Positions 1 to 64,000 of a stretch of DNA of 64,000 nucleotides are shown here, piece by piece. This stretch comes from Candidatus Woesearchaeota archaeon (GTDB taxonomy: Archaea > Nanobdellota > Nanobdellia > SCGC-AAA011-G17 > GW2011-AR18): assembly GCA_964497265.1 (NCBI GenBank), contig CAZCCK010000004.1:606-64605 (forward strand). Reading direction: 5' to 3'. The notes under the pieces are model-generated. The model worked only from the letters and a program-made list of their open reading frames with translations. It had not been told where the DNA came from and made no database searches. Within the stretch, counting starts at the first letter, position 1, and each line of letters starts with the position of its first letter. The position numbers and the translations under genes were made by a program.

Positions 1-662
1 TGAACGCAAGTTTGTGGTATAATGCTACCACTGCAAATTTGGATAATGCAACCTTGGGTTCTGGAAAGTCAATGACTCCTTTTTATGTTTTGGAGAATAA
101 TTCTTGGATTTGTGGGGTGATGAGTGGGGGAGATAAATGCTATGTCAATTGGACTGTGAACGCGACGGGTAGTGTGGGAAGCACGTGGGAGCTTGGAGTG
201 AATTTTACCTCGAATAATTCGCTTTTGCTTTCGAACTTAACTAACTATACTCTAATTAATATTATCAGTTCTTCGATTAGTATTACTCTTTCTGGAAATT
301 TAAGTTCGGTTAATTTTGGTTCTACCTTAGACCCTGGTACAAATTCCAATCCTGCTTTGGGAAATGATCCTAGTTTGTATAATATCACCTGTAGTAATAC
401 GGGTGCTAATTGTAATATTTCAATTACCTCTGGAGGGGATTTTGTGAGTGGTGTTCAAACGTTCAAAGTATTGAATGCAACGTGGGGTTCTATTTCTAAT
501 CTTTCTGCGAACGGTATTCATTTGAATGCCTCTGTAGGGATTATTAATAATACCTTGGGGGATGGGGCTATTCAGAAAATTTTCTTTTGGTTGACAATTC
601 CTCCAGGTCAGTCTACGGGAACGTACACAAGTAATTTTACGATTACGGCAGTTTCCAATTAA
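1..662 (+). CDS. Secreted N-glycosylation-sequon-rich protein, probably a 5'-truncated C-terminal fragment; paralog of 1273..1932
   Basis: The ORF runs open to the window edge in frame and starts at a TTG with no signal peptide. It has more than 15 NxS/T sequons. Its C-terminal motif FWLTIPPGQSTGTYTSNFT matches FRFWLDVPAGATAGQYSGNFT in ORF 1273..1932. Confidence 0.5.
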   Translation, partial: NASLWYNATTANLDNATLGSGKSMTPFYVLENNSWICGVMSGGDKCYVNWTVNATGSVGSTWELGVNFTSNNSLLLSNLTNYTLINIISSSISITLSGNLSSVNFGSTLDPGTNSNPALGNDPSLYNITCSNTGANCNISITSGGDFVSGVQTFKVLNATWGSISNLSANGIHLNASVGIINNTLGDGAIQKIFFWLTIPPGQSTGTYTSNFTITAVSN

Positions 663-693
663 TTTATATAGGTGTATTGATAAAGGAAGAGAA

Positions 694-1263
694 ATGAGGG
701 CGAAAAGTTTTTTCTTGATTTTAGTGATTAGTTTGCTTTCAATTAATTTTGTAGGCGCAGATGTAGGTGTCGGCGCTTCTCCTGCGAAATTTTTACTTCA
801 GATGCCTGGCGGTCAAAGTCAAACTCAGGAGCTTTTAATTTTTAATCCGGGGAGTAGTCCGATTGAAGTGTCCATTAGTGTGGATGGAGACATTGCTGCT
901 TTTACAAAGATAACTCCAGAAAAAGCGATAATTCAGCCTGAACCTGTACCTCATGAGAAGCCGATTAAAAATGGAAGGCGTTTTGTTGTGACGTTTAGTC
1001 CTCCTGCTTCAAGGGAGAAAAAAGTGTATACTGGTTCTATTTCTGCTTCTGGTGGGCCAACTGCAGGTCAGTTTGGGGGAAGTGTTGCTGTTGCGTCTCT
1101 AGTTGAGTTGACGGTTACTCCTCCTGCTTCATTTTTGGATTATATCACAAAGTGGCATGTTGCGGCTGCACTTCTTGTTTTAATTTTGATTGTTCTTTTA
1201 CTTACGTTGAAAAAAGCTGGTTTGAAAGTCTCTTTTGAGAAGAAAAAAGAGAAAGGTTTATAA
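694..1263 (+). CDS. Secreted protein with signal peptide and a C-terminal TM anchor followed by a Lys-rich tail; paralog of 1934..2503
   Basis: N-terminal hydrophobic signal and a C-terminal TM followed by KKAGLK...KKKEKGL. It shares the conserved block VGVG..PAK...PEPVPH..P.KNG..F.V.F.PPAS with 1934..2503. Confidence 0.55.
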   Translation: MRAKSFFLILVISLLSINFVGADVGVGASPAKFLLQMPGGQSQTQELLIFNPGSSPIEVSISVDGDIAAFTKITPEKAIIQPEPVPHEKPIKNGRRFVVTFSPPASREKKVYTGSISASGGPTAGQFGGSVAVASLVELTVTPPASFLDYITKWHVAAALLVLILIVLLLTLKKAGLKVSFEKKKEKGL

Positions 1264-1272
1264 GAGAAGCAT

Positions 1273-1932
1273 ATGCTTAAAAGAAAAAAGATGGTGAAGA
1301 AGAAAAAGAGTAAGAGTTTTTCAACTGAAAAGTTGTTAATTGTTGGTCTGCTTGTTCTTTCTTTCAGCTTTTTTGTACTCTATGGATTTTTGCCTCAGTT
1401 AAGTGTGACTGGTTTGGCTACGACGGCCACACAAGTAGGTAATCTTACTGTGGGTGTTCAAACCTTTATCGCTTGTACGTGGGCGAATAATGATTTTAAT
1501 ATAAGTTTTGGAGATAACATTAATCCGGGTACGAATGATTATAATGCTTCTCATAATTTTGATTATCCTAATACCAGTCTTGGTAGTGCTCAGGATTTGA
1601 ATAACGGGACGAGCTATAACATAAGTATAGATAGTACCACAAATGTTCAAACAAATGTAACAATAAAGGGATTACACTTCTTGTCTGGTGCAAATATTAT
1701 TGGTATTGGAAACGTAACGTGGGCTGGAAATACTACAAGAGCAAATGGAACGAATATGCTTCCTTCTACGAGTAATATTCTTTCGTTAAGTTATAATGCC
1801 ACAGTGCCAGTAGGTAGTTTGTTAAATGCAGGTGGTACTGCTTGGTTTAGGTTCTGGCTTGATGTTCCTGCTGGTGCTACCGCGGGTCAGTATAGCGGAA
1901 ACTTTACGCAGCAATGCTCGCAAGGAGTTTAA
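1273..1932 (+). CDS. Secreted sequon-rich protein with an N-terminal TM/signal; paralog of 1..662
   Basis: N-terminal Lys-rich region plus a hydrophobic helix. Many NxS/T sequons. Shares GVQTF and the C-terminal FWL..P.G...G.Y.GNFT motif with ORF 1..662. Confidence 0.55.
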   Translation: MLKRKKMVKKKKSKSFSTEKLLIVGLLVLSFSFFVLYGFLPQLSVTGLATTATQVGNLTVGVQTFIACTWANNDFNISFGDNINPGTNDYNASHNFDYPNTSLGSAQDLNNGTSYNISIDSTTNVQTNVTIKGLHFLSGANIIGIGNVTWAGNTTRANGTNMLPSTSNILSLSYNATVPVGSLLNAGGTAWFRFWLDVPAGATAGQYSGNFTQQCSQGV

Positions 1933-1933
1933 A

Positions 1934-2503
1934 ATGAAACTTACTCGCCTTTTACCTAGTCTTCTTTTATTTATCTTAGTGGTTAATCTTGCCTCAGCTT
2001 CTGTTGGGGTTGGGATGAATCCTGCGAAAGCGAGTTTAGTGTTAGAAGGTGGAAAAACGCAGACAATGGAAGTCACTGTTTTTAATACTGGAGATACGCC
2101 GTTAGAGATTAGTTTGCAAGCGGAAGGAGATATTGCTCCTTATGTTGATTTTGAGCCTAAAAGTGTTGTTGTAGATCCTGAACCTGTTCCGCATACGTTG
2201 CCTGTGAAAAATGGGAAAATTTTTACTGTGAAATTTACTCCTCCTGCAAGTTCGCAAGTTGTATCTTATAGTGGAGATATTGCGGCTACAGCTTTCGTTT
2301 CAAATGGGAATAATTTTCCTGGTACTGTCGGTACTGCGATGCTTGTTGAGGCTACTGTGAATCCTCCGCTTCCTTTGAAGGGCGTTTTGGGAGTGTTGAC
2401 TGTGCAACAACTTGTCTTAGTTGCTGCGATTATTCCGATGATTTTAAGTGTTTTCCTACTAATCAGACAGTCTTCCAAAAAGAAAAAGTCTAAAAAGAAA
2501 TAA
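1934..2503 (+). CDS. Secreted C-terminally TM-anchored protein; paralog of 694..1263
   Basis: An in-frame ATG at about 1934 (MKLTRLLPSLLLFILVVNLASA) gives a proper signal peptide. The upstream extension of the 1826 ORF overlaps the previous gene and is rejected. C-terminal TM plus a KKKKSKKK tail. Confidence 0.55.
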   Translation: MKLTRLLPSLLLFILVVNLASASVGVGMNPAKASLVLEGGKTQTMEVTVFNTGDTPLEISLQAEGDIAPYVDFEPKSVVVDPEPVPHTLPVKNGKIFTVKFTPPASSQVVSYSGDIAATAFVSNGNNFPGTVGTAMLVEATVNPPLPLKGVLGVLTVQQLVLVAAIIPMILSVFLLIRQSSKKKKSKKK

Positions 2504-2520
2504 TTCTAGACTTAACTGCT

Positions 2521-4137
2521 ATGAGGATAGAAAAGAGGTATGAAATTGGTGTTCTGTTATTTATCTTAATTATTTTTATTCTTTTAGTGAGTATTAAATT
2601 AAGCAATTCTCATATTACTACAGGTTTAAGTACGATGAGTGGTCAGCTTGGTTTTGGGATTGCTTCTTCTGAGCATTATCTTACCAATAACTTTCAAGTA
2701 GCGAATGAGACTACTCTAAATACTGGTTTGAATACAACGCTCATTTTAAGAGCGAATGCGACTGGAGAAGCGGGTTTTGTAAATCTCACTTTAAGTTCTT
2801 CTAATCCTACTTCGAATAGTTTTGTGAATAAAACTGCTCTTGATAAGTTTGCGACTTTAGAGACCAATATTAATTTTACAAATGCTACCCTTTCTTTTAA
2901 TTATAGTGACGGTGAATTAGGACAGTTAAACGAAAGCACATTAAGAATATATCATTACAATCAGAGTGGAGATTCTTGGACTCTTCTTCCTGGTGGGGTC
3001 GATCAAAGTGCTAATTTTGTGTATGGTCTTACAACAAGTTTTAGTCCTTTTGGTGTGTTTGGCGATCTGAAGAGTGATTCGGGGACTAATCCCGGTTCTA
3101 GTTCTTCTGGCAGTAGCGGTGGGGGAGCGAGTGGTGGCGGTGGAGGGGGCGGAAGTGCTAAACTAAAGAAGCCTGGAGATTTTGAGATTGTTCCTCCGAT
3201 TATGGCAATTACGTTAAGTAAAGGAAAGAGGGTATACGGCGCTGCTAAGATTACCAATACTGGCGGAAATGATTTGGTTCTAGCTTTGGATTTTGAGAAT
3301 CTTAATGAGTTTGATATTGACACTGAAAAGATTTTAACCTTAAAAGCTGGAGAAACTAAAGAGATCAAGTTAGGTTTTTCAGCAAAAGAAGGAACTCCTG
3401 AGGATATTTATCTTGGAAAGATTTTGGTTAAGAGTGAGAAGAGAGCTGAAGAAATAAATGTTATTGTTAATTTTAGACAGCAAGAATCTCTTTTCGATTT
3501 GAAAGTGAGGATTTTACCGGATTATCAGAATGTTAAGCGTGGCGCAAGAGTAATTGCGGGTTTAGAGATGCAGAATATTGGTACTCGTGGAAGGTTAATT
3601 GATGTTAATTTAAATACCTATATTACGGATTTTGATCGAAGAGTCGTATTACAATCTTCTAAAGAGACTGTGGCGGTTGGTGCTGAACTTGCATTGACAA
3701 GGGAGTTTAAGGTTCCTTCGGATATGAAGGATGGAAAGTATTTATTTGTCGCAGAAATGGATTATGGAAATGTAACTGTAAAAAGTTATGACCTTTTCGA
3801 AGTAGAAGGTGAGCTTCAAGGGGAGAAGACTGAGATCTTAAGTTCTAACTTTCAAGGAGAGCTAATTATCAGTCTTTTAATTCTTGTTGTAGGAGTAATA
3901 ATTGGTTTGTTTTATCTCAAACTAAGAGGATTAGATTTGAAGTTAAGTGGTTTGAACACGCGTAAAGTTGAAAAGCGACTAGTAAGCGAGTTAGAAGTCT
4001 TAGAGCAGCTTGAGAGATTAGATCAAGCGTATAAAGAGGGAGTGATCAGTACTGAGCATTATAGTGCTGCTCAAAACAAATTAATTAAAAAGTTAAAGAT
4101 GATTAAATTGTCTAAAGATGGGAAAAAATCTATTTAA
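2521..4137 (+). CDS. Surface protein with an N-terminal TM, a poly-Gly/Ser linker, a C-terminal TM and a cytoplasmic SHOCT-like tail
   Basis: SSSSGSSGGGASGGGGGGGS linker. C-terminal TM LIISLLILVVGVIIGLFYL followed by LEQLERLDQAYKEGVISTEHYSAAQNKLIKKL, which matches the SHOCT (short C-terminal domain) consensus. Confidence 0.5.
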   Translation: MRIEKRYEIGVLLFILIIFILLVSIKLSNSHITTGLSTMSGQLGFGIASSEHYLTNNFQVANETTLNTGLNTTLILRANATGEAGFVNLTLSSSNPTSNSFVNKTALDKFATLETNINFTNATLSFNYSDGELGQLNESTLRIYHYNQSGDSWTLLPGGVDQSANFVYGLTTSFSPFGVFGDLKSDSGTNPGSSSSGSSGGGASGGGGGGGSAKLKKPGDFEIVPPIMAITLSKGKRVYGAAKITNTGGNDLVLALDFENLNEFDIDTEKILTLKAGETKEIKLGFSAKEGTPEDIYLGKILVKSEKRAEEINVIVNFRQQESLFDLKVRILPDYQNVKRGARVIAGLEMQNIGTRGRLIDVNLNTYITDFDRRVVLQSSKETVAVGAELALTREFKVPSDMKDGKYLFVAEMDYGNVTVKSYDLFEVEGELQGEKTEILSSNFQGELIISLLILVVGVIIGLFYLKLRGLDLKLSGLNTRKVEKRLVSELEVLEQLERLDQAYKEGVISTEHYSAAQNKLIKKLKMIKLSKDGKKSI

Positions 4138-4501
4138 GAATTTTCTTTATCCTTTTTTTAAAATCATTAATTTCTATCGGTTTATGGAAATAGTCGACAA
4201 GTTTGAATTTGTCCACCGCATCTTTTCCATACTTTTTAAGGTCTACTACCGTTAGGAAGGCTACTTTCTGGTCTTTGGTTTTAGGATTTGTTCGTATCTT
4301 TTCTAAAGTTTGAGTTCCAGACATTTGAGGCATAAGGATGTCTAGAAGTACAAGGTCAAAAATATTTTTCTGCAAAAGTTCGAGAGCTTCCCGTCCACTT
4401 GAAGCTAAATTAACCTGATAATTCATTGTTTCTAATACTTGTTTGACTGATTCTCTGATGTCTTCTTCATCATCGACTACAAGTATTTTTTTAGTAATCA
4501 T
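4130..4501 (-). CDS. Stand-alone response regulator (CheY-like receiver domain)
   Basis: KILVVDDEEDIRESV...DLVLLDILMPQMSG...K. Phospho-acceptor Asp and the conserved Lys are present. Confidence 0.8.
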   Translation of the reverse strand: MITKKILVVDDEEDIRESVKQVLETMNYQVNLASSGREALELLQKNIFDLVLLDILMPQMSGTQTLEKIRTNPKTKDQKVAFLTVVDLKKYGKDAVDKFKLVDYFHKPIEINDFKKRIKKILK

Positions 4502-4503
4502 AA

Positions 4504-6240
4504 TTAATTTTTAGCTCCTTCCCTATTTAAAGTTTTTTTAAAAGGAAGTGTGAAGTAAAAAAGCGATCCCTTCCCTGGAGAAGACTCTACTTTTAGCTTT
4601 CCGCCGTGTTGTTCAACAATTCCTTTGCAAATGGCTAGGCCCAATCCTGTACCTTTTTCTTTTCTTTGATAAGAAGGCTTTACCTGGGAAAAAGGAAGGA
4701 AAAGTTTTCTAAGATTCTGTTGGGAGATGCCAATTCCGTTATCTTTGATTTTAATGAGGGCGAATGTTTTTTTGTTTTCAATGAAGATTTCTATTTTACC
4801 CTCTCTTTTCGAGCTGAATTTAATGGCGTTGTCTAGAAGGTTATTGAAAACTTCTCTTATTCTAACCGGATCGAAGAAGAATTTTGGAAGGGGAGATATT
4901 TTGGTTTTGAGCTGAATATTCTTTTTGGTAATGAGTGGTTTAAAATTTTCAACAGACTGTTCAAGTACTTTTTCAAGTGAAGTTTTTAGAGGATAAAGCT
5001 TCATCGCTTTGGATTGGATTTTTGAAGCGTCAAGTACCGAGGTAATAAGGGTATCAAGATTCTTAACATTTCTCAAAATCATTTGAATGCTTTTCTTTTG
5101 TTTATTCGAAAGTTTGCCAAAATCTTCTTTTAAGAGAAGTTCTGTTTGAATAAGGATGGGGGTGATTGGAGTTTTAAGCTCGTGAGAGGTATTGGTAAGA
5201 AATTGGAGTTTTAAATTATCTAAAGTTTTGAGTCGATCATAGGTTTTCTGTAATTTTTCTCTAAGAAGATGTTCTTCTTTAGCCGCTTTTTGGGTTTGCC
5301 TAGATTGTTTTGAAAGTTGGAGGTTTTGGTAAGAAATACTTTTTTCAAACTTATTATGCTCTTCAACAACTGAAGAGGTCAGAACGGTGATGAAAGCGAT
5401 GGTTCCAATAAATGCTTCAAAAAAAAGAAGGGTGTCGTTCGGTGACTGGGCGGCGAAGGGTCCTTTTCCTTGTAGGGTAAAGAAGAGAATGGCCAAAGAA
5501 AGAAGAAAGGTAATCGTTAGGGCGGTTCTTTTATCAAAGCGAAATGCAATCCAGATTAAGAGTGGAATGATAAGGACAAGGGGTGCTCTATTTTCCAGGC
5601 CGAATGATTCTGACTGAAAAGCAAGTAGGAAAAAGAGTATCAATAGAAAGGTCATTACCCCTAATTCTATAATCTTTGCTTTGGTATAACTCTTAAATGA
5701 AAATGGAGTGCTCCAGACGAGAATGAGGGGGGCGAATTTAAGCGCAGAAACAAGATCTCCGATCCACCAGGTGAACCAGACGTGACCGTAATTGGAGAGG
5801 GGATTGAGAGAGAAAAAAGTAAGGGCGGTAACCCCGATTGTTGCGCTAAGCAGAGTGCTTACCGAAGCGATGGCTAAGTAAGCTAATACTCCTTTGGAGC
5901 TCTCAAACACGCGAATTCCATTTGTGTATTTTCTGATAAGAAAAACTGCAAGAAATGCTTCAAGGGTGTTTCCTAAGGCAATGAAGAATGAAGAAGCTAT
6001 GAGTGAAGTAGTTGTAACATTAACAAAGTAAGCTCCTAAGAAGATCGCAGGCAGAATTTCGTATCCGAATAAAAGGAGGAGTGCAATGCTTAATCCGGTA
6101 GGCGGCCAGAACGCAGATGCGCTGGAGTTAAGGAAAGCCAACTTTAATCCAAGTTTTCCCGAAAGAAAGTAGATTGCGGTTATAACCAGCAGTTTAAGGA
6201 GGTAGCGAGGAAGTTTTTTGAGAATCTTTTGAGTATCCAA
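4504..6240 (-). CDS. Sensor histidine kinase with a polytopic N-terminal membrane domain (MASE1-like) followed by HisKA and HATPase_c
   Basis: H-box SHELKTP. N, G1 (DNGIGI) and G2 (GTGLGLAI) boxes. About 8 predicted TM helices at the N-terminus. Adjacent to the receiver gene on the same strand. Confidence 0.8.
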   Translation of the reverse strand: MDTQKILKKLPRYLLKLLVITAIYFLSGKLGLKLAFLNSSASAFWPPTGLSIALLLLFGYEILPAIFLGAYFVNVTTTSLIASSFFIALGNTLEAFLAVFLIRKYTNGIRVFESSKGVLAYLAIASVSTLLSATIGVTALTFFSLNPLSNYGHVWFTWWIGDLVSALKFAPLILVWSTPFSFKSYTKAKIIELGVMTFLLILFFLLAFQSESFGLENRAPLVLIIPLLIWIAFRFDKRTALTITFLLSLAILFFTLQGKGPFAAQSPNDTLLFFEAFIGTIAFITVLTSSVVEEHNKFEKSISYQNLQLSKQSRQTQKAAKEEHLLREKLQKTYDRLKTLDNLKLQFLTNTSHELKTPITPILIQTELLLKEDFGKLSNKQKKSIQMILRNVKNLDTLITSVLDASKIQSKAMKLYPLKTSLEKVLEQSVENFKPLITKKNIQLKTKISPLPKFFFDPVRIREVFNNLLDNAIKFSSKREGKIEIFIENKKTFALIKIKDNGIGISQQNLRKLFLPFSQVKPSYQRKEKGTGLGLAICKGIVEQHGGKLKVESSPGKGSLFYFTLPFKKTLNREGAKN

Positions 6241-6347
6241 TAAATCACCCTTTTGTTTTTAAGTTTATTCTCTCCTTTTAATAGTTTTCTTTGGAGTGTT
6301 TGAGAAAATAGGATAGCTTTATTAAATCCTTTTCAAGTTAGTGAGAA

Positions 6348-6956
6348 ATGCCTCAATTATCTGAAGAGCAGATTAATCAAATTAAGAAGTTTGTTGAAAC
6401 TTTTCCTGAAGAGGAGAGAGAGGCAAAATTAGAAGAAATTCTTTCTCAGCTTGTTGAGGAAGATAAGAAGCCTCAAGCAGTCCAGTGTCCGTTTTGTTTG
6501 ATGGGTGAGGGGAAATTAAAAACACAAAAAGTTTTTGAGGACGAAAGGTTTCTTGCTGTGTTAGAAATTAATCCTGCAAATCCGGGGCATATCCTTGTTT
6601 TTCCAAAAAAGCATCTTGCTGATCTACACGCTCTTGAAAATAGTCTTGTTGATTTTTTACTTCTTATTCATAATCTCTCTTCAAGTTTATTGAAATTTAA
6701 TGCGGGTGTGAATGTACTTGTTTCTCTGGGTGTTCTTGCAGGTCAGAAGTTTCCGCATCTTGTAGTGCATATTCTTCCCAGAGTAGAGAAGGATGCGGTT
6801 ACACTTTCTTGGAAAGGAAAGCCGCTAAGTGAGCAAGAGTTAAATGCTTTAAGAGAAAAGATTGCTGCAGGTCTAGTAAAGAAAGAGCCTGAAAAAAAGG
6901 TAGATCCTGAGAAGTTTAAGTCAAGATTGATTAAACCTGAGAATAGAATGCCTTAG
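6348..6956 (+). CDS. HIT-family (histidine triad) hydrolase with an N-terminal extension containing CPFC
   Basis: C-terminal histidine triad PHLVVHILPR (HxHxHxx). NPANPGHILVFPKKH core. Confidence 0.65.
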   Translation: MPQLSEEQINQIKKFVETFPEEEREAKLEEILSQLVEEDKKPQAVQCPFCLMGEGKLKTQKVFEDERFLAVLEINPANPGHILVFPKKHLADLHALENSLVDFLLLIHNLSSSLLKFNAGVNVLVSLGVLAGQKFPHLVVHILPRVEKDAVTLSWKGKPLSEQELNALREKIAAGLVKKEPEKKVDPEKFKSRLIKPENRMP

Positions 6957-7942
6957 AAAAGAGAGGTGAGGTGTGTCCAGAATAAGGTTAAGAGTAGCGC
7001 GAAGAAAAATGCGGGCACGAAAGGTATTCCTTCCTTAACTAAAACTTTTTTAATACCGTGTTTTTTAAGAAGCTCGATTTGTTTTTTTTCAAGTCCTAAA
7101 TCTTTGGGAGTACAGATTGTTTTAGAACCTACTTTAACGGTATTTAGTACCCAGTCTCCTTCTGTTAATTTTTCTACGTTCATCCAAGATTGCATGCTTA
7201 TCTTTTCAACAATTTTTACAAAGAAATAGAGATTGAAAAAGAAATAAACAAAGACAATACTGATAAGAAAGAGGGTCTGATAGATTTCTGTCAGAAAGAA
7301 ACTAATGCTGAGGAGAAGGAGAAATGCTAAAAGCGCGAAGAGGAAGTAATTTCTATTTTGCTTTTTAAGTTCTTGTTTAATTCTTTTCCAGTGTTTTATG
7401 CTTAATCCTAATGTGTAGAATAATCCGTAGAGAGATCCTGCAATAAAGAGGTTAAGGATGAAGAGCGCTAAGAACGGCCAAGGAGAGGTTAATCCGCTGA
7501 TGGGAAGACCGTTTCCAAAGATTGCGCCTACGCCCATAAGGAGTTTACTGTCTCCCCCTCCCCACTGTTTTGTGTAATAAAAAAGGTTGGCGATAACAAA
7601 AGCTGCTCCGAAAGCGAGTAATCCTGTAAGAAAAGGCAAGTAGTCTTTTAAGAGAACAGACTCTAAAGCTCTACTTCCTAATCCTGCGAAGATCATACCA
7701 TAAGAAAGCCAGTCTGGAACTTCTCTTTTTTTTAGATCTGTGATGCTTGCAAGTGTTATTCCAAGAAAACCAATAATTAAGAGCAGGAATTCAATCATAG
7801 ATTCTTTTGGGTAAGAAGCCTTTTTAATGTTTAGCATTTTTCTTTTCAAATGATTTCGATTATTGGTGCGGGTCCTGCTGGTTCTTATGCCGCTTATTTG
7901 CTGGCTAAGGCTGGAAAAGAAGTTCATGTATACGAAGAACAT
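6953..7942 (-). CDS. Archaeal type IV prepilin/preflagellin peptidase (A24 family, FlaK/PibD-like); the true start is probably the internal Met near 7798
   Basis: ASITDLKKREVPDWL (first catalytic Asp motif) and QWGGGDSKLL (second Asp motif, GGGDxKL) lie within a polytopic membrane protein. The first 48 codons of the ORF are Arg/Asn-rich and non-membrane, so they are probably not translated. Confidence 0.7.
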   Translation of the reverse strand: MFFVYMNFFSSLSQQISGIRTSRTRTNNRNHLKRKMLNIKKASYPKESMIEFLLLIIGFLGITLASITDLKKREVPDWLSYGMIFAGLGSRALESVLLKDYLPFLTGLLAFGAAFVIANLFYYTKQWGGGDSKLLMGVGAIFGNGLPISGLTSPWPFLALFILNLFIAGSLYGLFYTLGLSIKHWKRIKQELKKQNRNYFLFALLAFLLLLSISFFLTEIYQTLFLISIVFVYFFFNLYFFVKIVEKISMQSWMNVEKLTEGDWVLNTVKVGSKTICTPKDLGLEKKQIELLKKHGIKKVLVKEGIPFVPAFFFALLLTLFWTHLTSLF

Positions 7943-8923
7943 GAAGTGATTGGTAATCCGATCCAGTGTAGTGGAGTGATTACTCCTGCGATTGAAGCGT
8001 TAATTCCTTTAAACAAGGAGATTATTGTAAATAAAATAAACAAAGTAAGGTTTCACGCTCCAAATGGTTCTTTCTTTGATGTGAAAATTAAAGAGGATTA
8101 TGTGTTTGATCGAGCAAAGCTAGATCAGTATATTGCTTCTCTCGCACAGGAGGCTGGCGCGGTCTTCCATCTAGGAAAACGTTTTCAAAGTTTTGAAAAA
8201 AAGGTAGGTAAAATAAAACTAAATTTTTCTTCTGCAAATGTTGAAACAGACATCTTGGTTGGTGCTGACGGTCCTCATTCATTAGTTGCTAAATCCGCGG
8301 ATTTATTTGAAAATAAAGATTTCATTGTGGGTATTCAGGCAAGAGCCAAAGCGCAAGTAATAGATAAACATCTTGTTGAGATTTTCTTAGGCTATGGTGA
8401 TTTTGGATGGTTGATTCCTGAAGATGAAGAAACTGCTCGTATTGGGGTTGTTGCTCACCGGGAATGTAAAAAAGAATTCGATCAGTTAATGAAATTAAGG
8501 GGCGGGAAGTTTATTTGCTATCAGTCTGGCTTGATTCCCTTATATAATAAAAAGATAAAAACTCAAAAAGGAAATGTCTTTTTGATTGGAGATGCTGCAA
8601 GGCAAGTGAAAGCAAGTACCCATGGAGGAATTCTATTCGGAATGCTTGCAGGTAAATCTTTAGCGAAAGCAATTCTCGAAGGAAAGGATTATGAAAGGTT
8701 GTGGAAAAAAGAATTAGGCCTTGATTTGTGGCTAAACTTAAAGATTCATGAAACGTTAAGGAAGTTTTCTGAAGAAGATTTAAATGAGCTTGTAAGGTTA
8801 TTTTCTCAAGAAAAACTAAAATCGATTCTTAGTTCAAACGTGAGGGATTTTCCAAGCAAATTTATTATAAAAATGCTTTGGACAGAACCTAGATTGTTAA
8901 AATTTGCTACAAAGCTACTTTGA
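7850..8923 (+). CDS. FAD-dependent geranylgeranyl reductase family (archaeal lipid saturation)
   Basis: N-terminal Rossmann motif IIGAGPAGSYAAYLLAKAG. GxGxxG. Length and order are typical of the GGR family. Confidence 0.7.
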   Translation: MISIIGAGPAGSYAAYLLAKAGKEVHVYEEHEVIGNPIQCSGVITPAIEALIPLNKEIIVNKINKVRFHAPNGSFFDVKIKEDYVFDRAKLDQYIASLAQEAGAVFHLGKRFQSFEKKVGKIKLNFSSANVETDILVGADGPHSLVAKSADLFENKDFIVGIQARAKAQVIDKHLVEIFLGYGDFGWLIPEDEETARIGVVAHRECKKEFDQLMKLRGGKFICYQSGLIPLYNKKIKTQKGNVFLIGDAARQVKASTHGGILFGMLAGKSLAKAILEGKDYERLWKKELGLDLWLNLKIHETLRKFSEEDLNELVRLFSQEKLKSILSSNVRDFPSKFIIKMLWTEPRLLKFATKLL

Positions 8924-8926
8924 AAT

Positions 8927-9436
8927 GTGGTTTTTTTAAAAGCAAAATATATTTATAGTTCTTATTTAACGGGGGGTGGTATGGAAAAAGATTTAGAGAG
9001 TATCACTCTTCAAGAAAGTTCTTCTAGTAGAGAAGATGAGACTATTCGCACTTTAAGAACACAAGCAGAATCTTTTCTAAAAGGGACAGGATTGTTTGTT
9101 TTTAAAAAGAATGCAGGTAAGATGCCTCAGGAATATAAGGGAACGCTTTATGCTCGTAACCCTAATGGGATTTATCTAAATCTTAGTAAAACTGATGAAG
9201 AGGTCGAATTTTTCCCTTATGCTTCGATTTCTGCAATTTATAGGGGAATAGATGCGTCTGATAAGTATCAAGATCCTATTTTAGTAACCCGGATTGTTGA
9301 AAGTAAAGATGGGACTGGGTGGGTATTCACTGAACCGAATGGAGAGCAGAAGCTTGTTGAAAAAGTGGTGGTTACTCCTTATTCCAAAAAGAATGGTATA
9401 TTGCCCATTGTGAAAGAAGAGTATTCGCCAGATTAA
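8927..9436 (+). CDS. Hypothetical protein (GTG start)
   Basis: 169-aa ORF with coding-like composition and no recognisable motif. Confidence 0.35.
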   Translation: MVFLKAKYIYSSYLTGGGMEKDLESITLQESSSSREDETIRTLRTQAESFLKGTGLFVFKKNAGKMPQEYKGTLYARNPNGIYLNLSKTDEEVEFFPYASISAIYRGIDASDKYQDPILVTRIVESKDGTGWVFTEPNGEQKLVEKVVVTPYSKKNGILPIVKEEYSPD

Positions 9437-10488
9437 ACGATTTTATATCTAAGTAAAGCTGCAATGCCTCCAAGCCCATCTAGTTTTTCTCCCGCTTCGT
9501 GATCTGAAGAGATAATGCAGATAAAGCCTTTATGTTGTTCTACTGTCTTCATAATCTTATTGAGTTCTTCATAATTTTCTTCATGCATTTTTTTCCGAAT
9601 AAAACTATCTGTAAGGAGTAAGTTTTGTACTGCTCCACTTGGTGCTGCTTCTAAAACTTCATAAAAGCCGTAAACGCAAGGCTCGTTCTTAGCTATCGCT
9701 TTTAAGAGTTCTTCGACTAAAGCAACTTCTTTGCTTATCCGTTCGTCATGTAAAGCCTGTTTGACTTCGTCTCTTTTCAAAAGTTCGTTGATTCCACTTG
9801 GGCCTGTACTGTGGCAGCTTGCTAAGATGACTTTGGATTTTAATCCTGCCGGAAGTCTTTTGTAAATTTCATCCTTCCAAAACGCGGGACTTCCAATGAT
9901 AATTTTTTCAAGATGCATTCTTTCGGCATAACCCTCTAAGATTTTAATTACTTCTTCATAAAAATCTGAGCGAATGGTTTCTTTATTATACTTTTTTTCA
10001 ACTTCTCCTTTTACTTCGCCTAAGTAATCATACCCATATTTTTTTAAAAGTGCGAAATAAGCTTCTTCCCGTTCTAAGGTGCAGAGTAAGATTTTGCTTC
10101 CTTTTTCTTTGCTTGCTTCTTGGATGTGGCGTACCTCAAAGTCAAGAAAAGTGTCTTTTTGTATTTCCAGGGTGGTGTCTGGTTCAACATTTAAGGTGTG
10201 ATAGCTTCCATGTGGTACGTCCTCTGGTCCTTCGGTGACGGTACCGTTAATCCTAAGACTTTGTTGGTATTTGTCAAATTCTATTTTTTCTGTTTTTAGG
10301 CGGATAATAATTGGTTTTTTGACTGAAGCTGATTTTTCCTCTGTTCCGCCGAGTTTTATTTTTCGATAGCTTCGACCTTTGACAAGGTCATTCTTGTGAA
10401 GAATCTGGCTTAAGTGCCAGAGATCGTCTAAAGTTTCTATTTTGAGTTTTGCATAGCCTTTTTTGAAGTCTGCGGTGAGGATGTGCAT
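9433..10488 (-). CDS. Pelota/Dom34 (mRNA surveillance; eRF1-like)
   Basis: N-terminal ...LKIETLDDLWHLSQILHKNDLVKG..R matches the Pelota N-domain. Size is 351 aa with an eRF1-like C-terminal domain. Confidence 0.7.
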   Translation of the reverse strand: MHILTADFKKGYAKLKIETLDDLWHLSQILHKNDLVKGRSYRKIKLGGTEEKSASVKKPIIIRLKTEKIEFDKYQQSLRINGTVTEGPEDVPHGSYHTLNVEPDTTLEIQKDTFLDFEVRHIQEASKEKGSKILLCTLEREEAYFALLKKYGYDYLGEVKGEVEKKYNKETIRSDFYEEVIKILEGYAERMHLEKIIIGSPAFWKDEIYKRLPAGLKSKVILASCHSTGPSGINELLKRDEVKQALHDERISKEVALVEELLKAIAKNEPCVYGFYEVLEAAPSGAVQNLLLTDSFIRKKMHEENYEELNKIMKTVEQHKGFICIISSDHEAGEKLDGLGGIAALLRYKIV

Positions 10489-10549
10489 ATTTTTAGGTAA
10501 TTCTTTGTGTTCTTAAAGATTGGGCTGTTGCCGAAAAGATTAAATATGA

Positions 10550-11746
10550 ATGTGGTTCTTTGTTCTTATGCGGTTTAAAAAAGGCCAGGTGTCTGAGGGT
10601 AAGTTTGTTGCCTCTCTTATCTTTTTGATTGGTTTTGCTATTGTTTTGTATGTGCTGTTTATTCCTCCTGCTGATCGTCAGCAGTTATTGTCTGGATCTA
10701 ATGATTCCGATTTTGGAATAGGTTCTGGTCGTATCGAATTATTATCTGAATCTCCTGGTTTTATTTCTCCTAATCGCGCGTTTGGAGTAGTTCATCAACT
10801 TCCTTCTGTGAATATTTTTGTGAAAAAAGAGCCTAAGGTTCTTAACCTCGCACAAAGTTTAAATGTCAAGCGAGGTTGGTTTTCTAAGTCTTTTCCTATG
10901 ACGAGTTTTGAGATGACTGATTCTGATTTGAAGAAGGTCACGTTAGTGTTTTCAGTGAGTCAGCCTGAAGGGGAATTAAGAATCCTTTTGAACGGGAATA
11001 CTTTTTTTGCTCAAGAAGTTAGTCCCGGATTAAAAGTGATTGAAATTCCTTTAAATTTGATTCAATCGAGGAATACGTTAGAATTTGAAGTTTCTTCTCC
11101 GGGTATTGCTTTCTGGGCGACGAATCAGTATGTGCTGTCCGATGTTACGTTAAAGGAAGAGTTTGAACGTATTCATGCTGAAGAGTCAAGACAGTTTAGT
11201 GTAACAAGCGAAGAAAAGAGTAATTTGCAATCTGCCCATCTGAGTTATTTCCAATTCTGTAATTTAGCTTTACCTGAGCAAACTGCAGCTTTGAAGATTT
11301 ATCTCAATGACGAATCTGTATTTTCTGGTTTAATTAGATGTATTAGTACGCAGCAGACTATAGACTTAGATAAGTCTAAATTAGTCAGCGGGCTAAACAC
11401 ATTAAGATTTATTTTAGAACAGGGCGATTTTACTTTTAATGAAGTGAAAGTTGAGACTGATTCAAAGCAACTTCAAAATCCAACCTATTTGTTTAGTCTT
11501 TCTAAAGAACAAATGGATGATATTAAAGCTCAAAAGAGAGAATTAGACTTAAGTATGTTCTTGGAAGATACGCAAGTAAATAAGAAAGCCAAGATTTTAG
11601 TGAATAATCATGCATTATTCTTAGATACGGCTTCAAGTTCCTATAAACAGAACATCAAAGATTATGTGAATGAAGGAACGAATCATATTCAGATCATTCC
11701 AAGTAATAGTTTTAATCTTGTAGGTTTGAAAGTTGTTTTAGGTTAA
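10550..11746 (+). CDS. Pilin-like (class III signal peptide) secreted protein
   Basis: N-terminus FKKGQVSEGKFVASLIFLIGFAIVLYVLF. KG then Q at +1 followed by a hydrophobic stretch resembles archaeal type IV pilin signals. Confidence 0.5.
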   Translation: MWFFVLMRFKKGQVSEGKFVASLIFLIGFAIVLYVLFIPPADRQQLLSGSNDSDFGIGSGRIELLSESPGFISPNRAFGVVHQLPSVNIFVKKEPKVLNLAQSLNVKRGWFSKSFPMTSFEMTDSDLKKVTLVFSVSQPEGELRILLNGNTFFAQEVSPGLKVIEIPLNLIQSRNTLEFEVSSPGIAFWATNQYVLSDVTLKEEFERIHAEESRQFSVTSEEKSNLQSAHLSYFQFCNLALPEQTAALKIYLNDESVFSGLIRCISTQQTIDLDKSKLVSGLNTLRFILEQGDFTFNEVKVETDSKQLQNPTYLFSLSKEQMDDIKAQKRELDLSMFLEDTQVNKKAKILVNNHALFLDTASSSYKQNIKDYVNEGTNHIQIIPSNSFNLVGLKVVLG

Positions 11747-11750
11747 TGCG

Positions 11751-13115
11751 ATGAGGAAAGGTAAACGCGGGCAAGCTAGTTCTTCGTCAGGTGGTCCGAT
11801 AAGTCATAGTTTAAGTGTGCTCTTTGAGATTTCTTTTTTCGTTTTAGTTATTGTTGTTATTGTTGTTGCCGGAATTATCGTTTTTCAAAGGTATCAAAGT
11901 GGTCAAGGTGCGACTGCGGTGGCGCATGTTGGGGTAGCAGCTGAAAATACTGGTGCGCAAAAGTACGCAAAGTATCTTCCGTCTGTTCTTGCCGATGCTT
12001 TATTTAACACAAATGAGGTGTATGGTTTTGAGTCGGAGATTGATAAAAGTCAGATTCAAGAGGTGGGTATTAAAGATATTCGGCTTCAACAGTTAGGGAG
12101 GTCTGAATATGATCAGCCTATTGAGGTCTTAGGAAGATTTTTAGCGAGCAGTCCGTTGCAGGATTTATCTTTGACTGTTGATTGTCAGTTGGAAGAAGGA
12201 GAAAAAGTCCCTGCTTCTGTTTCCGCAACGTTCGCGCAGGGAAATGTTGCTACAATTCCTAAGGGAACAAGTGAAGTGATTACTGCTTCTTGTCGTTTTC
12301 CTCAGGGTATTAGCGCTAAAGACAGTACCTTTATTGCAAATCAAGCTCCTTCGTTTTCAAATCCTGTTCCTACAACTCAAGAAGTTCCCTTGCAGATTCC
12401 TGGAAAGGTGAATATGTTTATTCGTTACGAGTTTGCTTCTAAGGCGAGTCATAAGACGTATTTATTGAGTAAAACTACTGCAGCTCAGTTGCAAAGAAGA
12501 GATCCTCCTGTAAGTGCGTTTGATTATTATGGTGTTTCTGATCCTCAACTAAATAGGCAAGAGTGGAAGATTAAGTCTGTTGCTACTCCTGGTCCTTTGA
12601 ATCTGGGTATTGGTACCTATGCCAGTCAGCCTTTTGTGGAGGAGGTTCCGCATCCTTTTGCTGTTTCTTTATCGAATAATCTTGTTGGTTGGAATGGTCA
12701 GCTAAAAAAGTTGGAATCTTTGGACGTACTTGTTCCTCCCTATATGCGTTTAGAGACTGATGCTGATTATGCGGCTACGCAGACAACGAGTACTTGTCCT
12801 TTTGTGTATAGCGGGGAGGGTTCTGAAGGGTTTAGGCAGTATGTTTTGAAAGATGAGGTTTTAGCCAGGGTTAATCAAGAGTGTGATAAAGAAACGTTGC
12901 AGTCTTCAAAGCTCACGCAGTCTGAATGTGAAGATCTTTTTAGTAAAGAGCAGGATAAGTTGTTTGCTTGTAACTTTAAGTATAGTGAACCGTTTAATTC
13001 GTTAAAGTACGATTTTATTCGTGCTGAGACAAAATATCTGTATGAAACCAAAGAAGCTCTTGTTGTTACTGCTTACAGGCCAATTGGAGTGCAATCTTCT
13101 AGTAGGGTAGCATAG
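11751..13115 (+). CDS. Membrane-anchored secreted protein with a KGKRGQ N-terminus and Cys-containing extracellular domain
   Basis: N-terminal basic KRGQ followed after a Ser/Gly stretch by the TM helix FFVLVIVVIVVAGIIVF. No known domain. Confidence 0.45.
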   Translation: MRKGKRGQASSSSGGPISHSLSVLFEISFFVLVIVVIVVAGIIVFQRYQSGQGATAVAHVGVAAENTGAQKYAKYLPSVLADALFNTNEVYGFESEIDKSQIQEVGIKDIRLQQLGRSEYDQPIEVLGRFLASSPLQDLSLTVDCQLEEGEKVPASVSATFAQGNVATIPKGTSEVITASCRFPQGISAKDSTFIANQAPSFSNPVPTTQEVPLQIPGKVNMFIRYEFASKASHKTYLLSKTTAAQLQRRDPPVSAFDYYGVSDPQLNRQEWKIKSVATPGPLNLGIGTYASQPFVEEVPHPFAVSLSNNLVGWNGQLKKLESLDVLVPPYMRLETDADYAATQTTSTCPFVYSGEGSEGFRQYVLKDEVLARVNQECDKETLQSSKLTQSECEDLFSKEQDKLFACNFKYSEPFNSLKYDFIRAETKYLYETKEALVVTAYRPIGVQSSSRVA

Positions 13116-13152
13116 AAACCTTTTTATTTAGTATTCTTCTTTCTTCTTTTTA

Positions 13153-14073
13153 ATGAAAAAGAGTCTTGTTTTTTGTTTAGTCTGTTTATTATTTTTAGCA
13201 GCCTGTCAGTATCTTCCTTTTCAATCGTCAGGAAGTGTTGTTTCTGGTAAAGGGGTTAAAGTGGAGTTTGTCGATTATCCTTCTGGAAAGCTTGGTGAAG
13301 GGGAGCTTTTCTCAGTGAGAACAAGAGTAACAAATTATAATCCTTCTTCGCCAGTTCAGGGTCAACTTTGTATTGCTGATTTTGTTTCTAAACGTTTAGG
13401 GGGAATTCCTGAAAATACGTGTCAAGATTTCATTGTTGAGAAGGCTGAAGTTGTGAATAGTAAGGTGTATGAACAGGCGAAAGAGCAAATTTTCAGTAGT
13501 TATTCGTATCATGATCTTGAGCCAAACGTTCCTTATACAGATAATATTGGTGCTATCTTTACCTATAGTGTCGCGTCTGACCATATTCTTGAAGGGTTAT
13601 GTGTAAAGACTTCTGAAAGTGTAAGAACAAGTGATGTCTCAGCAAGTAAATGTAGTAAGTCCGAATCGTTTTCTTCTGTAAAGCAGCCTGATACTCCGAT
13701 TCGAGTGACGAGTATTACTAAAGACGTGAATTATCTTGGAAATCAACAGGCTAATGTACGTTTAACAATTGATTTAAAGAAAGTAGAGGATGGAGATGTT
13801 GTGTCGTCAGAACTTGCGGATAGTTCTGCAAATCCATTCTCCGCTGTTCCTTTTATTGATTTTGATCTAAATTATGCTGGTGTGCCTTTTGAGTGTCCAG
13901 GTGTGAACGCAGGCAGGTTGCAGTTCGGGCAAGCAGAGAAAGAGATATCTTGTCATGGATTAGTAAATGTTCCTGGAGAGTTTTTGAGTGAACCTTTGGT
14001 TATTCGTTTAGGGTATAGTTTCAGAAAAACGATTCAGACACCTTCGTTTACGGTTTATTCAAATAGGGTCTAG
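13153..14073 (+). CDS. Lipoprotein-like secreted protein; paralog of 14097..15068
   Basis: Signal with a lipobox-like LAAC. Shares the PIRVTSI / PIQVTSI block and Cys spacing with the next gene. Confidence 0.5.
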   Translation: MKKSLVFCLVCLLFLAACQYLPFQSSGSVVSGKGVKVEFVDYPSGKLGEGELFSVRTRVTNYNPSSPVQGQLCIADFVSKRLGGIPENTCQDFIVEKAEVVNSKVYEQAKEQIFSSYSYHDLEPNVPYTDNIGAIFTYSVASDHILEGLCVKTSESVRTSDVSASKCSKSESFSSVKQPDTPIRVTSITKDVNYLGNQQANVRLTIDLKKVEDGDVVSSELADSSANPFSAVPFIDFDLNYAGVPFECPGVNAGRLQFGQAEKEISCHGLVNVPGEFLSEPLVIRLGYSFRKTIQTPSFTVYSNRV

Positions 14074-14096
14074 AAACGAAAAGATTTATTAATGAA

Positions 14097-15068
14097 ATGA
14101 TGCTAAAGCAAGTTGTGGAAAAAAAGATGAAGAAGGTGTATTTGTTTTCATTGTTTTCTATTCTCTTACTCTTAGCCGCATGTAGTTCTTCTAAACCTGC
14201 TGCTACAAAGGCGGGTTTTATTGGTGGAAAGGAAGGTCTTTCTCCTTCGTTGAATGTCTTATCTGGAAAAGCGAATGAAGTGTTAGATGCTAATCTTGAG
14301 GATTTTCAGATAGCTGTTAATTTGCAGAATAAAGGGGAGTATGCAGTTCAGCAAGATGAAGTGTTGGGTACCGTGACGGGTGTAGATTATAATTCGTTTT
14401 CTTTGACAACTCCTTCTTTAAGAAATGTTGAGCCTTTAGAGAAAGTAAGGTCTGATCAAAGTAAATCTGTTGCTGGCGGTCAGACTGTTTTATCTTTTCC
14501 TGCTAAGTTTAGAGATGATCTTCCTGTGGATCAAGTATATGATCTTGGTGTGAATGTATGTTATAAGTATCAAACTGGTGCTACTTCGAGTCTCTGTTTA
14601 AGAAGAGAAGCTACTAAGAGAGGAGAATCCTCTGATAAGTGTAGTGTGAATAATAATCCTGTTATTGGTTCTTCTGGTGCTCCGATTCAAGTAACGTCTA
14701 TTTCTCAAAGACCTACGGGCGCGAATGAGATTTCTTTTACGATTGCTATTGAGAACGTGGGTAAGGGAGATGTATATCCTCCTACGTTCATTCAGACAAA
14801 TCAGCAGTGTTTAGAGAAGAATGATGTGAAAAATAAATTCCAGATCGCGCTTTCTTTCCCTGAGAATAAGCCTGCGATTTCTTGTCCTGCTTTGGCAAAT
14901 GCAAATCAAGGAATGTTGCAGTTAATTCAAGGAAAAGCGACTTTAACCTGTAAGATCGATACGTCTCAAGAGCAGGATACGACTTTCTCAAGAAGTCCGA
15001 ATATTCAGTTAGATTATGTGTATAAGGATCTTGTTTCAACAAAAATCACCGTAAGGAATGCTGCTTAA
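14097..15068 (+). CDS. Lipoprotein-like secreted protein; paralog of 13153..14073
   Basis: Signal LLLAACSSS. Conserved blocks are shared with the previous ORF. Confidence 0.5.
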   Translation: MMLKQVVEKKMKKVYLFSLFSILLLLAACSSSKPAATKAGFIGGKEGLSPSLNVLSGKANEVLDANLEDFQIAVNLQNKGEYAVQQDEVLGTVTGVDYNSFSLTTPSLRNVEPLEKVRSDQSKSVAGGQTVLSFPAKFRDDLPVDQVYDLGVNVCYKYQTGATSSLCLRREATKRGESSDKCSVNNNPVIGSSGAPIQVTSISQRPTGANEISFTIAIENVGKGDVYPPTFIQTNQQCLEKNDVKNKFQIALSFPENKPAISCPALANANQGMLQLIQGKATLTCKIDTSQEQDTTFSRSPNIQLDYVYKDLVSTKITVRNAA

Positions 15069-15070
15069 TA

Positions 15071-15760
15071 ATGGCGCTTTTGCATGACGAACTAAAAAGT
15101 AAGTTTTCTGTCTGTGAGAAATCTGCTTATCGCGCCTGGGATGCAGTAAGTTTAATTCTTAATCGGAAAAATAAGTTAGAAGAAGCGAAATCAGCTATCT
15201 GGCAGTTGGAAAAAGAGTTCAAAGAGGTTGGCATTATTCTTAGTGAAAAGAGAAGTGCTTTAAGTGAGTACGATCGTTTGTTAACAAACGCTGTTGAAAA
15301 TTTAAAGAAGTATCAAGAATCTAAAAAGAAGAGTTATTTAGAAGAGGCAGGAGTTGTTATGAAATTAATTGGGCGTCTTTGGGGAAAGGAGTGGGGTTTT
15401 GGAAGATCCTATGATGAAAAGCTTTCTTCTTTGCTTAGTGGGATGAGCTCAAGTTCTTATGCAGGTCAGATCTATCGATTAGAATCAACTCTTCTAAAGG
15501 GGTGGAGGTATATCTTGGAGGCTATGGATGCACTGCGCTTAGAAGAGGAAGGTACAGCGTTGGTCGCCATTAATAATTCTGAAAAGATTTTAAAAACAGC
15601 TTATCTCCAGTTAGGAGATGTAGAAAAGACGTTCAAAAGTTTTTATAATGAGATTCTAGAAGCTGAAGAATTGGTGAGCGGTCCGCTTATAGGCGGTAAG
15701 TTTAAAAAAGCGACATTTATTTTAAAGGATTTTTATGATTATTCAAGAAAGTTACGATAA
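15071..15760 (+). CDS. Hypothetical cytoplasmic helical protein in the surface-protein operon
   Basis: ORF only. The gap to the previous gene is 2 nt. Confidence 0.4.
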   Translation: MALLHDELKSKFSVCEKSAYRAWDAVSLILNRKNKLEEAKSAIWQLEKEFKEVGIILSEKRSALSEYDRLLTNAVENLKKYQESKKKSYLEEAGVVMKLIGRLWGKEWGFGRSYDEKLSSLLSGMSSSSYAGQIYRLESTLLKGWRYILEAMDALRLEEEGTALVAINNSEKILKTAYLQLGDVEKTFKSFYNEILEAEELVSGPLIGGKFKKATFILKDFYDYSRKLR

Positions 15761-15799
15761 GTAAGGAAGGTTTATATAAGAAGAATCTTATTCTATAAG

Positions 15800-16477
15800 G
15801 TGGAGGATAAGCAAGCGTTTGCAGAATATTTAAAAGACAGTAAAGGCTTATTTTTTGAGACATCTTTTTTTAAAACGTTTAACAAGTATATCGGTGCGTG
15901 TTTAAGTGATTCTGCTACTATTTTAGAAGAGTTGAAAGAAAAAAATCCCCAGGTCAGATTACTTGATCTTAATCTAATAAAACTTATTTCTACGTTAAGA
16001 GGAGCGCGAGGGTTTGCTTTAGAAAAACAAAGTTTTCTTAATGAATATGAAAGTAATCTTAATGAAGTGTTGAAGGGAAAATTGGCTAAACTTAGTTCTG
16101 CGGACAATTATCTAGATGGGTTGTTCGGGTTTTCAGAACTTAAGGGATTTACGAAAGAAAAAAGAATTAATCCTCTTTATTCAAGACTTTTTGGGTATGG
16201 GTTTCTTTGCCAGTCTTGTACGAAGAATGCATTAGTGGCTATTAGTTCGAAGCAAGAGAGTAGTATAAGGTATTATCTTACAATGCAATTGAGTGAGCAA
16301 GGGTTAGGCGGTCTTAAAAGGGAGATGCAAAAGATTGTTGATGCAATGCAAATGTATGAAACACAAGCAAAGCAGGTAATTCATTTGGTAAAAGAGAATA
16401 AACTTGTTGATGCTAAGAAGAGTGTGGAAGGGTTGAGGTTGACTTTTGCTTCTCAATGGATTGAACGTCCAATTTAG
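15800..16477 (+). CDS. Hypothetical protein
   Basis: ORF only. Confidence 0.4.
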   Translation: MEDKQAFAEYLKDSKGLFFETSFFKTFNKYIGACLSDSATILEELKEKNPQVRLLDLNLIKLISTLRGARGFALEKQSFLNEYESNLNEVLKGKLAKLSSADNYLDGLFGFSELKGFTKEKRINPLYSRLFGYGFLCQSCTKNALVAISSKQESSIRYYLTMQLSEQGLGGLKREMQKIVDAMQMYETQAKQVIHLVKENKLVDAKKSVEGLRLTFASQWIERPI

Positions 16478-16512
16478 GTAAGTCTTATATAATTTTAATT
16501 CTTTTTAAAAAG

Positions 16513-17751
16513 ATGAGGTTTATAGGAGATTTTCATATTCATGGAAGATTTGCAGGTGCTTGCTCTAAAGATATTACCTTAGACAAGTTAGAGGAGTATG
16601 CAAGAATAAAAGGAATTAATGTTTTGGGTGTTGGAGATTTTACTCATCCTCAATGGTCAAAGGAAATCAAAGAAACGTTGAATGAAGATGAGAATGGGAT
16701 TCTCTGGAGTAAAAGTAATTTTCCTTTTATTTGGCAGACTGAAATTTCTATTGTGTATAGCCAAGGTGGAAAAGGAAGAAGATTGCATCATTTAGTGCTT
16801 GCTCCGAATGGAGGGGTTGCAGATCAGATTACAGAGTGGTTAAAGAAGAAAGGAAGAGTAGATTATGATGGAAGGCCTATTTTTGGAATGAGCAGTATCC
16901 AATTTGTTGATGAATTAATGTGCATTTCAAAAGAGATTGAAGTTATTCCTGCACATTGTATGACTCCTTGGTTTGGACTTTATGGTAGTAAATCTGGTTT
17001 TGATTCTTTGAAAGAATGTTTTGAGGAGAAGGAGAAATATATTCATGCTGTTGAAACGGGAATTAGTGCAGATCCAAAAATGTTAGCCCAATTTTCTCAT
17101 TTGAAGGAAAAAAGATTTGTTTCTTTTTCAGATAATCATTCTTACTGGCCTTGGCGGTTAGGACGAGAAGCAACGTTTTTTGATTTGAAAGAATTGTCTT
17201 ATGCAAATATACTCAAAGCGATTCGTACAGGAATAGGATTCGGGGGTACAATCGAGTGTCCTCCTTCTTTTGGCAAATATCACTTTTCAGGACATCGGTT
17301 GTGTAATGTTTCTTTTAATCCTGAAGAAACCAGGAAGTTGAAGGGTATTTGTCCTGTTTGCAAGAAAGAACTAACAATTGGGGTAGAGGACAGGGTAGAA
17401 GAGCTTGCAGATACAAAAGCTACTAATATTCAAAGTTTTATAGAAGTGATTCCTTTAACTGAGTTGATAACTTTTCTGTATAAGATTAAACAGCCCGGTT
17501 CTAAGAAGGTCTGGGGGGTTTATAACTCTTTAATTAAGAATTTTGAAAGTGAATATAAGGTGCTTTTAGAAGTTTCTTATGGAGATTTAATGAAGGTTGT
17601 TGATGAAAAATTAGCTAAGCTAATCTTATTAAACCGACAAGGGAAGTTAGAGCTCAAGCCAGGGTATGATGGGGTGTACGGTGAAATTGTTTTAGAGGCA
17701 GAGCAGATGCAGCCTCAAAAAAAGAAACAAAAGAGTTTAATTGATTTTTAG
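16513..17751 (+). CDS. PHP-domain nuclease, endonuclease Q-like (PHP fold plus a C-terminal zinc ribbon)
   Basis: N-terminal GDFHIHGRFAGACSKD (PHP HxH). C-terminal CNVS...CPVCKKE zinc ribbon. About 410 aa, as in archaeal EndoQ. Confidence 0.45.
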   Translation: MRFIGDFHIHGRFAGACSKDITLDKLEEYARIKGINVLGVGDFTHPQWSKEIKETLNEDENGILWSKSNFPFIWQTEISIVYSQGGKGRRLHHLVLAPNGGVADQITEWLKKKGRVDYDGRPIFGMSSIQFVDELMCISKEIEVIPAHCMTPWFGLYGSKSGFDSLKECFEEKEKYIHAVETGISADPKMLAQFSHLKEKRFVSFSDNHSYWPWRLGREATFFDLKELSYANILKAIRTGIGFGGTIECPPSFGKYHFSGHRLCNVSFNPEETRKLKGICPVCKKELTIGVEDRVEELADTKATNIQSFIEVIPLTELITFLYKIKQPGSKKVWGVYNSLIKNFESEYKVLLEVSYGDLMKVVDEKLAKLILLNRQGKLELKPGYDGVYGEIVLEAEQMQPQKKKQKSLIDF

Positions 17752-17904
17752 ATGTTCTTTATACTTTAATCTGTATTTAGAATATTTATCTTCAGGATTC
17801 CATTTTGCGGGTTTTACGCTTACTGCTTCTCCTCCGCATAAACAAGGTGCATGGAGGGTGTATTTTTCACATTTTAGACATTTCAAAATGTGTTTAGGCG
17901 CCAC
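17737..17904 (-). CDS. nop10: H/ACA RNP protein Nop10 (not in the ORF track; GTG start overlapping the aIF2-alpha stop, alternative TTG at 17886)
   Basis: Hand translation gives VAPKHILKCLKCEKYTLHAPCLCGGEAVSVKPAKWNPEDKYSKYRLKYKEHLKIN. It has a zinc ribbon plus the PxKFSPEDKYxxYR signature. It lies immediately downstream of aIF2-alpha, as in most archaea. Confidence 0.6.
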   Translation of the reverse strand: MAPKHILKCLKCEKYTLHAPCLCGGEAVSVKPAKWNPEDKYSKYRLKYKEHLKIN

Positions 17905-18673
17905 TTTTTGCAAAGTCTCCGACTAGTCCAAGCTTTTTGCTTTGTTCTAACGCTTTGTCAATAATTGCTTTTAGAAGCGTTTCTGCGGTTTTGTAATCTT
18001 TAGAAACGATTTCAACTTTGTATTTTGGAGCTCCAAGGTATTGGACTTTGACGCCTTCTTTTTCTATTTCGCTTAAGACTTTTTTTAGGGATTTTATTCC
18101 GTCTTCTGCATAAGTTTGAAGATTAAGAATGCCGCTTATTTTGACTTCTGTTGGTTTTATTTTGTCAATTGCGATTTTATAGAGTGCGTCTTTGTAATTT
18201 TTCGGAATGTCTAGTTCTTCTACAACGGTTTTTCCTTTTGCAACCATTGTCTGGAAGAAAGTAGAAAGGTTTTCGTGTTTTTGAAGTGCTTTAAGCGCGA
18301 CTTGGGTGTACATTGTTTTAAGATCTGTTTTGAATTCTCTTCCGACTGTTTCTAGAAGTTTCTCTGCTTTTTCTTCTTGTTTGATTTCATTTAATTTTTC
18401 AATCATTGCAGAAGTAGAGACTCTTCTTAAGGAAAGGTCAATGTTTCCGGTTTGTCTGTTAATATCTAAGACTTTACAGACGATTCTTTTTCCTTCTTTA
18501 ACATAGTCTCTTAGATTTCTGATTCTTCCTGCAGCTATTTCTGAAATGTGGACCATTCCGTCTTTGCTTTCATAGTCGTCGATACTGACAAAGACAGAGT
18601 GATAAAGAATTTTCTTAACAGTGCAAATAACGACTTCTCCTACTTCAGGTATTCCTTTTTTCTTGTAAAACAT
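17894..18673 (-). CDS. eif2a: Translation initiation factor aIF2 alpha subunit
   Basis: S1 domain: PEVGEVVICTVKKILYHSVFV...DGMVHISEIAAGRIRNLRDYVKEGKRIVCKV. Confidence 0.85.
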   Translation of the reverse strand: MFYKKKGIPEVGEVVICTVKKILYHSVFVSIDDYESKDGMVHISEIAAGRIRNLRDYVKEGKRIVCKVLDINRQTGNIDLSLRRVSTSAMIEKLNEIKQEEKAEKLLETVGREFKTDLKTMYTQVALKALQKHENLSTFFQTMVAKGKTVVEELDIPKNYKDALYKIAIDKIKPTEVKISGILNLQTYAEDGIKSLKKVLSEIEKEGVKVQYLGAPKYKVEIVSKDYKTAETLLKAIIDKALEQSKKLGLVGDFAKSGA

Positions 18674-18760
18674 ATTCTAAGGGTAAGTAGAAGGTTTATA
18701 AGGATTGCGAGAGCTAATAAAATAAATCTTTAAATATTTTGCGTATCCTCTAATCTTAGA

Positions 18761-19333
18761 ATGGACGATCCTCAATCTACTTTTTTACTGCCCAGGGATT
18801 TTAGGCAACCCGCTTCTTCTTTTTTAAGAAGATTTTGTCCTTCTTGGAAGGGAGATGTATCGATTGATGCGCAATTGGTTGCTCGTGAAGAATTATATCA
18901 GCAAGGAAAAGTCAATCGAGGAATAAGGATGGCGTATTTAGGTGCTAGGGGGGTTAGGGAAGAACAAGCAGAAGATGTGCCTTATGAAAAGTTGGAAGAG
19001 AGGGCGATGTTAGAGACCGGCACGCTTTTGAAAGAAAGGAGGGATATTCCTAGAGAATTATTTCTATCTCTTTTTCCTTCTTCTTTGATTTTATTAGATG
19101 CGGGTTTTGAGCCTGTAAAGAAAATTTACAACTCAAATGATTTTAAGCAAGGATGGAGTATTGCAGCGAATGCGCTTGATTTTGGGTATGGGGGAGAAGT
19201 TAGCTTATGGAAAAGAGGGGGTTCGGTAGTAAGTCTATCTACTTATTCAAGAAAAATTTCGATCTCTTCAGGAACAGAGAAAGATGTAGACAATTTTAAC
19301 GAAGTTTGTACTCGTTACAACTTAATTAGTTAG
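18761..19333 (+). CDS. Hypothetical protein inserted, in opposite orientation, inside the conserved L44e-S27e-aIF2a-Nop10 cluster
   Basis: 190-aa ORF with no recognisable motif. Confidence 0.35.
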   Translation: MDDPQSTFLLPRDFRQPASSFLRRFCPSWKGDVSIDAQLVAREELYQQGKVNRGIRMAYLGARGVREEQAEDVPYEKLEERAMLETGTLLKERRDIPRELFLSLFPSSLILLDAGFEPVKKIYNSNDFKQGWSIAANALDFGYGGEVSLWKRGGSVVSLSTYSRKISISSGTEKDVDNFNEVCTRYNLIS

Positions 19334-19506
19334 TCGTAGCTTTCTAGAATTTGTGCTTTAATCGAAGCTTTTCCGCCTGTTGGTTGAGCTAAAATTTCGT
19401 TGCAGACTAAGCAGTGTATTTCGCTTGCTGTTTTTTCGAAAATGACTTGTTCGTTTTTACATTTTTCGCATTTGATTTTTACAAATTTGCTTATTGTTGG
19501 TTTCAT
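19330..19506 (-). CDS. rps27e: 30S ribosomal protein S27e (not in the ORF track)
   Basis: Hand translation gives MKPTISKFVKIKCEKCKNEQVIFEKTASEIHCLVCNEILAQPTGGKASIKAQILESYD, with the C4 zinc ribbon CxxC...CxxC. The start ATG overlaps the L44e stop (ATGA). Confidence 0.75.
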   Translation of the reverse strand: MKPTISKFVKIKCEKCKNEQVIFEKTASEIHCLVCNEILAQPTGGKASIKAQILESYD

Positions 19507-19817
19507 GTGAACTCCACCTTTTTAGTGCGTATTCCGCCGCTTTGTTGTGTTGCTTTATTGCAGATTTTACAGGTATATCTTAGTGTTGTTTTTTTACTAA
19601 TTTTTGCTCCTGTTCTTTTGAATTTGCTAATGGCTGGTTTAGAACCCCATTTTCCTTTGTTTCCTGCGCCTCTACCCTGACCTCTCATCCTTGCGCGTGC
19701 AATTGAACCGTGGCTAAGGCTTCCTCTTTTACCTGCTGATTTATATTGATCGACTTTGTGTTCTGTAGTTTTATTACATTTAGGACAGTAACGTTTTTGA
19801 AGTTTTGGAACTTTCAT
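19503..19817 (-). CDS. rpl44e: 50S ribosomal protein L44e (eL42)
   Basis: YCPKCNKTTEHKV...RYTCKICNKA zinc ribbon. Lys/Arg/Gly-rich middle region typical of L44e. Confidence 0.8.
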   Translation of the reverse strand: MKVPKLQKRYCPKCNKTTEHKVDQYKSAGKRGSLSHGSIARARMRGQGRGAGNKGKWGSKPAISKFKRTGAKISKKTTLRYTCKICNKATQQSGGIRTKKVEFT

Positions 19818-19913
19818 AAGCCAGAGTGATAAGGGGATTATTTATATAGTTTTGGTTGAGGTTTAAGGTGGTTTTTTGTAAAGGAGGAACTACTTTTTTT
19901 CAGAGTTAAGGGT

Positions 19914-20537
19914 TTAGATTTCTTCTGCTCTATTGTTCTTGATAAGGATCTCGGATACTTTAACAGGAAGATTGGCAATATCTTCGCTCTCATAAGGACC
20001 GTAGGTATTCATGTCTTCTCCTACAAATTGAGGTACTGCTTGAATGAATCGTACGAGTTTATTCTTTAGAGCTTCTTGTGTTTGAACTCTTGCTTCTTTG
20101 TTTGGATGGATGATCTCTGGTGTTTTACCTTCAACTAGTCTGTCTTGAATTCCTGCTCGAAAAAGGTCGAGTTGTTCTACGATGTTTTCAAAAAGTTGTT
20201 TTTCTTCTTCCAAGAGCATGGAGCTGTCTTGAAGTTTACTTTTTGTTCTTGAGCAGAATAAGGCAAGTTGGACTATTTTACTTTCTCTTTTTTCATAGAG
20301 TTCTTTTAAGATTTTTTGAATGTTTTCTAGTTGTTTTCTTGTCTTTTCTATGTTTTGTTGGGCAAAGAGATTGTCTTTGCTTTCTTGGGAGTGAAGGATT
20401 GCTCTTTTTTCTTCTGAGTATTTTGCTACATTACTAAAGAAATTGTCCTCGAGTTTTTGGAGTTCTTTTTTGTATTTTTCTAAGCGTAAGATTTCAAATA
20501 AGGTTTCATAGGTGATAATCGCATCCTTCTCTGTCAT
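19914..20537 (-). CDS. Hypothetical helical protein (GINS-like? speculative)
   Basis: 207 aa, alpha-helical and charged. It sits immediately downstream of the L44e cluster. The weak resemblance to the Gins51 A-domain cannot be verified by eye. Confidence 0.3.
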   Translation of the reverse strand: MTEKDAIITYETLFEILRLEKYKKELQKLEDNFFSNVAKYSEEKRAILHSQESKDNLFAQQNIEKTRKQLENIQKILKELYEKRESKIVQLALFCSRTKSKLQDSSMLLEEEKQLFENIVEQLDLFRAGIQDRLVEGKTPEIIHPNKEARVQTQEALKNKLVRFIQAVPQFVGEDMNTYGPYESEDIANLPVKVSEILIKNNRAEEI

Positions 20538-20561
20538 AAAAAGGGAAAATTGCAGGGGGAT

Positions 20562-21809
20562 TTAAGGATTGCTAAATCCGAATTTAGTTAAGATGTCTTT
20601 TCCGTAGAGTTTTCCTAAGGATCCTTTTCGGCATTCATTCTCGGTAAATCTTTGGACGTTGTCTTTTTTTTCTTTTCCAATCCAGAGTAAAGGAACAGGA
20701 TCTAGGGTGTGTCCCTTATCTTCGCAAGGAGTGCTATGGTCTCCGGTAAGGATAAGTTCACAATCTAAAGTATTTAAAAAGCTGAAGAGGTCTTTGTCTA
20801 AGAGTTCTATCATCTGTTTCTTGTCTTTAGGTCTATTATCATGCCCGGGGATATCAGTTTCTTTGATGTGTAGGTAATAGCAATTGTATTTTGCTTCTTT
20901 GAGTGCTTTTTTACTGGATTGGATGGTTACTTTGAGGGTTTCATAGAGATGGCTATAGATATCGGTAGTGGTTATTTTTGGTATTGGTACATTGATAATT
21001 TTAAATCCTGCTAACTGCGCCAATCCTTTTTCTAAGGGCATTCCAACGACTGCTGCCCAGTCTTTTTTCTTTGGAAAAACAGGTAAGGAGGTTCCTGCGT
21101 CGCGAGGAAGGATAACGTTAGCGGGTAGTAAATAGTTTTTAGCTCTTTTAAGATTAACTGGATGATTTTTTAAAATTTCATAGCTTTGTGCTACAAATTC
21201 GTTGACAAGTTTTGCGCTTTTCTTTGTTTCTGGTTTTGGATCAAGAGGTTTGCAAAGGGCGATTTGGTCTTTCTCTCCTTTTCTTGCAACTCCAAAAGTG
21301 CCTTTTTTTTCATAGGCTGGGTCTACGTTGCTAATATTTGAAGAGAGATTTCCTTCAAAGAGGAGGATGCCTCGATGTTCTACTGTGGGAGTAAAGCTAA
21401 AGGGGGTGTCTAAGTTGATTTCTTTATTTATTGTTTTTGCAAGTTCTTCTGCTTCCTTTGTAGTAAGGGTTCTTCCAGCTCTTCTATCTAAGATTTTTTT
21501 ATCTTCTTTAAGCGTGGCGAAGTTGGTGCGTAAGGCAAGATTTCCTTCTTTGAAAGGAATATTTGCGCCGTAAGCTTCTAGAGGACCTCTGCCAGTATAG
21601 TAAACTGTAGGATCGTAGCCTAAGAGGGCTGTGACTGCGATGTCACTTTCTGGTGCGATGTCTTTTCCTACAGTATAGACATAGCCTGTATTGGCTTTTC
21701 TTGTTAGTTTATCTAAAAAAGGAGTTTCTGCAGCTTCCAAAGGGGTTTTTCCTCCTAAGGTTTTGCAAGGTTTATCACCGATTCCGTCCAAGACGAGCAG
21801 GATTTTCAT
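20562..21809 (-). CDS. apgM: 2,3-bisphosphoglycerate-independent phosphoglycerate mutase, archaeal type (ApgM)
   Basis: MKILLVLDGIGD...TPLEAA.TP.LD.L N-terminus. About 410 aa. C-terminal GDHSTP. Confidence 0.75.
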   Translation of the reverse strand: MKILLVLDGIGDKPCKTLGGKTPLEAAETPFLDKLTRKANTGYVYTVGKDIAPESDIAVTALLGYDPTVYYTGRGPLEAYGANIPFKEGNLALRTNFATLKEDKKILDRRAGRTLTTKEAEELAKTINKEINLDTPFSFTPTVEHRGILLFEGNLSSNISNVDPAYEKKGTFGVARKGEKDQIALCKPLDPKPETKKSAKLVNEFVAQSYEILKNHPVNLKRAKNYLLPANVILPRDAGTSLPVFPKKKDWAAVVGMPLEKGLAQLAGFKIINVPIPKITTTDIYSHLYETLKVTIQSSKKALKEAKYNCYYLHIKETDIPGHDNRPKDKKQMIELLDKDLFSFLNTLDCELILTGDHSTPCEDKGHTLDPVPLLWIGKEKKDNVQRFTENECRKGSLGKLYGKDILTKFGFSNP

Positions 21810-21847
21810 CAGATTATTTTAAGTAGCTTTGCTATATAAAAATTTGT

Positions 21848-22792
21848 ATGTTAATTAAGCGCAAGCCAGAAGATTTTATCGTAGAAGAAATAATTGAGTT
21901 AGATAAGAATCCTGGTGAATATCTGTATGTAATGGTGACAAAGAAGAATCTAAACACGTTAGATATTGTCAGGTTTTTTTGTTCAAAATTAAGAATGCCT
22001 AGGAAGGATATTGGGTATGCGGGAAGTAAGGATAAAAGGGCGATTACTACTCAATATTTTTCTTTATTTGGAAAGAAAGAAGAGGATCTAAGAGGGTTGG
22101 ATAATGAGAATGTAAAAATAAGCGTTGTTTCTTCCGGTTCAAAGCCAATTCATTTAGGTGGGTTATCGAAGAATCATTTTAAGATTAAAATTGAAGAATC
22201 TTTGAAACTAGTGGACTTTTCAGTGAATTATTTTGGAGAGCAACGTTTTAGCAAGAATAATAGTCAGATTGGGAAAGCGATTATTTTGAAAGAGTTTGAA
22301 AAAGCGTGTTTTTTGATAGATCATCCTGTAGTGAATGAGCATCTTAAAAAAGTAAAAACTGATTTTATCGGTGCTTTAAAGAAGTTAGATAAGAAATTAC
22401 TTTCTTTGTTTATTCATGCGTATCAGTCTTATTTGTGGAATGAAGTGGTAAAGATTTATTTGAAAGAATCTTTTAAAGATGCTTTTTCTTTTGAAGAGTA
22501 TGTTTTTGTAAAAGAAAGAAAGTCAGATATAAGTATTCCGTTAGTAGGATTTGATACTGTTTTCAAAAACGAGCTAATTGAAAAGATTTATGAAGAATTA
22601 TTAAAAAAAGAGAATATTGTTTTAAGAGATTTTGTAGTAAGGTCTTTTCCAGAATGTATGCCTATCTCTACGGAAAGGCAGGTATTTATTGATGTGGAAG
22701 GGGTAAAGCTAGAAGGGAGTTCTTTAGAGTTTACTTTGCCAAAGGGTTCTTATGCTACTGTGTTTTTGAAGCAGTTAGAAAGTTTTTTATAG
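21848..22792 (+). CDS. truD: tRNA pseudouridine synthase TruD/Pus7 family
   Basis: N-terminal KPEDFIVEEI and the catalytic motif GYAGSKDKRAITTQ (GxKD). Confidence 0.6.
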   Translation: MLIKRKPEDFIVEEIIELDKNPGEYLYVMVTKKNLNTLDIVRFFCSKLRMPRKDIGYAGSKDKRAITTQYFSLFGKKEEDLRGLDNENVKISVVSSGSKPIHLGGLSKNHFKIKIEESLKLVDFSVNYFGEQRFSKNNSQIGKAIILKEFEKACFLIDHPVVNEHLKKVKTDFIGALKKLDKKLLSLFIHAYQSYLWNEVVKIYLKESFKDAFSFEEYVFVKERKSDISIPLVGFDTVFKNELIEKIYEELLKKENIVLRDFVVRSFPECMPISTERQVFIDVEGVKLEGSSLEFTLPKGSYATVFLKQLESFL

Positions 22793-22813
22793 ACAATTCC
22801 TTAAAGAGGGGGT

Positions 22814-23779
22814 ATGATTCCTTCTCAAAAGAGTGTTGAGCGAAATATTAGCCATATAAGGCATCTTGTTGCTAAAAAGAATTTTGAGAAAGCGATAAAA
22901 TTTTATCGGGTCTTAGAGCAAGAGTTTAAGAATTTAGATCAAGAAAGTAAAAAGTTGTTTAGCAGAAGCGTGGATCTTGTTTCTAAGGAGTTAGAGTTGT
23001 ATTTGAGGATAAATGAGGCTTATTTTTTTGCTGAAGGTAAGGATTTGGAAAGATTAAAAGAAGAGAGTGAGAAAATTAAGAGTTTAGCCTTTGAGCTTTC
23101 TTCTCGACGAGAGAGTGCAGATGTAGATACTCTGCTTTCTTATACGGACCGGCATTATAAATTCTTTTTAGATGTGTATAATTATAGGATTGCTATTAAG
23201 GATTTTAATAAGATGTTTTTAGGAACAAAGAAGGCTTTTGAGGAGAAAGATTTTGATGTTGGTTTAAAAAGTTATGCCGAATTATTGATTGCGTATAACG
23301 CGTTAGTTGAAGTAGTGGATAGTGAGCAGAGAAGTCAGTTATATAAGAAAGTAAAGTCTCTTTTTGATGATGTTTCTATGCAAAGACTGATTCATTTTGC
23401 GACAGAAAAGCCTCAAAAAATACATTTAGAAGTTTCTTTTCCCAAGTTGCAGCCAGTTGTCAGAGAGTTAAAATTAGCTAGAAGCCTTCATTTTGATCCT
23501 CGTTTTGAGAAGATGCATGAGTTTTTAGATGAAGAGCGATTAAGTGATGCGATTGATGTTTACGAGGAGCTTACTAAAGAGAAGAAAGAAGTAAATGAGG
23601 ATTTTAAAGTAAGTAAATTCAGAAAGGTAAAGGTCCAGCCTATTTTTCGAAATATTGAAGTTCCGGAATACGGGGTTTTAGAGGGGGATTTTAGGCAGTT
23701 AAGAAAACTCATTAAAGAAGAGAAAGTAAGTCAAGCCAAAAAGGCATATCATCACGTGTTTAAAGAGCGTTTAAAGTAG
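22814..23779 (+). CDS. Hypothetical coiled-coil protein
   Basis: ORF only. Confidence 0.35.
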   Translation: MIPSQKSVERNISHIRHLVAKKNFEKAIKFYRVLEQEFKNLDQESKKLFSRSVDLVSKELELYLRINEAYFFAEGKDLERLKEESEKIKSLAFELSSRRESADVDTLLSYTDRHYKFFLDVYNYRIAIKDFNKMFLGTKKAFEEKDFDVGLKSYAELLIAYNALVEVVDSEQRSQLYKKVKSLFDDVSMQRLIHFATEKPQKIHLEVSFPKLQPVVRELKLARSLHFDPRFEKMHEFLDEERLSDAIDVYEELTKEKKEVNEDFKVSKFRKVKVQPIFRNIEVPEYGVLEGDFRQLRKLIKEEKVSQAKKAYHHVFKERLK

Positions 23780-23813
23780 GAATCTTTTTAAAGATTCTTT
23801 AATTAAGTTTGCT

Positions 23814-25358
23814 ATGTTTAAGTTTTTAAAAGACAAAGTAAAGTCTGTAATTAGTTCTATCTCTAAAAAGATTGAAGAATCTCCTCAAGAGCTTGAAGAG
23901 CCTAAGAAGCAAAGTAAAATTTTAGAAGAAATTAAGCAAGAAATTAGACCTGAAGAAGTTCCAGAGCCGCATGAGGAGTTTAAAGAAAAGAAGGTTGAAG
24001 AAAGTAAAAAGCCTCATAAAGAAGAAGTTGTTGAACCAATTAAAGAGAAGGTTCGGGAAGGGGATGTTTCTATTGAGAAGAGTTTGATTGAGCGGTTGAC
24101 TAAAAGGATACAAAAGCTTTCTGAAGGCCAGATCGATATTTTATTTGAGAGAATAGGGTGGATTGATGCGGATAAAGGGGAGAATAAAGCGCTACCTTAT
24201 TCGCGATTGAAAGAAATAAGGGCTAATTATAAGAAAGCTTACAACTTTTTAGAAACGGTTTTACAAAAAAGTGATCTTGCTGAAGTGCAGAGTGTTTTAG
24301 AGTCTCTTGAAAAAGCAGGTCAAGAAAAACCTTCTGAAATTCAGTCAAAAGAAAAAATAATTGAAGGTAAACTGGATGAGCAAGTCCCTGTTGAAGCGCA
24401 GAAAAAAGGATTTTTTTCTAAAATTAAAGAAAAAATTGCTAAAAAAGAAGAGCCTTTAGAAATTAAAGCGGTCCCTAAAGAAGAAAAAGGTTTTTTAGGA
24501 AAGATTACAGAGAAGATCACAACAAAGAAGATTTCTCAGAGTGAGTTTGAAGAATTATTTTGGGATTTAGAATTAGCTTTATTGGAGAGTAATGTCGCTT
24601 TGGAAGTTGTTGAAAAAATTAAGCTAGATTTAAAAGAGAAATTGGTTGATCAGCCTTTGAAGCGTTCGCTTGTTTCAGAAAGTATTGAAAGTGCATTAAA
24701 AGAGAGTATTCGAAGTTTATTTGAAGTAAAGCCTTTTGATTTAAAAGAGAAGATTAAAACTAAAAAGCCGTTTGTTATTTGTTTAGTGGGAATTAATGGT
24801 TCTGGGAAAACGACAACAACTGCAAAGTTAGCGTATTATTTAAAGAAGAATAAGTTTTCCTGTGTATTGGCTGCAGCAGATACGTTTAGGGCAGCGGCAA
24901 TCTCGCAATTAAAAGAATGGGGGAATGAGTTAAACGTGAAGGTTATTGCGCATGAGTATGGTTCTGATCCTGCCGCTGTAGCTTTTGACGGAATTAAACA
25001 TGCAGAGGCGCATAATGTGGATGTTGTTTTGATTGATACTGCTGGTCGTTTGCATTCAAATAAGGATTTGGTGAGAGAGATGGAGAAAATTGTCAGGATT
25101 GCTAAGCCAGATTTGAAGATTTTTATTGGTGAGAGTATTACTGGCAATGATTGTGTTACTCAAGCTAAAGAATTTAATGATTCTATTGGTATTGATGGTA
25201 TTATTTTGGCGAAAGCTGATGTTGATGAGAAAGGCGGAGCAGCGATTTCTGTTTCATATGTTACGAAAAAGCCGATTTTGTATCTGGGTGTTGGTCAGAA
25301 AGCTTCGGATTTGGAAGAGTTTAACGTAGATCAATTGATGGAAAAGCTAGGGTTATGA
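23814..25358 (+). CDS. ftsY: Signal recognition particle receptor FtsY (long acidic/Lys-rich N-domain plus NG domain)
   Basis: GINGSGKTTTTAKLA, DTAGR and TKADVDEKGG (GTPase G1-G4/G5). VLAAADTFRAAAISQL. Confidence 0.85.
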   Translation: MFKFLKDKVKSVISSISKKIEESPQELEEPKKQSKILEEIKQEIRPEEVPEPHEEFKEKKVEESKKPHKEEVVEPIKEKVREGDVSIEKSLIERLTKRIQKLSEGQIDILFERIGWIDADKGENKALPYSRLKEIRANYKKAYNFLETVLQKSDLAEVQSVLESLEKAGQEKPSEIQSKEKIIEGKLDEQVPVEAQKKGFFSKIKEKIAKKEEPLEIKAVPKEEKGFLGKITEKITTKKISQSEFEELFWDLELALLESNVALEVVEKIKLDLKEKLVDQPLKRSLVSESIESALKESIRSLFEVKPFDLKEKIKTKKPFVICLVGINGSGKTTTTAKLAYYLKKNKFSCVLAAADTFRAAAISQLKEWGNELNVKVIAHEYGSDPAAVAFDGIKHAEAHNVDVVLIDTAGRLHSNKDLVREMEKIVRIAKPDLKIFIGESITGNDCVTQAKEFNDSIGIDGIILAKADVDEKGGAAISVSYVTKKPILYLGVGQKASDLEEFNVDQLMEKLGL

Positions 25359-26005
25359 TTGAGTCTTTAGTTGGAGTTTGTTTTTTTGGGCTTATTTGGT
25401 TTATTTTGTTTTTCTTTAAAAGAAGTTTAAGAAAAGAAATGATCGTAATGAGTCTGTTTGCAGCGTTGTTAGGCCCTTTATCCGAATTTTTTTATGTTCG
25501 TGATTATTGGCGTCCAACGTATATTTTTTCTTTTTTAGGGGTGGGTGTTGAAGATGTTTTATTTGCTTTTTTTATCGGAGGAATTGCTGCGATAAGTTGT
25601 GAACTCTTTTGGGATAGGTCTGCGAAGAAAGAAAAGAGAGAATCAAAATGGGTGATTTTGTTAGGCGTAATTGGTCTAGTAATTTTAATGATATTAAATT
25701 TTGTCTTGAAAATAAATTCGATTTATGCTTCTTCTTTAGCTCTTTTAGGTGTAGGGGGTATTGTTTTGTTAAAAAGAAGAGATCTTGTAAAAAACGCGCT
25801 AATAAGTGGAATTGTAGTTTTACTTGTGATGTTTTTATTTTATCTTTGTTTCATTTCAATCTTCCCCAAGATTATTCAAGAGTGGTGGTTATTAGATAAT
25901 ATCAGTGGTATTCTTGTCTTTGGAATGCCTATAGAAGAATTGTTGTGGGGCTTCTCGTGGGGTTTTATGTATAGTCCTTTCTATAAATTTTGGAAGGGAT
26001 TGTAG
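25355..26005 (+). CDS. Polytopic membrane protein of unknown function between ftsY and srp54
   Basis: At least 5 hydrophobic helices. The start overlaps the ftsY stop. Confidence 0.45.
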   Translation: MIESLVGVCFFGLIWFILFFFKRSLRKEMIVMSLFAALLGPLSEFFYVRDYWRPTYIFSFLGVGVEDVLFAFFIGGIAAISCELFWDRSAKKEKRESKWVILLGVIGLVILMILNFVLKINSIYASSLALLGVGGIVLLKRRDLVKNALISGIVVLLVMFLFYLCFISIFPKIIQEWWLLDNISGILVFGMPIEELLWGFSWGFMYSPFYKFWKGL

Positions 26006-26043
26006 GAAAAGGATTATAAAGATTGTTCTGATGGATTTAGTGT

Positions 26044-27381
26044 ATGGTTTTAGAGAAACTAAGTGAGTCGTTGAAAGGAACTTTGAGTAAGATAGCTCGT
26101 TCTATGTTTGTTGATGAAAAGCTAATTGGTGAGTTAGTGAAAGACATTCAAAGAGCTTTATTACAGGCAGATGTAAATGTAAAGTTGGTTTTTCAATTAT
26201 CTAAAGATATTAAAGAGCGAGCGTTAAAAGAAAAAACTCCGCAGGGGCTAACTCAGAAAGAATATTTGGTAAAAATTGTGTATGAGGAGTTAGTAAAATT
26301 TTTAGGTGGTGAAGGAAGAAAGATAGAGGTTACAAAGAAACCCTTTAAGATTATGTTAGTGGGTCTCTATGGTTCTGGAAAAACCACGACATCGGGGAAG
26401 ATAGCAAAATATTTTCAGAAGAGAGGGTTTAAGGTTGCTTTGATTGGTACTGATATTTGGCGCCCAGCAGCTTTAGATCAGTTAAAAATGTTGGGTAAGC
26501 AGATAAACATTCCTGTTTTTGGTTTGGAAAAAGAAAAAAACCCGATTAAAATTTATGAGACTTTTGAAAAAGAATTAAATGAGTTTGATGTTATTATTAT
26601 TGATACTGCTGGAAGAGATGCTTTATCTGATGAACTAATAAAAGAGATAGAGGCTTTAAATAAAAAAGTAAATGCTGATGAAAGGTTTTTAGTAATTTCT
26701 GCGGATATTGGTCAGGCTGCACAAAAGCAAGCAGAACAGTTTCATACGTCGTGTCATATTACTGGTGTGATTGCGACAAAGATGGAAGGTACTGCTAAAG
26801 CGGGTGGTGCGTTGACTGCCTGCGCTGCTGCTCAGGCGCCGATGATTTTTATTGGTGTTGGTGAGAAAGTTGATGATCTTGAGCCTTTTAGTCCAAAAGG
26901 TTTTGTTTCTCGCTTATTGGGGATGGGAGATATTGAGTTATTGCTTGAGAAAGCAAAAGAAGTGATGAGTGAAGAGTCAGCGGAGGATATGAGTAAGAAA
27001 TTTCTGAAAGGTGAGTTTAATTTTATTGATTTATATGAGCAGATGGAGTCTATGAGTAAAATGGGTCCTTTAAGTAAGCTTACTGAGCTCATTCCTGGTT
27101 TTGGGAATTTTAAGATTCCAAAAGAGATGGTTGAGGTTCAGCAAGAAAAACTCAAGAAATGGAAGTACATGTTGCAGTCGATGACTAAAGCAGAGCTTGA
27201 AGATCCCGAGATTTTAGATTCAGATAGGATTGAGAGAATCGCGAAGGGTTCTGGTGTTTCTGTAGGTGAAGTTAGAGAGTTATTAAAGCAGTATAGGCAG
27301 AGTAAAAAGATGATGAAGTTGATGAAAGGTCAAGATCCTGAAAAGTTGATGAAGAAGTTACAAGGTAAAGGTTTAAAATAA
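26044..27381 (+). CDS. srp54: Signal recognition particle protein SRP54
   Basis: GLYGSGKTTTSGKIA, DTAGR and TKMEGTAKAGGAL, plus a Met-rich M-domain at the C-terminus (MMKLMKG). Confidence 0.85.
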   Translation: MVLEKLSESLKGTLSKIARSMFVDEKLIGELVKDIQRALLQADVNVKLVFQLSKDIKERALKEKTPQGLTQKEYLVKIVYEELVKFLGGEGRKIEVTKKPFKIMLVGLYGSGKTTTSGKIAKYFQKRGFKVALIGTDIWRPAALDQLKMLGKQINIPVFGLEKEKNPIKIYETFEKELNEFDVIIIDTAGRDALSDELIKEIEALNKKVNADERFLVISADIGQAAQKQAEQFHTSCHITGVIATKMEGTAKAGGALTACAAAQAPMIFIGVGEKVDDLEPFSPKGFVSRLLGMGDIELLLEKAKEVMSEESAEDMSKKFLKGEFNFIDLYEQMESMSKMGPLSKLTELIPGFGNFKIPKEMVEVQQEKLKKWKYMLQSMTKAELEDPEILDSDRIERIAKGSGVSVGEVRELLKQYRQSKKMMKLMKGQDPEKLMKKLQGKGLK

Positions 27382-29250
27382 GATTTGTAAAAAAGAAGAG
27401 GGGTAGAGTTGTTTCCATTCGTTTGCCTGCGAATAGGTTAAAGTAAGATGATCTTTTGCTCTGGAGAGTGCAACGTAGAAGAGACGAAGCTCGCTATCTC
27501 TTTCTAGCGTAGAAAGTTCTTCTCGATAGTAAGGTAGGATTCCTTCATTGCAAGAAATTAAGTACACGTGTTCCCATTCCAATCCTTTTGCGCTATGGAT
27601 AGTACTCAAAGTAATTTTATCCTTGTCTTTTTCTCTTTTTTCTAAATCGAGTAAGCTGTCTAAGAATTCTTGTATTCCTGGTTGTGAGAAGGAGTAGCCT
27701 TCGAAGAGTTCAGTTAAAACGTTAAGATTTTGGATTTTTTCTTTTGCTTTGGGAGGATCATTTTTGTACTTTCTGTTGATTTGTTCAGCATAATGGAATA
27801 GTCCAAAGAAGAGGGGGATTGGATTGTCTTTTGTGTTATCTAAGACTTTTTTGAGACTAGCTAGTTTATCTTTAGCGTTCGTACTTAACCCTAATTCCTT
27901 GCTATAAATAATTTCTAAGGGTGCAAGATCATATTTTCGCGCATATTCTTGAATATTTTTAATAGTCACTTGTCCTAATCCTTCAAGTAAGAGAGCTACG
28001 CGTTCAAAGTCGGGAAAAGAAGAAGGATTTACTTTAAGCTTTAAAAAAGAGAGGAGATCTTTGATTTCTTCGCGTTCAAAGAAGTTTCTTCCTTTTGCTA
28101 AATGACACGGAATTTTGTTTTTTAAGAATTCTCTTTCCAAGGTTTTTCCAATAGCATTTGTTCTAAAGAGTAAAGCGATTTTTTCTTTTTCTACATTTTT
28201 AGAAAGGAGGGTTTTGACTTCTTGGATAAGATAGTTTATTTCCTCTTCATTGGTATAGAAAGATTCGAGGTTGATCTCTTTTCCTTTTTCTCGAGTGCAA
28301 ATCAATTCTTTTTCGATTTTTGATTTCATTGCTTTTATTGTTTTGTTTACTCCTTCTATAATCTGTTTTGTAGAGCGATAATTTTCTTTTAAGAGGATGG
28401 TGTTGTAGTGTTCATTGAATTTAAAAACTAAATCATTTGATGAGCCGCGCCATTCGTAGATGTTCTGGCAGTCATCTCCTATTAAACAGAGATTGTCTCT
28501 TTGTAAAAGATTAAGTATGCTCATTTGAACGTAATTAAGGTCTTGCGCTTCGTCTACCATAATAATTTTGAATTTGTCAGAGTAATATTGTTTTATTTCA
28601 GAATTATTTTGAAAGAGTTTGTAAGTCAAGAGTAAAATATCATCCAGGTCTAAAAGGTTATTTTTTTGTAAATGTTTCGCGTATTGGGTGTAAAGCAGAG
28701 GGATAAGATTTTTGAGCTCAGCGTCAATGTAAAGAATGGTGTCGTCGATAAGAAGTTCTTTAACTCCCGTTTGATCTTCAGTTTTAAGTTTAGGATCTAA
28801 TGATTCTGGTAAAATTCCCCGGTTTTTGAATTTAGTGATGCTCGTAAGGAGGTAATGAACGTTATCTGCTTTAGAATCAAGAGAGTGCTCTTTTAAAAGA
28901 TTTTTTGCTATTTTTGTTTTGTCTTCTTCGTCAATGAGTGTAAAATTTTCTTTATATCCTAAAAGAGAAGCGTGTTGTCTAAGTATCTTTAAAAACAAAG
29001 AGTGCATAGTTCCGATATAAGGAGAGACTTTGTCTGTTTTGTTTTTGATTTTCAAAATCATGTCTTTAGCCGCCTTATTGGTAAAGGTGGTCATCATAAT
29101 TTCATTGGCAGAGTAATTGTGATTTGTAACAAGGTTGAGATAGCGTTCAACAATGGTTGTGGTTTTCCCTGTTCCTGCGCTTGCGAGAATGAGCAAGTTG
29201 CCATTGAGGGTGTTAACTGCTTTTTGTTGTGCTTGGTTAAGTAAAGTCAT
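27373..29250 (-). CDS. UvrD/PcrA-like superfamily-1 DNA helicase
   Basis: Walker A ILASAGTGKTTTIVER. DEAQD motif (MVDEAQDLN). YRST. C-terminal SF1 motifs VI (LFYVALSRAK). Confidence 0.75.
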   Translation of the reverse strand: MTLLNQAQQKAVNTLNGNLLILASAGTGKTTTIVERYLNLVTNHNYSANEIMMTTFTNKAAKDMILKIKNKTDKVSPYIGTMHSLFLKILRQHASLLGYKENFTLIDEEDKTKIAKNLLKEHSLDSKADNVHYLLTSITKFKNRGILPESLDPKLKTEDQTGVKELLIDDTILYIDAELKNLIPLLYTQYAKHLQKNNLLDLDDILLLTYKLFQNNSEIKQYYSDKFKIIMVDEAQDLNYVQMSILNLLQRDNLCLIGDDCQNIYEWRGSSNDLVFKFNEHYNTILLKENYRSTKQIIEGVNKTIKAMKSKIEKELICTREKGKEINLESFYTNEEEINYLIQEVKTLLSKNVEKEKIALLFRTNAIGKTLEREFLKNKIPCHLAKGRNFFEREEIKDLLSFLKLKVNPSSFPDFERVALLLEGLGQVTIKNIQEYARKYDLAPLEIIYSKELGLSTNAKDKLASLKKVLDNTKDNPIPLFFGLFHYAEQINRKYKNDPPKAKEKIQNLNVLTELFEGYSFSQPGIQEFLDSLLDLEKREKDKDKITLSTIHSAKGLEWEHVYLISCNEGILPYYREELSTLERDSELRLFYVALSRAKDHLTLTYSQANEWKQLYPSSFLQILF

Positions 29251-29504
29251 TGTTTTAATGCTTCTTCTAAAGTTTTGTTAGGTTTGAAGATTCCAGGATC
29301 AGGGCCAATGCGCTTTTTATCTATTTTTCTGCTTTTAATGAGAAGGGAAAGGAGATTATCACATTCCTCTTGATCTTTAAATTTAAGTGAGTTATTGTTT
29401 ATTGCTAAATAAAAGAAGTCTCGGTTATCAAAGTGGCTGGAAGATCGATCTAGCTCGGAGAGAATAAGTTGTTCTTGTTTCTTCTTTTTTATTCTTTTGT
29501 TCAT
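29247..29504 (-). CDS. Small basic protein translationally coupled upstream of the UvrD-like helicase
   Basis: 85-aa ORF. Its stop overlaps the helicase start. Confidence 0.3.
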   Translation of the reverse strand: MNKRIKKKKQEQLILSELDRSSSHFDNRDFFYLAINNNSLKFKDQEECDNLLSLLIKSRKIDKKRIGPDPGIFKPNKTLEEALKQ

Positions 29505-29551
29505 AATTCAAGAAAGATCAGTAAATTTATTAACTTTCTTTTCATAAGTTC

Positions 29552-30169
29552 TTGATGGATCTTATCGCGCAGGGTGCAGAAGCAAAGGTTTACAAAAAGG
29601 GTTCTACCTTAATTAAAGAGAGAGTTTCAAAATCCTATCGGGTAAAAGAGATTGATGAGAAGTTAAGGGTTCAAAGAACGCGTTTGGAGGCTAGAATTTT
29701 AGAAAAAGCAGCTAAAGCGATAAATGTTCCGAAAGTGAAGAAGGTGGATGAGCTTTCTGGAAAATTAGAATTAGAGTTTATAGAAGGAAATAAAATAAGT
29801 GAATGTTTAGATGCTTTAAGTAAGAAAGAGAGAAGCAAAGTGTGTGCTCAGATTGGAAAAGAGGTAGGGTTGTTACATTATTTGGATATTATTCACGGAG
29901 ATTTGACAACTTCGAACATGATCTTATCTAAAAAGAAAGTGTTTTTGATAGATTTTGGGTTGAGTTTTGTTCATGCGAATGTAGAGCATAAAGCGGTGGA
30001 TTTGCACTTGTTAAAGCAGGCCTTTGAGAGTAAGCATTGGAGGCATTTTGAATCAAGTTTGAAAGAAGTCTTTGCCGCGTATAAAAAAAATGCTAAAGAC
30101 GCTCAAGCTGTTTTAAAAAGGCTAGAAGTAGTTGAGTTAAGGGGAAGATACAAAAGAAAGGGGAGTTAA
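29552..30169 (+). CDS. bud32: Bud32/PRPK atypical kinase (KEOPS subunit)
   Basis: LIAQGAEAKVYK glycine-loop analogue, IIHGDLTTSNMIL catalytic loop, LIDFGLS. About 205 aa. Confidence 0.7.
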   Translation: MMDLIAQGAEAKVYKKGSTLIKERVSKSYRVKEIDEKLRVQRTRLEARILEKAAKAINVPKVKKVDELSGKLELEFIEGNKISECLDALSKKERSKVCAQIGKEVGLLHYLDIIHGDLTTSNMILSKKKVFLIDFGLSFVHANVEHKAVDLHLLKQAFESKHWRHFESSLKEVFAAYKKNAKDAQAVLKRLEVVELRGRYKRKGS

Positions 30170-30200
30170 GTTTTTTATAGGAATAGTTTTTACCATTTGG

Positions 30201-30437
30201 ATGTCTGAAAGAAAATATGGCTTATTGCATCCTAAGCCTGCAAAATCTGTAGCAGATCTCGTTCTTAGACCTGGTTCTTTCATTGGAAACGCGCAGAGAG
30301 TGATTCGTATTGAGGAGAAATTGAATGGAGAATATGCGCTTGAGGATTTAATTGGGATGTATCTTGTTACAGGCCTTGTTGAAGCGACAAGACTCGCTTT
30401 GTATTTATATGTTCCTTATAAAATGCTTTCAGTCTAA
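30201..30437 (+). CDS. Small hypothetical protein; paralog of 30477..30725
   Basis: Shares the C-terminal block LVTGLVEATRLALYLYVPYK with the next gene (YLVASVGEAIRLGIYATLAYK). Confidence 0.35.
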   Translation: MSERKYGLLHPKPAKSVADLVLRPGSFIGNAQRVIRIEEKLNGEYALEDLIGMYLVTGLVEATRLALYLYVPYKMLSV

Positions 30438-30476
30438 ATAAAAAGGCTTTTTAACTTTAAGATCTAAAAAATAGAC

Positions 30477-30725
30477 ATGAAAAGATCCTTAGAGGATTAT
30501 TTCGTAACTTTTGATGATAATCATCTGACTAATTTAGTAAAGCTTATTTTCGTGCCTACTTCTTGTTTTGCTTTTACAAATGAAATGCGGTATTGGAGAG
30601 ATTTTATTGGTGGAATTGATGGTTATCAAGGTTATCTTGTCGCGTCAGTTGGGGAAGCAATCCGTTTGGGGATTTACGCGACTCTCGCCTACAAGTTTTA
30701 TGAAAATGCGCAAAACGTGTTATAA
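30477..30725 (+). CDS. Small hypothetical protein; paralog of 30201..30437
   Basis: See the previous feature. Confidence 0.35.
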   Translation: MKRSLEDYFVTFDDNHLTNLVKLIFVPTSCFAFTNEMRYWRDFIGGIDGYQGYLVASVGEAIRLGIYATLAYKFYENAQNVL

Positions 30726-30805
30726 GTGAGAGCTAATTAAAAACAGAAGCTTTTAAAAGAAATCCAGTTCTCAGTTTAATTAGCCCCGCTAGGCACTTTG
30801 GTCAT

Positions 30806-30930
30806 AGCCCCGTCGTCTAGCGGCCAAGGATAAGCTTACTTTTTAAGTAGGTTCCTTAAAGTGGCCTTTGGTAGGCAGAATGCTTTCCTAAAGAAAGCCA
30901 TTGACCGCAGTTCAAATCTGCGCGGGGCTA
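30806..30930 (+). tRNA. Intron-containing tRNA, anticodon loop TTTTTAA (Lys-UUU candidate), with a roughly 50-nt insertion between the anticodon stem and the variable/T region
   Basis: Acceptor AGCCCCG/CGGGGCT. D-arm TCTAGCGGCCAAGGAT. Anticodon stem CTTAC/GTAGG, possibly extended. T-arm CGCAG-TTCAAAT-CTGCG. 125 nt total versus about 75 expected. Boundaries may be off by 1-2 nt. Confidence 0.55.
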
Positions 30931-31011
30931 TATTATTCTCAAAAGATTTAAAAGAGACAGGTTTTTCTAATAAGAAGCACCGGGCGAAGTTAAAAGATCT
31001 ACCTGTATTAT

Positions 31012-31130
31012 AGCCCCGTCGAAGAGCTCTCTTGTTGAGGGTTCTGCGGAATCTAGCGGCCAAGGATATGGGACTCTGGATCCTATGACGGCAGTTAAGA
31101 GTTAGCCGAGTTCAAATCTGCCCGGGGCTA
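31012..31130 (+). tRNA. tRNA with two non-canonical introns, anticodon CTG (Gln candidate)
   Basis: Exons AGCCCCGTCG | TCTAGCGGCCAAGGAT-A-TGGGA-CTCTGGA-TCCTA-TGAC-GGCAG | TTCAAAT-CTGCC-CGGGGCT-A. The spliced length is 73 nt with all stems paired. Intron 1 is about 31022-31051 (D-arm). Intron 2 is about 31095-31110 (T-arm 53/54). Confidence 0.6.
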
Positions 31131-31214
31131 TTTTACGAAGTCTAGCTGAAATGTTATATTTTTTAAAAAGAGTATATACGTTAGGCTTATATCTGATTTT
31201 ATCTTTCTCATTTT

Positions 31215-31982
31215 ATGTCTGAACAAAATGTAAACACGAATCCTGACTCAAACAGAACTGTTTTTGGAAAAAACGAGGAGCTTGCGCTTGCGCGTTATCA
31301 GCAAGTTTTTGATTTAGTTAATCAGGCAGACCCTGTTTTTAAAAAAGAATTTGCGCGGGATGTCAGTCAGTTAATTGGATTGTGTGCTAATTATAGTGAT
31401 GCTCGAGAGCGTTTTGAAAAATTCAAGAAGTTATATGAAACGAATATGAATGCTCCGAATTTTTTGGTAAATTATGTTGCTGCTCAAAGAGAAATGGAAA
31501 TTTTAGAGGAGTCGCTGGAGCACAATTTGACTTATGTGAATGGTGAATTAATCCGCGATCAAAATATCGGGACAAAGCTTCCTTTTGGGGGTGTCTACGA
31601 CTCTAGCCTTGGGGGAATGGGTGAATGGGCGGTAATGTTAACAAAGGCTCTTTCGGTGAATACAGCGAAGACAGAACAGGCGTTAGAGATCTTAGCCGCT
31701 GAAGGTGAGGGAAGTAGGGGAAGAGTGTTAAGTCGCACATTCTATAAGGCAGTCGATCATTATAAAACAACTTTTGCTAAACAGGCTTCCATTCCTACAG
31801 GGGATGCGAGTCAGCAGTTGGAGGAAAATCCGATTACAACCGGGTATACTCATTTGAGACAGACTGCAGATCAGATTAATATGTATCTGGCTGAAAGAGG
31901 GGTTGAAGCTACTACTCGTATCGCGGCAGATAGGCCGTCATTGGAAAGGACGGTAACCGTTTTATATCATAAACGACATTAA
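31215..31982 (+). CDS. Hypothetical protein
   Basis: 255-aa ORF with no motif recognised. Confidence 0.4.
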   Translation: MSEQNVNTNPDSNRTVFGKNEELALARYQQVFDLVNQADPVFKKEFARDVSQLIGLCANYSDARERFEKFKKLYETNMNAPNFLVNYVAAQREMEILEESLEHNLTYVNGELIRDQNIGTKLPFGGVYDSSLGGMGEWAVMLTKALSVNTAKTEQALEILAAEGEGSRGRVLSRTFYKAVDHYKTTFAKQASIPTGDASQQLEENPITTGYTHLRQTADQINMYLAERGVEATTRIAADRPSLERTVTVLYHKRH

Positions 31983-32012
31983 ACCTATTCGTTAGTAGAA
32001 TGTTAAAACTAT

Positions 32013-32531
32013 ATGGCGAAGGTTTATAACTTATTTTTCTTTATAACTAGTATGGTGGGTGTAAGGGTGATTTTAAAAGAGGATCATGCGAAGGTAAAGA
32101 ATTTACTTGATCAAGTAAAGGACACTCCCGCGCAAGAGTTAAGAGAAGCTCTTTTTTTAGAGATTAAGGAAGAGTTAGAACTGCATATGATTGTGGAAGA
32201 AGAATTTTTTTATCCGTTAATTAAAGAGAAGAAAATGTTTGAAGATAATGTCGCTGTTTTTGAAAGGGCGCATAATGAAATTAAGGGTCTTCTTGAAGAA
32301 CTAAGCGCATTGGAAGTTGATTCAGAACAATTTTCAGAAAAATTAAAGAGTTTAAGAGAAAAAGTGGATATTTATCGCACTGAAGAGGAAAAAGTGGTGG
32401 ATAAAGTAGACAAAGTGTTTTCTCAAGGCAGGTTAGAGCTTATAGGGGTGGAGATTTTATCTCGGAAGGTAGCTTTATTGAGGGAGTCTTATCTTTTTAG
32501 CGAAGAAAGTCCTGAGGGAGTCGAGGCGTAG
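32013..32531 (+). CDS. Hemerythrin-like (HHE cation-binding) domain protein
   Basis: Repeated H...E spacing: EDHAKVKNLL, ELELHMIVEEEFFYP, FERAHNEIKGLLEEL. Confidence 0.45.
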   Translation: MAKVYNLFFFITSMVGVRVILKEDHAKVKNLLDQVKDTPAQELREALFLEIKEELELHMIVEEEFFYPLIKEKKMFEDNVAVFERAHNEIKGLLEELSALEVDSEQFSEKLKSLREKVDIYRTEEEKVVDKVDKVFSQGRLELIGVEILSRKVALLRESYLFSEESPEGVEA

Positions 32532-32613
32532 GAACTTTTATAAAAGAAGCCTGTTTCCCATTTTCTGATGAATAAGCTGGTGAAAGCTCGCTTATCTCGG
32601 GAGATAAAAGAAA

Positions 32614-33069
32614 ATGGCAAGAATGCATTCTAGGAAGAAAGGTCAGGCTGGTTCTAAAAGGCCTTCTAAGGAAAAAACTCAATCATGGTTAACGTATTCT
32701 GCTCAGGAAGTTGAGCAGTTAGTGTTAAAGCTGGGAAAGGCTGGAAATTCTTCAAGTAAAGTTGGAATTCTTTTAAGAGATGCGTATGGTATTCCAGATG
32801 TTGTGAAAGTGACTGGAAAGAAGATCATGCAGATTTTGAAAGAAGGAAAGCAAGCTCCAGAGTTGCCTGAGGATTTAATTCAATTGATTAAGAAGCAAAC
32901 GTTATTAATCAAGCATATTGAAAAGAATAAAACTGATATGGCGAGTAGAAGAGGTTTGCTCTTGACTGAATCTAAGATAAGACGTTTAACAAAGTATTAT
33001 CAGAGAAAAAAGGTTCTGCCCAAAGGATGGACTTATAGCGCTGAACAAGCGAAATTAATCGCTGGTTGA
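32614..33069 (+). CDS. rps15: 30S ribosomal protein S15 (uS15/S13e type)
   Basis: MARMHSRKKGQAGSKRP, LLRDAYGIPDV, PEDLIQLIKK, ESKIRRLTKYY, LPKGWTY. Confidence 0.85.
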   Translation: MARMHSRKKGQAGSKRPSKEKTQSWLTYSAQEVEQLVLKLGKAGNSSSKVGILLRDAYGIPDVVKVTGKKIMQILKEGKQAPELPEDLIQLIKKQTLLIKHIEKNKTDMASRRGLLLTESKIRRLTKYYQRKKVLPKGWTYSAEQAKLIAG

Positions 33070-34331
33070 GTATGTGGGAAGAAATTAAGCACGTAGGTAA
33101 GAATTTCGCGCTAGCTTTGGATAAATCTGTTCAGATGCAGATTTTTGTTCAGAGAAGTGTGGACGGTATTGCTGCTGGTACGATTCTTTCCAAGGCCTTA
33201 GCAAGAAAGGATTTTAATTTTTCTCTTTCTTTTTTTCAAGGTAAAGATAGTTTCAGCTTAGACAGTTCAAAGGTTCATTTTTTTATTGGTGCTCCAGAGG
33301 CTCCAGAAAGTGCTTTTCTTCTTACAAATACCGTCTCAAGTAGTTCGGGAAAGGTTTTAGGTTTTCAAGAGTGTTCTCTTTCTGTTTTAGCGTATGGGGT
33401 TGCGCTAGGGTTGAGTGAGGACAATAAAGATTTGCTTTATCTTGCTTTATTACCCTATCTTGCTGGTAAGCAAGTTCCTCAAGAATTGCTCAAAGAAACT
33501 TCTTTTGAAAGCAAAGAAGGTATTGTTGGTATGGGTTCGGCGAGCCAGCCGATTCATAGGATGTTAGAGCTTTCCGTAGAGCCTTTTCTTCCGGGTGTGT
33601 CTGGTTCAGAAGATGGTGCGTTTTCTTTTTTAAGAGAATGTGGGATTAGCGCCAAAGAGAATGGCAAGTTTAGAAGTTTTTTAGAATTGTCTGAAGGAGA
33701 AGTAAAGGAGTTTATCCATCAACTACAAGTGAAAGTGCCTTCTTTTCAAATAAAACCAAGATCTATTCTTTTGTTAAAAGAAGAAGATTCGATAATCAAG
33801 GACTTGTATGGTCTGTACCTGTTAATTCAGGGGGTTTTAGAGGCGGGGAATCCTTCTTTGGCTGTTTCTGTATGTTTGTATCCTAAGAAGTTTAGGCATA
33901 AAGCGTATGATGTTTTCTTGCAAAATAGAAGAACGTTAATTAATGCTTTGCAATGGTTTTATTTAGGTTTGGTGTCTGGAAGTTTTCAAGAGAAACAGCA
34001 GGTTGTTGTGGTGAATGTTGGTTCTCGTTTGCCGGAATTATTGGAGGAAGATTTTGTAAAAGTCGCCTTAACTCAGTGTAATGCGTCTAAGATTGTGTTT
34101 TTCTTGTTTTCCTCTTTAGAAGGTCACGGAAGAGTGATTTTTGGTTCCAAAAATGAAAGTGTGAATTTGAAGAATGTTGTTTCTAAGGTTCAAGAGCTTG
34201 GTTGTCAGGTTCAAACGTTGTCCTCTTTATTTTCTTTTAGTATTCCTCCTGCACTGGAGGCTACGTTAAGTGAGGGTTTGCTTTCTTTAAGCCAGGAGGT
34301 ATTAGCTGAAGAGCTCGTAAGAAGCTCATAG
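33066..34331 (+). CDS. Hypothetical protein, possibly a degenerate DHH-family (RecJ/Cdc45/GAN-like) protein. The call is speculative.
   Basis: Position immediately after rps15, as in many archaea. VQRSVDGIAAGTIL resembles DHH motif I with the catalytic residues replaced. Confidence 0.3.
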   Translation: MSMWEEIKHVGKNFALALDKSVQMQIFVQRSVDGIAAGTILSKALARKDFNFSLSFFQGKDSFSLDSSKVHFFIGAPEAPESAFLLTNTVSSSSGKVLGFQECSLSVLAYGVALGLSEDNKDLLYLALLPYLAGKQVPQELLKETSFESKEGIVGMGSASQPIHRMLELSVEPFLPGVSGSEDGAFSFLRECGISAKENGKFRSFLELSEGEVKEFIHQLQVKVPSFQIKPRSILLLKEEDSIIKDLYGLYLLIQGVLEAGNPSLAVSVCLYPKKFRHKAYDVFLQNRRTLINALQWFYLGLVSGSFQEKQQVVVVNVGSRLPELLEEDFVKVALTQCNASKIVFFLFSSLEGHGRVIFGSKNESVNLKNVVSKVQELGCQVQTLSSLFSFSIPPALEATLSEGLLSLSQEVLAEELVRSS

Positions 34332-34360
34332 AAAGCTTTATTAAATCGCCATTTTTCCTT

Positions 34361-34981
34361 GTGGAAATGGTAGAAACTGTTGCTAAGCAAGAAAGTGCTC
34401 CTCAAGAGCAGGTAGCTCCTCAGGCTTCGAAGAAGATTAAGAAGAAGTGGGTGAGTTTGATTGCTCCTAAAGAATTTAATAATGCTTTTCTTGGAGAAAC
34501 GTTTGTTGAAGAGCAAGAGCGTGCTGTTGGCAAAGTAGTGCATGTGAATTTGATGAATTTAGTGCATGATCCTAAGAAGCAGAATATGGTTGTTAGCTTT
34601 TCTGTGACTGATGTGAAGAATGCTCAGGCAAACACAATTCTTACTGGTTATGAGATTCCTCCTGCTCATGTGAAGAGATTGACAAAAAGGTCTAAAGCCA
34701 AAGTTGAGGATTCTTTTGAGTATGTTACGTCTGATAAGATTAAGATGAAGATTAAGACGATCTTAATGGTGAGATCTGAGACCGCTAAGTCTAAGCTTAC
34801 GTTATTAAGGATCGAGTCTAGAAAGTTTTTAGCTGATGTTGTCGCTAAGGAAACATTTAACAATGTGATGAGAAATGTTGTCGCTGGTAATTTGCAGCGC
34901 GATTTGAAAGGCGCTATTAAGAAATATCATTCTCTTTCTGCGGTGGTTATTCGTGTTGCTCAGAAAGTTCCTAATCAGTAG
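34361..34981 (+). CDS. rps3ae: 30S ribosomal protein S3Ae (eS1)
   Basis: KKKWVSLIAPKEFNNAFLGETFVEE and conserved blocks throughout. Length about 200 aa. Confidence 0.8.
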   Translation: MEMVETVAKQESAPQEQVAPQASKKIKKKWVSLIAPKEFNNAFLGETFVEEQERAVGKVVHVNLMNLVHDPKKQNMVVSFSVTDVKNAQANTILTGYEIPPAHVKRLTKRSKAKVEDSFEYVTSDKIKMKIKTILMVRSETAKSKLTLLRIESRKFLADVVAKETFNNVMRNVVAGNLQRDLKGAIKKYHSLSAVVIRVAQKVPNQ

Positions 34982-35427
34982 ATAATTGCTACAACCACTC
35001 CTTGAATTTGGTTTTCACGTATTTTTTCTGGATCTATTTCTTTGCTGTTATCTCCTTTGAGAATAAAGTAGGTTCCTTCTTGATCTTGATTCTTTGCTAT
35101 GATTCTGTGGATGATTCTTGTGTTTTGGGTTTGGTAAAGGACAATGTCTCCTACTTCGAAATCTTTTTTTGGCTGAATTAAAGCGTTGCTATTTTTATTT
35201 AGAGTTGGTTCCATTGAGTGAGTATCTTCTATTTGGATTAAAGTTGCGTTTGTTAAATTAAGGAGGACTTTATCTGGATAGACTTTAATTGTTTCTTGGT
35301 TAACCGTATTGGTTGGTGAAAGAATTGCGTTTGTAGTTAAGTTGGGTAAACTTTGAAAGGTTTGGTGAAGAAACCATCCTAGGCAAAGGAAAAGGAGGAA
35401 AAAGAAGAGTAGAGAGAATTGTTTCAT
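34975..35427 (-). CDS. Signal peptidase I, archaeal/ER type (S26B, Sec11-like)
   Basis: N-terminal TM. Catalytic Ser motif SMEPT. GDIVLY. His motif IIHRII. KGDNS (GDN box). Confidence 0.75.
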   Translation of the reverse strand: MKQFSLLFFFLLFLCLGWFLHQTFQSLPNLTTNAILSPTNTVNQETIKVYPDKVLLNLTNATLIQIEDTHSMEPTLNKNSNALIQPKKDFEVGDIVLYQTQNTRIIHRIIAKNQDQEGTYFILKGDNSKEIDPEKIRENQIQGVVVAIIY

Positions 35428-35480
35428 GGTAAGGAGAGTTTAGAAATCTATTTAAAGTTTGATAAGGGGGCTTCTTTAAC

Positions 35481-35583
35481 GCCACCGTAGCTCAGACTGT
35501 TATCTAATTTTAGATGATGGGAGCAATGGTAGAGCAGCTGACTTGTAATCAGCAGGTCGGGAGTTCAAGTCTCCTCGGTGGCT
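35481..35583 (+). tRNA. tRNA-Thr (anticodon TGT) with a roughly 29-nt non-canonical intron in the D-loop (about 35498-35526)
   Basis: GCCACCG-TA-GCTC-AGAC[intron]TGGTA-GAGC-A-GCTGA-CTTGTAA-TCAGC-AGGTC-GGGAG-TTCAAGT-CTCCT-CGGTGGC-T. All stems pair. The intron contains the hairpin ATCTAA/TTAGAT. TATA-like box tatttaaa about 27 nt upstream. Confidence 0.7.
35570..35583 (+). repeat. tRNA-Thr 3' end (tctcctcggtggct), which is repeated directly at 36554-36567 and inverted at 35636-35649
   Basis: 13 of 14 nt are identical in the direct copy (cttcctcggtggct). The inverted copy is agccaccgaggaag. Confidence 0.5.
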
Positions 35584-35672
35584 CTTTACTTCTAGAACAA
35601 AGCCCTTCATCATAGGCTCTATGCTAAGGGTACTAAGCCACCGAGGAAGCATCTGCTGTGAGGAGAGGTTTG

Positions 35673-36401
35673 TTATTCTCTTTTGAAGATATAATTAAGG
35701 ATAAACTCTAAACCCCCTAGCACTACTGACAAAAAAATAGAGGTTTTATTGTCTAAGGACAATTGGTTGCGAATAATCCAAAGAGTAGTTGCAGTAATTA
35801 AGAGAACCATCACGAATTTTCTGTTTTTTTCTATAAAAAACACGATTTTAGAAAGCCTTTTAAAAAAATTTCCAGGCACAAAATTTTCTCTAAAAAATAA
35901 AAAAGAGATTACCCAGTTACTAGTAGCTAAAAAACTCATGACCACCATTAGAATTCCAAAAACTGAAAATAAAATTAATTTGATAATCAAAGTCCAGTTA
36001 CTTTTTCCAGTAAAATAAAGTCCTAACCCCCCAATCGCAAACAAAAAACTCCAAACAATTACGTTTTCAAGAATAGATATTCTTTCTTTTAACTTATAAA
36101 AAGGAGAACTCTCTAATAATACAATATACTCTTCTTCATTTTTATTTTTAAGATCGTTTAATCTTTTTTTGAGCTCATTGATTCCAGTTTTGCTCACCTG
36201 GATATAAGGTACTTGTAATTTAGATTTAACTACCCACCCCTTCTTTTCCATAATTTTTAACAAACAATGAAAATCTTGTTCGGAAATCTCTAAATAGGGA
36301 GGTTTAATTTGATGATAAAGGACAGTTGGATCTAAACCATATGGGCTTATCCCTCCATCTAAAGTCATTAAAATCCAATTTTCAATCTTTTCAATAGACA
36401 T
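35673..36401 (-). CDS. Membrane protein with an N-terminal winged-helix-like domain and 4 TM helices; flanked by copies of the tRNA-Thr 3' end
   Basis: The N-terminus MSIEKIENWILMTLDGG...LEISEQDFHCLLKIMEKKGWVV is wHTH-like. Hydrophobic helices follow. Confidence 0.4.
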   Translation of the reverse strand: MSIEKIENWILMTLDGGISPYGLDPTVLYHQIKPPYLEISEQDFHCLLKIMEKKGWVVKSKLQVPYIQVSKTGINELKKRLNDLKNKNEEEYIVLLESSPFYKLKERISILENVIVWSFLFAIGGLGLYFTGKSNWTLIIKLILFSVFGILMVVMSFLATSNWVISFLFFRENFVPGNFFKRLSKIVFFIEKNRKFVMVLLITATTLWIIRNQLSLDNKTSIFLSVVLGGLEFILNYIFKRE

Positions 36402-36553
36402 ATTTTTAAGAAGGAGGACTCTTTATTAAAACTTACTTTTATTTAATCACTTCTCAGCAGCAGAGATGAAATTATATATCTCGAATTCTTTAAAAAAGTA
36501 TGAAAACATTCAATTATTTTTGTGTAAAAAAGAACCTATCCTTAAAGCATCGA

Positions 36554-36567
36554 CTTCCTCGGTGGCT
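36554..36567 (+). repeat. Direct copy of the tRNA-Thr 3' end, a candidate attR-like remnant
   Basis: cttcctcggtggct versus tctcctcggtggct at the tRNA 3' end, about 970 bp upstream. Confidence 0.45.
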
Positions 36568-36623
36568 TAATCTAGCTTTTCTATTCTAATAATTCTTATA
36601 AATCTTGAGGGTTTGTAGTTTGA

Positions 36624-37301
36624 ATGGAAGAGCGTTTAGAACAGCCTGAGCTTTCTTCAGAGATTGTGACTGTTGTTTTTGTTGATATTGTGGATTATAC
36701 GAATAAAACGAATCATTTGAACAGGCATTTGTTTATTGAATTGCATAATGCTTTTGATAGGATTTGTATTTCTTTATGTAAAAAGTATGGTGGTTCTGTG
36801 ATTAAAAAGATTGGTGATGCTTTTTTATTTGCTTTCAAATCCCCTACGAATGCTATTTTGTGTGGGATCCATTTGCAGAATAGTTTTGAGAGTTATAATA
36901 AAGAGCAGAAACCTCACGAACCGATTAAGATTAGAGTGGCAATTCATACCGGAGAAGTAATTTTAAGAGAGGGAGATATCTATGGTGATGCTGTGAATAT
37001 TGCTGCAAGGATTGAGGGTGTTGCTGGTCCGAATGAGATTGTGTTCAGTGGTGCTGTTTTTTTGGCGATGAATAAAAATGAGATTCCTTTTGTGCATGTT
37101 GGATTGTTTAAGTTAAAGGGGGTGAGTCAGCCTGTGAGGCTTTTTCGTGTGAAGGGTCATTATGATCGTATTTTGAGAAGGAAGAAGGTTTTAAGGAAAA
37201 GGTATAGGTTAGTTAAGCGTGTTATTATTACTATTATGGTCTTAAGTATTGTTGGAATAAGTGCTTATTTGATTTTGCCTTCTATTGGTTTTGTGTGGTA
37301 G
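36624..37301 (+). CDS. Class III adenylate/guanylate cyclase catalytic domain protein with a C-terminal TM anchor
   Basis: VTVVFVDIVDYT (metal-binding Asp), KKIGDAFLFAF, IRVAIHTGEV, YGDAVNIAARIE. Confidence 0.65.
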   Translation: MEERLEQPELSSEIVTVVFVDIVDYTNKTNHLNRHLFIELHNAFDRICISLCKKYGGSVIKKIGDAFLFAFKSPTNAILCGIHLQNSFESYNKEQKPHEPIKIRVAIHTGEVILREGDIYGDAVNIAARIEGVAGPNEIVFSGAVFLAMNKNEIPFVHVGLFKLKGVSQPVRLFRVKGHYDRILRRKKVLRKRYRLVKRVIITIMVLSIVGISAYLILPSIGFVW

Positions 37302-37560
37302 TTTAAGAGAAGTTTTGGATGCTGAGATTGTAAAGTTTTGATTGACTCCTTCTTCCTCTGGTTGTGCTAATATCGGGTAGTAACTTCCTGTGATATTGCT
37401 GCTAATTAAGTTCAGAGTGAGGTTAGTGTTCCTAAGAGTGCTTGTGAGGGATCTATCGTGTCTGTGCTTTAGCTAATAAGAAGAGAAGAGTTAAAATTTT
37501 CTTCTTGTTGGTTTACAATGAGGGTATAGATTTAAAGATTGTTAAGAGTAATTTTCCTTA

Positions 37561-38170
37561 TTATTCAGAAACGGTTAAAGTATAAAGTTGTGATCTACTC
37601 AAGTTTGCGTTTGTTGCCGTAATATTAATGGTATAGTCTCCTGCTTGGTTGATATTAGCAACGGTAAGAGTAGAAGTAAAATCGGGGTTTGAAGCAGAAG
37701 GTATGAATGTGCAGTCTCCTGGACATCCTTCTGTGTTTAAGGTGACTTGCTCGCTTGTTCCTGAAAGAAGATTTGCGCTTACGTCTACTGAAGCGACGTT
37801 TTGTTCAAGTGAGATTGTATCCGAGCTCTGATTTAAAGTTAAATCGAAATCAAAGGGAGCTTGTGTTTCTTCTACAGTTAAAGTATATGTTGCAGATTTA
37901 CTGATGTTTTCATTGCTTGCGGTTAGATTGATCTGATACGTTCCAGGTGGAATCGTTGGATTTGGTTCTACTCTGAAAAGCGAAGTAAAGTTAGGGATTC
38001 CTAGAGGGGAGCTAAAGGAGCAGCTTGCGCCTGAGGGGCATCCTGAGAAGCTTAGGACAATGTTTTGGGTGATTCCTGAAAGCAAGGTAAGGAAGGTTGT
38101 GACGATTGAAGGTTGTTCTTCTGTTATTGTTTCGCTGCTTTGATTGACATCTAGATTAAAATCAAAAGCT
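37561..38170 (-). repeat. Two tandem protein-coding repeats of about 300 nt at the 3' end of the 974-aa surface protein gene
   Basis: Protein-level repeats covering aa 772-875 and 876-974, with conserved Cys pairs (GCPSGASCSF / GCPGDCTF). Confidence 0.5.
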
Positions 38171-40485
38171 GCAGGAGCGACGGTTGTGATTGGTTCGTCA
38201 AAGTGTACTGCCCAGTTGTAAAGTGGATTTCCGTATTGGCTCGGTGTGTTGTCGCTGTCTCTTAAGTTTCCACGTGCGGAAGTGCTGATAAAAGCACCTG
38301 GCAAGACATTCGCTGCTCTATATGCGTATTGGAAGCGTTGATTTGTTCCGTTTGGTATTTGATCTAAAGTAACCTGTACTGTGTCTGGTGAGATAATCTC
38401 CACTTTGGTGATGTTGATTTTTCTTCCTCCAGTATCATTATAAGTAAATCCGTAGTTTGTTTGGTATAAAACTAAGGCAGTATCAAAGACAAGTGGTGGT
38501 GAAGGTACATGGAATTTGGCTGTAATTATTTTTCCTTCTCTGGTTATTGTTTCTGGCATGAGTGGTTTCCAGTCTTCGTGGTTAAGTAAGACTTTTGTCA
38601 TAACTTTTCCATAGTATTCTCCTAGTTGTCGATAGCTTACGTTAATCAAGTGTACTGTGTCTTTGTAAGTAAGGAAGTAATTTGGTCCGACTAAGTAGAT
38701 TTTTCCTGGATTATGTTTTGCTGCTTCAAGTTGAGCGCGTGGTGAGGGGGGCATGCCTCCTTTGCTAAAGGAGCTGATTTGATCGATGAAGAAAGGAATG
38801 GTTTCATTTTGTCCGGTGATTGTGTTAATGTCTGTTTCATAGTCGTGTTGCCATTCAACAAGGTTTGCTTCATAGTCTGGGTTAAATCTATCATCTTCTC
38901 CGTGGAGAACAGCAATTGCTAAGAATCGATAATGTTGTTCCAAGTCTGATACACCCCAGCTTGCGTTTTTAACTTCGCTAAGACTATTTTGATAGGTTTG
39001 CGTTCCTTTTTTTATGACCGTATATTTTGATCCACCTAGCGCGCTTCGAGTAACGATCATGTTATAATCTTTGTTAGGGGTGGATCCTGTGATGAAGTTT
39101 CCCATTGCACTGTCAATACTTTCTGTAGTTGATTCTTTAAGCGGGATAAGTGGAAGATGAGGGTAGGTAGGGTAGTACCAAAGCATTTTGTTGTTATAAG
39201 GTTGGGTTGTGGTAAGTGCAGGAACTCCTTGTGCGCCTAAAGCTAAACTCTGTCCTGTAACAAGGATGTGATTGAAGTAGATTTTTTTGGGTGTAAGGGT
39301 GATTGTTTCTGATGCAGGTCCAGCGCCAATACTGTTTACTGCGCGTACTCGAAATTGGTAAGGTACATCATTATCCAGTCCTGTAATATTTGCGGTTTTG
39401 AGGGTGCTTACTGGATCGTTATATACCGTAAACTCTGCTCCATCTCTGCTGTATTCTATTTGATAGTCTCTTATAGGGCTTCCTCCTTGGGTGGTGGGAG
39501 TGGTCCAGAAGAGTTTAACTTTTTGATCAAAAACGCTTCCATTTAAGAAGAGTGGTTCGGAGGGGGTTAGTGCTAAAGTCGGATTTACTGAGAAGCTTTG
39601 TGGATCAGTAAAAGGTCCTAAAACTTTTCCGCCTACTTCTGTCCAACTATAAGTAAGATCGTTAGAGGGAATGCTTCCGTAAGTATCTAAAATTCTCCAG
39701 GTGAAATTAAAAATGTACTGATTTGGTTGAATTGTAACTGAGCTTTCATTTGCAAGAAGTTCAACATATTGATTACCATAAGAACTGTATTCCTTAAATC
39801 CTTTTGTAGGGGTCCATTGGAAGTATCCTCGAAAAGGTTTAGTTGGAGTATTTTTGAAATTAACAAGGAAACTCATTCCTTGGATGTTGCTAAGTTCTCC
39901 TTTATTGAGTACAAAGACCGCGCTTTGTTGGTCTTGTCCTGTTGAGACAAGATCTTGTTTTGCAAGGGTAAGACTGTTAAAGCTTGAATAAAGGGAAGGG
40001 GCTAAAACTGTTTGAAAACTTGTGTTTGTTTCTGTTAAGGCTACAGTTCTTCCGCTGCTTTCGTGCCAATAGTAAGAGAGAGGGTTAGTTGTATATGCTC
40101 CTTGGGTTGGGCTGATGGTCCAGGCAAAAGTGACGCTCGTCGTGTTTGTTTCGTTAGAATCTATTTTTTGAGAAAGTGATTTTACCGGTTCAATACTTGC
40201 GCTTCCATAGCCAGCTAGTTCTACAAATCCTGCGGAAGTCCAACGTAAATATCCTCTTGGAGAATTTTTATTGATCATTAATCTTATTTCATTAATCCCT
40301 GCAAGCTCTTGGGGAGTTGCGCATTGAATGGTAAGAGTGGCCTGTTGGGCATCATTGTCATCGGTTAAGATTTGGGGCTTTGATACAGATAGAGAAGTGT
40401 AGGTGCAGGTCGCTGAAACAATACTTATAACAAATAAAAATGAGAGCGATAAAAACAATAAAAATCGAAAGATTTTCAAATTCAT
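37561..40485 (-). CDS. Large (974 aa) secreted surface protein with a SASA/SGNH-like esterase core, a fibronectin type III domain and two C-terminal tandem repeats of about 100 aa
   Basis: Signal peptide. ILVTGQSLALG is like the GQSNM motif of sialate O-acetylesterase-like domains. FN3-like PIRDYQIEYSRDG...YQFRVRAVNSIG. C-terminal repeats FDFNLDVNQSS...YTLTVEE and FDFDLTLNQSS...YTLTVSE. Many NxS/T sequons. Confidence 0.5.
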   Translation of the reverse strand: MNLKIFRFLLFLSLSFLFVISIVSATCTYTSLSVSKPQILTDDNDAQQATLTIQCATPQELAGINEIRLMINKNSPRGYLRWTSAGFVELAGYGSASIEPVKSLSQKIDSNETNTTSVTFAWTISPTQGAYTTNPLSYYWHESSGRTVALTETNTSFQTVLAPSLYSSFNSLTLAKQDLVSTGQDQQSAVFVLNKGELSNIQGMSFLVNFKNTPTKPFRGYFQWTPTKGFKEYSSYGNQYVELLANESSVTIQPNQYIFNFTWRILDTYGSIPSNDLTYSWTEVGGKVLGPFTDPQSFSVNPTLALTPSEPLFLNGSVFDQKVKLFWTTPTTQGGSPIRDYQIEYSRDGAEFTVYNDPVSTLKTANITGLDNDVPYQFRVRAVNSIGAGPASETITLTPKKIYFNHILVTGQSLALGAQGVPALTTTQPYNNKMLWYYPTYPHLPLIPLKESTTESIDSAMGNFITGSTPNKDYNMIVTRSALGGSKYTVIKKGTQTYQNSLSEVKNASWGVSDLEQHYRFLAIAVLHGEDDRFNPDYEANLVEWQHDYETDINTITGQNETIPFFIDQISSFSKGGMPPSPRAQLEAAKHNPGKIYLVGPNYFLTYKDTVHLINVSYRQLGEYYGKVMTKVLLNHEDWKPLMPETITREGKIITAKFHVPSPPLVFDTALVLYQTNYGFTYNDTGGRKINITKVEIISPDTVQVTLDQIPNGTNQRFQYAYRAANVLPGAFISTSARGNLRDSDNTPSQYGNPLYNWAVHFDEPITTVAPAAFDFNLDVNQSSETITEEQPSIVTTFLTLLSGITQNIVLSFSGCPSGASCSFSSPLGIPNFTSLFRVEPNPTIPPGTYQINLTASNENISKSATYTLTVEETQAPFDFDLTLNQSSDTISLEQNVASVDVSANLLSGTSEQVTLNTEGCPGDCTFIPSASNPDFTSTLTVANINQAGDYTINITATNANLSRSQLYTLTVSE

Positions 40486-40595
40486 CCAGTGAGGGGAAAA
40501 TATTCTTTTATAAAGATTTCCCTGTTTGAGTAGGTGGATCAGGTTATGTTATTTACTTTTGAGGGGTTTATGGAAGGATTTTAAATAAAAACCTT

Positions 40596-40603
40596 TAAAA
40601 TCT
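40596..40603 (+). promoter_or_regulatory. TATA-like box (tttaaaat) about 25-30 nt upstream of tRNA-Val
   Basis: AT-rich octamer at the archaeal promoter distance from the tRNA 5' end. Confidence 0.4.
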
Positions 40604-40626
40604 CTGGTCTTTTGTCAGCTTTTTGT

Positions 40627-40718
40627 GGGCTCATGGTCTAGTGGCTATGACACAACCTTGACGTTCTCTTCGGAGATCAAAATGGTTGTAGTCGCAGGTT
40701 CGAGTCCTGCTGGGCCCA
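40627..40718 (+). tRNA. tRNA-Val (anticodon GAC) with a canonical 37/38 intron of about 19 nt (40664-40682)
   Basis: GGGCTCA-TG-GTCTAGTGGCTATGAC-A-CAACC-TTGACG[intron ttctcttcggagatcaaaa]T-GGTTG-TAGTC-GCAGG-TTCGAGT-CCTGC-TGGGCCC-A. The intron contains the hairpin TCTC-TTCG-GAGA. Confidence 0.7.
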
Positions 40719-40763
40719 TTTTTTTTAATAAGTTTTATAATATTTTTCTCTTTACTTTTTTCC

Positions 40764-41090
40764 ATGAAAAAATCTTTACTTGCCTTAAGCCTTGTGAGTT
40801 TGCTTCAAGCCTGCCATCCAGTAAAAAATCCAGTGGTTAATTTAGAATGTGGGAATACTGCCTATCAGAAAACAGAAAAAAGAGAAGGAGAGTCTGTTTT
40901 TGATTTTGCTACTCGTTTTTGCCAAGTTTTTGGTGCTGGAAATTACAGTAGGGGCGCGTTGTGTCATCCGATATTAGCGGAAATTAATTGTAATCTAGAA
41001 AATCAAGTGAGCTCTTTTAAGATTTATGAAAGGCCAAAAGAAGTTTGTTATACTCGTCCTGAAGAAGCGTGTTATTCACTTGTTTTTTGA
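40764..41090 (+). CDS. Small Cys-rich secreted/lipoprotein-like protein
   Basis: Signal with LLQAC. Six Cys in 108 aa. Confidence 0.4.
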   Translation: MKKSLLALSLVSLLQACHPVKNPVVNLECGNTAYQKTEKREGESVFDFATRFCQVFGAGNYSRGALCHPILAEINCNLENQVSSFKIYERPKEVCYTRPEEACYSLVF

Positions 41091-41148
41091 TAAATTTTAA
41101 AGCGTAATAATCGTTATATTTATATACCATTAAAGTGGTTTTTTACGA

Positions 41149-43299
41149 ATGGGGAAAAGGGGGCAGGTAACTGTTTTCGTAGTGTTAGGTTTAATTATTC
41201 TTATTCTTGCAGGTTCATTTCTTGCGTACCGTTATTTTGTTATAAATTCTAGTTTAGAGAGTACAAGACAAGAGTTGAGTAGAGTTCCGAGTCAGTTTCA
41301 GCCTGTTGCTGCTTATTTGGATGAGTGTACCCAAACTGTGGCGAGTGATGCATTGACTTTTGTAGGTTCAAGGGCGGGATATTTTACATTGCCGACAGAC
41401 CCGCTTCCTCCTTCTTCTATTAATCCTCTGCAAAGAAATTTAGAAGTTCTTCCAAATACGGATTTGAAAGTTCCTTTGTGGTTTAGAGAATCTAGTAATG
41501 GTATTCAAGAAGTGAATGTTCCTTCAAAAGCAGATGTGGAGAAAAATCTAGCGTTGTATGTAACAACTCACTTTCCAGAGTGTCTTGACAATTTATCTTC
41601 TTTTCAAGAAGAAGGGTATCAAATAATTTCTTCAGCCACTCAAGTAAATTCAAAAGTAACTGTAACTAAAGATGCCGTGGATGTTGTTGTTTCCTTTCCG
41701 ATGCAAGTTTCTTTCAAAGGAGCTAATTTTAAGTTGGATGGTTCTCTTGCTCATGTAGAGACGCAGTTCGGAGATTTATACAATTCCGCGGTCGAGATGT
41801 TAACAACTGAAAATCAAGGATTTTTCTTAGAAAATAAAACATTAGATATGCTTGTTGCGTATGATAAGGAGGTTCCGTATTCTGGTTCTGATCTTTCTTG
41901 TTCAGAAACAGTTTGGTCAAAAACAGAAGTAATTAAAAGATTCAAAGCGATTCTTTTTGAAAATACTGCTGCGATTCATGTGGTCGGTACAGATTTTAGT
42001 TTAGATAATGAAGGTCAAAAATATTTATTGTTTGATGCTTTAAAGAGTAAGCGGTCTGATGTTTCTATAAACTTAAGATATAATCCTTCGTGGCCTACGC
42101 TTGTGGATATTAGTCCTTCGCAAGGGGATGTTTTAAGATCAGATCCTATAACCAAGAATACGGGCGGATTATTAACAACGATTTTATCTTCTTACTTTTG
42201 TTTGAACGATCATCATTTTATTTATACGATAAAATATCCTGTTTTAATTTCGTTGACAGATAAGAATGGTTTTGTGTTCCAGTATGCTACAGAGGTAATT
42301 ATTGATAGAAATCTTGCCAGAGAAAATAGGATTGTTCCCTTAGATATTCCAGATACTCGTTCTTTATTATGCGAGAATGCGGCTAGTCCTCTAACGATCA
42401 ATACCTATTCTTTGGATCAGAATGAAGAACTTGTTCCTTTGAGTGGTGCTGATGTTTCGTTTAAGTGTTTCCCTGACACGTGTCCTTTGAAGGCTGTTGG
42501 GCAGGCGGCAAATAAGATGCAAGTTCTTGCTCCTCCTTGTGTGAATGGGGTTGTAGAAGTTTCCAAAAAGAATTTTTTCAATGGTAAATCTGTTGTATCT
42601 ACGAATACAGCTGAAGTACAAAATCTCAACATTGTTCTTGAGCCTTTGTATGAGAAGCATGTTCAAGTAAAAGTAATTGATAAGAAAACTGGTGAAATAC
42701 GTGATCCGTTTAGTTCAGAATTAATCTCTTTTAGTTTCAAGCATCAGAACGCGCGGTATAATGAATACTTCACGTATCAGAGCGAAGGTGCCTCTTGTGA
42801 GTTAGAGGATACGTGTGGTCCTGGTTTAGAATGTAAGAGGGGCGCATGCGTGTATCCTAGTTGTGAATCTAAAGAAGATTGTTCTCTAAATCAAGAGTGT
42901 GTCTCTAAAAAATGCGCTCCGATTAATACGATTCATTTGCTTGCGGGTGATTATGCTGTCGAGTCTTTCGTTTCTCGTACAAGTACGTGGCCGATTCAAA
43001 CGCAAAAGAAAACGGTGCAAAACTGCGTACAGACCACTGCAGATGGAGTGTTGGGTCTTTTCTTCACAAAAGAAAAATGTTTCACGACAGAGATTCCTTC
43101 CGTTGATTTTAAGAACGCGCTTGTGGGTGGAGGGAATTTCAATGTTACATTTGAGCGTAGTGCTTTAGCTTCAAAGAACGTTTTAACGTTGTATGTTCTT
43201 GCTGATGCCACTCCTGCGGATCTAGAAGGTTTTGCTAATATTCAGACAGATTTAAGTATCAATAAAGATAATCCGAACTTTAGGTATCCTCAGCTATGA
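41149..43299 (+). CDS. Pilin-like (class III signal) large secreted protein with a C-terminal Cys-rich EGF-like module
   Basis: N-terminus MGKRGQVTVFVVLGLIILILAGSFLAY (KRG then Q at +1, followed by a hydrophobic stretch). CELEDTCGPGLECKRGACVYPSCESKEDCSLNQECVSKKCAP. The stop overlaps the next start (ATGA). Confidence 0.5.
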   Translation: MGKRGQVTVFVVLGLIILILAGSFLAYRYFVINSSLESTRQELSRVPSQFQPVAAYLDECTQTVASDALTFVGSRAGYFTLPTDPLPPSSINPLQRNLEVLPNTDLKVPLWFRESSNGIQEVNVPSKADVEKNLALYVTTHFPECLDNLSSFQEEGYQIISSATQVNSKVTVTKDAVDVVVSFPMQVSFKGANFKLDGSLAHVETQFGDLYNSAVEMLTTENQGFFLENKTLDMLVAYDKEVPYSGSDLSCSETVWSKTEVIKRFKAILFENTAAIHVVGTDFSLDNEGQKYLLFDALKSKRSDVSINLRYNPSWPTLVDISPSQGDVLRSDPITKNTGGLLTTILSSYFCLNDHHFIYTIKYPVLISLTDKNGFVFQYATEVIIDRNLARENRIVPLDIPDTRSLLCENAASPLTINTYSLDQNEELVPLSGADVSFKCFPDTCPLKAVGQAANKMQVLAPPCVNGVVEVSKKNFFNGKSVVSTNTAEVQNLNIVLEPLYEKHVQVKVIDKKTGEIRDPFSSELISFSFKHQNARYNEYFTYQSEGASCELEDTCGPGLECKRGACVYPSCESKEDCSLNQECVSKKCAPINTIHLLAGDYAVESFVSRTSTWPIQTQKKTVQNCVQTTADGVLGLFFTKEKCFTTEIPSVDFKNALVGGGNFNVTFERSALASKNVLTLYVLADATPADLEGFANIQTDLSINKDNPNFRYPQL

Positions 43300-46200
43300 A
43301 AAAAAGTAGTGTGATTGCAGTGTTTTGTATGGTTTTGATAGTGACTCTTCCTTTGGTTGTTGCTCAAAGCCAATATTCTTCCTCTTCACAAAGTCTTCTT
43401 CCAGGATATCAACCTAATGAGGTTGCTTTTTTTCAGCAGCCTTCTTCTTTGGCTGATTTGCTTGGTGGTGCTTTTAGTCAGGCTCTTGGAACTGAGCAAG
43501 ATCTTGGAGAGGCGTTAGTTATTTACGCTGCGACTCCTGATCCTCCTTTTATTCGTGCTTCTGCTTTGGAGCAGCAGCCTTTGCCGATTTACATTCCTTT
43601 GAGAGCAACTGATTTTGGTTCGATTTTAGGAAAGGTTTCTGAGGATCCTTCGCAGCGTGATCCTTTTACGGGTTTTACTTCTTTGCCTCCTGTAAAAAGA
43701 ATGGTTGTGAAGTTAAATAGGACAAATCCTTTTGTGAACACAATAAAGTATATTCCTCCTGAGTCTGGATTTTCGAAAGATAATATGGGTTATCTTGTTG
43801 TTGTTTTAAACAGGTTAAGAAATGAAACGAGTTTACCTACTGCTCGTAGTCAGCAGACAAGTGTGTTTAATAATTCTCTTCCGCAGGATGTTGTGCCTAA
43901 TTTAGGCGCAGATACTCCTGTGATTGACTTGGATTTGACTGCTGAGATTTATTTGAATTTGCAAGAGAGTTCTTTGACAAATTTAGGTCAGAGGGATCTT
44001 GTTTTAAAACCAGAATCAGAAAATGATTTTTTGAAAAAATCTTCTAAAGAGGAGAATGCGTTTTATAATGATCGTGCGTATGTACGCGCTTCTGCGATTG
44101 GTCAAGATAGGGTTACGTTAAATGTTTATAATAAGGATTTGTTGCCTTTGACCTTTTTTTCTGCGCCAAATGCTCCTGCTGGATCAAAGGTTGCTTCTGT
44201 CTCCTTAACCACCAATCAAGTATCTAGTCCTGTAAGACTAGGTATTAGTTCCAATCCGTTGCAAGATAGTGTTGTGTTTAAATTAAACAATGTTGTGCTT
44301 CCGGCAAATAGTGTTTCTTATCAATTAAGTACGTCTTCTCAAACATTTGAAAGGGAAGCGAATGAAGGTTCCTTCTTGTATCCTGGTTCTCATTGGCAGA
44401 TTATAAGTGTTAAAAAAAATGAAAGAGACGCGACTGCTGAGCAAGTGAGAAAGCAAGGTTTTACTCTAGATAGTGCTTCGCGTAAAAAGGTAGAGCAAGC
44501 TCAGCCGGGTGATATTAAGATTGTTTCTTATCAAGTATTTTTGAAAAATAGCGCTACCGGTGAGTCTCGTTCTTTGGAAAGAGAGGTGGTTACAGGTAGT
44601 ACGTTTAATTTTGATTTTCCTCCTCTTGATGACGCGACTGCGTTAGCGTTAGAAGAGATGTATTGTCCTTCAGCGTTACAAAAGACTGCCAATGAAGATT
44701 ATGGGTGTGCTGCTGTAAGAAGCTTTAAGCAAGTGATTAATGATTACCCCGCGAGCGCTGAGGCGAAAAGTGCGTATGGGCAATTAGTTGATGTGTACGA
44801 TAATGATCTAATTAGTAATCCTGCTTGTAAGGTTATTGGTAAAGATCAAGTTTTAGATGAGGATAAATGTAGTTTGTTTTTGGATGATATGTTTTCGCTT
44901 GCGTATTATTATGCGTCGAAAGTGAAGGTTTCTAATCCTGTTTTATTGCAAAAGTTAAGAGATGGATTTGGGGGAAAAGGTGGTTTTGAGTTTTTGGAAG
45001 ATGAAGGTATTGGTTTTCAAGTAAAAAATGTAAAAATTGCGACAAATGATGATAAGGGCAAGTTTTCTCTTTCTGTGAATAGAAATCCTCTGGTTATGTT
45101 GCAAGTGGGTAATACTATTCCAAATTTGGTGGGAACGACAACGAAAGGAGATTTGTTTAAGTTTATTGTGCGTCAGATTAATCAGAATTCTGTTTTGGTG
45201 GAGAAAAAGAAAGTTGCGGATATTAATCTGCCTGTTGATGAAAAGAGTGTTTCTTTTGGTTCTTTAACTTTAATTTCTGGTCAGAATAATGTTTTATTAA
45301 AAAAAGGTGAAGAAAATCAGCAAGATGAAAATGTTTTATTAGATATTGGTTCTATTGAAGTAAATACGAGGGCTTCTATCTCTATTATTCCTGGTGCGAA
45401 TCGAGGATTAGCTCGTTCTTCGTTTAGAGTGCATATTCCTATTGAGCCTCGTCCTTTTCCAAATCTTGGTGAAACGTTGAAAGGTCATATTAATGCGACA
45501 AGAAAATTGGTTGCGGATCTTGATTCTGTAATTACAAAGATGGATACAGTGGTAAAGTCTTGGAAGAAATTATGTATTATTACCTTTGCTTTTGTAACCT
45601 TGAAAAGTTCGTTTTTAGGTGGAACAACAAGAACGCTCGCAAGAAGAGGTGTTGCTCAAGTCTACAAAAAGGATTGTGCTACTCAAGTAGCTGCGACTAA
45701 ATTTAGAAGTGTTGATGATTGTCTTGCAAGCAGAACAGATGAGTTAAGTAAGGATGTTGATGCGAATCAAAAAGCGATTGAGGCTGTACAGAGTCAGCTT
45801 AGCAAAGAGACCCCTGATCATCTGAAGATGTGCGGAGATGTTCCTTTCCAAGAGGCGCGTTTACTTGGAGCAACAATTCAAGATTGCCAAGAGTATTTAC
45901 GTTTGAAAGCTTTAAAATCTGAGCAAACGAGTGATTTGTTAAAAATAGAAGCAGACAAAAGTTTAACTGATTTAAAGTTTGAGCAGAAGAAAGATCTTAT
46001 TAGTCAAGCTTCGAAAGCTTATGAAGATAATAAAGATAAGTTGCCTTTCAAAGGAGATGACGCTGCTCAAAAAGGTATGCAGTATTACGCGAATTTGTTT
46101 GAGCAGGAGCAGCAAAAGAAGACGCCGATTCGTGAAGATGTGATTAATGTGCCTTCTTTGATTCCAAATGGAAAAGATACTGCTATTGCTATTCTAAATC

Positions 46201-48578
46201 CGGTCTTTGATCCTCAGACAAAGCAAATAAATCCTGATTCTATTAAGCCTACTGAGCTTAAACAGATTACTCAGTTGCAGTTTAAGATTTATGATGAAGG
46301 CGCTGATGAGGTTGTTAAGCAGGCAACAGTAAATTGTCTGCAAAATGTGAATTCGCAAGTCGCAGCTAAAAATACTCCTGCATACACGTTGCCTTGTGTT
46401 CAGAAGAGGTTGAACGCGTTAAATGTTCCTGATCCTTCTGGTTTGTATGTTAACCCAGTTTTTATTGGTGCTGCGAATCAGATAAGTGCGGATGCTGCTG
46501 TTGCGAGTGCTTTAAGTAATTATAAGGATCAGTTGTTAGTTGATCAAGGAAGTCTAGCAAAGAAAGGCGCTTTACCAAAGGCAAGTTTGTTTAAAGTTTA
46601 TTCTTCTCCGATTGTTCCTCGTGGAAACGAATTGAAGAGTTTAGATTATGCTTATTTACAAGAAGGCGCAACTCCAGGCGGTCTTGTCGCGCAATATAAT
46701 CCTGAGTCTGGAAAAACATTCTGTTATCCTACTGGTAAAAACGGAGAGTATATTTTAGTCTTGGAAAGATATCCTGAGAATGGAAGAGTGAGAACGTTTA
46801 GAGCGATGAATGTTGGGTTGAATGGGGTGATGGAGTGTGGTGGCTCTGGTGATGATGTTCTTGCGGATAAGGGAGACGAGTCTACGCTAAACTTACCTGA
46901 AAATGCGAAGTTAAAGAATGATTACCTTTCTATTGTTGAGCGTGCTCCTACATGCAAGAAAGATGGGGATCAAGCTGGTTTTGTTTTTAATACTAAGGGA
47001 AATAAGATTCCTGTTGTTTGTAGTATGAAGCAGTCTTTATTGAACGCTGCGTTGAGTAATCCTAAGTGTGTGGATGTAATGGAGCCTGAAGATTGTAAGA
47101 TTTTGTTTAATGTGTGTGATCCTGTGATGTGCCCTGCTTCTAGGTGTAATTTAGGTGGAAGGTATCAAGTTCCGGATGTCATCCAGTCTGGTATTGTTGG
47201 TTCTTTATTCTTGTGCGCTCCAAATATTAAGCAGGGTGTTGTTGTTCCAGTATGTTTGACTGGTGTGCTTGCCGGTTTAAAGAATATTAAGAGTTTGCTT
47301 GAAAGTTATGCTGATTGTTTGGAAGCGAATTTGAAAGATGGAAAGAATGTCGGCTTCTGCGATTATATTAGGAGTGTTGGTGTGTGTGAGTTAGTTTGGA
47401 GAGAGTCAACAAGTTTACTTGGAATTAAAGGTGGAGTGATTGATTACTTGTCGGATAAAGTCTTTTCTGAGCCTGAAGGTGGAGCAGAGTATTTAACGTT
47501 CCAGAATTCGTTGCAAAACGTTGGTTCTTCGTTTAATTATTTTACGACTGAATATTCGAATACGTACGTTGCCGCACTGAAAGGTTCTTCTACTGCTGAG
47601 GTTGGTTCTCAGATTTGTAGGCTTGGAGTGTATGGCAGGTTGCCTACTGCTGGTGAAGTGTTAGATAAATTATCTGAGCCTGAAGATCCCCCTCAATTCT
47701 TTGCGTTGTTAGATGAAGCTCCGTATACGCAGACTGTTGGCGAGTCTCCTCTTGCGCTAAATGTTCCTGCGAGTGCTAAAGAGCTTTCATTGTATAAAGT
47801 GTTTTATCATATCTATGCTGGAACTGGCTATGCGCAAGATCAAGCTGTTTTTGCAGAGCCGTTGAATCCTGCGACAAATCAGCCAAATAAAGCTGTAACG
47901 TACTCTGTTGTTTTAAGAAATAGGGAAGCGGGGTTACCAGATGTGTACATGACTTCGGAAGGAGAGTTTTTACAGAATCAAGCGACGATTGCGCGCGGTC
48001 AGTACGCTCAAAAAACAGTACAAAAGGTGGCGGTTCCTGGTTATAATGAGGTGTGTATTGTTTTGAATGGTAAGGAAGCGTGTGGTTTTGGAAAAGTAAG
48101 TTCTTCTTTTTCTTTGAATTATTTGAATGATCGTCTTGTTGAGTCTGATAGTAAGAAAAAGATTACTTCTAGCGAGCAGTGTGTTCCAAATGTTCCGACA
48201 AGTGGGGTTGCTTTAGGTAGTTTAGCTACCCCTGAGAAGTATGGTGTTACCAGTACGGGAATAAGTAGGGTTTGTAATCCTACGCCTCCGACAGCTGATC
48301 TTTCTAGATGGGCAGATGTAGGTTCTTGTGGAAAGGATAAGAATGGGATTGATCGTGGAACATGTTGGCTTGATAAAAATTCTGTGCGCGTTCAAGATCT
48401 TGAGGCAAAGAAAGAGATTAATGTTGCTTTGAAACAATCTGGTTTAGCTGAAAGTGAAAAATCAAAAGTTCTTTCTAGTGAGGACAGTGTAAAGAAGTTG
48501 TCTGAATTAAATACAAAGAGAGATAGCATTCTTGCTCAGTTGAGAGCTGCAGTGCAAAGATTGGCAGGTGCTCTATGA
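43296..48578 (+). CDS. Giant (1760 aa) secreted protein of unknown function
   Basis: Signal peptide MKKSSVIAVFCMVLIVTLPLVVAQS. Continuous ORF with no recognisable catalytic motif. Cys-rich segment near aa 1230-1330. Start and stop overlap the neighbouring genes. Confidence 0.55.
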   Translation: MKKSSVIAVFCMVLIVTLPLVVAQSQYSSSSQSLLPGYQPNEVAFFQQPSSLADLLGGAFSQALGTEQDLGEALVIYAATPDPPFIRASALEQQPLPIYIPLRATDFGSILGKVSEDPSQRDPFTGFTSLPPVKRMVVKLNRTNPFVNTIKYIPPESGFSKDNMGYLVVVLNRLRNETSLPTARSQQTSVFNNSLPQDVVPNLGADTPVIDLDLTAEIYLNLQESSLTNLGQRDLVLKPESENDFLKKSSKEENAFYNDRAYVRASAIGQDRVTLNVYNKDLLPLTFFSAPNAPAGSKVASVSLTTNQVSSPVRLGISSNPLQDSVVFKLNNVVLPANSVSYQLSTSSQTFEREANEGSFLYPGSHWQIISVKKNERDATAEQVRKQGFTLDSASRKKVEQAQPGDIKIVSYQVFLKNSATGESRSLEREVVTGSTFNFDFPPLDDATALALEEMYCPSALQKTANEDYGCAAVRSFKQVINDYPASAEAKSAYGQLVDVYDNDLISNPACKVIGKDQVLDEDKCSLFLDDMFSLAYYYASKVKVSNPVLLQKLRDGFGGKGGFEFLEDEGIGFQVKNVKIATNDDKGKFSLSVNRNPLVMLQVGNTIPNLVGTTTKGDLFKFIVRQINQNSVLVEKKKVADINLPVDEKSVSFGSLTLISGQNNVLLKKGEENQQDENVLLDIGSIEVNTRASISIIPGANRGLARSSFRVHIPIEPRPFPNLGETLKGHINATRKLVADLDSVITKMDTVVKSWKKLCIITFAFVTLKSSFLGGTTRTLARRGVAQVYKKDCATQVAATKFRSVDDCLASRTDELSKDVDANQKAIEAVQSQLSKETPDHLKMCGDVPFQEARLLGATIQDCQEYLRLKALKSEQTSDLLKIEADKSLTDLKFEQKKDLISQASKAYEDNKDKLPFKGDDAAQKGMQYYANLFEQEQQKKTPIREDVINVPSLIPNGKDTAIAILNPVFDPQTKQINPDSIKPTELKQITQLQFKIYDEGADEVVKQATVNCLQNVNSQVAAKNTPAYTLPCVQKRLNALNVPDPSGLYVNPVFIGAANQISADAAVASALSNYKDQLLVDQGSLAKKGALPKASLFKVYSSPIVPRGNELKSLDYAYLQEGATPGGLVAQYNPESGKTFCYPTGKNGEYILVLERYPENGRVRTFRAMNVGLNGVMECGGSGDDVLADKGDESTLNLPENAKLKNDYLSIVERAPTCKKDGDQAGFVFNTKGNKIPVVCSMKQSLLNAALSNPKCVDVMEPEDCKILFNVCDPVMCPASRCNLGGRYQVPDVIQSGIVGSLFLCAPNIKQGVVVPVCLTGVLAGLKNIKSLLESYADCLEANLKDGKNVGFCDYIRSVGVCELVWRESTSLLGIKGGVIDYLSDKVFSEPEGGAEYLTFQNSLQNVGSSFNYFTTEYSNTYVAALKGSSTAEVGSQICRLGVYGRLPTAGEVLDKLSEPEDPPQFFALLDEAPYTQTVGESPLALNVPASAKELSLYKVFYHIYAGTGYAQDQAVFAEPLNPATNQPNKAVTYSVVLRNREAGLPDVYMTSEGEFLQNQATIARGQYAQKTVQKVAVPGYNEVCIVLNGKEACGFGKVSSSFSLNYLNDRLVESDSKKKITSSEQCVPNVPTSGVALGSLATPEKYGVTSTGISRVCNPTPPTADLSRWADVGSCGKDKNGIDRGTCWLDKNSVRVQDLEAKKEINVALKQSGLAESEKSKVLSSEDSVKKLSELNTKRDSILAQLRAAVQRLAGAL

Positions 48579-51500
48579 AGAAAGCAGTTTTACCTTTAAT
48601 ATTCCTTCTTTTTATTTCTCTTGTAGTTGCTCAGTCTGATATTTGTGATAAACAGAATGTGAAGTGTTTAGAGAAAGATCCTGCGAGTGTTACATTAATT
48701 AATGATTTTCGTTCTTTAGAGTATGGTCAACTTGCTACGTTTTCTAGTGATAATGATGTTTCTGCTAAAGCGTTGTACGATCAAGCTTCTGGTTTTAAGG
48801 ACATTGCTCTTTTGAAAAGGCAGTATGAAGGTGTTGTTCACTCTAATAAGAAAGTAAGCCAAGTATTAAACGCTTTTTCTGAGAATGTTTTAAGCGCTCA
48901 TAAAGATTCTTCAGGTAATATAAGATTTGATTTTTTTGTCTCTTCTGCTGATGCTGCAACGTATGTCCTTAATTGGAATAATCAGGTGGTTGCGCAGGCG
49001 ACAGAGAACGATCTTCAAGGGAACAGTATTGTTTTTCTAGTAAGTGCTGACGAATTGCAAAAGGCAGGTGTAACAAGTCTCGATATTTCTGAATTTTCTA
49101 AGTTTAGTGTTTCAAAGGGAGATGAGCAAGGAAAGGTGTTTGCTCGTTATGGGGTGAGTAGTGTTTCTGTTCCTTCTCCTTTAATTTCTGCGGCTACGGT
49201 GGATCGTATTCCTGCAGATTCAATAAGTATTGGCTACGATCCTGCCAAACTTGCTCTTGAGATAAGCATTGCTCCTAATCAAGTCGGTTCAACAGCTCAT
49301 TTGTTAATTGATGATCAGGATATTCAGCTTAATGGTGGGATTGGTGTTGATGGGAAGTTTAAGGCAAAGGTGGACCTTTCCTATCCGAATCAGATAAAAT
49401 TAAAAGATGCGTTAATGAAAGATAGTTCTTTACTTTTCAGTGCGAAAATTAAGACAACTGACGCAACATTTACTCCTTCCGAGATTTATGTTACTGCTCC
49501 TAGACTTTTAGAATCGTCTGGAGTGATTCCTGTTGTTATTGCTCCTACTCCGCCTACAGCGCCTGAAAAGAAAGTGCAAGCTGAGCAAGTAGGGATTATT
49601 GATTTGACAAATACTGAAGAGTTAAAGCAGCAAGCAATTACAGCTTGTGCTCAAGAAGCTTTGGGAATTGAGTTAAGTAAACCCAATTCGAAACAGGTGG
49701 AAGTTATTCAGCAAAGAATGACGTCTGTTCAACCAGGTGCTTCTGATACGTTGGTTAATTTAGTTCGATCTGCTACAAATGATCCTTCAGAGCAGGTAAC
49801 TTTAGCAGGTATTATGTCCAAAGAGTCGCTAGCGAAGGTCGATATTGGTGACAGTTCTGCTGGAGCGCGTGGAGTGATGCAGTTTATTTCTCTTTCTGCT
49901 GTTGAGATGAAAGTTCCCTATAAGGATTCGTATGGCGATCGTTGTGCGAACAAAGCTGCTGCAAAAGTTACTGGACAGTGCGCATTATGTCTTCCTTCTG
50001 GATGTAATAATGGTGATGCTCGAAAGCAGCCGGATATAGAGATTGCTTCAGCGAATGTATTATTACAACAAAAGAAAAAAAGTTTACAAAAATGTATTAA
50101 AGATAGTACTCAAGGAAAGAATATTGTTGTTCCTCCAGAGGATTTATTTAAGTTTACCATTGCTGCTTACAATAGGGGTGAAGGAAATATTTGTCATGAT
50201 ATTGAACGGGTAATTAGTCAAGGTTCTCAAAAAGATGCTTCAAAAGTAACCTGGGAAGATGTTGCGGCCTTGCAATTATTTCCAAGTCAGACACGTTGTT
50301 ATGTTCCTGCAGTAATCTTTTTTATGTCTGCGCATAGAAATTTATTTAATGTAGAAACTATTGGTGTTTCAAAAGAAACTGTATCCACTCAGTTAGGATG
50401 TGCTGATTGTGGTTTAGATAACCAATGCAGTGCAGATGATTGTCGTCAAAGAGGGTGTATTGTTGTTTCTAAGATTATTGGTTCTTCTTGTGCAGATAAG
50501 CCTGCGGAGGTGGTTACTCCAACACCAAATCAAGATCCTTGTAATGCTTGTGGAAAAGAGTGGACTGCTTTTTGTAATAAAAAGAATTGTGATGAAATTA
50601 AGAGTTTGTTAGAATCTCAAGGAATCGGATCTTGCACATATACGCCTGGAGTAGTTGATAGTATTTTTGGTGGTTCTTGTTCTTCAGCTGTAACAGCAAA
50701 TCCTTTAGTGGGTGGTTGTACGAATGTGGACCGATCGAAAAAGATCTTTCCGCTCAGAAGTGTGCAGGTAACTTCTTGTTATGGAAAACGGATTTTAAAG
50801 GGAAGTGAGCAATGGCATCCGGGTATTGATTTTAATGCGCCTATAGGAACAGATGTTTTGGCGGTTGATGAGGGCACGGTTTCAAAGATTTGTGTGGGTA
50901 GTGCTAAGACTGATTGTGGTGGTTACGGGTACTATGTGAGAATCAAGCACCCTGATGGAAGTATTAGTCAATATAATCATCTTTCGCAGTCCTCAGTTTC
51001 TAACGGAGAAAATGTCAAACAAGGACAGGTTATTGCAAAAAGTGGAAATACGGGCGATGTTACAGGTCCCCATTTACATTTCAATATTTATTGTAGTGAA
51101 CAGGATCTAAATGCGGGTCAGGATTATAAGTTAGATCCATTTTATTATTTACCTGACATTCCTTTAGCGAAAATTAATCAAAATGCGTGTAGGCTTTCTC
51201 CGATCTTTAATCAGATTTACGCGGTTAATCCTCAATCTCCGCAAGTTTTAGCAGCGCAGCCTCTTGCAAATGAACCAAGTGATGACGCTCATCCTGCTGA
51301 TTTGAATGTAGAAATTCATCCTCAAGAAGTATATTTAGTGTGGTCTGAAGGAGAGTTCGAACCTCCAACGCTCGTGCCACAGTTAACAAGTAAGCCGGTT
51401 GTAGGTACAAGATATTTAGCTGATGCTTCTGATGGTTTTTATGTTGAGCAAGTTTCAAAAGACGGAATTTCGCTTTCGTTGTTTTCTACAGATGAGCAGG

Positions 51501-52219
51501 GTGTGGTCAATCAGGTACAGCCTTTAGCTTTTGCTAATCTGGTAAAAGCTTCTTTGAATGGTGCAGAATATGATTTTGTTCCTGTTGAGGAAAATAAGTT
51601 GTATGTGCAGCCAGAGGTAAAGCATGTGTTTGTTGCGAGTACTATTGAGCCTGGTTTTCCAGTGAGAGTAGTTGATCTAACTCAGAATTCAAAGATTACT
51701 GGCGCTGTTATTACTGAGCATTCTGAAAAAGATATTCCGGAAGTATTTGTATTTAAGCATGGAGAATCAAGAGAGGTAAATGCGATTAATTATGTTGTGT
51801 TGCATCATACTGGCACGTTTAGTGCTCAAGATACGATGAAAGTGCTCTCAAAGAGAGGGCTTTCTGTGCATTATGTTTTGGATAAGGATGGCGCTTTATA
51901 CCGACTTGTTCCAGAAGAGGAAATCGCGTGGCATGCAGCTGGAAGAAATGCTGATTCTATTGGTATTGAGATTGTGAATACGGGTAATGCTGAGGATAAG
52001 TATACGCAAGAGCAGTATAGGGTGATTAGTGTTCTTTTAGATTATTGGGCAAAGACGTATCCGAATTTTAAGAAAGATAATGAGCATGTGTTAGCGCATT
52101 ATGAGGTTTCTAGTCAGAAGTGGGATCCTTCTCCTAATTTTGATTGGAGTCAGATTGGGTTAGAAGGGCACGCTTTGGCGAGTTCTGATCAAGTTCCAAA
52201 AGGGGCAGGGTATGCATAA
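48575..52219 (+). CDS. Secreted multi-domain peptidoglycan hydrolase: SLT lytic transglycosylase, M23 (LytM) endopeptidase and Amidase_2/PGRP N-acetylmuramoyl-L-alanine amidase
   Basis: Signal peptide. SLT motif SKESLAKVDIGDSSAGARGVMQF (about 49800). M23 motifs HPGIDFNAPIGTDVLAVDEGTV, GYGYYVRIKHPDGSISQYNHLS and TGDVTGPHLHFNIY (about 50800-51160). Amidase_2 INYVVLHHTG...GLSVHYVLDKDGALYRLVPEEEIAWHAAGRNADSIGIEIVNTG...DPSPNFDW (about 51700-52150). Confidence 0.75.
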   Translation: MKKAVLPLIFLLFISLVVAQSDICDKQNVKCLEKDPASVTLINDFRSLEYGQLATFSSDNDVSAKALYDQASGFKDIALLKRQYEGVVHSNKKVSQVLNAFSENVLSAHKDSSGNIRFDFFVSSADAATYVLNWNNQVVAQATENDLQGNSIVFLVSADELQKAGVTSLDISEFSKFSVSKGDEQGKVFARYGVSSVSVPSPLISAATVDRIPADSISIGYDPAKLALEISIAPNQVGSTAHLLIDDQDIQLNGGIGVDGKFKAKVDLSYPNQIKLKDALMKDSSLLFSAKIKTTDATFTPSEIYVTAPRLLESSGVIPVVIAPTPPTAPEKKVQAEQVGIIDLTNTEELKQQAITACAQEALGIELSKPNSKQVEVIQQRMTSVQPGASDTLVNLVRSATNDPSEQVTLAGIMSKESLAKVDIGDSSAGARGVMQFISLSAVEMKVPYKDSYGDRCANKAAAKVTGQCALCLPSGCNNGDARKQPDIEIASANVLLQQKKKSLQKCIKDSTQGKNIVVPPEDLFKFTIAAYNRGEGNICHDIERVISQGSQKDASKVTWEDVAALQLFPSQTRCYVPAVIFFMSAHRNLFNVETIGVSKETVSTQLGCADCGLDNQCSADDCRQRGCIVVSKIIGSSCADKPAEVVTPTPNQDPCNACGKEWTAFCNKKNCDEIKSLLESQGIGSCTYTPGVVDSIFGGSCSSAVTANPLVGGCTNVDRSKKIFPLRSVQVTSCYGKRILKGSEQWHPGIDFNAPIGTDVLAVDEGTVSKICVGSAKTDCGGYGYYVRIKHPDGSISQYNHLSQSSVSNGENVKQGQVIAKSGNTGDVTGPHLHFNIYCSEQDLNAGQDYKLDPFYYLPDIPLAKINQNACRLSPIFNQIYAVNPQSPQVLAAQPLANEPSDDAHPADLNVEIHPQEVYLVWSEGEFEPPTLVPQLTSKPVVGTRYLADASDGFYVEQVSKDGISLSLFSTDEQGVVNQVQPLAFANLVKASLNGAEYDFVPVEENKLYVQPEVKHVFVASTIEPGFPVRVVDLTQNSKITGAVITEHSEKDIPEVFVFKHGESREVNAINYVVLHHTGTFSAQDTMKVLSKRGLSVHYVLDKDGALYRLVPEEEIAWHAAGRNADSIGIEIVNTGNAEDKYTQEQYRVISVLLDYWAKTYPNFKKDNEHVLAHYEVSSQKWDPSPNFDWSQIGLEGHALASSDQVPKGAGYA

Positions 52220-52940
52220 GAATTTTATTCTAGATCTTATTTTTACGGTTTTATTGATTTCTCTTCTTATTTTTGTAAGAACAGAATCTAAAAGTTATTT
52301 TCAGCAAGTTCAGGGCTTTTCAGAAGATATTGCACATATTGAGAATGGGCTGTCTTCGAATGAGTTTACAGAGCAAGATACGTTAAACGCAGACCAAACG
52401 TTAACAAGTTTGAATAAGATCTTAACAAAATCTATTTTTTTAAATGTTCTTCTTCTACCTTTAGTTATTTTTTTGTTGTGGGTTGTCTTTCAAGGTCTGA
52501 TTTGGAGGTCTTTAACAAAGATGAGCTTAAGCAAATTTGCTTTAATTTCAATTATTCCAGTAGTTCTTTTCTTTTCTTTAATTTTATATTTTTTAGAATA
52601 TGTTTCTTTTGTTTTTTTTAAAGATACAACTGCTTCTTTAGTGGTTCTAATCTTAATGGTTCTCTTATTATTCATTGTCAATTATTTTTATTTAATCCTT
52701 GTTTTAAAACCAAATCTAAAAATGAAAGAAATTTTTAAAATAGCTAAGACTAAATTCTCTAAATTAATTGTTCCTTATTTAATTTTAAGTCTAACTGCCT
52801 TTATCTATTTAATTTTAGGCGTTTTAATTTTTATTTTTAGTTATGTTGGTACTTCTTTCATCATTCCGGCTTTACTTTTAGCGCTTCTTTTAATTCTCTT
52901 GCAGTACGAAAGAAAGTGGTTGCTTAAGCTAGCTTTTTAA
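52212..52940 (+). CDS. Polytopic membrane protein (about 6 TM) ending the giant-protein operon
   Basis: The start overlaps the previous stop. Mostly hydrophobic helices. Confidence 0.45.
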   Translation: MHKNFILDLIFTVLLISLLIFVRTESKSYFQQVQGFSEDIAHIENGLSSNEFTEQDTLNADQTLTSLNKILTKSIFLNVLLLPLVIFLLWVVFQGLIWRSLTKMSLSKFALISIIPVVLFFSLILYFLEYVSFVFFKDTTASLVVLILMVLLLFIVNYFYLILVLKPNLKMKEIFKIAKTKFSKLIVPYLILSLTAFIYLILGVLIFIFSYVGTSFIIPALLLALLLILLQYERKWLLKLAF

Positions 52941-52991
52941 GAAGCAAAGCGCTAAGAAAGATTTATATAGAAGTTTATACATTGTATAAAC

Positions 52992-53204
52992 ATGGAGATA
53001 GAAAGTAAAATCAGAAAGTGGGGAAATTCGTACGGGGTAATCCTTCCAAAGCAGTTTCTCGAATCAGAACACTTGCAAGAGGAAGATGTAGTAAAGATTA
53101 ATGTTACTGCTAAAAAAGCGGATATTGCTAAACTCCGAGGGTTATGGAAGTTTAAGCGTCCAATTAAAGAAATCATGAAAGAAATCAAGGAAGGATATGA
53201 GTAG
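52992..53204 (+). CDS. AbrB/MazE/SpoVT-type antitoxin (VapB-like)
   Basis: KIRKWGNSYGVILPKQFLE looped-hinge-helix motif. 70 aa. Its stop abuts the next start. Confidence 0.6.
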   Translation: MEIESKIRKWGNSYGVILPKQFLESEHLQEEDVVKINVTAKKADIAKLRGLWKFKRPIKEIMKEIKEGYE

Positions 53205-53584
53205 TGTCCGAATTTTTTTATGATAGTTATGCGATTATAGAATTTATAAATAATAATCCTAGATTTGTCCGCTACTTTACTGAAAATGGGGGTGTGACTA
53301 CGTTATACAATGTCTTAGAAGTTTATTATGCGATTATAAAAGAAGGTGGTGCTCATGAAGCAAAGAAAGTGCTGGAGTTATTAAGGCCGATAATTGTATA
53401 TCCTGATATAAGTTATGTTGAAGAGTCTATGAAGTTTAGGTTGGAGAATAAAGAAAAAAAGTTATCCTACGCTGATTGTTTGGGGTATATAATCGCTAAA
53501 AGGAAGAAAATAAAATTTCTTACTGGAGATGAGGGGTTTAGACATTTAGCCAACGTGGAATTTGTTAAGGCAAATGAGATCTAA
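53204..53584 (+). CDS. PIN-domain toxin (VapC-like)
   Basis: N-terminal FFYDSYAIIE (first Asp), SYADCLGYIIA and LTGDEGF acidic residues. 126 aa, paired with the AbrB-like gene. Confidence 0.55.
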   Translation: MSEFFYDSYAIIEFINNNPRFVRYFTENGGVTTLYNVLEVYYAIIKEGGAHEAKKVLELLRPIIVYPDISYVEESMKFRLENKEKKLSYADCLGYIIAKRKKIKFLTGDEGFRHLANVEFVKANEI

Positions 53585-53627
53585 ATGATCGATTATTTTT
53601 TGTTGCTTAAGCTAGTTCTTTAAGAAT

Positions 53628-54311
53628 TTAGAGTTTTGAGCGAGTTTGAGCTAGTTCTTCTTGAGTAAGTACAAAGTTTTTCCCGTAAGAATCGTCAGAA
53701 AGAGTTTTCCAAAGTCCAGTGCAACTTCGAAAGAAACGCTGTGCTCTATTATAATAAGCTGAATCTAAGGCAAGATAGGCTTTGGGATTAAAGTTTTTCT
53801 TTATTTTATCTTCATGTTTTCCTTCGCTAAAGGCATTAAAAAGAGATTTTGTTCCTTTGATTAATCCCAAAACAAGCTGAAAATTGTATTCATCAAATGC
53901 GGAAGTTAATGTTTTTTGGTATTCTCGTAGAGTAGAGACTGTTTTAAATTCTTTGAACCATCTTCTTTGAAGGTCTTCTATCATTTCCGCAGGAAATCCT
54001 TGCTGAGTGAGAAGTCCATTTTTTGAGGCGTAATAAATATGGGGTTGAGTGGCTTGTGCGATCACGAGTTCTAGAAATTCAAGGTGGAGTAGCGTCTTTT
54101 GACGATTGTGTACTATTGAAGGAATTTGAGCGTAAGAGGTGATAGGAGAAGGAAGGGTAGCGTGAAAAAGTGGTGTTTCTGCCAAAAGCAGATCCTGGAG
54201 AGCAAGATCTGTAAGAAGTGTGTCTTTAAAATCTCTTGTAAGTTCGTGAAGGTTTTTTATTTTTTCTTTGTCTGCTTCTCCATAAAATAAATAATCTGAA
54301 AGTTCTCCCAT
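53628..54311 (-). CDS. Hypothetical protein
   Basis: 227-aa ORF. Confidence 0.35.
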   Translation of the reverse strand: MGELSDYLFYGEADKEKIKNLHELTRDFKDTLLTDLALQDLLLAETPLFHATLPSPITSYAQIPSIVHNRQKTLLHLEFLELVIAQATQPHIYYASKNGLLTQQGFPAEMIEDLQRRWFKEFKTVSTLREYQKTLTSAFDEYNFQLVLGLIKGTKSLFNAFSEGKHEDKIKKNFNPKAYLALDSAYYNRAQRFFRSCTGLWKTLSDDSYGKNFVLTQEELAQTRSKL

Positions 54312-54489
54312 AAAAAAGTGAGAGAAGAAAAGTTTATTAGAGTTCTCTTAACTTAATTAGCGATGGGAGTATCCTTGCCAGCAATAGGGTCTACGTTTTC
54401 CTTGGACGATTTCTGTGCATGTTCTTTGGAGGTTGTTTGCTGCTTGTAGGTAATGAAAAGGTTTAATTAATCTCATTTGTTTAAGTGGT

Positions 54490-55104
54490 TTGATGGTTCG
54501 TTTGTTGTTGACGTCTGCGGGTTTAGTTAATGCTAAGTTGGTTCAAGAATTTTTAGATCTTTTGGAAAAGCCTGTTTCTGGGGTTAAGGTTGTGTTGGTT
54601 CCTACTGCTTCGAGAAGTAAGGAGGAGTTAGAGTATGTTGAGGAGTCAAAGGAAGAATTGAAGTCTTTAGGTGTTAAAGAGGTTAAAACCTTGAATTTAG
54701 ATAAGAAAATAAGTTATGAAGAGTTAAAAGGGTATGATTGTGTGTATGTATGTGGTGGGAATACTTTTTATTTGTTGAAGAAAGTGAGGGAGAGTGGTTT
54801 TGATAAGGTTTTAGAACGGTTTCTCAAAGAGAATAAATTGTATGTTGGTGTGAGTGCGGGAAGTATTCTTGCTGGTCCGAGTATTGAGATTGCGGGTTGG
54901 GGTAGTGAAGGGGATCAGAATGATGTTCATTTGAAAGAGTTAGCAGGGTTGAATTTTACAAAAATTGCAGTATATCCTCATTTTAAAGAAAAACTTAAAG
55001 GGGAAGTGGAAGAATTCAAGAAAAAAGTAAAATACAAAGTAATCTCTTTAACTGATGAGCAAGCTTTACTTGTTAAAGCCCAATCAGAAAAAATTATTCG
55101 GTAA
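54490..55104 (+). CDS. Peptidase S51 family (dipeptidase E / cyanophycinase-like)
   Basis: YVCGGNTFYLLKK and VGVSAGSILAG (Ser nucleophile elbow), then a His region. Confidence 0.6.
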   Translation: MMVRLLLTSAGLVNAKLVQEFLDLLEKPVSGVKVVLVPTASRSKEELEYVEESKEELKSLGVKEVKTLNLDKKISYEELKGYDCVYVCGGNTFYLLKKVRESGFDKVLERFLKENKLYVGVSAGSILAGPSIEIAGWGSEGDQNDVHLKELAGLNFTKIAVYPHFKEKLKGEVEEFKKKVKYKVISLTDEQALLVKAQSEKIIR

Positions 55105-55163
55105 GTTATTTTTGCTGCTTCTAGGTAGGAAAGGTTTTTATAAGATAAATTGGATGGAAGGGT

Positions 55164-55583
55164 ATGGTTTCAAAGAGAGAGGTTGATCGTTTTGTTGAGA
55201 GTCAGCAGAGTATTCAGTTTTATGAGAAGATTAGGGTTGCTTTGAAGAATGTTTTGTTAAAGTTGTCTGATAAGGAGTTTAATGATCTTACGAAAGGTTT
55301 AGTGGTTATGGCTATTCATGAGGGTGTTTTGGGGCAGGTGATGCATTTTAAACCTAAAGAGAACTTAAGAGTAATGCAGTTAACGTTTCCTAAAAAGGTT
55401 CCTTTAGATGTTTTGGAGTTTGTGATTGCGCACGAGTTAGGTCATGTTGCTCAGAAGAGGAATTGGGAGAAATCTGACGGATCAAATTTAGAAGCTGATG
55501 CTGACAAGAGAGCAGCAGAATGGGGTTTTAAGAAAACCAAAAAAATTGAAAAGTGGATGAAGAGTTATGCTAAAAATTTCTAG
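55164..55583 (+). CDS. Small putative zinc metallopeptidase (HExxH)
   Basis: VIAHELGHVAQ motif. Confidence 0.4.
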   Translation: MVSKREVDRFVESQQSIQFYEKIRVALKNVLLKLSDKEFNDLTKGLVVMAIHEGVLGQVMHFKPKENLRVMQLTFPKKVPLDVLEFVIAHELGHVAQKRNWEKSDGSNLEADADKRAAEWGFKKTKKIEKWMKSYAKNF

Positions 55584-56190
55584 TGCGTGGGATAAGAAGT
55601 ATAGAGAGAATCCTTTGAATCAGCCTTTTCATCCTGTTGTTAAGAGTGAGCTTGATGATTTTATTAAACTTTTAAAGAAGGGTTATTTTATATTGGATCT
55701 TGGGTGCGGTATTGGGGATAAGGCAGAATATTTGGGGAAGAAGGGTTTTGTTGTTTCAGGTGTTGATTCTTCTAAATCTGCGATAGCTTATGGGAAGGAG
55801 CATTTCAAAAAGGTAAAGCTGTATGAAAGAAGTGTTTTAAAGACAGGTTTTACGGATAAGAGTTTTGATGCTGTTGTTTCTATTGCTGTTTTTCATTGTT
55901 TAGAAGCTAAAGATCGAATAAAATATGTCGAAGAAGTAGAAAGAATACTTAAGTTTAAAGGATTATTGTTTCAATTGGTATTGTCAAGTAAGGATGAGCA
56001 TGCTCGTAAAGGAGAGTTGATTGAAGAAAATACTTACTTAAGAGATTCTGGTGTACTTTTTCATCTTTTTACCAAAGCCGAGATTAAAGGATATTTTAAG
56101 AATTTTAAAGTAATCAATTTTAAGGAACACGTGGGTGAAGCTGAAGGAAAGAAAAACGCAGTTTATACAATGATCCTTCAAAAAAAGTAA
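55567..56190 (+). CDS. Class I SAM-dependent methyltransferase
   Basis: ILDLGCGIGDKAEYLGKKGFVVSGVDSS (motif I and post-I). Confidence 0.6.
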   Translation: MLKISSAWDKKYRENPLNQPFHPVVKSELDDFIKLLKKGYFILDLGCGIGDKAEYLGKKGFVVSGVDSSKSAIAYGKEHFKKVKLYERSVLKTGFTDKSFDAVVSIAVFHCLEAKDRIKYVEEVERILKFKGLLFQLVLSSKDEHARKGELIEENTYLRDSGVLFHLFTKAEIKGYFKNFKVINFKEHVGEAEGKKNAVYTMILQKK

Positions 56191-56318
56191 TGCGGAGGAC
56201 ACGCGCACTAATGTTTAACGAATGCGTCTGTGGGTTGTGTCTTTCTTGTGCTAATTAATAATTTAATAAGAAAAGTAGTATTTTAAGTCATCTTCGTCAC
56301 TTAGAAGCAGCAAGATTT

Positions 56319-56726
56319 TTAGGGTTCTTTTTTTATGTGTTTTTTTACTGCTTCGAGTGTGGGGTTGAAGCAGGCTTGGCTGAATGAGATGATGTCTTCT
56401 ACTTCTGCTAGTGTGGGTGCGTATCCGTAGTAGTTGATGTTGTGTCGTAGTCTTCGTAAGTTTTCGAGGAGTTGGAGTGGTCGTGTGGTGTTTATTTTTA
56501 GTTTGAAAAGTTCGTTGATTGCTTCGATGTGGTCGTGTGCTTCTTTGCCTTCAGAGATGAGGAGTGCGTCTCCGAGCATGCGGAAGGATTCGTAGATGTT
56601 TCTTATGATTGTTGCTGCTGATTGTTCGTTTATTTGGAGGGTGAGTGTGAAGGTCATGTCTCTGTGTGCTGCTTCGATGATGCTCAGGGCGTTTTTTTGG
56701 TCTGGTCTTTTGTAGCGTTGGATCAT
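56319..56726 (-). CDS. HEPN-domain protein (toxin partner of the MNT gene)
   Basis: Rx4HxxxY motif RRLRHNINYYGY. 135 aa. Overlaps the upstream MNT gene stop. Confidence 0.5.
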   Translation of the reverse strand: MIQRYKRPDQKNALSIIEAAHRDMTFTLTLQINEQSAATIIRNIYESFRMLGDALLISEGKEAHDHIEAINELFKLKINTTRPLQLLENLRRLRHNINYYGYAPTLAEVEDIISFSQACFNPTLEAVKKHIKKEP

Positions 56727-57307
56727 GGTCGTACTTCGAGGAGTCCTTCTAAGAGTATTCCATTAGCGATGTTGGTGAAGAGGTTTAAGTCTATTTTGTT
56801 TCTTGAGAAGATGTGTACGTTGACTGGTATGTTTTTTCTGTAGCTGAATTGTTGGAGTATTCCCAATGGGTGGATGATGAGGTCTTTATTATTCAGTGTT
56901 TCTACTGCGATGTCAATATCGCTTGTGTCTATGTCGTCTCCTTTTCTGTAGCTTCCGAAAAGGATGATTGCTCTGCTGCTTGGGATTATTTTGTGGATTT
57001 CTTCTAAGATTCCTGATTCGTAGATTCTTGTGAGGTTGTGTCCTATTTTTTTGGTGATGTTGTAAGTGTGTTTTTGGTTGCAGGAGATTTGCCAGAGTTT
57101 ACCTAGGGATTTTTGGATAAGGAAACCTTCTTGCGTGAGTTGTGTGACGATCCTATTGGCTGTAGTTTTGGAGATTTGGAGTTGTTTAGCTAGGTCGCTT
57201 AGACTGATTTCTCTTGTTGGGTAAGAAAAAAACCAGTTTAAGGTTTTATTATAAGCATCTGTAAGTTCTTGTTCTGGAGGGGAGCGTATTTTATGATCTT
57301 TCTTCAT
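56723..57307 (-). CDS. Minimal nucleotidyltransferase (MNT) with an N-terminal HTH
   Basis: AIILFGSYRKGDDIDTSDIDIAV (GS..D.D polymerase-beta motif). The N-terminus LSDLAKQLQISKTTANRIVTQLTQEGFL is an HTH. Confidence 0.55.
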   Translation of the reverse strand: MKKDHKIRSPPEQELTDAYNKTLNWFFSYPTREISLSDLAKQLQISKTTANRIVTQLTQEGFLIQKSLGKLWQISCNQKHTYNITKKIGHNLTRIYESGILEEIHKIIPSSRAIILFGSYRKGDDIDTSDIDIAVETLNNKDLIIHPLGILQQFSYRKNIPVNVHIFSRNKIDLNLFTNIANGILLEGLLEVRP

Positions 57308-57470
57308 AATTTTATAAAGTTAAAGAAGTATATAAACTTTTTGGAAACCAAATGGTAACCTAAGAAACCAAATGAACTTTTATAAAACCATAGTTCTAGG
57401 GGTATAAATGTTAGTATCTAATGAGTAGTAACAAATAGTAAGATTTAAATATGCCTTATCCTTCTAATTC

Positions 57471-58460
57471 TTGATTAAAATGCTGGAAAATTTATTAAAA
57501 AAAGGAGTACTTGTAGGTGCTTTAAGTTTAAGTGCTTGTACTGCAAGTACTGAAACTTTGAATGAATATCCTTTGTTAGATGTAGGAAGTAAGGATATTG
57601 GGATCAGTGACGTCCAATCTTCTGATGTAAGCTCTCTAGACGGAGCTTTGGATGCTTCTATTTCTGATGTTCAGGTTTTAGATGCAAGTTCTGTTGATGC
57701 GAGTATTCCTGCTTCGTGTGAACAGGTGCGTTTTTCTGATGGCAAATATAATTTGAGTGATTTTCCTTATCCGTTTAAATTTCCTTTGAATGAAGATTCT
57801 TTAAAAATTATTATTGGTACAAATGATCCTGTTGAAGCGAACATTGCTGCTGCAGATGCGGTTTATTTATTGGGTACTCCGGATACTTTAGAGTTAAGCA
57901 ATGCTTTCTATGATGATCATGGAAGGGGAATTTATCTTGAAGATGTAATTGATTCTGATAGTGCAGATTTAAGAGTAGTTCAGGAGGGAGTTGGGGATGT
58001 TTTTCAGATTAATTTAGGTGAGGCTTATGAAAGGGAAGGATTGTATCTAACTCCTCTTGGGATTACTGATAATCCTGGTTCTAAAAATGATTCGGTAACT
58101 CTCGAAATTAGATCGAGTATTCCTACTAGAGCTTATTTAGACACTGAAGTTCCTGATCTAAACGCACAACAAGCAATTATTGTAGGAATGATTGAAAGCA
58201 ATAATGCTGTAAGAAGATATCTTAATTCTTCTATTGATTCTACTTGTCTTGAACCTAATACTGCTTATATTGGTTCTAAAATGATGGATAATGGTCCTGT
58301 AATTATGGTCATTGCTTCAGATCCAATTCTCCTTAAATCCGCAGGAAGAATATTAAAGGACGCAACACAGTTCAGATTAGCTAATCACTCTGCAGTAAAA
58401 ATAAAAGGTACTGAAGAAACAGGAATAACAATAGAACCTTTAGAAGATTATAATCCTTAG
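57471..58460 (+). CDS. Secreted/lipoprotein-like protein with a low-complexity SDV/LDAS repeat region
   Basis: Signal with SLSAC. SDVQSSDVSSLDGALDASISDVQVLDASSVDASIP. Confidence 0.45.
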   Translation: MIKMLENLLKKGVLVGALSLSACTASTETLNEYPLLDVGSKDIGISDVQSSDVSSLDGALDASISDVQVLDASSVDASIPASCEQVRFSDGKYNLSDFPYPFKFPLNEDSLKIIIGTNDPVEANIAAADAVYLLGTPDTLELSNAFYDDHGRGIYLEDVIDSDSADLRVVQEGVGDVFQINLGEAYEREGLYLTPLGITDNPGSKNDSVTLEIRSSIPTRAYLDTEVPDLNAQQAIIVGMIESNNAVRRYLNSSIDSTCLEPNTAYIGSKMMDNGPVIMVIASDPILLKSAGRILKDATQFRLANHSAVKIKGTEETGITIEPLEDYNP

Positions 58461-58807
58461 TAATTTTTAGAAATTTGTCTTTGGTCACTTGTTGTTAATG
58501 GGTGGCGAAATGGTTAAATAAGGATTTGGCGAAATATTATTTGCATTATGCTTATGCTCCACCTATTCTTAAGGTTCTTCCTAAGCATTATTTAAAAGCT
58601 TCAGGAAATCCCCAGACCTTTGGAACAGCAATAGACGATCCGCCAGAATACAAAGAACAACTTGAAAAAATAAGCAAGGACATTAAAGAAGAAAAAAGAA
58701 AACAGTTAGCAAATTTAGATGTTGCAAGAATCTTACCGTTTATATAAAAATTGCATAATAAATTTTAAGTTCTGAAAAATCGGAAACGCATTCACTTAAA
58801 AGACGCA

Positions 58808-58964
58808 TGCGGGGAACAGGATTCGAACCTGCGAAGGCACTAAGCCATCAGGTATCTTCAGTGATGGTTCGTAAGAACTCGCCACAGCCGCCTAAGCTAA
58901 ATCTTTTAGTTCTTTATACAAAGAAGCTAAAATCTGATCCATTTGGCCACTCTGGAATCCCCGC
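58808..58964 (-). tRNA. Class-II-like tRNA (Leu/Ser type D-arm) with about 70 nt of intronic insertion; the anticodon is unresolved
   Basis: Minus-strand 5' end GCGGGGA-TT-CCA-GAGTGGCCAAA-TGG-A and 3' end GCAGG-TTCGAAT-CCTGT-TCCCCGC-A pair perfectly as acceptor/T-arm. The internal 105 nt contains extra hairpins. A CTTAGGC loop (Leu-UAG-like) is present but could not be phased by eye. Confidence 0.45.
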
Positions 58965-59048
58965 ATTTAACTTGTTAGAAAAACTGTTGATTTATAAGAG
59001 TTTGGCTTTTAAAAAAGATTTATATAATCTGAAATTTAAGTTAAAGAA

Positions 59049-60005
59049 ATGTCTGTCAAATTTTTAATTATTGGAGATTTACACGGGAATAGACCTAAGA
59101 TCTATTTCAAAAATTTTGATGCGATTATTGCTCCTGGTGATTTTTGTTCTGACAAGTATGAAAGAGAATTGTGGAATAAATACATGAAATCCGAGTGGAG
59201 TAAACCTGCGGAGAAAAGGTTAAGTTTTGAAAAATTTGTTAAAGAAAAGTTAGGTATTAACAAATCGCAATTAAAAGAATTTTCAAAAAAGTCTTTAGGG
59301 GTTGGCAGAGAAATTTTAGAGTATCTTAATTCTTTTAATAAGCCGGTTTTTATCATTCCTGGAAATTGGGATCAGAGTTATCCTATAGATGAAAATAAAG
59401 AAAAAAAGAGTGCGAAAGCAGAGATAATAAGAAGACACGTTCTCTTTTCAGGAAAAAATACTAATCAAAAGTTGATAAGGGGTCTGAAAAATGTTAAAGA
59501 CTGTCAGTTTAATAGTTTTAATTTTAAAGGATATAACCTTCTTGGTTATGGGTTAAATCAGATTCCAGAACTTCCTGAAAAACGAAAGTTTATGTACAAA
59601 ACTGGAAAAAAGAGGTTTAGTGAAAAAGATTGGGCGCAAGTAAAGGCGTCTTATAGGAATTTATTTAATCAGTTAAAAAAAGTTTATCTTAAGGCTTCTA
59701 AAAAAACACCTTTAATTTTTCTTTCTCATAATATGCCTTATAATACTAAGTTTGATAAGATTATAAAGCCTGGAACTCCGGTACATGGGAAACATTATGG
59801 GTCAAAAATTGCAAGAGATTTTATTTTAAAGTACAGGCCTTTGGTGTGTGTTGGGGGTCACATGCATGAGTATTTTGGAAAAATTAAACTAGGGAAAACG
59901 ATTGTGATTAATGGTGGTTTTGGTTCAAAGGTTAATACTTTGTTAGAACTGGAAGAAAATAAAATAAAATCTCTTAAGTTTTATGGTGCAAAAATATCAA
60001 GATAG
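59049..60005 (+). CDS. Calcineurin-like metallophosphoesterase
   Basis: LIIGDLHGN, GDFCSD, PGNWD, GGHMHE motifs. Confidence 0.6.
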   Translation: MSVKFLIIGDLHGNRPKIYFKNFDAIIAPGDFCSDKYERELWNKYMKSEWSKPAEKRLSFEKFVKEKLGINKSQLKEFSKKSLGVGREILEYLNSFNKPVFIIPGNWDQSYPIDENKEKKSAKAEIIRRHVLFSGKNTNQKLIRGLKNVKDCQFNSFNFKGYNLLGYGLNQIPELPEKRKFMYKTGKKRFSEKDWAQVKASYRNLFNQLKKVYLKASKKTPLIFLSHNMPYNTKFDKIIKPGTPVHGKHYGSKIARDFILKYRPLVCVGGHMHEYFGKIKLGKTIVINGGFGSKVNTLLELEENKIKSLKFYGAKISR

Positions 60006-60627
60006 TTTTATATATGTATTTTATTTTAAGTAAGTGTGATCTTTGGAGGGAAAATGGAAACCTTAACTGAAAAAATAGGATTTGTAGAGAATAGTGTCTG
60101 TTCTGAAGAATTATTTGATTTTCAAAAAGATTTTTTAAGAACAGTGTATGCTTAGGTTTAGATTGGATTCAAAATCCATTTAAACCTGTTTATCTAAAAG
60201 GGAAGGATGGATCCCGACATTCAAGCGTTCTTAAGAGAGATTTTGGAAAAGCAGAGTAGTATTGAGAATCAGATTAATTTAATTATCAAACAAATAGGGG
60301 ATAGTGAACTAAAAAACGAATTAAAGACGATTCATGTTAAGGTAGAGTTAATTAGGCAACAATTAAAGGTAATAGAAGATTCTGTAAAGAAATAATTATT
60401 TAGTGTATTCTTGTTTATCAACGTCATTTAATATTGCTTCAATTAGTTTATCAGCTTCTTTTCTTTCGCCTTTAATTTCAGCTTTCAAAGCTTTTTCTGC
60501 TTTAGTGTAATCCATCTCGTTCATTGAAAGAAGTTCCATAGAAAATTCTAAAGATTTGCGTCTTAGGCCTTTATTGTCGATGTTAAGGATGTAAGAAAGA
60601 ATTGCTTTTAGTTCTAAGAGTAAAGAT

Positions 60628-60831
60628 TTATTCACGTTTTTTCATCCTTTTGGTTTCTCCTTTCCATTGGGTTTGCCATGAATACCTGCGTAGCTTAGCT
60701 GTCTTTCCAAAACCGCAAGAACTACACGCGTGATTTCGTACGTGATAGCTTCTTTTTCCACAGCGTCTGCAAGGTATAACAAGTTTGCTTTTCTTGCCCT
60801 TTGGGCCCATTGCAGGTGTTCCTTTGGTCAT
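60628..60831 (-). CDS. rpl37e: 50S ribosomal protein L37e
   Basis: [16 protein letters not shown]...[21 protein letters not shown] zinc ribbon. Confidence 0.8.
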
Positions 60832-60835
60832 GGTA

Positions 60836-61057
60836 TTAAGCTAGAGAAATAAAGACGATTGTGTCTCCTCGAATAAAGACTGTTCCTAGTTTTCTTTTAA
60901 CTTCTCCGTCTACTTTTTCTTCACAATTCTCAAGAACAGTGTTGACGTGAATATCAAATGATTTTAATTTTCCTACGAGTTGTTTATTGTTTTTAAGTTC
61001 TACAATTGCGTTTTTACCGCGTGCTTCGTTTAAAGCGTCTAATGGTCTTGTTTCCAT
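60836..61057 (-). CDS. Sm-like archaeal protein (LSm)
   Basis: Sm1/Sm2 pattern: [29 protein letters not shown] ... [12 protein letters not shown]. Adjacent to L37e, as is conserved in archaea. Confidence 0.7.
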
Positions 61058-61114
61058 AATCTAAAACCCTCGTTTATTGGCTTTGAGCCTTTTATTTAAA
61101 TCTTTCTGTGGTTG

Positions 61115-61624
61115 TTAGTGTGTTTTGAAAACAGTCTTTCTGAAGGCAAGGAGTGTGTTGGTAGCTTTCTCTATCCTCTCTTTCATCTCTGGAATGGTTC
61201 GGGGTGGATTTTTACTGAGGGAAAGAAAAGCAGCAAGTGCTTGTTGATAGTGTTCGTGAATATTTTCGTCCCATCTTACTTTTCGTAATCTATCGTGAAG
61301 TGAGTAAATGGTGGTGAGGAATTGTTTATGAATTGGTTCGAGTTGTTTTTGAAAGGAAGTGTAGTGCTCTGGTTCAAAAGGGAGGGTCTCTATGGTTCGT
61401 TGGATATTTTCTTGAAGGCTTTTTTGTTGTTTGATTAGGTTTTTAGTGCTTGTGCTCGGGCGCGATCTTTCAAGTTCTTGGAGATTCCTTGCTGAAAGCG
61501 CGAGTTGGCGGTTAGATTCTTTTTTAAGACTGAGGGCAAGATTCTTTAAATAATCAGACTGTTGGCTTAAAATTGCAAGAAGAATGTCAAATTGTTCTCC
61601 AAGGCTTTTTGGAATGACGTTCAT
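61115..61624 (-). CDS. Hypothetical helical protein
   Basis: ORF only. Confidence 0.35.
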   Translation of the reverse strand: MNVIPKSLGEQFDILLAILSQQSDYLKNLALSLKKESNRQLALSARNLQELERSRPSTSTKNLIKQQKSLQENIQRTIETLPFEPEHYTSFQKQLEPIHKQFLTTIYSLHDRLRKVRWDENIHEHYQQALAAFLSLSKNPPRTIPEMKERIEKATNTLLAFRKTVFKTH

Positions 61625-61710
61625 TACTTAATTCTGTAAAAAGAAATTTATAAAGCTAGTGGCAGAGGCTAAGCAAAAGTTATTTAAAGAGGCTTCTTTT
61701 TCCTCTGAGA

Positions 61711-62088
61711 ATGGCAATTACACAAAGTCGCTCAAAAAGAAAATCAACTGGTGGGCGCTATAAGTCTGCTACTAAGAAGCTTGCTCAATTTGGAAGTCTT
61801 CCTACGTATACTCTTCTTGGTGAAGAGTCTAAGAAGCAGAAGCGTGCGCGTGGTGGCGCGATAAAGCAAATCCTTTTTAGGTGTAATAAAGCAAATGTGT
61901 ATAATCCGGCTACCAAAAAATCTTCTCTTGTTGATATTAAGAATGTTGTTGATAATCCTGCGAACAGAAATTTTGTGAGGAGAAATATTATTACCCAAGG
62001 TGCTTTTATTGAGACTGCTTTAGGAAAAGCAAGAGTTACTTCTAGGCCTGGTCAAGCAGGTTTTGTGAATGCTGTTTTAGTAAAATAA
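61711..62088 (+). CDS. rps8e: 30S ribosomal protein S8e
   Basis: ITQSRSKRKSTGGRY ... NPANRNFVRRNIITQGAFIETALGKARVTSRPGQAGFVNAVLVK. Confidence 0.85.
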   Translation: MAITQSRSKRKSTGGRYKSATKKLAQFGSLPTYTLLGEESKKQKRARGGAIKQILFRCNKANVYNPATKKSSLVDIKNVVDNPANRNFVRRNIITQGAFIETALGKARVTSRPGQAGFVNAVLVK

Positions 62089-62089
62089 G

Positions 62090-62800
62090 TTATTCTTCTT
62101 CGTCTGTTTCTTCTACTTTAGGTTGTTTTTTAGAAATTCTTTTCTGTTTTGGTTTTTCTTCTGCGTTTTCTTCTTTTTTTGGTTCTACTGGTGGCGGGCG
62201 AGCTTGTGGTTCTTTAGCTTTCTCTCGTGGACCCAGAATAATGATAATAATTAAAAGGATAATAATGGCTGCGATGAAGTATTTAAGATAAGGATCTTTC
62301 TGAGAGGACGTTGTAGGTGGAAGGCTGGAGTTTGCGGAAACTGCTTTTCTATTTTTCAGGTCTTGGGCGTTTACTTTTTGGATGAGGGGTACTGTGAATT
62401 TAAGAACAGCATATTGGAGTTTTTTGTCAGGATTCGAATGGAAAATTTGATTTTCTAAGTAGACAACGGGCGTTTTGTCTAAGATTTGGATTTGTGTTGG
62501 TTGTCCTCCGAAGACAAGGAGGAAGTCTTTGGGAGTGCCGTTAGTGTTTACGCTTACGGTGACTAGTCCATCGCTGTTAATAGTTTTAATCATAAAAATG
62601 TTTGTGCTTTCGCCGATGTGAAGGGTAAGTGTGTTTCCTTCGTAGACTTTTATTTTGGTATAACTGTAGTCTTCAAGTTGGAACGTGTAGTTTTCTCCAG
62701 GTGTAAGTTCAACGCTATGTTCGTCTAAAACTTTTGCTGCTTGGACTGTTGTTAAAATGATAAAAAAAGCGAGTAAAATTGTCAGACCTTTTGTGTTCAT
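62090..62800 (-). CDS. Secreted protein with a signal peptide, a C-terminal TM and a charged Lys/Glu tail
   Basis: The N-terminus MNTKGLTILLAFFIILTTVQA is a signal. TM IAAIIILLIIIIILG. KEPQARPPPVEPKKEENAEEKPKQK tail. Confidence 0.45.
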   Translation of the reverse strand: MNTKGLTILLAFFIILTTVQAAKVLDEHSVELTPGENYTFQLEDYSYTKIKVYEGNTLTLHIGESTNIFMIKTINSDGLVTVSVNTNGTPKDFLLVFGGQPTQIQILDKTPVVYLENQIFHSNPDKKLQYAVLKFTVPLIQKVNAQDLKNRKAVSANSSLPPTTSSQKDPYLKYFIAAIIILLIIIIILGPREKAKEPQARPPPVEPKKEENAEEKPKQKRISKKQPKVEETDEEE

Positions 62801-62949
62801 AACTTGCTAGAAATTGGCTCTTTATTTAAGCATTTCTCCACTAGAATGGAGGTATCAAATTGGCTTTATATGCCCTGTTTTTAGCTAAAAAGGGGTTTTA
62901 AGCCTGAAGGAGAATTTTAGAAAGGTTTATATAGGGAGGGGCCTACTCG

Positions 62950-62957
62950 TATATAAA
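62950..62957 (+). promoter_or_regulatory. TATA-like box (tatataaa) upstream of tfb
   Basis: AT-rich octamer about 50 nt upstream of the TFB start codon. Confidence 0.35.
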
Positions 62958-63005
62958 GGTTTTTATGAAGTTATTGAGGGGTGGTATCTTCATTAGGGGG
63001 TAAGA

Positions 63006-63953
63006 ATGCCAGTCGAATATTCAAAGAAATGTCCAGAATGCGGAGGGTCAAACCTTGTACTTCAGAAAGATAGAGGGGAGGCTGTCTGCAGTGATTGCGG
63101 TCTTGTTATCGAAGAAAAGATGATTGACTTCGGTCAAGAATGGAGAGAGTTCAGTGAAGATCAAGCTTCTAAGCGTAGAAGGACAGGTGCTCCTTTAACG
63201 TATACTAAATTTGACAAAGGTCTTGGTACTGATATTGGTCAGAAAGGAGATATTTATCAATTAAGTGCTAAAGGCAAAAATAAATTCTTCAGATTAAGAA
63301 AATGGCAGCATAGAATTTCTACTGCTATTGAAAGAAATCTTAAGTTAGCTTTAGCTGAACTTAAAAGAGTTTCTTCTTATTTGAAACTTCCAAAATCTGT
63401 TGAAGAGGAAGCTTCTAGAATTTATACAATGGCTGTTCAGAGAGGTTTAGTCAGAGGTCGTTCTATGGAGTCTGTTGTTGCAGGTTCGTTGTATGCTTCT
63501 TGTAGAAGACACGAAGTTCCTAGAACGCTAGATGAATTATCTGAAGCTTCTGGTATTGATAAGAAAGAAGTGGGAAGAACGTACAGGTTTATCACAAGAG
63601 AGTTAGGAATTAGGATCTTACCGAGTAATCCAATTGATTATTTGCCAAGATTTGTTTCAGCTTTGAAGTTATCTGCTGAAACGCAGTCTAAAGCGATCGA
63701 TATTTTAAATAAAGCTCGTGAAGCTGAGCTAACCTCTGGTCGTGGACCAACCGGTATTGCTGCTGCTTCTTTGTATGTTGCTGCTTTGATGAACAACGAA
63801 AAGCGTACGCAAAGGGAAGTTGCTGATGTTGCTGGTGTGACTGAGGTTACAATCAGAAACAGGTATAAAGAACTCTTGAAAGAACTTAATTTGAAAGATA
63901 AAATTAAGAAGAAGATTAAAGAACTTGGGTTAGAAGAGGAAGATTTAGAATAG
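63006..63953 (+). CDS. tfb: Transcription initiation factor IIB (TFB)
   Basis: N-terminal zinc ribbon CPECGG...CSDCG, followed by two cyclin-fold repeats. 315 aa. Confidence 0.85.
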   Translation: MPVEYSKKCPECGGSNLVLQKDRGEAVCSDCGLVIEEKMIDFGQEWREFSEDQASKRRRTGAPLTYTKFDKGLGTDIGQKGDIYQLSAKGKNKFFRLRKWQHRISTAIERNLKLALAELKRVSSYLKLPKSVEEEASRIYTMAVQRGLVRGRSMESVVAGSLYASCRRHEVPRTLDELSEASGIDKKEVGRTYRFITRELGIRILPSNPIDYLPRFVSALKLSAETQSKAIDILNKAREAELTSGRGPTGIAAASLYVAALMNNEKRTQREVADVAGVTEVTIRNRYKELLKELNLKDKIKKKIKELGLEEEDLE

Positions 63954-64000
63954 ATTTTCCGGTTTTTGATCCAAAACTCTTATTAATCATTAAATTTTTC

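Follow-up and report, generated by a model that had tools for sequence, protein, structure and literature searches.

A widespread four-gene cluster encoding membrane-tethered surface proteins of tiny Woesearchaeota-type DPANN archaea

Within a stretch of 64,000 nucleotides from a Candidatus Woesearchaeota archaeon (contig CAZCCK010000004.1, in the following the window) we identified four adjacent genes, P1 to P4 (10568-15068), as a hitherto undescribed and widespread cluster of membrane-tethered surface proteins of tiny DPANN (Woesearchaeota-type) archaea. Every member of the cluster is membrane-anchored and displays an ectodomain that is predicted to be β-rich. We read it as one instance of a clade-wide chromosomal module of these archaea that encodes a heteromeric membrane-tethered surface complex without any enzymatic or energy-coupling component, a reading to which we assign a probability of about 0.55. 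Judged from the folds described below, the module is probably a sugar-binding complex of the cell envelope.

An earlier note on this DNA had described six closely packed genes on the plus strand as one operon, and all six open reading frames are indeed present: P1 (10568..11746, 392 aa), the membrane protein P2 (11751..13115, 454 aa), the lipoproteins P3 (13153..14073, 306 aa) and P4 (14097..15068, 323 aa as an ORF) and two soluble orphan proteins, P5 (15071..15760, 229 aa) and P6 (15800..16477, 225 aa, with a GTG start). For frames of ~229 codons the probability of a chance occurrence at the local GC content is ~7e-8. The ORF of P1 can be extended to 10550 and probably starts at 10568 (MRFKKGQ; NCBI call, P0024), and P4 probably starts at 14127 (MKKVYLF) instead of 14097, which results in a protein of 313 aa. 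The upstream boundary is formed by a divergent gene for Pelota (aRF1 family; 9433..10488, minus strand; Pfam eRF1_1/2/3), and a class III signal (prepilin) peptidase (Peptidase_A24, PepA24; 6953..7849, minus strand; PF01478, E 6e-13) is encoded 2.7 kb upstream, outside the module. Downstream follows Endonuclease Q (EndoQ; 16513..17751, plus strand; phmmer against PfuEndoQ, 5zb8, E 1.3e-49), a DNA-repair gene unrelated to the module that marks its downstream boundary in the subclade of the window. As the close gene spacing runs on past P6 into EndoQ, spacing alone does not define an operon here. None of the six proteins showed a significant match in Pfam, NCBIfam, PHROG, PADLOC or the PDB sequences. 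The mapping to archaellum and S-layer families by profile search was also negative, and thus this part of the earlier claim stands.

In a comparison of 96 related loci, the gene order P1-P2-P3-P4 was found again in about 40 of them, with P1 being present in 41 and the P2 family in 38. The claim of a single six-gene unit did not survive this comparison, since only P1 to P4 are kept together and P5 and P6 occur in none of the related loci. In the subclade of the window the arrangement is GGR, P1, P2, two lipoproteins of the P3/P4 type and EndoQ, and P4 is directly followed by EndoQ in L003, L009, L016 and others; in other lineages P1, P2 and three such lipoproteins are enclosed by Pelota and RFC, both on the minus strand, and this is the ancestral arrangement. 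A Pelota homologue was found in 19 related loci, where it is divergent and directly upstream of P1 wherever the left boundary is visible, which makes it the ancestral left neighbour. In most lineages the unit is thus bounded on both sides by opposite-strand housekeeping genes, and the set P1 to P4 keeps company through differing genomic contexts. As two reduced loci retain only P1 and one lipoprotein, its stoichiometry is not fixed. P2 and P3 can be separated by the insertion of unrelated genes (L004, L007). A viral origin was considered and rejected, the module being chromosomal. Its evolutionary rate resembles that of the adjacent housekeeping genes: the identities to L001/L004 are 42/41% for P1 and 53/43% for P4, compared to 42/41% for PepA24 and 48/45% for HIT as neighbours. 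No hypervariable or distal variable domain was seen in the module.

An ATPase, platform or enzyme gene was not found within the module in any of the 96 loci, and the related loci also revealed no glycosyltransferase gene within the module and no ABC genes linked to it. A secretion ATPase of the PilB/FlaI type was detected neither among the conserved neighbour families of the 96 loci nor in the Pfam-scanned ORFs of the window. From the absence of ATPase, platform and enzyme genes we conclude that the module is neither a type-IV-filament locus nor BcsB nor a known S-layer family.

The N-terminus of P1 carries the dibasic motif [KR][GA]Q ahead of a conserved transmembrane (TM) helix with LFIPPxER at its end, from which a disordered linker leads on to three galactose-binding-like jelly rolls in tandem. 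Its AF2 model (pLDDT 87.7) shows a helix at residues 11-31 and three β domains, and Foldseek against the PDB retrieved the C-terminal domains of GH35 β-galactosidases, the carbohydrate-binding domains (CBDs) of BcsB, Cry toxins, reelin and CBM51 with probabilities of ~1.0 and TM-scores of only 0.15-0.26. The match between the jelly rolls and the CBDs of BcsB reached a probability of 1.0 and an E-value of 4e-7. The TM helix is the best-conserved segment, and conservation is even over the three jelly rolls. Among 74 unique P1 sequences, 44 carry [KR][GA]Q and 71, including those from distant lineages, the wider pattern [KR][GAS][QEAVG] ahead of the helix; a polar xEG spacer separates motif and helix in the clade of the window, and in distant lineages the hydrophobic stretch follows the motif directly. 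Of the two pilin-like proteins proposed previously, P1 therefore does possess a conserved class-III-like motif (KKGQ followed by a hydrophobic helix) but its model does not show a pilin fold.

For P2, which had been called pilin-like or anchored, the N-terminal membrane anchor could be confirmed. Its 'RGQ' varies among the orthologues, however, and P2 is thus better described as a signal-anchor protein than as pilin-like. In the window it consists of a short cytoplasmic tail, a single TM helix and a Cys-rich ectodomain of the disulfide type with ~360-400 aa, in which the orthologue alignments show invariant cysteines. The orthologues from most other lineages have 500-1050 aa and 3-7 TM segments ahead of the same ectodomain. 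The number of TM segments in this polytopic region is highly variable and has been cut to one in the subclade of the window, where the ectodomain is retained; as the polytopic part is dispensable there, a role of P2 as a 'platform' is uncertain. P2 is invariably positioned between P1 and the lipoproteins. It has no relative in Pfam or the PDB, and its polytopic orthologues are also without T2SSF or any other Pfam match. To the P3/P4 family it shows a collinear likeness that stays below significance (hhalign probability 8.7-8.9%).

P3 and P4 are predicted from their sequences to be Sec-type lipobox lipoproteins. The LAAC lipoboxes noticed before are present on both and fit the pattern [LVI][ASTVI][GAS]C, with the Cys being invariant in the family (A1, A4 and A5), and a lipobox was found in 119 of the 150 top matches of the family. 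That both proteins are paralogues, as also proposed, was not detected with BLASTP and was confirmed by profile comparisons (96.3%, E 1.6e-9) and by hhalign (99.2%, E 2e-19 over 281 columns). P3 is equally close to each of the three positional paralogues that other lineages possess (E 1e-23 to 1e-27), and P4 is orthologous to the lipoprotein at the third, RFC-proximal position in the ancestral module (E 2.8e-74). An exhaustive profile search (E≤1e-3) assigned at least 2,513 clusters at 50% identity to this family, for which no Pfam model exists and which is characterized by signatures unique to it, namely GG.EG after the lipobox, CYxYxT, NSGAPVQVT and six conserved Cys. These six are found in the ectodomain of P4, for which the AF2 model shows two β-sandwich domains (pLDDT 87.7, pTM 0.79) and the Foldseek matches are limited to tandem Ig-like proteins of a generic kind (TM ≤0.26, 5-13% identity).

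The earlier note had seen in P5 and P6 the cytoplasmic assembly factors of a surface structure. Both indeed lack a TM or signal segment (the maximal 19-residue hydropathy of P5 is 0.66), all six genes are co-directional and closely packed, and P5 starts 2 nt after the stop codon of P4, so that a common transcript of both genes is probable in this genome. On the other hand, no homologue of P5 or P6 was found among the 2,341 ORFs of the 96 related loci, and in the closest relative with known context, the P4 of which is 72% identical, P4 runs directly into EndoQ. A search of 5.8 billion (5.8e9) protein clusters for P5 returned only P5 itself, making it an ORFan in a singleton cluster. P6, in front of which a TTTATATA box is located ~25 nt upstream, is a singleton cluster as well and had no match in viral contigs. 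The slot of both genes holds unrelated cargo genes in other genomes, and the equal spacing goes on to EndoQ. Thus a six-gene operon with P5 and P6 as dedicated assembly factors is very improbable, and we regard both as lineage-specific orphans that were inserted downstream of the module, in a cargo-prone slot ahead of EndoQ.

The earlier idea of a dedicated surface module is well in line with our data for the four core genes, as all of them encode membrane-tethered ectoproteins with predicted β-sandwich or jelly-roll domains that co-occur across contexts. We propose that P1 to P4 assemble into one complex, with P2 as its putative membrane platform, the lipoproteins forming a layer close to the membrane and P1 serving as a distal arm of lectin-like character. 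Its jelly rolls may bind a glycan, either from the glycocalyx or S-layer of the cell itself or as surface polysaccharide of a partner cell; this suggestion is based on fold resemblance in the model at TM-scores of 0.15-0.26. Lipoproteins are common in DPANN (PMC12462473). PepA24 is a candidate for the processing of P1, which would probably be cleaved by this nearby-encoded peptidase and might keep its helix as an anchor, like bindosome-type binding proteins.

Provided that P1 has a genuine class III signal peptide, it could also be inserted via its helix into a pilus- or bindosome-like structure after cleavage by PepA24, with ATPase and platform being encoded elsewhere and P2 to P4 serving accessory or anchoring roles. 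The N-terminal motif of P1, a helix that is its best-conserved part as in pilins, and the position of PepA24 agree with such a role, another large surface protein of the window (at 41149) carries a textbook class III signal, and binding proteins with class III signals have been reported to be widespread (bioRxiv 10.64898/2026.04.22.720090). However, none of the 96 loci has an ATPase or platform gene in or beside the module, nor do the scanned ORFs of the window, and PepA24, a homologue of which is present in 11 of the 96 loci, is found near the module solely in the subclade of the window and is absent from the loci flanked by Pelota and RFC. Since, in addition, P1 is modelled as helix, disordered linker and jelly rolls instead of the α/β fold of pilins, the xEG spacer interrupts motif and helix in the clade of the window and P2 is not pilin-like, we consider a filament or bindosome accessory unlikely. 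An uptake system, in which P1 and the lipoproteins would be substrate-binding proteins feeding a permease that the polytopic domain of P2 provides, could be imagined from the 3-7 TM segments of P2 in most lineages and from the fact that archaea usually employ lipoproteins and class-III-anchored binding proteins as their solute receptors. Such a function is hardly credible, as neither an ATPase nor a recognisable transporter family nor a periplasmic-binding-protein fold is present and the putative permease varies widely in its TM number down to the single helix of the window's subclade, where the ectodomain was kept.

A set of adhesins by which an episymbiont binds the surface polysaccharide or S-layer of its host, with P1 as lectin and the lipoproteins as Ig-fold adhesins, would fit the best structural neighbours of P4, which are adhesins and matrix proteins (the MSCRAMMs ClfA, ClfB and SdrG, RbmA, integrin legs and CfaE), as well as the CBM-like P1 and β-sandwich folds in general, as these are typical of adhesins too. 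DPANN are described as mostly episymbiotic, and the window also encodes surface proteins resembling murein hydrolases and sialate esterases. Nevertheless, this assignment is quite doubtful, because the Foldseek matches are generic, the conservation is housekeeping-like with no hypervariable or distal variable domain and the fixed synteny of the core genes differs from that of typical contingency adhesins. The housekeeping-like rate, the housekeeping flanks and the lack of a hypervariable domain make a constitutive envelope or contact function likelier than a fast-evolving adhesin for host specificity. Only tentatively we would go further and suggest that P1-P2-(P3/P4)n might be the principal envelope machine of Woesearchaeales-type DPANN archaea, hitherto undescribed. 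In this view a class-III-anchored arm with three lectin domains, a polytopic platform and the three paralogous lipoproteins would form a fixed heteromeric complex without homologue among the characterised surface systems, which would either take the place of a conventional S-layer or serve these episymbionts as an apparatus for cell-cell contact.

Among known systems, BcsB (PF03170) shares with P1 the membrane-anchored extracytoplasmic location and the resemblance of its CBDs to the jelly rolls, and Pfam matches to BcsB are on record for 10 P1 homologues. We rejected P1 as a BcsB, as its score of 17 bits is below the gathering threshold of 21 and covers only positions 23-106 of the 606 in the profile, and as P1, an all-β protein of three jelly rolls, shows neither the CBD-FD-CBD-FD order nor any flavodoxin-like domain, at TM-scores of only ~0.25. 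Moreover, its anchor is N-terminal and that of BcsB C-terminal, and no BcsA-type synthase is linked to the module. With bindosomes and type IV filaments P1 has in common the basic [KR][GA]Q, the conserved hydrophobic helix and a large non-pilin ectodomain, along with an A24 peptidase gene in the same region of the genome. In contrast to these systems the module has no linked ATPase, platform or ABC transporter, the cleavage of P1 is putative, a polar spacer separates motif and helix in the window's subclade, and the ectodomain of P1 is a lectin-like jelly roll instead of the solute-binding fold of bindosomes. P3 and P4 resemble tandem Ig-like and CARDB surface proteins and lipoprotein adhesins (MSCRAMMs, RbmA, archaeal surface lipoproteins) in their predicted lipid anchor, two β-sandwich domains and NxGxG-type turns, and like the tandem Ig-like/CARDB proteins their family has paralogues in tandem. 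CARDB (PF07705) itself did not match P3 or P4 and was found weakly in 2 of 34 relatives (E~0.003), and P3 and P4 do not match any of these proteins significantly, neither in sequence nor in global structure (TM ≤0.26); in contrast to the tandem Ig-like/CARDB proteins, their family is always found together with P1. The two-component S-layers of Sulfolobales (SlaA/SlaB) are comparable in being co-encoded, membrane-anchored β-sandwich envelope proteins conserved across a clade. The module differs from them in that neither sequence nor fold matched known S-layer proteins in Pfam and the PDB and in being built from four to five differing mid-sized subunits instead of one or two.

The window is of low GC content (~0.37) and belongs to a Woesearchaeota/Nanoarchaeia-type DPANN archaeon. 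Flanking the region are archaeal genes with housekeeping roles (Pelota, eIF2α, TruD, FtsY/SRP54 and TFB) and tRNAs that presumably contain introns. Six ORFs on the plus strand, named P1 to P6 from first to last, are located at 10550–11746 (P1), 11751–13115 (P2), 13153–14073 (P3), 14097–15068 (P4), 15071–15760 (P5) and 15800–16477 (P6). Their tight spacing had been pointed out in the earlier note, and with gaps of 2–39 nt and the same coordinates in the NCBI annotation (except for P1, annotated from 10568) this description holds. As a frame of 229 codons would stay open by chance with a probability of only ~7e-8 at the base composition of the window, all six ORFs are real. For P1 the start at 10568 (MRFKKGQ...) is most likely, since it is the annotated one, aligns with the orthologs and lies ~20 nt 3' of a TTAAATAT box; TATA-like boxes of the region were recognised by visual inspection only. 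The most likely start of P4 is at 14127 (MKKVYLF...). As had been stated before, none of the proteins matches a family that can be named: searches of P1–P6 against Pfam, NCBIfam, PHROGs and PADLOC gave nothing significant, and sequence and profile searches of the PDB with P1, P2, P4, P5 and P6 gave no match.

Compared with related loci, the conserved unit is P1–P4 and not all six genes. In nine GTDB genomes and in ENA and Logan contigs reached via P4 and P1 homologs, the order in the subclade of the window is HIT, the class III (prepilin) peptidase PepA24 (minus strand), a geranylgeranyl-reductase-like gene (GGR), P1, P2, P3, P4, endonuclease Q (EndoQ) and eIF2α (minus strand). Named homologs of the set come from 'Candidatus Woesearchaeota' or 'Nanoarchaeia' MAGs. 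A wider survey of eighty further metagenome loci, contigs of 0.3–1.2 Mb among them, revealed as dominant architecture P1 and P2 followed by three lipoproteins of the P3/P4 family, with Pelota before and the RFC small subunit behind, both in opposite orientation, and thus a unit bracketed by oppositely oriented housekeeping genes. The internal order is kept in at least three genomic contexts (TopoVI/RFC, Pelota/RFC and GGR/EndoQ), and two reduced loci (L011 and L085) carry P1 and one lipoprotein only.

No homolog of P5 or P6 occurs in the GTDB, ENA and Logan loci that show the order of the window's subclade, and phmmer found nothing for them among the 2,341 ORFs of all 96 loci. Each is a singleton cluster, and a search of 5.8 billion protein clusters with P5 recovered no sequence but P5 itself; the IMG/VR viral contigs hold no relative of P6, of P1 or of the P3/P4 lipoproteins. 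EndoQ follows P4 directly in L016, the closest relative with known context (P4 72% identical), and in L003 (66%). The slots between GGR and P1, P2 and P3, and P4 and EndoQ carry unrelated genes in relatives, namely PIN/VapBC-like and RelE-like toxins or pairs, Nudix, HIT, histidine phosphatase and, in L004, a 301-aa TM-anchored P-loop ATPase placed between P2 and P3 (L004 8121–9026; L006 10909–11561 and 5115–5626; L007 8578–9030 and 10953–12756; L001 10973–11698). As P5 and P6 do not recur and the slots are prone to cargo, both are insertions specific to this lineage. With just 2 nt between them, P4 and P5 probably share a transcript; a TATA-like box lies ~25 nt upstream of P6 and another one ~25 nt upstream of EndoQ. 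The equally tight spacing continues through to EndoQ (identified by PDB 5zb8, E 1e-49), and an operon is therefore not definable by spacing. The six-gene operon of the earlier note is not upheld, and as an explanation of the locus it is highly improbable.

Two neighbouring features upstream may be mentioned. The plus-strand ORF 8927–9436 (169 aa), between GGR and Pelota and overlapping the 3' end of Pelota by 4 nt, has no family match and no counterpart in any related locus and is another lineage-specific orphan. At its longest, the ORF of the A24 prepilin peptidase (6953–7942, minus strand) overlaps the start of the GGR-like gene (7850–8923, plus strand) by 93 nt; with an internal start at 7849 (298 aa) the overlap is gone and the length fits that of the orthologs (277–304 aa).

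BLASTP did not detect a relationship between P3 and P4, nor between P5 and P6 or P2 and P3/P4. Using profiles, the P4 family matched P3 over 273 columns (96.3% probability, E 1.6e-9), and the P3 and P4 profiles matched each other over 281 columns (99.2%, E 2e-19). P3 and P4 are thus paralogs, visible as such through profiles only, and both carry the LAAC lipobox, in agreement with the earlier proposal of two paralogous lipoproteins. The lipobox cysteine and six further cysteines are invariant or nearly so in the family. An exhaustive search with the P4-family HMM yielded 2,513 clusters of 50% identity with E≤1e-3, of which 1,741 reach ≤1e-10 and 472 reach ≤1e-30. The members are almost always 300–335 aa long; among the best 150 matches 119 have a lipobox and 148 a CYxY signature. 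Pfam has no model for this family, and the β-sandwich domain CARDB (PF07705) was touched in 2 of 34 members only (E~0.003). The three lipoproteins of the ancestral module, which is flanked by Pelota and RFC, all belong to this one family as paralogs (≥99.9%). The third of them is orthologous to P4 (E 2.8e-74), and P3 is about equally related to all three, so one lipoprotein copy was lost in the subclade of the window.

The model of P4 (pLDDT 87.7, pTM 0.79) shows a signal helix, a disordered tether of ~10 residues behind the lipobox and a pair of β-sandwich domains whose strands are unusually long; an internal duplication (D1 against D2) found no support. Its structural neighbours in the PDB and BFVD are generic tandem Ig-like proteins with TM-scores ≤0.26, among them integrin legs, MSCRAMM adhesins, RbmA, transglutaminase barrels and the soluble domain of STT3. 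A capsid or double-jelly-roll protein was ruled out, as the match to PM2 P2 reached a probability of 0.38 and a TM-score of 0.15 only and the BFVD matches were generic. Archaeal lipoproteins are reported to be prevalent in DPANN (PMC12462473), which is consistent with a genuine lipid anchoring of the module lipoproteins.

The AlphaFold2 model of P1, based on 44 homologs (pLDDT 87.7, pTM 0.45), consists of helices at 11–31 and 34–41, a disordered linker (42–52) and three β-sandwich domains, and has no pilin fold. Foldseek identified galactose-binding-like jelly rolls in the PDB with probabilities of ~1.0 and TM-scores of 0.15–0.26, the latter being low because single domains alone superpose. 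The matches include C-terminal domains of GH35 β-galactosidases, carbohydrate-binding domains of BcsB, Cry toxins, reelin, CBM51 and malectin-like domains; the Pfam model BcsB is below threshold in the P1 of the window and recorded for 10 P1 homologs. Of 74 unique P1 N-termini 72 are dibasic, 71 show the motif [KR][GAS][QEAVG] and 44 the stricter [KR][GA]Q, a few residues ahead of the hydrophobic helix. In distant lineages small residues run directly into the helix (e.g. MVKRGQAAGGAAILIIVIA), and a polar xEG spacer lies between motif and helix in the clade of the window. This N-terminus fits a class III signal with a retained helix and putative cleavage. The FlaFind rule (Szabó 2007) reportedly asks for hydrophobic residues immediately behind the cleavage site, which the P1 of the window does not provide. 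No other part of the protein is as conserved as the helix, which ends in LFIPPxER, and conservation is even across the three jelly rolls; that the helix is so extremely conserved points to a specific partner within the membrane.

P2 of the window's subclade has a variable cytoplasmic tail, one TM segment and an ectodomain of ~400 aa with invariant cysteines and the motifs GVK, GP.NLG, QP and C.F...Y.Y. Its 'RGQ', previously read as pilin-like, is not conserved. Positional orthologs elsewhere have 500–1050 aa and 3–7 predicted TM segments, always with a C-terminal ectodomain (~330–420 aa) and often with a long, charged N-terminal tail. In three polytopic ones (L012 5614–7581, L014 11342–13210 and L021 2826–5981) this cytoplasmic tail comprises 100–200 aa, is lysine/glutamate-rich and of low complexity, and is absent from the P2 of the window. 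P2 matched no family in Pfam or the PDB, and its long polytopic orthologs likewise none in Pfam. Between the ectodomain and the second half of the P3/P4 family there is a collinear alignment, at 6–9% probability only (FnFxT with CYxYxT, GPVxIG with GAPVQVT, LeNnW.G with ENxGxG, and the terminal YxY hairpin), a likeness that we take as a hint and for which homology is not claimed.

The window contains further genes of possible surface or signalling function. A four-gene cluster at 41149–52940 (plus strand) encodes very large secreted proteins of 716, 1760, 1214 and 242 aa, the first beginning with MGKRGQVTVFVVLGLIIL, a textbook class III signal, and the third uniting, in an archaeon, the bacterial murein-hydrolase domains Peptidase_M23, Amidase_2 and SLT. 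In related loci no linkage of this cluster to P1–P4 is seen, a 41149-type gene being a neighbour in only one of the 96. The 974-aa product of 37561–40485 (minus strand), with fibronectin type III and SASA (sialate O-acetylesterase-like) domains, is probably another glycan-directed surface protein. Five consecutive ORFs at 12–4137 (plus strand; 216, 189, 219, 225 and 538 aa), two with N-terminal signal or TM segments and none with a Pfam match, may be another uncharacterised surface cluster. Signalling genes in this reduced DPANN genome are a MASE1-HisKA-HATPase sensor histidine kinase (4504–6240, minus strand) and a stand-alone adenylate/guanylate cyclase domain protein (36624–37301, plus strand). 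Of three tRNA genes at 40627–40718 (+), 58808–58964 (−) and 35523–35583 (+), two presumably carry introns as their 92 and 157 nt are far over 76 nt; ARAGORN assigned no anticodon to the first.

The products of the P1–P4 module are membrane-tethered, β-rich ectoproteins only, without enzyme or motor, in fixed composition and with three anchoring modes (class-III-like helix, TM segments and lipoboxes). In the simplest model they would assemble as a stable heteromeric, membrane-tethered surface complex (probability about 0.55), in which P2 might serve as membrane platform, the lipoproteins as membrane-proximal layer and P1 as flexibly tethered, lectin-like arm. A tentative and rather doubtful extension sees in the module the main envelope or contact machinery of Woesearchaeales.

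Archaea of the Woesearchaeota type are abundant, uncultivated and thought to be attached to other cells. The module is among the few multi-gene units of unknown function conserved group-wide. Its products, all predicted to be surface-exposed, can thus be addressed concretely with antibodies, by cryo-ET labelling, on glycan arrays and through heterologous expression, and the large new lipoprotein family offers a test set for the recently found archaeal lipidation enzymes AliA/AliB. Current concepts would not be overturned, nor is any new biochemistry implied.

A dedicated role as host adhesin, a reading that partly coincides with the surface complex, appears quite unlikely: P1 and P4 are 31–53% identical to their relatives, within the range of PepA24 and HIT from the same loci, and the conservation profile of P1 has no hypervariable domain, and this speaks for a constitutive function in envelope or contact rather than for a fast-evolving host-specificity determinant. 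An uptake system is very improbable. A role of P1 linked to a filament or bindosome is unlikely. A type IV filament system requires an ATPase, a platform protein, a pilin and a class III peptidase (bioRxiv 10.64898/2026.04.22.720090). PepA24 does lie 2.7 kb upstream here, but this adjacency is confined to the subclade of the window, the P1 model is not a pilin fold and its cleavage is putative. In contrast to such a system, the module has no ATPase or platform at any locus, nor were they seen among the window ORFs scanned. A classical bindosome was ruled out, as the surface complex proposed here differs from it in having neither a solute-binding fold nor an ABC transporter. BcsB was likewise ruled out for P1, which lacks the flavodoxin-like domains, has its anchor at the opposite end and is not linked to a synthase. 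Full-text searches of the literature found no description of the module; its domains are ordinary β-sandwich types, and what is new is how they are combined, how widely this combination occurs and how large the unannotated lipoprotein family is.

Follow-up and report, generated by a model that had tools for sequence, protein, structure and literature searches.

Non-canonical and multiple bulge-helix-bulge (BHB) tRNA introns have been described in several studies (Marck & Grosjean 2003; Sugahara 2007, 2008; reviewed in PMC4090602), and multi-intron tRNAs of Woesearchaeota and Pacearchaeota, as well as of ARMAN, have already been published (Kaneta 2018, PMC5829648; Fujishima 2011, PMC3239211). 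Positions 25/26 and 53/54 are both among the intron positions listed (PMC4090602). For instance, the tRNA-Pro(UGG) of Pyrobaculum islandicum carries introns at 25/26, 37/38 and 56/57 (PMC4090602), and the tRNA-Pro of ARMAN-2 carries introns at 53/54 and 59/60 (PMC3239211). Position 10/11 is not named in the running text of the review, as distinct from the full published position tables (PMC4090602). The tRNA sets of Woesearchaeota and Pacearchaeota are incomplete, which has been blamed on disrupted genes that went undetected (PMC5829648).

The tRNA-Gln(CUG) gene described here, with one intron in the D-arm (10/11) and one in the T-arm (53/54), shares with the known archaeal BHB multi-intron tRNAs its short introns, several per gene, and a 4-bp helix with 3-nt bulges in hBHBh' or HBh' form. 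It differs from the Thermoproteales genes with BHB introns in having a DPANN host and in lacking the canonical intron at 37/38. Similar to ARMAN-2, it combines a DPANN host, a strict hBHBh' intron at 53/54 and a highly disrupted set of tRNA genes; in contrast to ARMAN-2, it belongs to a different phylum-level lineage and has its second intron in the D-arm. The Woesearchaeota and Pacearchaeota sets (Kaneta 2018, PMC5829648, Figure 7) come from the same broad lineage as the closest relatives that we found, and that survey gives tRNAscan-SE 2.0 proportions, without this gene, the 10/11 site or a comparison of introns between sister genomes (PMC5829648). Two or three introns per gene, in both the D- and the T-arm, are also found in tRNA genes of nucleomorphs and of Cyanidioschyzon merolae, where, unlike here, hosts and enzymes are eukaryotic and some introns are 3 nt long and without a BHB (PMC4090602, PMC3728597). 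The details that are possibly new to the literature are the 10/11 site, a gene without the canonical intron, and a mosaic of introns in CTG and TTG genes across sister genomes.

The window (the whole stretch of 64,000 nucleotides that was analysed) has a G+C content of 36.7% and an archaeal gene content, including eRF1, aIF2-alpha, L44e, GINS51, TruD, FtsY, SRP54, a Bud32/RIO-type kinase, S15, S3Ae, S8e and TFB; judging from its sequence, the host is a DPANN archaeon (Nanoarchaeia or Woesearchaeota-like). An initial annotation, made from the letters alone, had placed two introns in a tRNA gene at 31012-31130, and the coordinates it gave for both turned out to be exact (Table 1). With exons and introns alternating, the gene reads AGCCCCGTCG / aagagctctcttgttgagggttctgcggaa / TCTAGCGGCCAAGGATATGGGACTCTGGATCCTATGACGGCAG / ttaagagttagccgag / TTCAAATCTGCCCGGGGCTA. 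The three joined exons make up the predicted 73-nt tRNA, which ARAGORN identifies as tRNA-Gln(ctg) and in which all four stems are paired (acceptor 7 bp, D 4 bp, anticodon 5 bp, T 5 bp), the D stem with two G-U pairs and the acceptor stem with A1-U72 as its first pair. The loops and the anticodon were also read correctly: the spliced product has the anticodon loop CUCUGGA with anticodon CTG, the T-loop UUCAAAU and the discriminator A73, and it keeps the invariant bases U8, A14, G18, G19, A21, U33, G53, U54, U55, C56, A58 and C61. The canonical 37/38 intron and the CCA end are both absent from the gene sequence. By eye, no TATA-like box was seen upstream of 31012 around -27, where it usually lies, and the TTTT that follows the gene is a possible archaeal oligo-T terminator.

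Table 1. Coordinates of the tRNA-Gln(CUG) gene, of its splice motifs, of the other tRNA genes of the window and of the tRNA-Gln paralogues in two relatives (window positions unless a locus is named).
Feature	Position	Strand	Remarks
tRNA-Gln(CUG) gene	31012-31130	+	119 nt unspliced, 73 nt spliced
Exon 1	31012-31021	+	tRNA positions 1-10
Intron 1, H, 5' strand C5 C6 G7 U8	31016-31019	+	pairs with GCGG 31046-31049; competes with acceptor pairs 5-7
Intron 1	31022-31051	+	30 nt; position 10/11 (D-arm); relaxed HBh'
Intron 1, hairpin h'	31023-31045	+	9 bp, AGAGCUCUC/GAGGGUUCU, loop UUGUU
Intron 1, H, 3' strand GCGG	31046-31049	+	GCGGAA invariant in four genomes with a 10/11 intron
Exon 2	31052-31094	+	tRNA positions 11-53
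Anticodon CTG	31076-31078	+	within loop CTCTGGA 31074-31080
Intron 2, 5' strands of the motif	31086-31092	+	h UGA 31086-31088; H CGGC 31089-31092, which takes in T-stem bases 49-51
Intron 2	31095-31110	+	16 nt; position 53/54 (T-arm); strict hBHBh'
Intron 2, h' UAA-gag-UUA	31096-31104	+
Intron 2, H, 3' strand GCCG	31105-31108	+
Exon 3	31111-31130	+	tRNA positions 54-73
Intron 2, h, 3' strand UCA	31112-31114	+	inside exon 3
TTTT	31131-31134	+	abuts discriminator A73; read from the sequence
tRNA-Gln(UUG) gene	30806-30930	+	81 nt upstream of tRNA-Gln(CUG); two introns
tRNA-Gln(UUG), intron 25/26	30832-30859	+	28 nt; HBh'; 9-bp hairpin
tRNA-Gln(UUG), intron 37/38	30872-30895	+	24 nt; strict BHB
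tRNA-Thr(UGU) gene	35481-35584	+	31-nt D-loop intron 15/16 at 35496-35526; H GCUC/GAGC, hairpin 10 bp
tRNA-Val(GAC) gene	40627-40718		canonical intron, 19 nt
Class II tRNA gene, apparently Leu(UAG)	58808-58964	-	anticodon arm extended by about 72 nt
tRNA-Leu(UAG), intron 30/31	58898-58933	-	36 nt; H 4/4, h' 6
tRNA-Gln paralogues, window			TTG: 25/26 + 37/38; CTG: 10/11 + 53/54
tRNA-Gln paralogues, locus L060	4998-5112 and 7815-7933		TTG: 37/38 + 53/54; CTG: 25/26 + 37/38
tRNA-Gln paralogues, locus L115	6217-6326 and 7489-7582		TTG: 21/22 + 53/54; CTG: 15/16 only

Splice junctions were parsed with a single geometry, in which the 5' exon ends with base p and the intron with base q. Bases p-5..p-2 and q-5..q-2 form the central helix H, the 5' bulge consists of p-1, p and p+1 and the 3' bulge of q-1, q and q+1, and the cut falls after the second base of each bulge; two further helices are h', within the intron, and h, between the exons. 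The rule agrees with the canonical introns (37/38) of two other genes in the window, tRNA-Gln(UUG) (H CUUU/AAAG, h 6 bp) and tRNA-Val, and of the 63 retrieved tRNA-Gln genes that bear introns it parsed 59 in full. Applied to the junctions of tRNA-Gln(CUG), as the initial annotation had proposed for a check, it finds the motif at both introns, each with a 4-bp central helix and 3-nt bulges.

The motif of intron 2 is a strict hBHBh', in which both outer helices close the bulges. Its H joins C48 G49 G50 C51 to GCCG (4/4), the bulges are AG^U and AG^U, and the outer helices are h UGA/UCA and h' UAA-gag-UUA, of 3 bp each. A 4-nt direct repeat, AGTT, lies at both junctions of intron 2 and allows five registers with an identical product; the motif is formed only in the register chosen at the outset (register 0), the others pairing 0-2 of 4 positions.

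Intron 1 has a relaxed motif, HBh' in the nomenclature of Marck and Grosjean, a form with H, h' and a single well-formed bulge, in which the second splice site lies outside any closed 3-nt bulge. Its H joins C5 C6 G7 U8 to GCGG (4/4), with a 5' bulge CG^A of 3 nt, a 3' bulge AA^U and an h' of 9 bp, and it fails the strict hBHBh' form, since h = 0 and the exon-exon helix beside the 3' site is missing. In the local fold, the 3' site sits in an 8-nt loop that is closed by a distal G2C3C4/G18G19C20 helix. H, the 5' bulge of 3 nt and h' are all present in the local minimum-free-energy (MFE) structure of 31012-31062, which accounts for 62% of the ensemble. As this H borrows acceptor bases 5-7 and U8, the acceptor stem must be partly open at the time of cutting.

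The same parse was reached without the proposed coordinates. We enumerated all removals of one to three segments that restore the tRNA-Gln template, keeping the fewest introns and requiring the full central helix and 3-nt bulges, and this parsimony rule, applied blind, returned exactly 10/11 (30 nt; H 4/4, h' 9 bp) and 53/54 (16 nt; H 4/4, h' 3, h 3). It replaced a score favouring more introns, which had over-split the gene into three-intron parses. When intron 1 was shuffled, H 4/4 with an h' of at least 9 bp arose in 1e-5 of trials, and for shuffled intron 2, H 4/4 with an h' of at least 3 bp arose in 5e-4 of trials.

The folding energies are less telling. The precursor has an MFE of -44.8 kcal/mol, compared with -38.2 kcal/mol when motif 1 is enforced, -40.0 kcal/mol when motif 2 is enforced and -32.0 kcal/mol with both, i.e., conformers competent for splicing cost 5-13 kcal/mol more than the MFE and are not the predicted minimum. 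Folding z-scores for the whole precursor and for the junction folds showed no stability significantly above that of shuffled sequences. Each H competes with pairs of the mature tRNA, namely acceptor pairs 5-7 in the case of intron 1 and T-stem pairs 49-51 in that of intron 2. Because the energetics are weak, our case is built on motif geometry and comparison and not on energy. Given that the H helices compete with mature stems in conformers above the MFE, the enzyme would have to capture the substrate conformers, or these would have to arise while the precursor is being transcribed.

For comparison, genomes were scanned for the shared 5' exon, with a gap of 0-30 nt allowed after position 10, which yielded 114 loci. 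Almost all are from DPANN archaea (Woese-, Nano-, Aenigmat-, Micr- and Iainarchaeota), with a few from Caldarchaeum, Geothermarchaeota and Marsarchaeota. The 5' 26 nt of the tRNA-Gln are identical in 110 archaeal tRNA-Gln genes, and in the 110 parsed genes introns were counted at 37/38 (48 genes), 59/60 (12), 25/26 (8), 53/54 (4, with 3 more assigned by hand), 10/11 (3, with L070 in addition) and 29/30 (2). Multiple introns are present in 18 of the 110 genes retrieved, nearly all of them from DPANN, with some from Caldarchaeum, Geothermarchaeota and Marsarchaeota.

The closest relative found is locus L060 (from the metagenome-assembled genome of Candidatus Nanoarchaeia isolate SO_2017_SWC_27), whose SRP54 has 74% DNA identity to that of the window; the order SRP54 - Bud32 - tRNA-Gln is common to the window, L060, L005, L024, L044, L015, L086 and L082. 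The spliced tRNA-Gln(CTG) of the window and that of L060 are identical at 73 of 73 positions, whereas the two introns of the L060 gene, of 31 nt and 15 nt, lie at 25/26 and 37/38, respectively, unlike the pair in the window. Identical exons with different sets of introns indicate that selection holds the exons while the introns turn over. Perfect conservation of exons combined with full replacement of introns is what would be expected of a functional spliced gene and not of a pseudogene.

Both intron positions recur elsewhere. Introns at 10/11 were found in three other DPANN genomes, L015 (30 nt), L086 (29 nt) and L070 (26 nt), each ending in GCGGAA after a hairpin of differing sequence. Introns at 53/54 are present in six other genes (L006, L044, L082, L026, L060-TTG and L115-TTG), and in the alignment of the seven homologues (A1) 98% of motif cells are paired, far better than in any slid register. 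In L082, three central-helix pairs are changed on both strands (CCCA/UGGG vs CGGC/GCCG), tracking its different T-stem; as this covariation is a single event in a single sequence, it is supportive and not statistical proof. The gene, the anticodon and the number, positions and boundaries of the introns first proposed all hold; relatives use the same two sites, with compensatory change, and the gene behaves as a functional one, with exons conserved, introns varying and positions shared (10/11 in four genomes, 53/54 in seven genes).

A metagenome scan with the middle exon retrieved one locus, L115, whose CTG gene has a D-loop intron at 15/16 and neither 10/11 nor 53/54, and whose TTG gene has 53/54. 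The mosaic pattern of introns in the TTG and CTG genes of the window, L060 and L115 (Table 1) would fit either conversion of one paralogue by the other or introns that are often gained and lost. The metagenome-assembled genome SMAG_U8021 contains two distinct tRNA-Gln(TTG) genes, L026 (complement, start 7826 on the reverse strand) and L015; the L026 gene shows a mismatch in the acceptor stem (CGTGGCT) and a central helix of 3/4 in its 53/54 intron, and it may be a decaying copy or reflect heterogeneity of the bin. The canonical introns of the Aenigmatarchaeota tRNA-Gln(TTG) genes (L025, L038, L047, L079, L085, L087, L090, L094, L099, L106 and others) are 29-42 nt long and share CCAAAGCTTTGA followed by GATGA..GAA, which resembles CUGA/GAUGA (K-turn or box D'/C'-like). 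We would like to note that these introns may be protein-binding or guide-RNA-like.

All five tRNA genes of the window (5/5) are interrupted. The introns at 10/11 (Gln), 15/16 (Thr) and 25/26 (Gln) follow one modular design, i.e., an A, a 9-10-bp hairpin, a 4-nt mimic of the stem partner of the upstream exon, and AA. Beyond this common architecture, no sequence similarity was seen by eye among the window introns at different positions, so intron transposition is left without direct support. A second intron of the tRNA-Leu(UAG) gene, of about 37 nt near 37/38, is imperfect, with a central helix of 3/4 and no placement that gives the full 4-bp helix. A tentative and rather unlikely reading would have the introns of the two tRNA-Gln paralogues actively reshuffled in this Woesearchaeota-like lineage, by gene conversion between near-identical exons or by transposition, with the introns of the 5' half sharing a modular design and 10/11 serving as an undescribed insertion hot-spot. 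As the 10/11 motif needs an open acceptor stem, this would imply cleavage before folding of the cloverleaf.

Several other features of the window were recorded. The last 12 nt of the tRNA-Thr gene, TCCTCGGTGGCT (35572-35583), have an exact direct repeat at 36556-36567, and imperfect inverted repeats of 44 nt (35634-35677 and 36526-36569) flank an ORF at 35673-36401 (minus strand, 242 aa, no Pfam match); the segment 35572-36569 resembles a small insertion or mobile element next to the 3' end of tRNA-Thr. The sequence AGCCCCGCTAGGCACTTTGGTCAT (30782-30805, plus strand) adjoins the 5' side of tRNA-Gln(TTG), echoes its AGCCCCG (acceptor 5' strand), CTAG and CTTTGG (anticodon loop), and overlaps a 10-bp inverted repeat (30732-30741 / 30776-30785); it may be a collapsed relic of the 5' half of that gene. 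Two giant ORFs occupy 43296-52219 (plus strand), one of 1760 aa with no Pfam match, then one of 1214 aa (48575-52219) with Peptidase_M23, Amidase_2 and SLT domains, i.e., domains of bacterial cell-wall hydrolases that are here encoded by an archaeon. Seven consecutive same-strand ORFs of 225-454 aa at 10550-17751 (plus strand) had no Pfam match at E<0.001.

Annotation tools deal poorly with these genes. The unspliced sequence 31012-31130 was missed by ARAGORN in default and intron modes, and by Rfam both at the gathering threshold and in a whole-window E-value search; when Rfam was run on an isolated 600-nt stretch, it gave a partial tRNA match only (17.7 bits). The tRNA-Gln(UUG) gene was missed by Rfam at the gathering score as well, and ARAGORN -i labels it wrongly as tRNA-Phe. 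For tRNA-Thr, Rfam reported the 3' part only (35523-35583) and ARAGORN missed the gene. Of the 18 tRNA-Gln genes with multiple introns, ARAGORN recognised none (0/18).

Taken as a whole, the sequence evidence makes it very probable that 31012-31130 is a functional tRNA-Gln(CUG) gene with two protein-spliced introns of the bulge-helix-bulge type. A dead tRNA-Gln pseudogene with two disabling insertions, in a cell where CAG is read by tRNA-Gln(UUG) or by another copy, appears improbable. It would account for the failure of ARAGORN and Rfam to recognise the unspliced sequence and fits with the endonuclease not being found in the window, but both insertions lie in precise splice motifs that are very unlikely to arise by chance, and the exons match those of the L060 gene at 73/73 positions though the flanking coding DNA is only 74% identical. 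Moreover, the insertion sites recur in other genomes with inserts that are divergent in sequence and structurally equivalent, and all other tRNA genes of the window are interrupted too. A second, intact copy of tRNA-Gln(CUG) may exist elsewhere in the genome, outside the window.

Marginally less probable again is a real gene with other boundaries or another number of introns, whether through shifted sites, three introns or removal of one insert in some other way. The 4-bp helix with 3-nt bulges exists only in register 0 of intron 2 (0-2 of 4 pairs in the rest), despite the five product-equivalent registers that the AGTT repeat allows, and no alternative register of intron 1 preserves the product. 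Three-intron parses did appear under the scoring that favours more introns, but the parsimonious parse with full motifs is unique. That an AT-rich stretch of 119 nt should come to resemble a tRNA by chance after two arbitrary deletions is scarcely credible: the product is 73/73 identical to the tRNA of a relative, its 5' 26 nt are shared exactly by 110 archaeal tRNA-Gln genes, and the synteny with SRP54 and Bud32 is conserved, all of which outweighs the facts that the deletions were originally picked by eye and that the thermodynamic z-scores are weak.

For the functional gene, we infer transcription, cleavage and ligation, as well as the type of enzyme, from this anatomy. A precursor of about 119 nt would be transcribed, and at each junction four exon bases upstream of the 5' site would pair with four intron bases upstream of the 3' site. 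An archaeal EndA would then cut behind the second bulge base at both motifs, leaving 2',3'-cyclic phosphate and 5'-OH ends, and an RtcB-type ligase would join the three exons. Addition of CCA would follow ligation, as CCA is not encoded in the gene. The EndA/RtcB route is established knowledge of archaeal tRNA splicing (PMC4090602) and is applied here by analogy. Pfam searches found neither EndA nor RtcB among the approximately 55 ORFs of the window, and tblastn with an approximate Methanocaldococcus EndA query gave no EndA match in the window or in any of the retrieved loci.

Alpha4 EndAs with an 'L3' loop have been described for several DPANN lineages, including the Woesearchaeota and Pacearchaeota genomes surveyed, and have been linked to marked disruption of tRNA genes (Kaneta 2018, PMC5829648). 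For the lineage of the window, the literature points to an alpha4 enzyme that has an L3 loop, and not to epsilon2 (PMC5829648). The initial annotation had stated that such a gene requires a splicing endonuclease of relaxed specificity and that multi-intron tRNAs of this kind are restricted to a few archaeal lineages. The former applies to intron 1, whose motif is HBh' without an adjacent exon-exon helix, but not to intron 2, which is a strict hBHBh'. Since intron 1 has only HBh', with its 3' site in an 8-nt loop and the acceptor stem opened, it probably needs a broad-specificity enzyme, e.g., the L3-loop alpha4 EndA described for DPANN. The latter statement undersells the distribution, as 18 of 110 tRNA-Gln genes are multi-intron, nearly all of them in DPANN, for which such genes have been published (PMC5829648, PMC3239211).

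The tRNA-Gln(CUG) gene is useful for annotation; it leaves the understanding of how such introns work unchanged and will not surprise a specialist. When tRNAs seem to be missing from DPANN genomes, the cause can lie in their detection, which is what Kaneta et al. had suspected. The window and L060, with an identical mature tRNA and wholly different introns, form a clean natural pair in which to study how protein-spliced introns are gained, are lost and move.

What the first reader, a model, noticed from the sequence alone, without database searches (positions are those of the whole stretch)
41149..52940. Translationally coupled operon of giant secreted proteins: a candidate novel cell-surface or attack apparatus
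Four consecutive same-strand genes have overlapping stop and start codons (41149-43299, 43296-48578, 48575-52219, 52212-52940). They encode a 716-aa pilin-like protein, a 1760-aa giant protein with no recognisable domain, the triple murein hydrolase and a 6-TM membrane protein. The preceding small Cys-rich lipoprotein (40764-41090) may belong to the same locus. The combination of a pilin-type anchor, a giant spacer protein, a lytic enzyme and a membrane component is consistent with a surface structure that delivers or positions a cell-wall-degrading enzyme. I do not recognise this combination as a described system.
Basis: partly seen in the sequence, partly recalled or inferred. Interest (0 to 1): 0.85.

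Follow-up and report, generated by a model that had tools for sequence, protein, structure and literature searches.

The report
Archaeal surface operon carrying bacterial-wall-degrading enzymes
A tiny DPANN archaeon (Woesearchaeales) carries a conserved four-gene operon for a membrane-anchored protein, a giant secreted protein of unknown fold, a triple peptidoglycan-cutting enzyme and a membrane protein; the likeliest use is breaching bacterial cell walls, which archaea themselves lack.

Summary
Four same-strand ORFs lie exactly at the stated coordinates with 4-, 4- and 8-nt overlaps. The 1760-aa ORF is a real gene.

The window is archaeal (Woesearchaeales-type DPANN). The 716-aa gene and the giant gene form a module found in at least 530 species genomes; all 80 inspected are Woese-/Pacearchaeota. 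The 716-aa gene sits directly upstream of the giant gene in 66/68 loci by ORF call. The module lies among housekeeping genes, so it is vertically inherited, not mobile.

The hydrolase is functionally tied to the giant protein. In relatives, SLT or glucosaminidase domains are fused to the giant's C-terminal tail. In the window's clade the tail is a separate secreted protein with a conserved N-terminal module and shuffled catalytic domains. The 6-TM protein follows in 36/65 loci.

The 716-aa family has a conserved prepilin-type N-terminus, and the window encodes a prepilin peptidase. The giant core has no sequence or fold relative. The Cys-rich lipoprotein is not conserved with the locus.

Large murein-transglycosylase proteins of these archaea are already in the literature. 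I did not find the operon, its partners or the swappable hydrolase tail described in the literature I could search. Function is inferred, not shown.

The parts
41113..41127 (+). TATA-like box (TTATATTTATATA) about 25-35 nt upstream of the 716-aa gene's ATG. Likely the operon promoter, giving a short or leaderless 5' end.
   Evidence: Read directly from the sequence. Inferred, not mapped.
41149..43299 (+). 716-aa membrane-anchored surface protein (P0007). The N-terminus MGKRG|QVTVFVVLGLIILILAG is a class III (prepilin-type) signal. An alpha/beta domain follows, then transthyretin/CnaB-like beta-sandwich domains. This clade has an 8-Cys insert at aa 550-589.
43296..48578 (+). 1760-aa secreted giant protein (P0001). 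Sec signal peptide at aa 1-23. No other TM segment. 33 Cys.
   Evidence: Full-length colinear homologues. 530 confirmed loci in species-representative genomes. 1039 cluster representatives. No Pfam, NCBIfam, PHROG or PDB-sequence hit.
45336..45815 (+). Conserved block 1 of the giant protein (aa 681-840). Start of a confidently predicted helical bundle. Contains the hydrophobic 15-mer at 760-774.
   Evidence: Conservation profile over 67 homologues. AF2 pLDDT 80-90 for model residues 130-340. Hydropathy.
46683..48395 (+). Conserved Cys-rich core of the giant protein (aa ~1130-1700). Contains near-invariant motifs FNVCDPVMCPxSRCxLGG and YKVFYHIYAG, and two Gly-rich hydrophobic segments at 1295-1328. 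Fold unknown.
48575..52219 (+). 1214-aa secreted multidomain peptidoglycan hydrolase (P0008) with its own Sec signal peptide.
48647..49174 (+). Conserved N-terminal module of the hydrolase (aa ~25-200). The conserved part spans ~aa 25-110 in most homologues and up to ~200 in the closest. It is shared by all 13 separate hydrolase genes with a jackhmmer match, whatever their catalytic domains, and occurs inside fused giant tails (L006, L054). Proposed docking domain.
   Evidence: jackhmmer.
49784..50218 (+). SLT lytic transglycosylase domain (aa 404-548). Motifs E-S (E416), GVMQ (433), AYNRG (531).
   Evidence: Pfam 21.4 bits against a cut-off of 21.3. Motifs. jackhmmer links it to strong SLT domains in relatives.
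50816..51112 (+). Peptidase M23 (LytM-type endopeptidase) domain (aa 748-846). Motifs HPGID and HLH present.
   Evidence: Pfam 96 bits. Motifs.
51779..52135 (+). Amidase_2 (N-acetylmuramoyl-L-alanine amidase) domain (aa 1069-1187).
   Evidence: Pfam 96 bits. NCBIfam AmpD-like match.
52212..52940 (+). 242-aa membrane protein with six TM segments (P0009), basic (pI 9.4), no Cys. Role unknown; proposed membrane anchor or assembly factor.
   Evidence: Hydropathy. Family lies directly downstream of the giant or hydrolase gene in 36/65 loci. A T5 run overlaps its stop codon.
6953..7942 (-). Peptidase_A24 (prepilin / class III signal peptidase). Candidate processing enzyme, acting in trans, for the 716-aa protein.
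   Evidence: Pfam 49.6 bits. The link to the operon is inferred.

Best explanation
This is a lineage-specific, vertically inherited cell-surface module of Woesearchaeales and Pacearchaeales archaea. I propose it works as follows.

1. The 716-aa protein is exported with a prepilin-type signal and cut by the A24 peptidase. It stays anchored by its N-terminal hydrophobic helix, in the membrane or in a pilus-like fibre.
2. The Sec-secreted giant protein associates with it as a long scaffold.
3. The giant protein's C-terminal end carries peptidoglycan-degrading enzymes. They are either fused to it or, as here, form a separate secreted subunit that docks through a conserved N-terminal module.
4. In this window that subunit combines a lytic transglycosylase, an M23 endopeptidase and a MurNAc-L-Ala amidase. 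Together these cut the three main bond types of murein.
5. The archaeon has no murein, so the target is the wall of a bacterial partner, host or prey at the contact site. The purpose would be attachment, access or feeding.
6. The 6-TM protein is a membrane partner, either an anchor or an assembly factor.

Shown: gene co-conservation, fusion and fission, secretion signals, intact catalytic motifs.

Inferred: the physical complex, prepilin processing, the bacterial target and the biological role.
For: - The window is archaeal: S3Ae, S13/S15, TFIIB, eIF2alpha, GINS and intron-bearing tRNAs.
- The giant family occurs in 530 species genomes. All 80 inspected are Woese-/Pacearchaeota or Nanoarchaeia.
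- The family is sharply bounded: 1039 representatives, 912 of them at E<=1e-30.
- The 716-aa gene is directly upstream of the giant gene in 66/68 loci, with a 4-nt overlap in 42.
- Fusions of the giant core with hydrolases: P0040 core+SLT and P0018 core+glucosaminidase; SLT in 9 fused tails against 5 separate genes.
- Tails and separate genes carry SLT, Amidase_3, Amidase_2, M15_4, M23, NlpC/P60, Phage_lysozyme2, DPBB_1, Hydrolase_2 and SH3_3.
- The conserved N-terminal module of the separate hydrolases is also found inside fused tails.
- The 6-TM gene comes next in 36/65 loci.
- Signal peptides and catalytic motifs are intact.
- The prepilin-like motif is conserved, and an A24 peptidase is in the window.
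- The flanks are conserved housekeeping genes: FtsY, SRP54, S15, S3Ae, GINS and TFIIB.
- Published proposals say these large LT proteins target bacterial walls (PMC8204110, PMC9723730). Archaeal PGHs have been shown to kill bacteria in other lineages (PMC12352652).
Against: - There is no direct evidence of a complex, of surface location or of a bacterial partner. No Woesearchaeales-bacterium co-culture turned up in the literature I could search.
- Only about a third of the 86 tails and separate genes have a Pfam-recognisable hydrolase.
- Some carry other enzymes: Exo_endo_phos, GDSL lipase, GH3.
- Pacearchaeota-type loci lack the 6-TM gene.
- No pilus ATPase or platform gene was found among the ORFs I annotated in the window. 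A few smaller ORFs, such as 12-662, 694-1263 and 6348-6956, were never scanned.
- The fold search of the 716-aa protein did not return type IV pilins.
- The giant model is only moderately confident (pLDDT 63.6, pTM 0.38), so 'no fold relative' is a soft negative.
Confidence: 0.55

Rival explanations
1. Two-component S-layer or cell-envelope scaffold. The 716-aa protein would be the membrane-anchored stalk (SlaB-like) and the giant protein the lattice-forming canopy (SlaA-like). Hydrolase modules would merely decorate the coat.
Against: N-X-S/T sequons are depleted: giant 4 against 13.5 expected, hydrolase 0 against 8.1. Archaeal S-layer proteins are usually heavily N-glycosylated (general knowledge). 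The core keeps about 35% identity and invariant Cys motifs across orders, which is unusually conserved for S-layer proteins. There is no SlaA-like fold hit. Many loci start with a small RHH or wHTH regulator gene, suggesting regulated expression. The SlaB hit has rmsd 23 A and is domain-level only.
Confidence: 0.15
2. Freely secreted bacteriolytic enzymes, either antibacterial weapons or murein-scavenging exoenzymes, with no apparatus. The giant and 716-aa proteins would have an unrelated function, and the operon linkage would be incidental or only regulatory.
For: The hydrolase has its own Sec signal and no anchor. Secreted archaeal PGHs that kill bacteria are documented (PMC12352652). Murein-fragment salvage has been proposed for Pacearchaeota (PMC11537232).
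Against: Hydrolase domains are repeatedly fused to the giant protein's C-terminus. All separate versions share an N-terminal module that also occurs in fused tails. Both point to physical coupling. The gene order with 4-nt overlaps is conserved.
Confidence: 0.12
3. Part of a mobile, conjugative, type IV secretion-like or virus-derived entry apparatus. The hydrolase would be a VirB1/PrgK-like or tail-lysin component and the giant protein a tape-measure-like protein.
For: PrgK-type T4SS hydrolases also combine LytM, SLT and a third hydrolase domain (recalled from memory). The M23 and amidase domains hit phage endolysin and tape-measure PHROGs. A tRNA gene lies about 430 nt upstream of the operon, just before the 108-aa ORF.
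Against: No VirB4, VirD4, integrase, capsid or terminase genes lie nearby. The giant core, the 716-aa protein and the 6-TM protein have no PHROG hits. There are no relatives in IMG/VR or the phage database. The locus sits in a conserved housekeeping neighbourhood across two orders.
Confidence: 0.03
4. Remodelling of the archaeon's own murein-like wall (autolysins).
For: The domain set (SLT, M23, amidase) is that of bacterial autolysins.
Against: No murein synthesis genes appear among the window ORFs that were annotated. Archaea outside Methanobacteria and Methanopyri are not known to make even pseudomurein, and most archaeal PGHs are not from those clades (PMC12352652). The catalytic domains are freely swapped and sometimes absent, which is unlike essential autolysins.
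Confidence: 0.03

Closest known systems
[quoted passage not shown] 2021, PMC8204110; 'large lytic murein transglycosylase' in PMC9723730)
   Same: Same lineages, same size class (up to about 3000-3800 aa), extracellular, SLT domain. Relatives of the window's giant protein carry SLT at the C-terminus. This is very probably the same family.
   Different: In the window the SLT is on a separate downstream protein and the giant ORF itself has no hydrolase domain. The literature describes a single annotated domain. It does not describe the conserved non-enzymatic core, the 716-aa prepilin-like partner, the 6-TM partner, the operon, or the swapping of catalytic modules. Identity with fam00969 could not be checked by sequence.
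Polymorphic toxin / effector systems (CdiA, Rhs, MafB type)
   Same: A long conserved N-terminal body with a variable C-terminal enzymatic 'warhead' that is shuffled between relatives.
   Different: No co-varying immunity gene. The downstream 6-TM protein is conserved whatever the warhead. That is expected if the producer has no murein. There is no sequence relationship, and export is by Sec.
Archaeal class III signal-peptide surface proteins (type IV pilins; Sulfolobus bindosome sugar-binding proteins; bacterial modular pilins)
   Same: A basic leader ending in G, then Q and a hydrophobic helix of about 20 residues. An A24 peptidase is in the genome. A large globular cargo follows the helix.
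   Different: No assembly ATPase or platform gene in the operon. The pilin fold is not confirmed. Processing is untested.
Gram-positive conjugation hydrolase PrgK (LytM + SLT + CHAP) and phage tape-measure or tail lysins
   Same: Several murein-cleaving domains on one large protein, used to open a foreign or own wall locally for a macromolecular apparatus (from memory; PHROG hits).
   Different: No T4SS or phage genes are present. The core proteins are unrelated. The locus is chromosomal and vertically inherited.
SlaA/SlaB two-component S-layer of Sulfolobales
   Different: The anchor is N-terminal and prepilin-like rather than a C-terminal TM. No SlaA-like fold. Sequons are depleted. The proteins are Cys-rich with a highly conserved core.

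Membership tests
Woese-/Pacearchaeota large murein-transglycosylase proteins (fam00969, PMC8204110) | Restricted to Woesearchaeota and Pacearchaeota | tested here: met
   530 confirmed loci. All 80 listed are Woese-/Pacearchaeota or Nanoarchaeia MAGs. One is labelled Paceibacterota but has archaeal GINS and FtsY flanks.
Woese-/Pacearchaeota large murein-transglycosylase proteins (fam00969, PMC8204110) | Very large (up to ~3000 aa) extracellular protein | tested here: met
   1760 aa with a signal peptide. Listed family members are mostly 1600-3779 aa.
Woese-/Pacearchaeota large murein-transglycosylase proteins (fam00969, PMC8204110) | Contains an SLT domain in the same polypeptide | tested here: not met
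   The window's 1760-aa ORF has no Pfam domain. SLT is on the next gene. Relatives have it fused.
Woese-/Pacearchaeota large murein-transglycosylase proteins (fam00969, PMC8204110) | Sequence membership in the published cluster | not testable with these tools
   The held supplements do not contain fam00969.
Class III signal peptide (type IV pilin-like) proteins | Short basic leader ending in G/A, followed by a hydrophobic stretch of about 20 residues | tested here: met
   MGKRG|QVTVFVVLGLIILILAG. The motif K-[KR]-G-Q-x-T-x-F-[IV]-I is conserved in about 62 homologues.
Class III signal peptide (type IV pilin-like) proteins | Cognate prepilin peptidase in the genome | tested here: met
   Peptidase_A24 at 6953-7942, minus strand.
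Class III signal peptide (type IV pilin-like) proteins | Pilin fold (long alpha1 helix packed on a beta-sheet) and assembly ATPase/platform | tested here: inconclusive
Class III signal peptide (type IV pilin-like) proteins | Cleavage by the peptidase | not testable with these tools
   Needs biochemistry.
Polymorphic toxin systems | Conserved body with variable C-terminal enzymatic domain | tested here: met
Polymorphic toxin systems | Cognate immunity gene immediately downstream that co-varies with the toxin domain | tested here: not met
   The downstream 6-TM family is the same whatever the catalytic domain.
Gram-positive T4SS (PrgK/VirB1-type hydrolase context) | VirB4 and coupling ATPases and a VirB6-like protein in the same locus | tested here: not met
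   No such domains in the operon or its flanks.
SlaA/SlaB-type S-layer | SlaA-like canopy fold; abundant N-glycosylation sequons | tested here: not met
SlaA/SlaB-type S-layer | Forms the cell's paracrystalline lattice | not testable with these tools
   Needs cryo-ET or proteomics.
Family 1 lytic transglycosylase (SLT, GH23) | Catalytic Glu in the E-S motif, plus G-L/V-M-Q and A-Y-N-x-G motifs | tested here: met
   E416-S, GVMQ 433, AYNRG 531. Pfam is just above its cut-off.
Peptidase M23 (LytM) | HxxxD and HxH zinc-binding motifs | tested here: met
   HPGID 748, HLH 833. Pfam 96 bits.

The most novel reading that the evidence does not exclude
The conserved Cys-rich core of the giant protein may be a membrane-active device (pore-forming or fusogenic). 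It would act on the bacterial cytoplasmic membrane once the C-terminal hydrolases have opened the sacculus. The operon would then encode a complete inter-domain cell-entry apparatus through which Woese-/Pacearchaeota tap a bacterial host's cytoplasm. The clues are that the core's three most hydrophobic, Gly-rich 15-mers lie in its two most conserved blocks and that it has no detectable fold relative.
Probability: 0.1. Interest if true: 0.9.

Novelty: new variant of a known kind. Interest (0 to 1): 0.6.

Why it matters
Woesearchaeales and Pacearchaeales are among the most widespread uncultured archaea. Who their hosts are, and how they attach, is an open question.

This locus turns a vague annotation ('large murein transglycosylase') into a defined system: a conserved operon with a membrane-anchored partner, a giant scaffold of unknown fold, a membrane protein and interchangeable wall-degrading modules. 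That makes the idea of bacterial hosts or prey directly testable:
- The hydrolase modules can be expressed and assayed.
- Their bond specificity can point to the host's wall type.
- The conserved core gives a marker gene and an antigen for imaging enrichment cultures.

It also provides an example of effector-domain shuffling without immunity genes, as expected when the producer lacks the target polymer.

Tried and rejected
- **Sequence searches of the unknown proteins.** Pfam, NCBIfam and PHROGs on the 716-, 1760-, 242- and 108-aa proteins found nothing.
- **PDB sequence profiles.** Nothing for the giant core. Only E>0.3 noise for the 716-aa family.
- **Paralogy between partners.** hhalign of the 716-aa family against the giant family showed no relationship.
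- **Viral origin.** IMG/VR pattern scan and tblastn against the phage database found no relatives of the core. Rejected.
- **T4SS or conjugation idea (PrgK analogy).** No ATPases nearby. Rejected.
- **Cys-rich lipoprotein and the 974-aa fn3/SASA protein as locus members.** Not conserved next to the module. Rejected.
- **First word-index homology search with the whole giant protein.** It found only 5 relatives and badly underestimated the family. Pattern scanning of genomes and a full HMMER search corrected this.
- **Literature.** One search (co-culture terms) was uninformative. The supplement search for fam00969 found nothing.
Full report
**1. Observation**

The stop/start junctions are ATGA, ATGA and ATGCATAA. 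Overlapping neighbours are common in this compact genome: 8 of 31 same-strand pairs overlap. The overlaps alone are therefore weak evidence.

Pfam finds domains only in the 1214-aa protein:
- SLT at aa 404-548, 21.4 bits, just above the cut-off
- Peptidase_M23 at 748-846, 96 bits
- Amidase_2 at 1069-1187, 96 bits

The catalytic motifs are intact: E416-S, GVMQ and AYNRG for SLT; HPGID and HLH for M23.

The 716-, 1760-, 242- and 108-aa proteins have no hit in Pfam, NCBIfam or PHROGs. Hydropathy shows:
- one N-terminal hydrophobic segment in each of the 716-aa, giant and hydrolase proteins
- six segments in the 242-aa protein
- many cysteines in the three large proteins (18, 33 and 28)

**2. Organism and context**

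The window encodes archaeal ribosomal proteins S3Ae and S13/S15, TFIIB, eIF2alpha, GINS, eRF1, SRP54 and FtsY, and has intron-containing tRNAs. GC content is about 37%. Relatives of the giant protein come from MAGs named Woesearchaeota, Pacearchaeota or Nanoarchaeia. The window is therefore from a Woesearchaeales-type DPANN archaeon.

**3. The giant ORF is real and belongs to a large, bounded family**

- A word-index search found only five homologues. These are 1724-2135 aa long. Three align colinearly over the full length at 32-52% identity. The other two (1953 and 2135 aa) align mainly over the C-terminal core.
- A pattern scan of one genome per GTDB species found 530 confirmed loci.
- A full HMMER search with the C-terminal core found 1039 cluster representatives, 912 of them at E<=1e-30. 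The 150 listed are mostly 1600-3779 aa, with the core always about 1000-1300 residues from the N-terminus.
- Conservation over 67 full-length homologues peaks at aa 681-840 and 1241-1700. It is lowest in a helical linker at 841-1120.

The frameshift-artefact refutation therefore fails.

**4. Synteny**

- A homologue of the 716-aa protein lies immediately upstream of the giant gene in 66 of 68 loci with enough upstream DNA. In 42 of these the overlap is 4 nt. The other two loci have tblastn matches at that position, but their ORFs are broken.
- The 6-TM family, detected by jackhmmer, lies directly after the giant gene, or after a separate hydrolase gene, in 36 of 65 loci with downstream DNA. 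It is mostly absent from what I take to be Pacearchaeota-type loci.
- The wider neighbourhood is conserved too. FtsY, SRP54, S15, S3Ae and GINS lie upstream and TFIIB downstream in many loci, as in the window.
- Many loci begin with a small gene translationally coupled to the 716-aa gene. From the sequences these look like either an RHH-type regulator (MKKYLLLIEDEKLWEKFK...) or a winged-helix regulator (MIPTEKELVDFLKK...). The window lacks one.
- The 108-aa Cys-rich ORF has no counterpart in any locus. It has its own TATA-like box.

The module is thus an ancient, chromosomal, vertically inherited locus.

**5. The hydrolase is the detachable tail of the giant protein**

In the window's clade the giant protein ends 63-72 aa after the conserved core. 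A separate gene of roughly 390-1270 aa follows. In most other loci the giant protein has a tail of 200-1956 aa after the core.

Database homologues show direct fusions:
- P0040 has the core plus SLT (66 bits).
- P0018 has the core plus a glucosaminidase domain.

Pfam on 72 tails and 14 separate genes found:
- SLT in 14
- Amidase_3 in 4
- Amidase_2 in 3
- Peptidase_M15_4 in 2
- SH3_3 in 2
- Phage_lysozyme2, DPBB_1, M23, NlpC/P60, Glucosaminidase, Hydrolase_2, DUF2272, DUF1615, GH3, GDSL lipase and Exo_endo_phos in one each

SLT occurs in nine fused tails and five separate genes. Separate genes in the window's clade carry different combinations:
- SLT + M23 + Amidase_2 (the window)
- SLT + Amidase_2
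- SLT alone
- M23 + SLT
- SLT + M15_4
- SLT + DUF2272
- Amidase_2 alone
- Exo_endo_phos
- none detectable

All 13 separate genes with a match nevertheless share the N-terminal ~25-200 aa module of the window's hydrolase. That module also occurs inside the fused tails of L006 and L054. This is fusion/fission evidence for a physical and functional link. It also shows a polymorphic-effector-like architecture.

**6. The 716-aa partner**

Its family has a strikingly conserved N-terminus, M-x-[KR]-[KR]-G-Q-[VA]-T-x-F-[IV]-I-x-G. As far as I recall the FlaFind pattern, this fits an archaeal class III (prepilin) signal.
- Among 1241 genes in the related loci, 66 carry this motif and 62 of them are this gene.
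- In the window it is the only ORF with the motif.
- The window encodes a Peptidase_A24 at 6953-7942 on the minus strand.
- AF2 (38-sequence alignment; pLDDT 83, pTM 0.52) predicts a 41-residue N-terminal helix, an alpha/beta domain and C-terminal beta-sandwiches.

'Pilin-like' is therefore supported for the signal and anchor, but not for a filament-forming role.

**7. The giant core**

AF2 on aa 600-1760 (37 sequences) gave pLDDT 63.6 and pTM 0.38. Confident segments are a helical bundle (aa ~729-939) and parts of the Cys-rich alpha/beta core.
- Foldseek against PDB gave nothing better than E 0.28.
- PDB sequence profiles, IMG/VR and the phage database were all negative.
- The three most hydrophobic 15-mers outside the signal peptide (760-774, 1295-1309, 1314-1328) lie in the two most conserved blocks. 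This is compatible with buried helices or with membrane-active segments.
- N-glycosylation sequons are depleted in all three large proteins.

**8. Interpretation**

The best-supported reading is a surface module with these components:
- a prepilin-anchored stalk or adaptor
- a giant secreted scaffold
- interchangeable wall-degrading enzymes at the scaffold's distal end
- a membrane partner

It would be used against bacterial murein, which the archaeon itself lacks. The absence of an immunity gene fits that reading.

Shown: co-conservation, fusions, export signals, catalytic motifs.

Inferred: complex formation, processing, target and role.

Rivals, in order of weight:
- S-layer-like envelope pair. 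This has some structural and distributional appeal. It is weakened by sequon depletion, strong core conservation, the lack of a SlaA-like fold and the dedicated regulators.
- Freely diffusing lysins. This is weakened by the fusions and the shared docking module.
- Mobile, T4SS or viral apparatus. Rejected on context and on the lack of relatives.
- Autolysins for an own wall. No supporting evidence.

**9. Comparison with the literature**

- Castelle et al. [quoted passage not shown] They note earlier sightings in three DPANN genomes (Rinke 2013; Castelle 2015) and propose attachment to bacterial walls.
- Vigneron et al. 2022 (PMC9723730) and an ODZ study (PMC10936187) repeat the observation.
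- A 2025 PLoS Biology paper (PMC12352652) shows that archaeal PGHs can kill bacteria and that Nanoarchaeota are rich in them.

I did not find described in the literature I could search:
- the operon
- the prepilin-like and 6-TM partners
- the conserved non-enzymatic core
- the split and fused forms
- the shuffling of hydrolase modules

**10. Verdict**

This is a new variant of, and a substantially fuller description of, a known kind. Interest is moderate to high, because it makes the bacterial-host hypothesis for these archaea experimentally approachable.

Noticed in passing
window 40764-41090: The 108-aa Cys-rich ORF has a lipobox-like N-terminus (LLQAC) and its own TATA-like box at about 40731-40742. 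It has no homologue in any of 85 related loci, so it is not part of the conserved module.
   Followed up: yes
window 52983-53204 and 53204-53584: A small AbrB/SpoVT-like ORF (..KWGNSYGVILPK..), judged from the sequence only, is followed by a PIN-domain gene with a Pfam hit. Together they look like a VapBC-like toxin-antitoxin pair right after the operon. The related locus L001 also has an RHH plus PIN pair downstream.
   Followed up: partly
window 40627-40718 (+), 58808-58964 (-), 35523-35583 (+): Three tRNA matches. One is 92 nt with an intron; ARAGORN could not call its anticodon. One is 157 nt with a long intron. One is only 61 nt and just above the Rfam threshold.
   Followed up: no
window 37561-40485 (-): A 974-aa secreted protein with fn3, PKD/Big-like domains and a weak SASA carbohydrate-esterase match (E 1.8e-4). 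A de-O-acetylase would help lytic transglycosylases act on O-acetylated murein. However, the gene is not conserved next to the module elsewhere.
   Followed up: partly
window 10550-17751 (+): A run of same-strand ORFs (398, 454, 306, 323, 229, 225, 412 aa). The six that were scanned have no Pfam hit; 15800-16477 was not scanned.
   Followed up: no
L003, L004, L030, L031, L037, L041, L047, L048, L057, L071-L073, L075-L077, L080, L085; and L026, L038, L049, L050, L055, L063, L066, L067: Small genes are translationally coupled upstream of the 716-aa homologue. Two types occur: a ~41-47-aa RHH-like protein (MKKYLLLIEDEKLWEKFK...) and a ~61-65-aa winged-helix-like protein (MIPTEKELVDFLKK...). They are probably dedicated regulators. 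The window has none.
   Followed up: partly
L080 (DAOTCN010000002.1): The record is titled 'Candidatus Paceibacterota bacterium', but it carries the archaeal module plus archaeal GINS and FtsY in the conserved order. It is probably a mislabelled Pacearchaeota MAG.
   Followed up: partly
L080 genes +1 and +3, L008 gene +3, L022 gene +2: Short (236-284 aa) proteins with the same K-[KR]-G-Q-x-T-x-F N-terminus lie near the module. In L080 and L008 they are paralogues of the N-terminal part of the 716-aa family.
   Followed up: partly
L020:5603-8929; some giant tails in alignment A3: Some C-terminal or separate modules carry non-murein enzymes: Exo_endo_phos, GDSL lipase, GH3 and a transglutaminase-like domain. 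The payload may therefore not be limited to wall hydrolases.
   Followed up: partly
window 41149-52219 (three large proteins): N-X-S/T sequons are strongly depleted: giant 4 against 13.5 expected, hydrolase 0 against 8.1, 716-aa protein 4 against 6.9. Cysteine content is high (1.9-2.5%), and the cysteines that could be checked (giant core and the 716-aa family) are conserved.
   Followed up: partly
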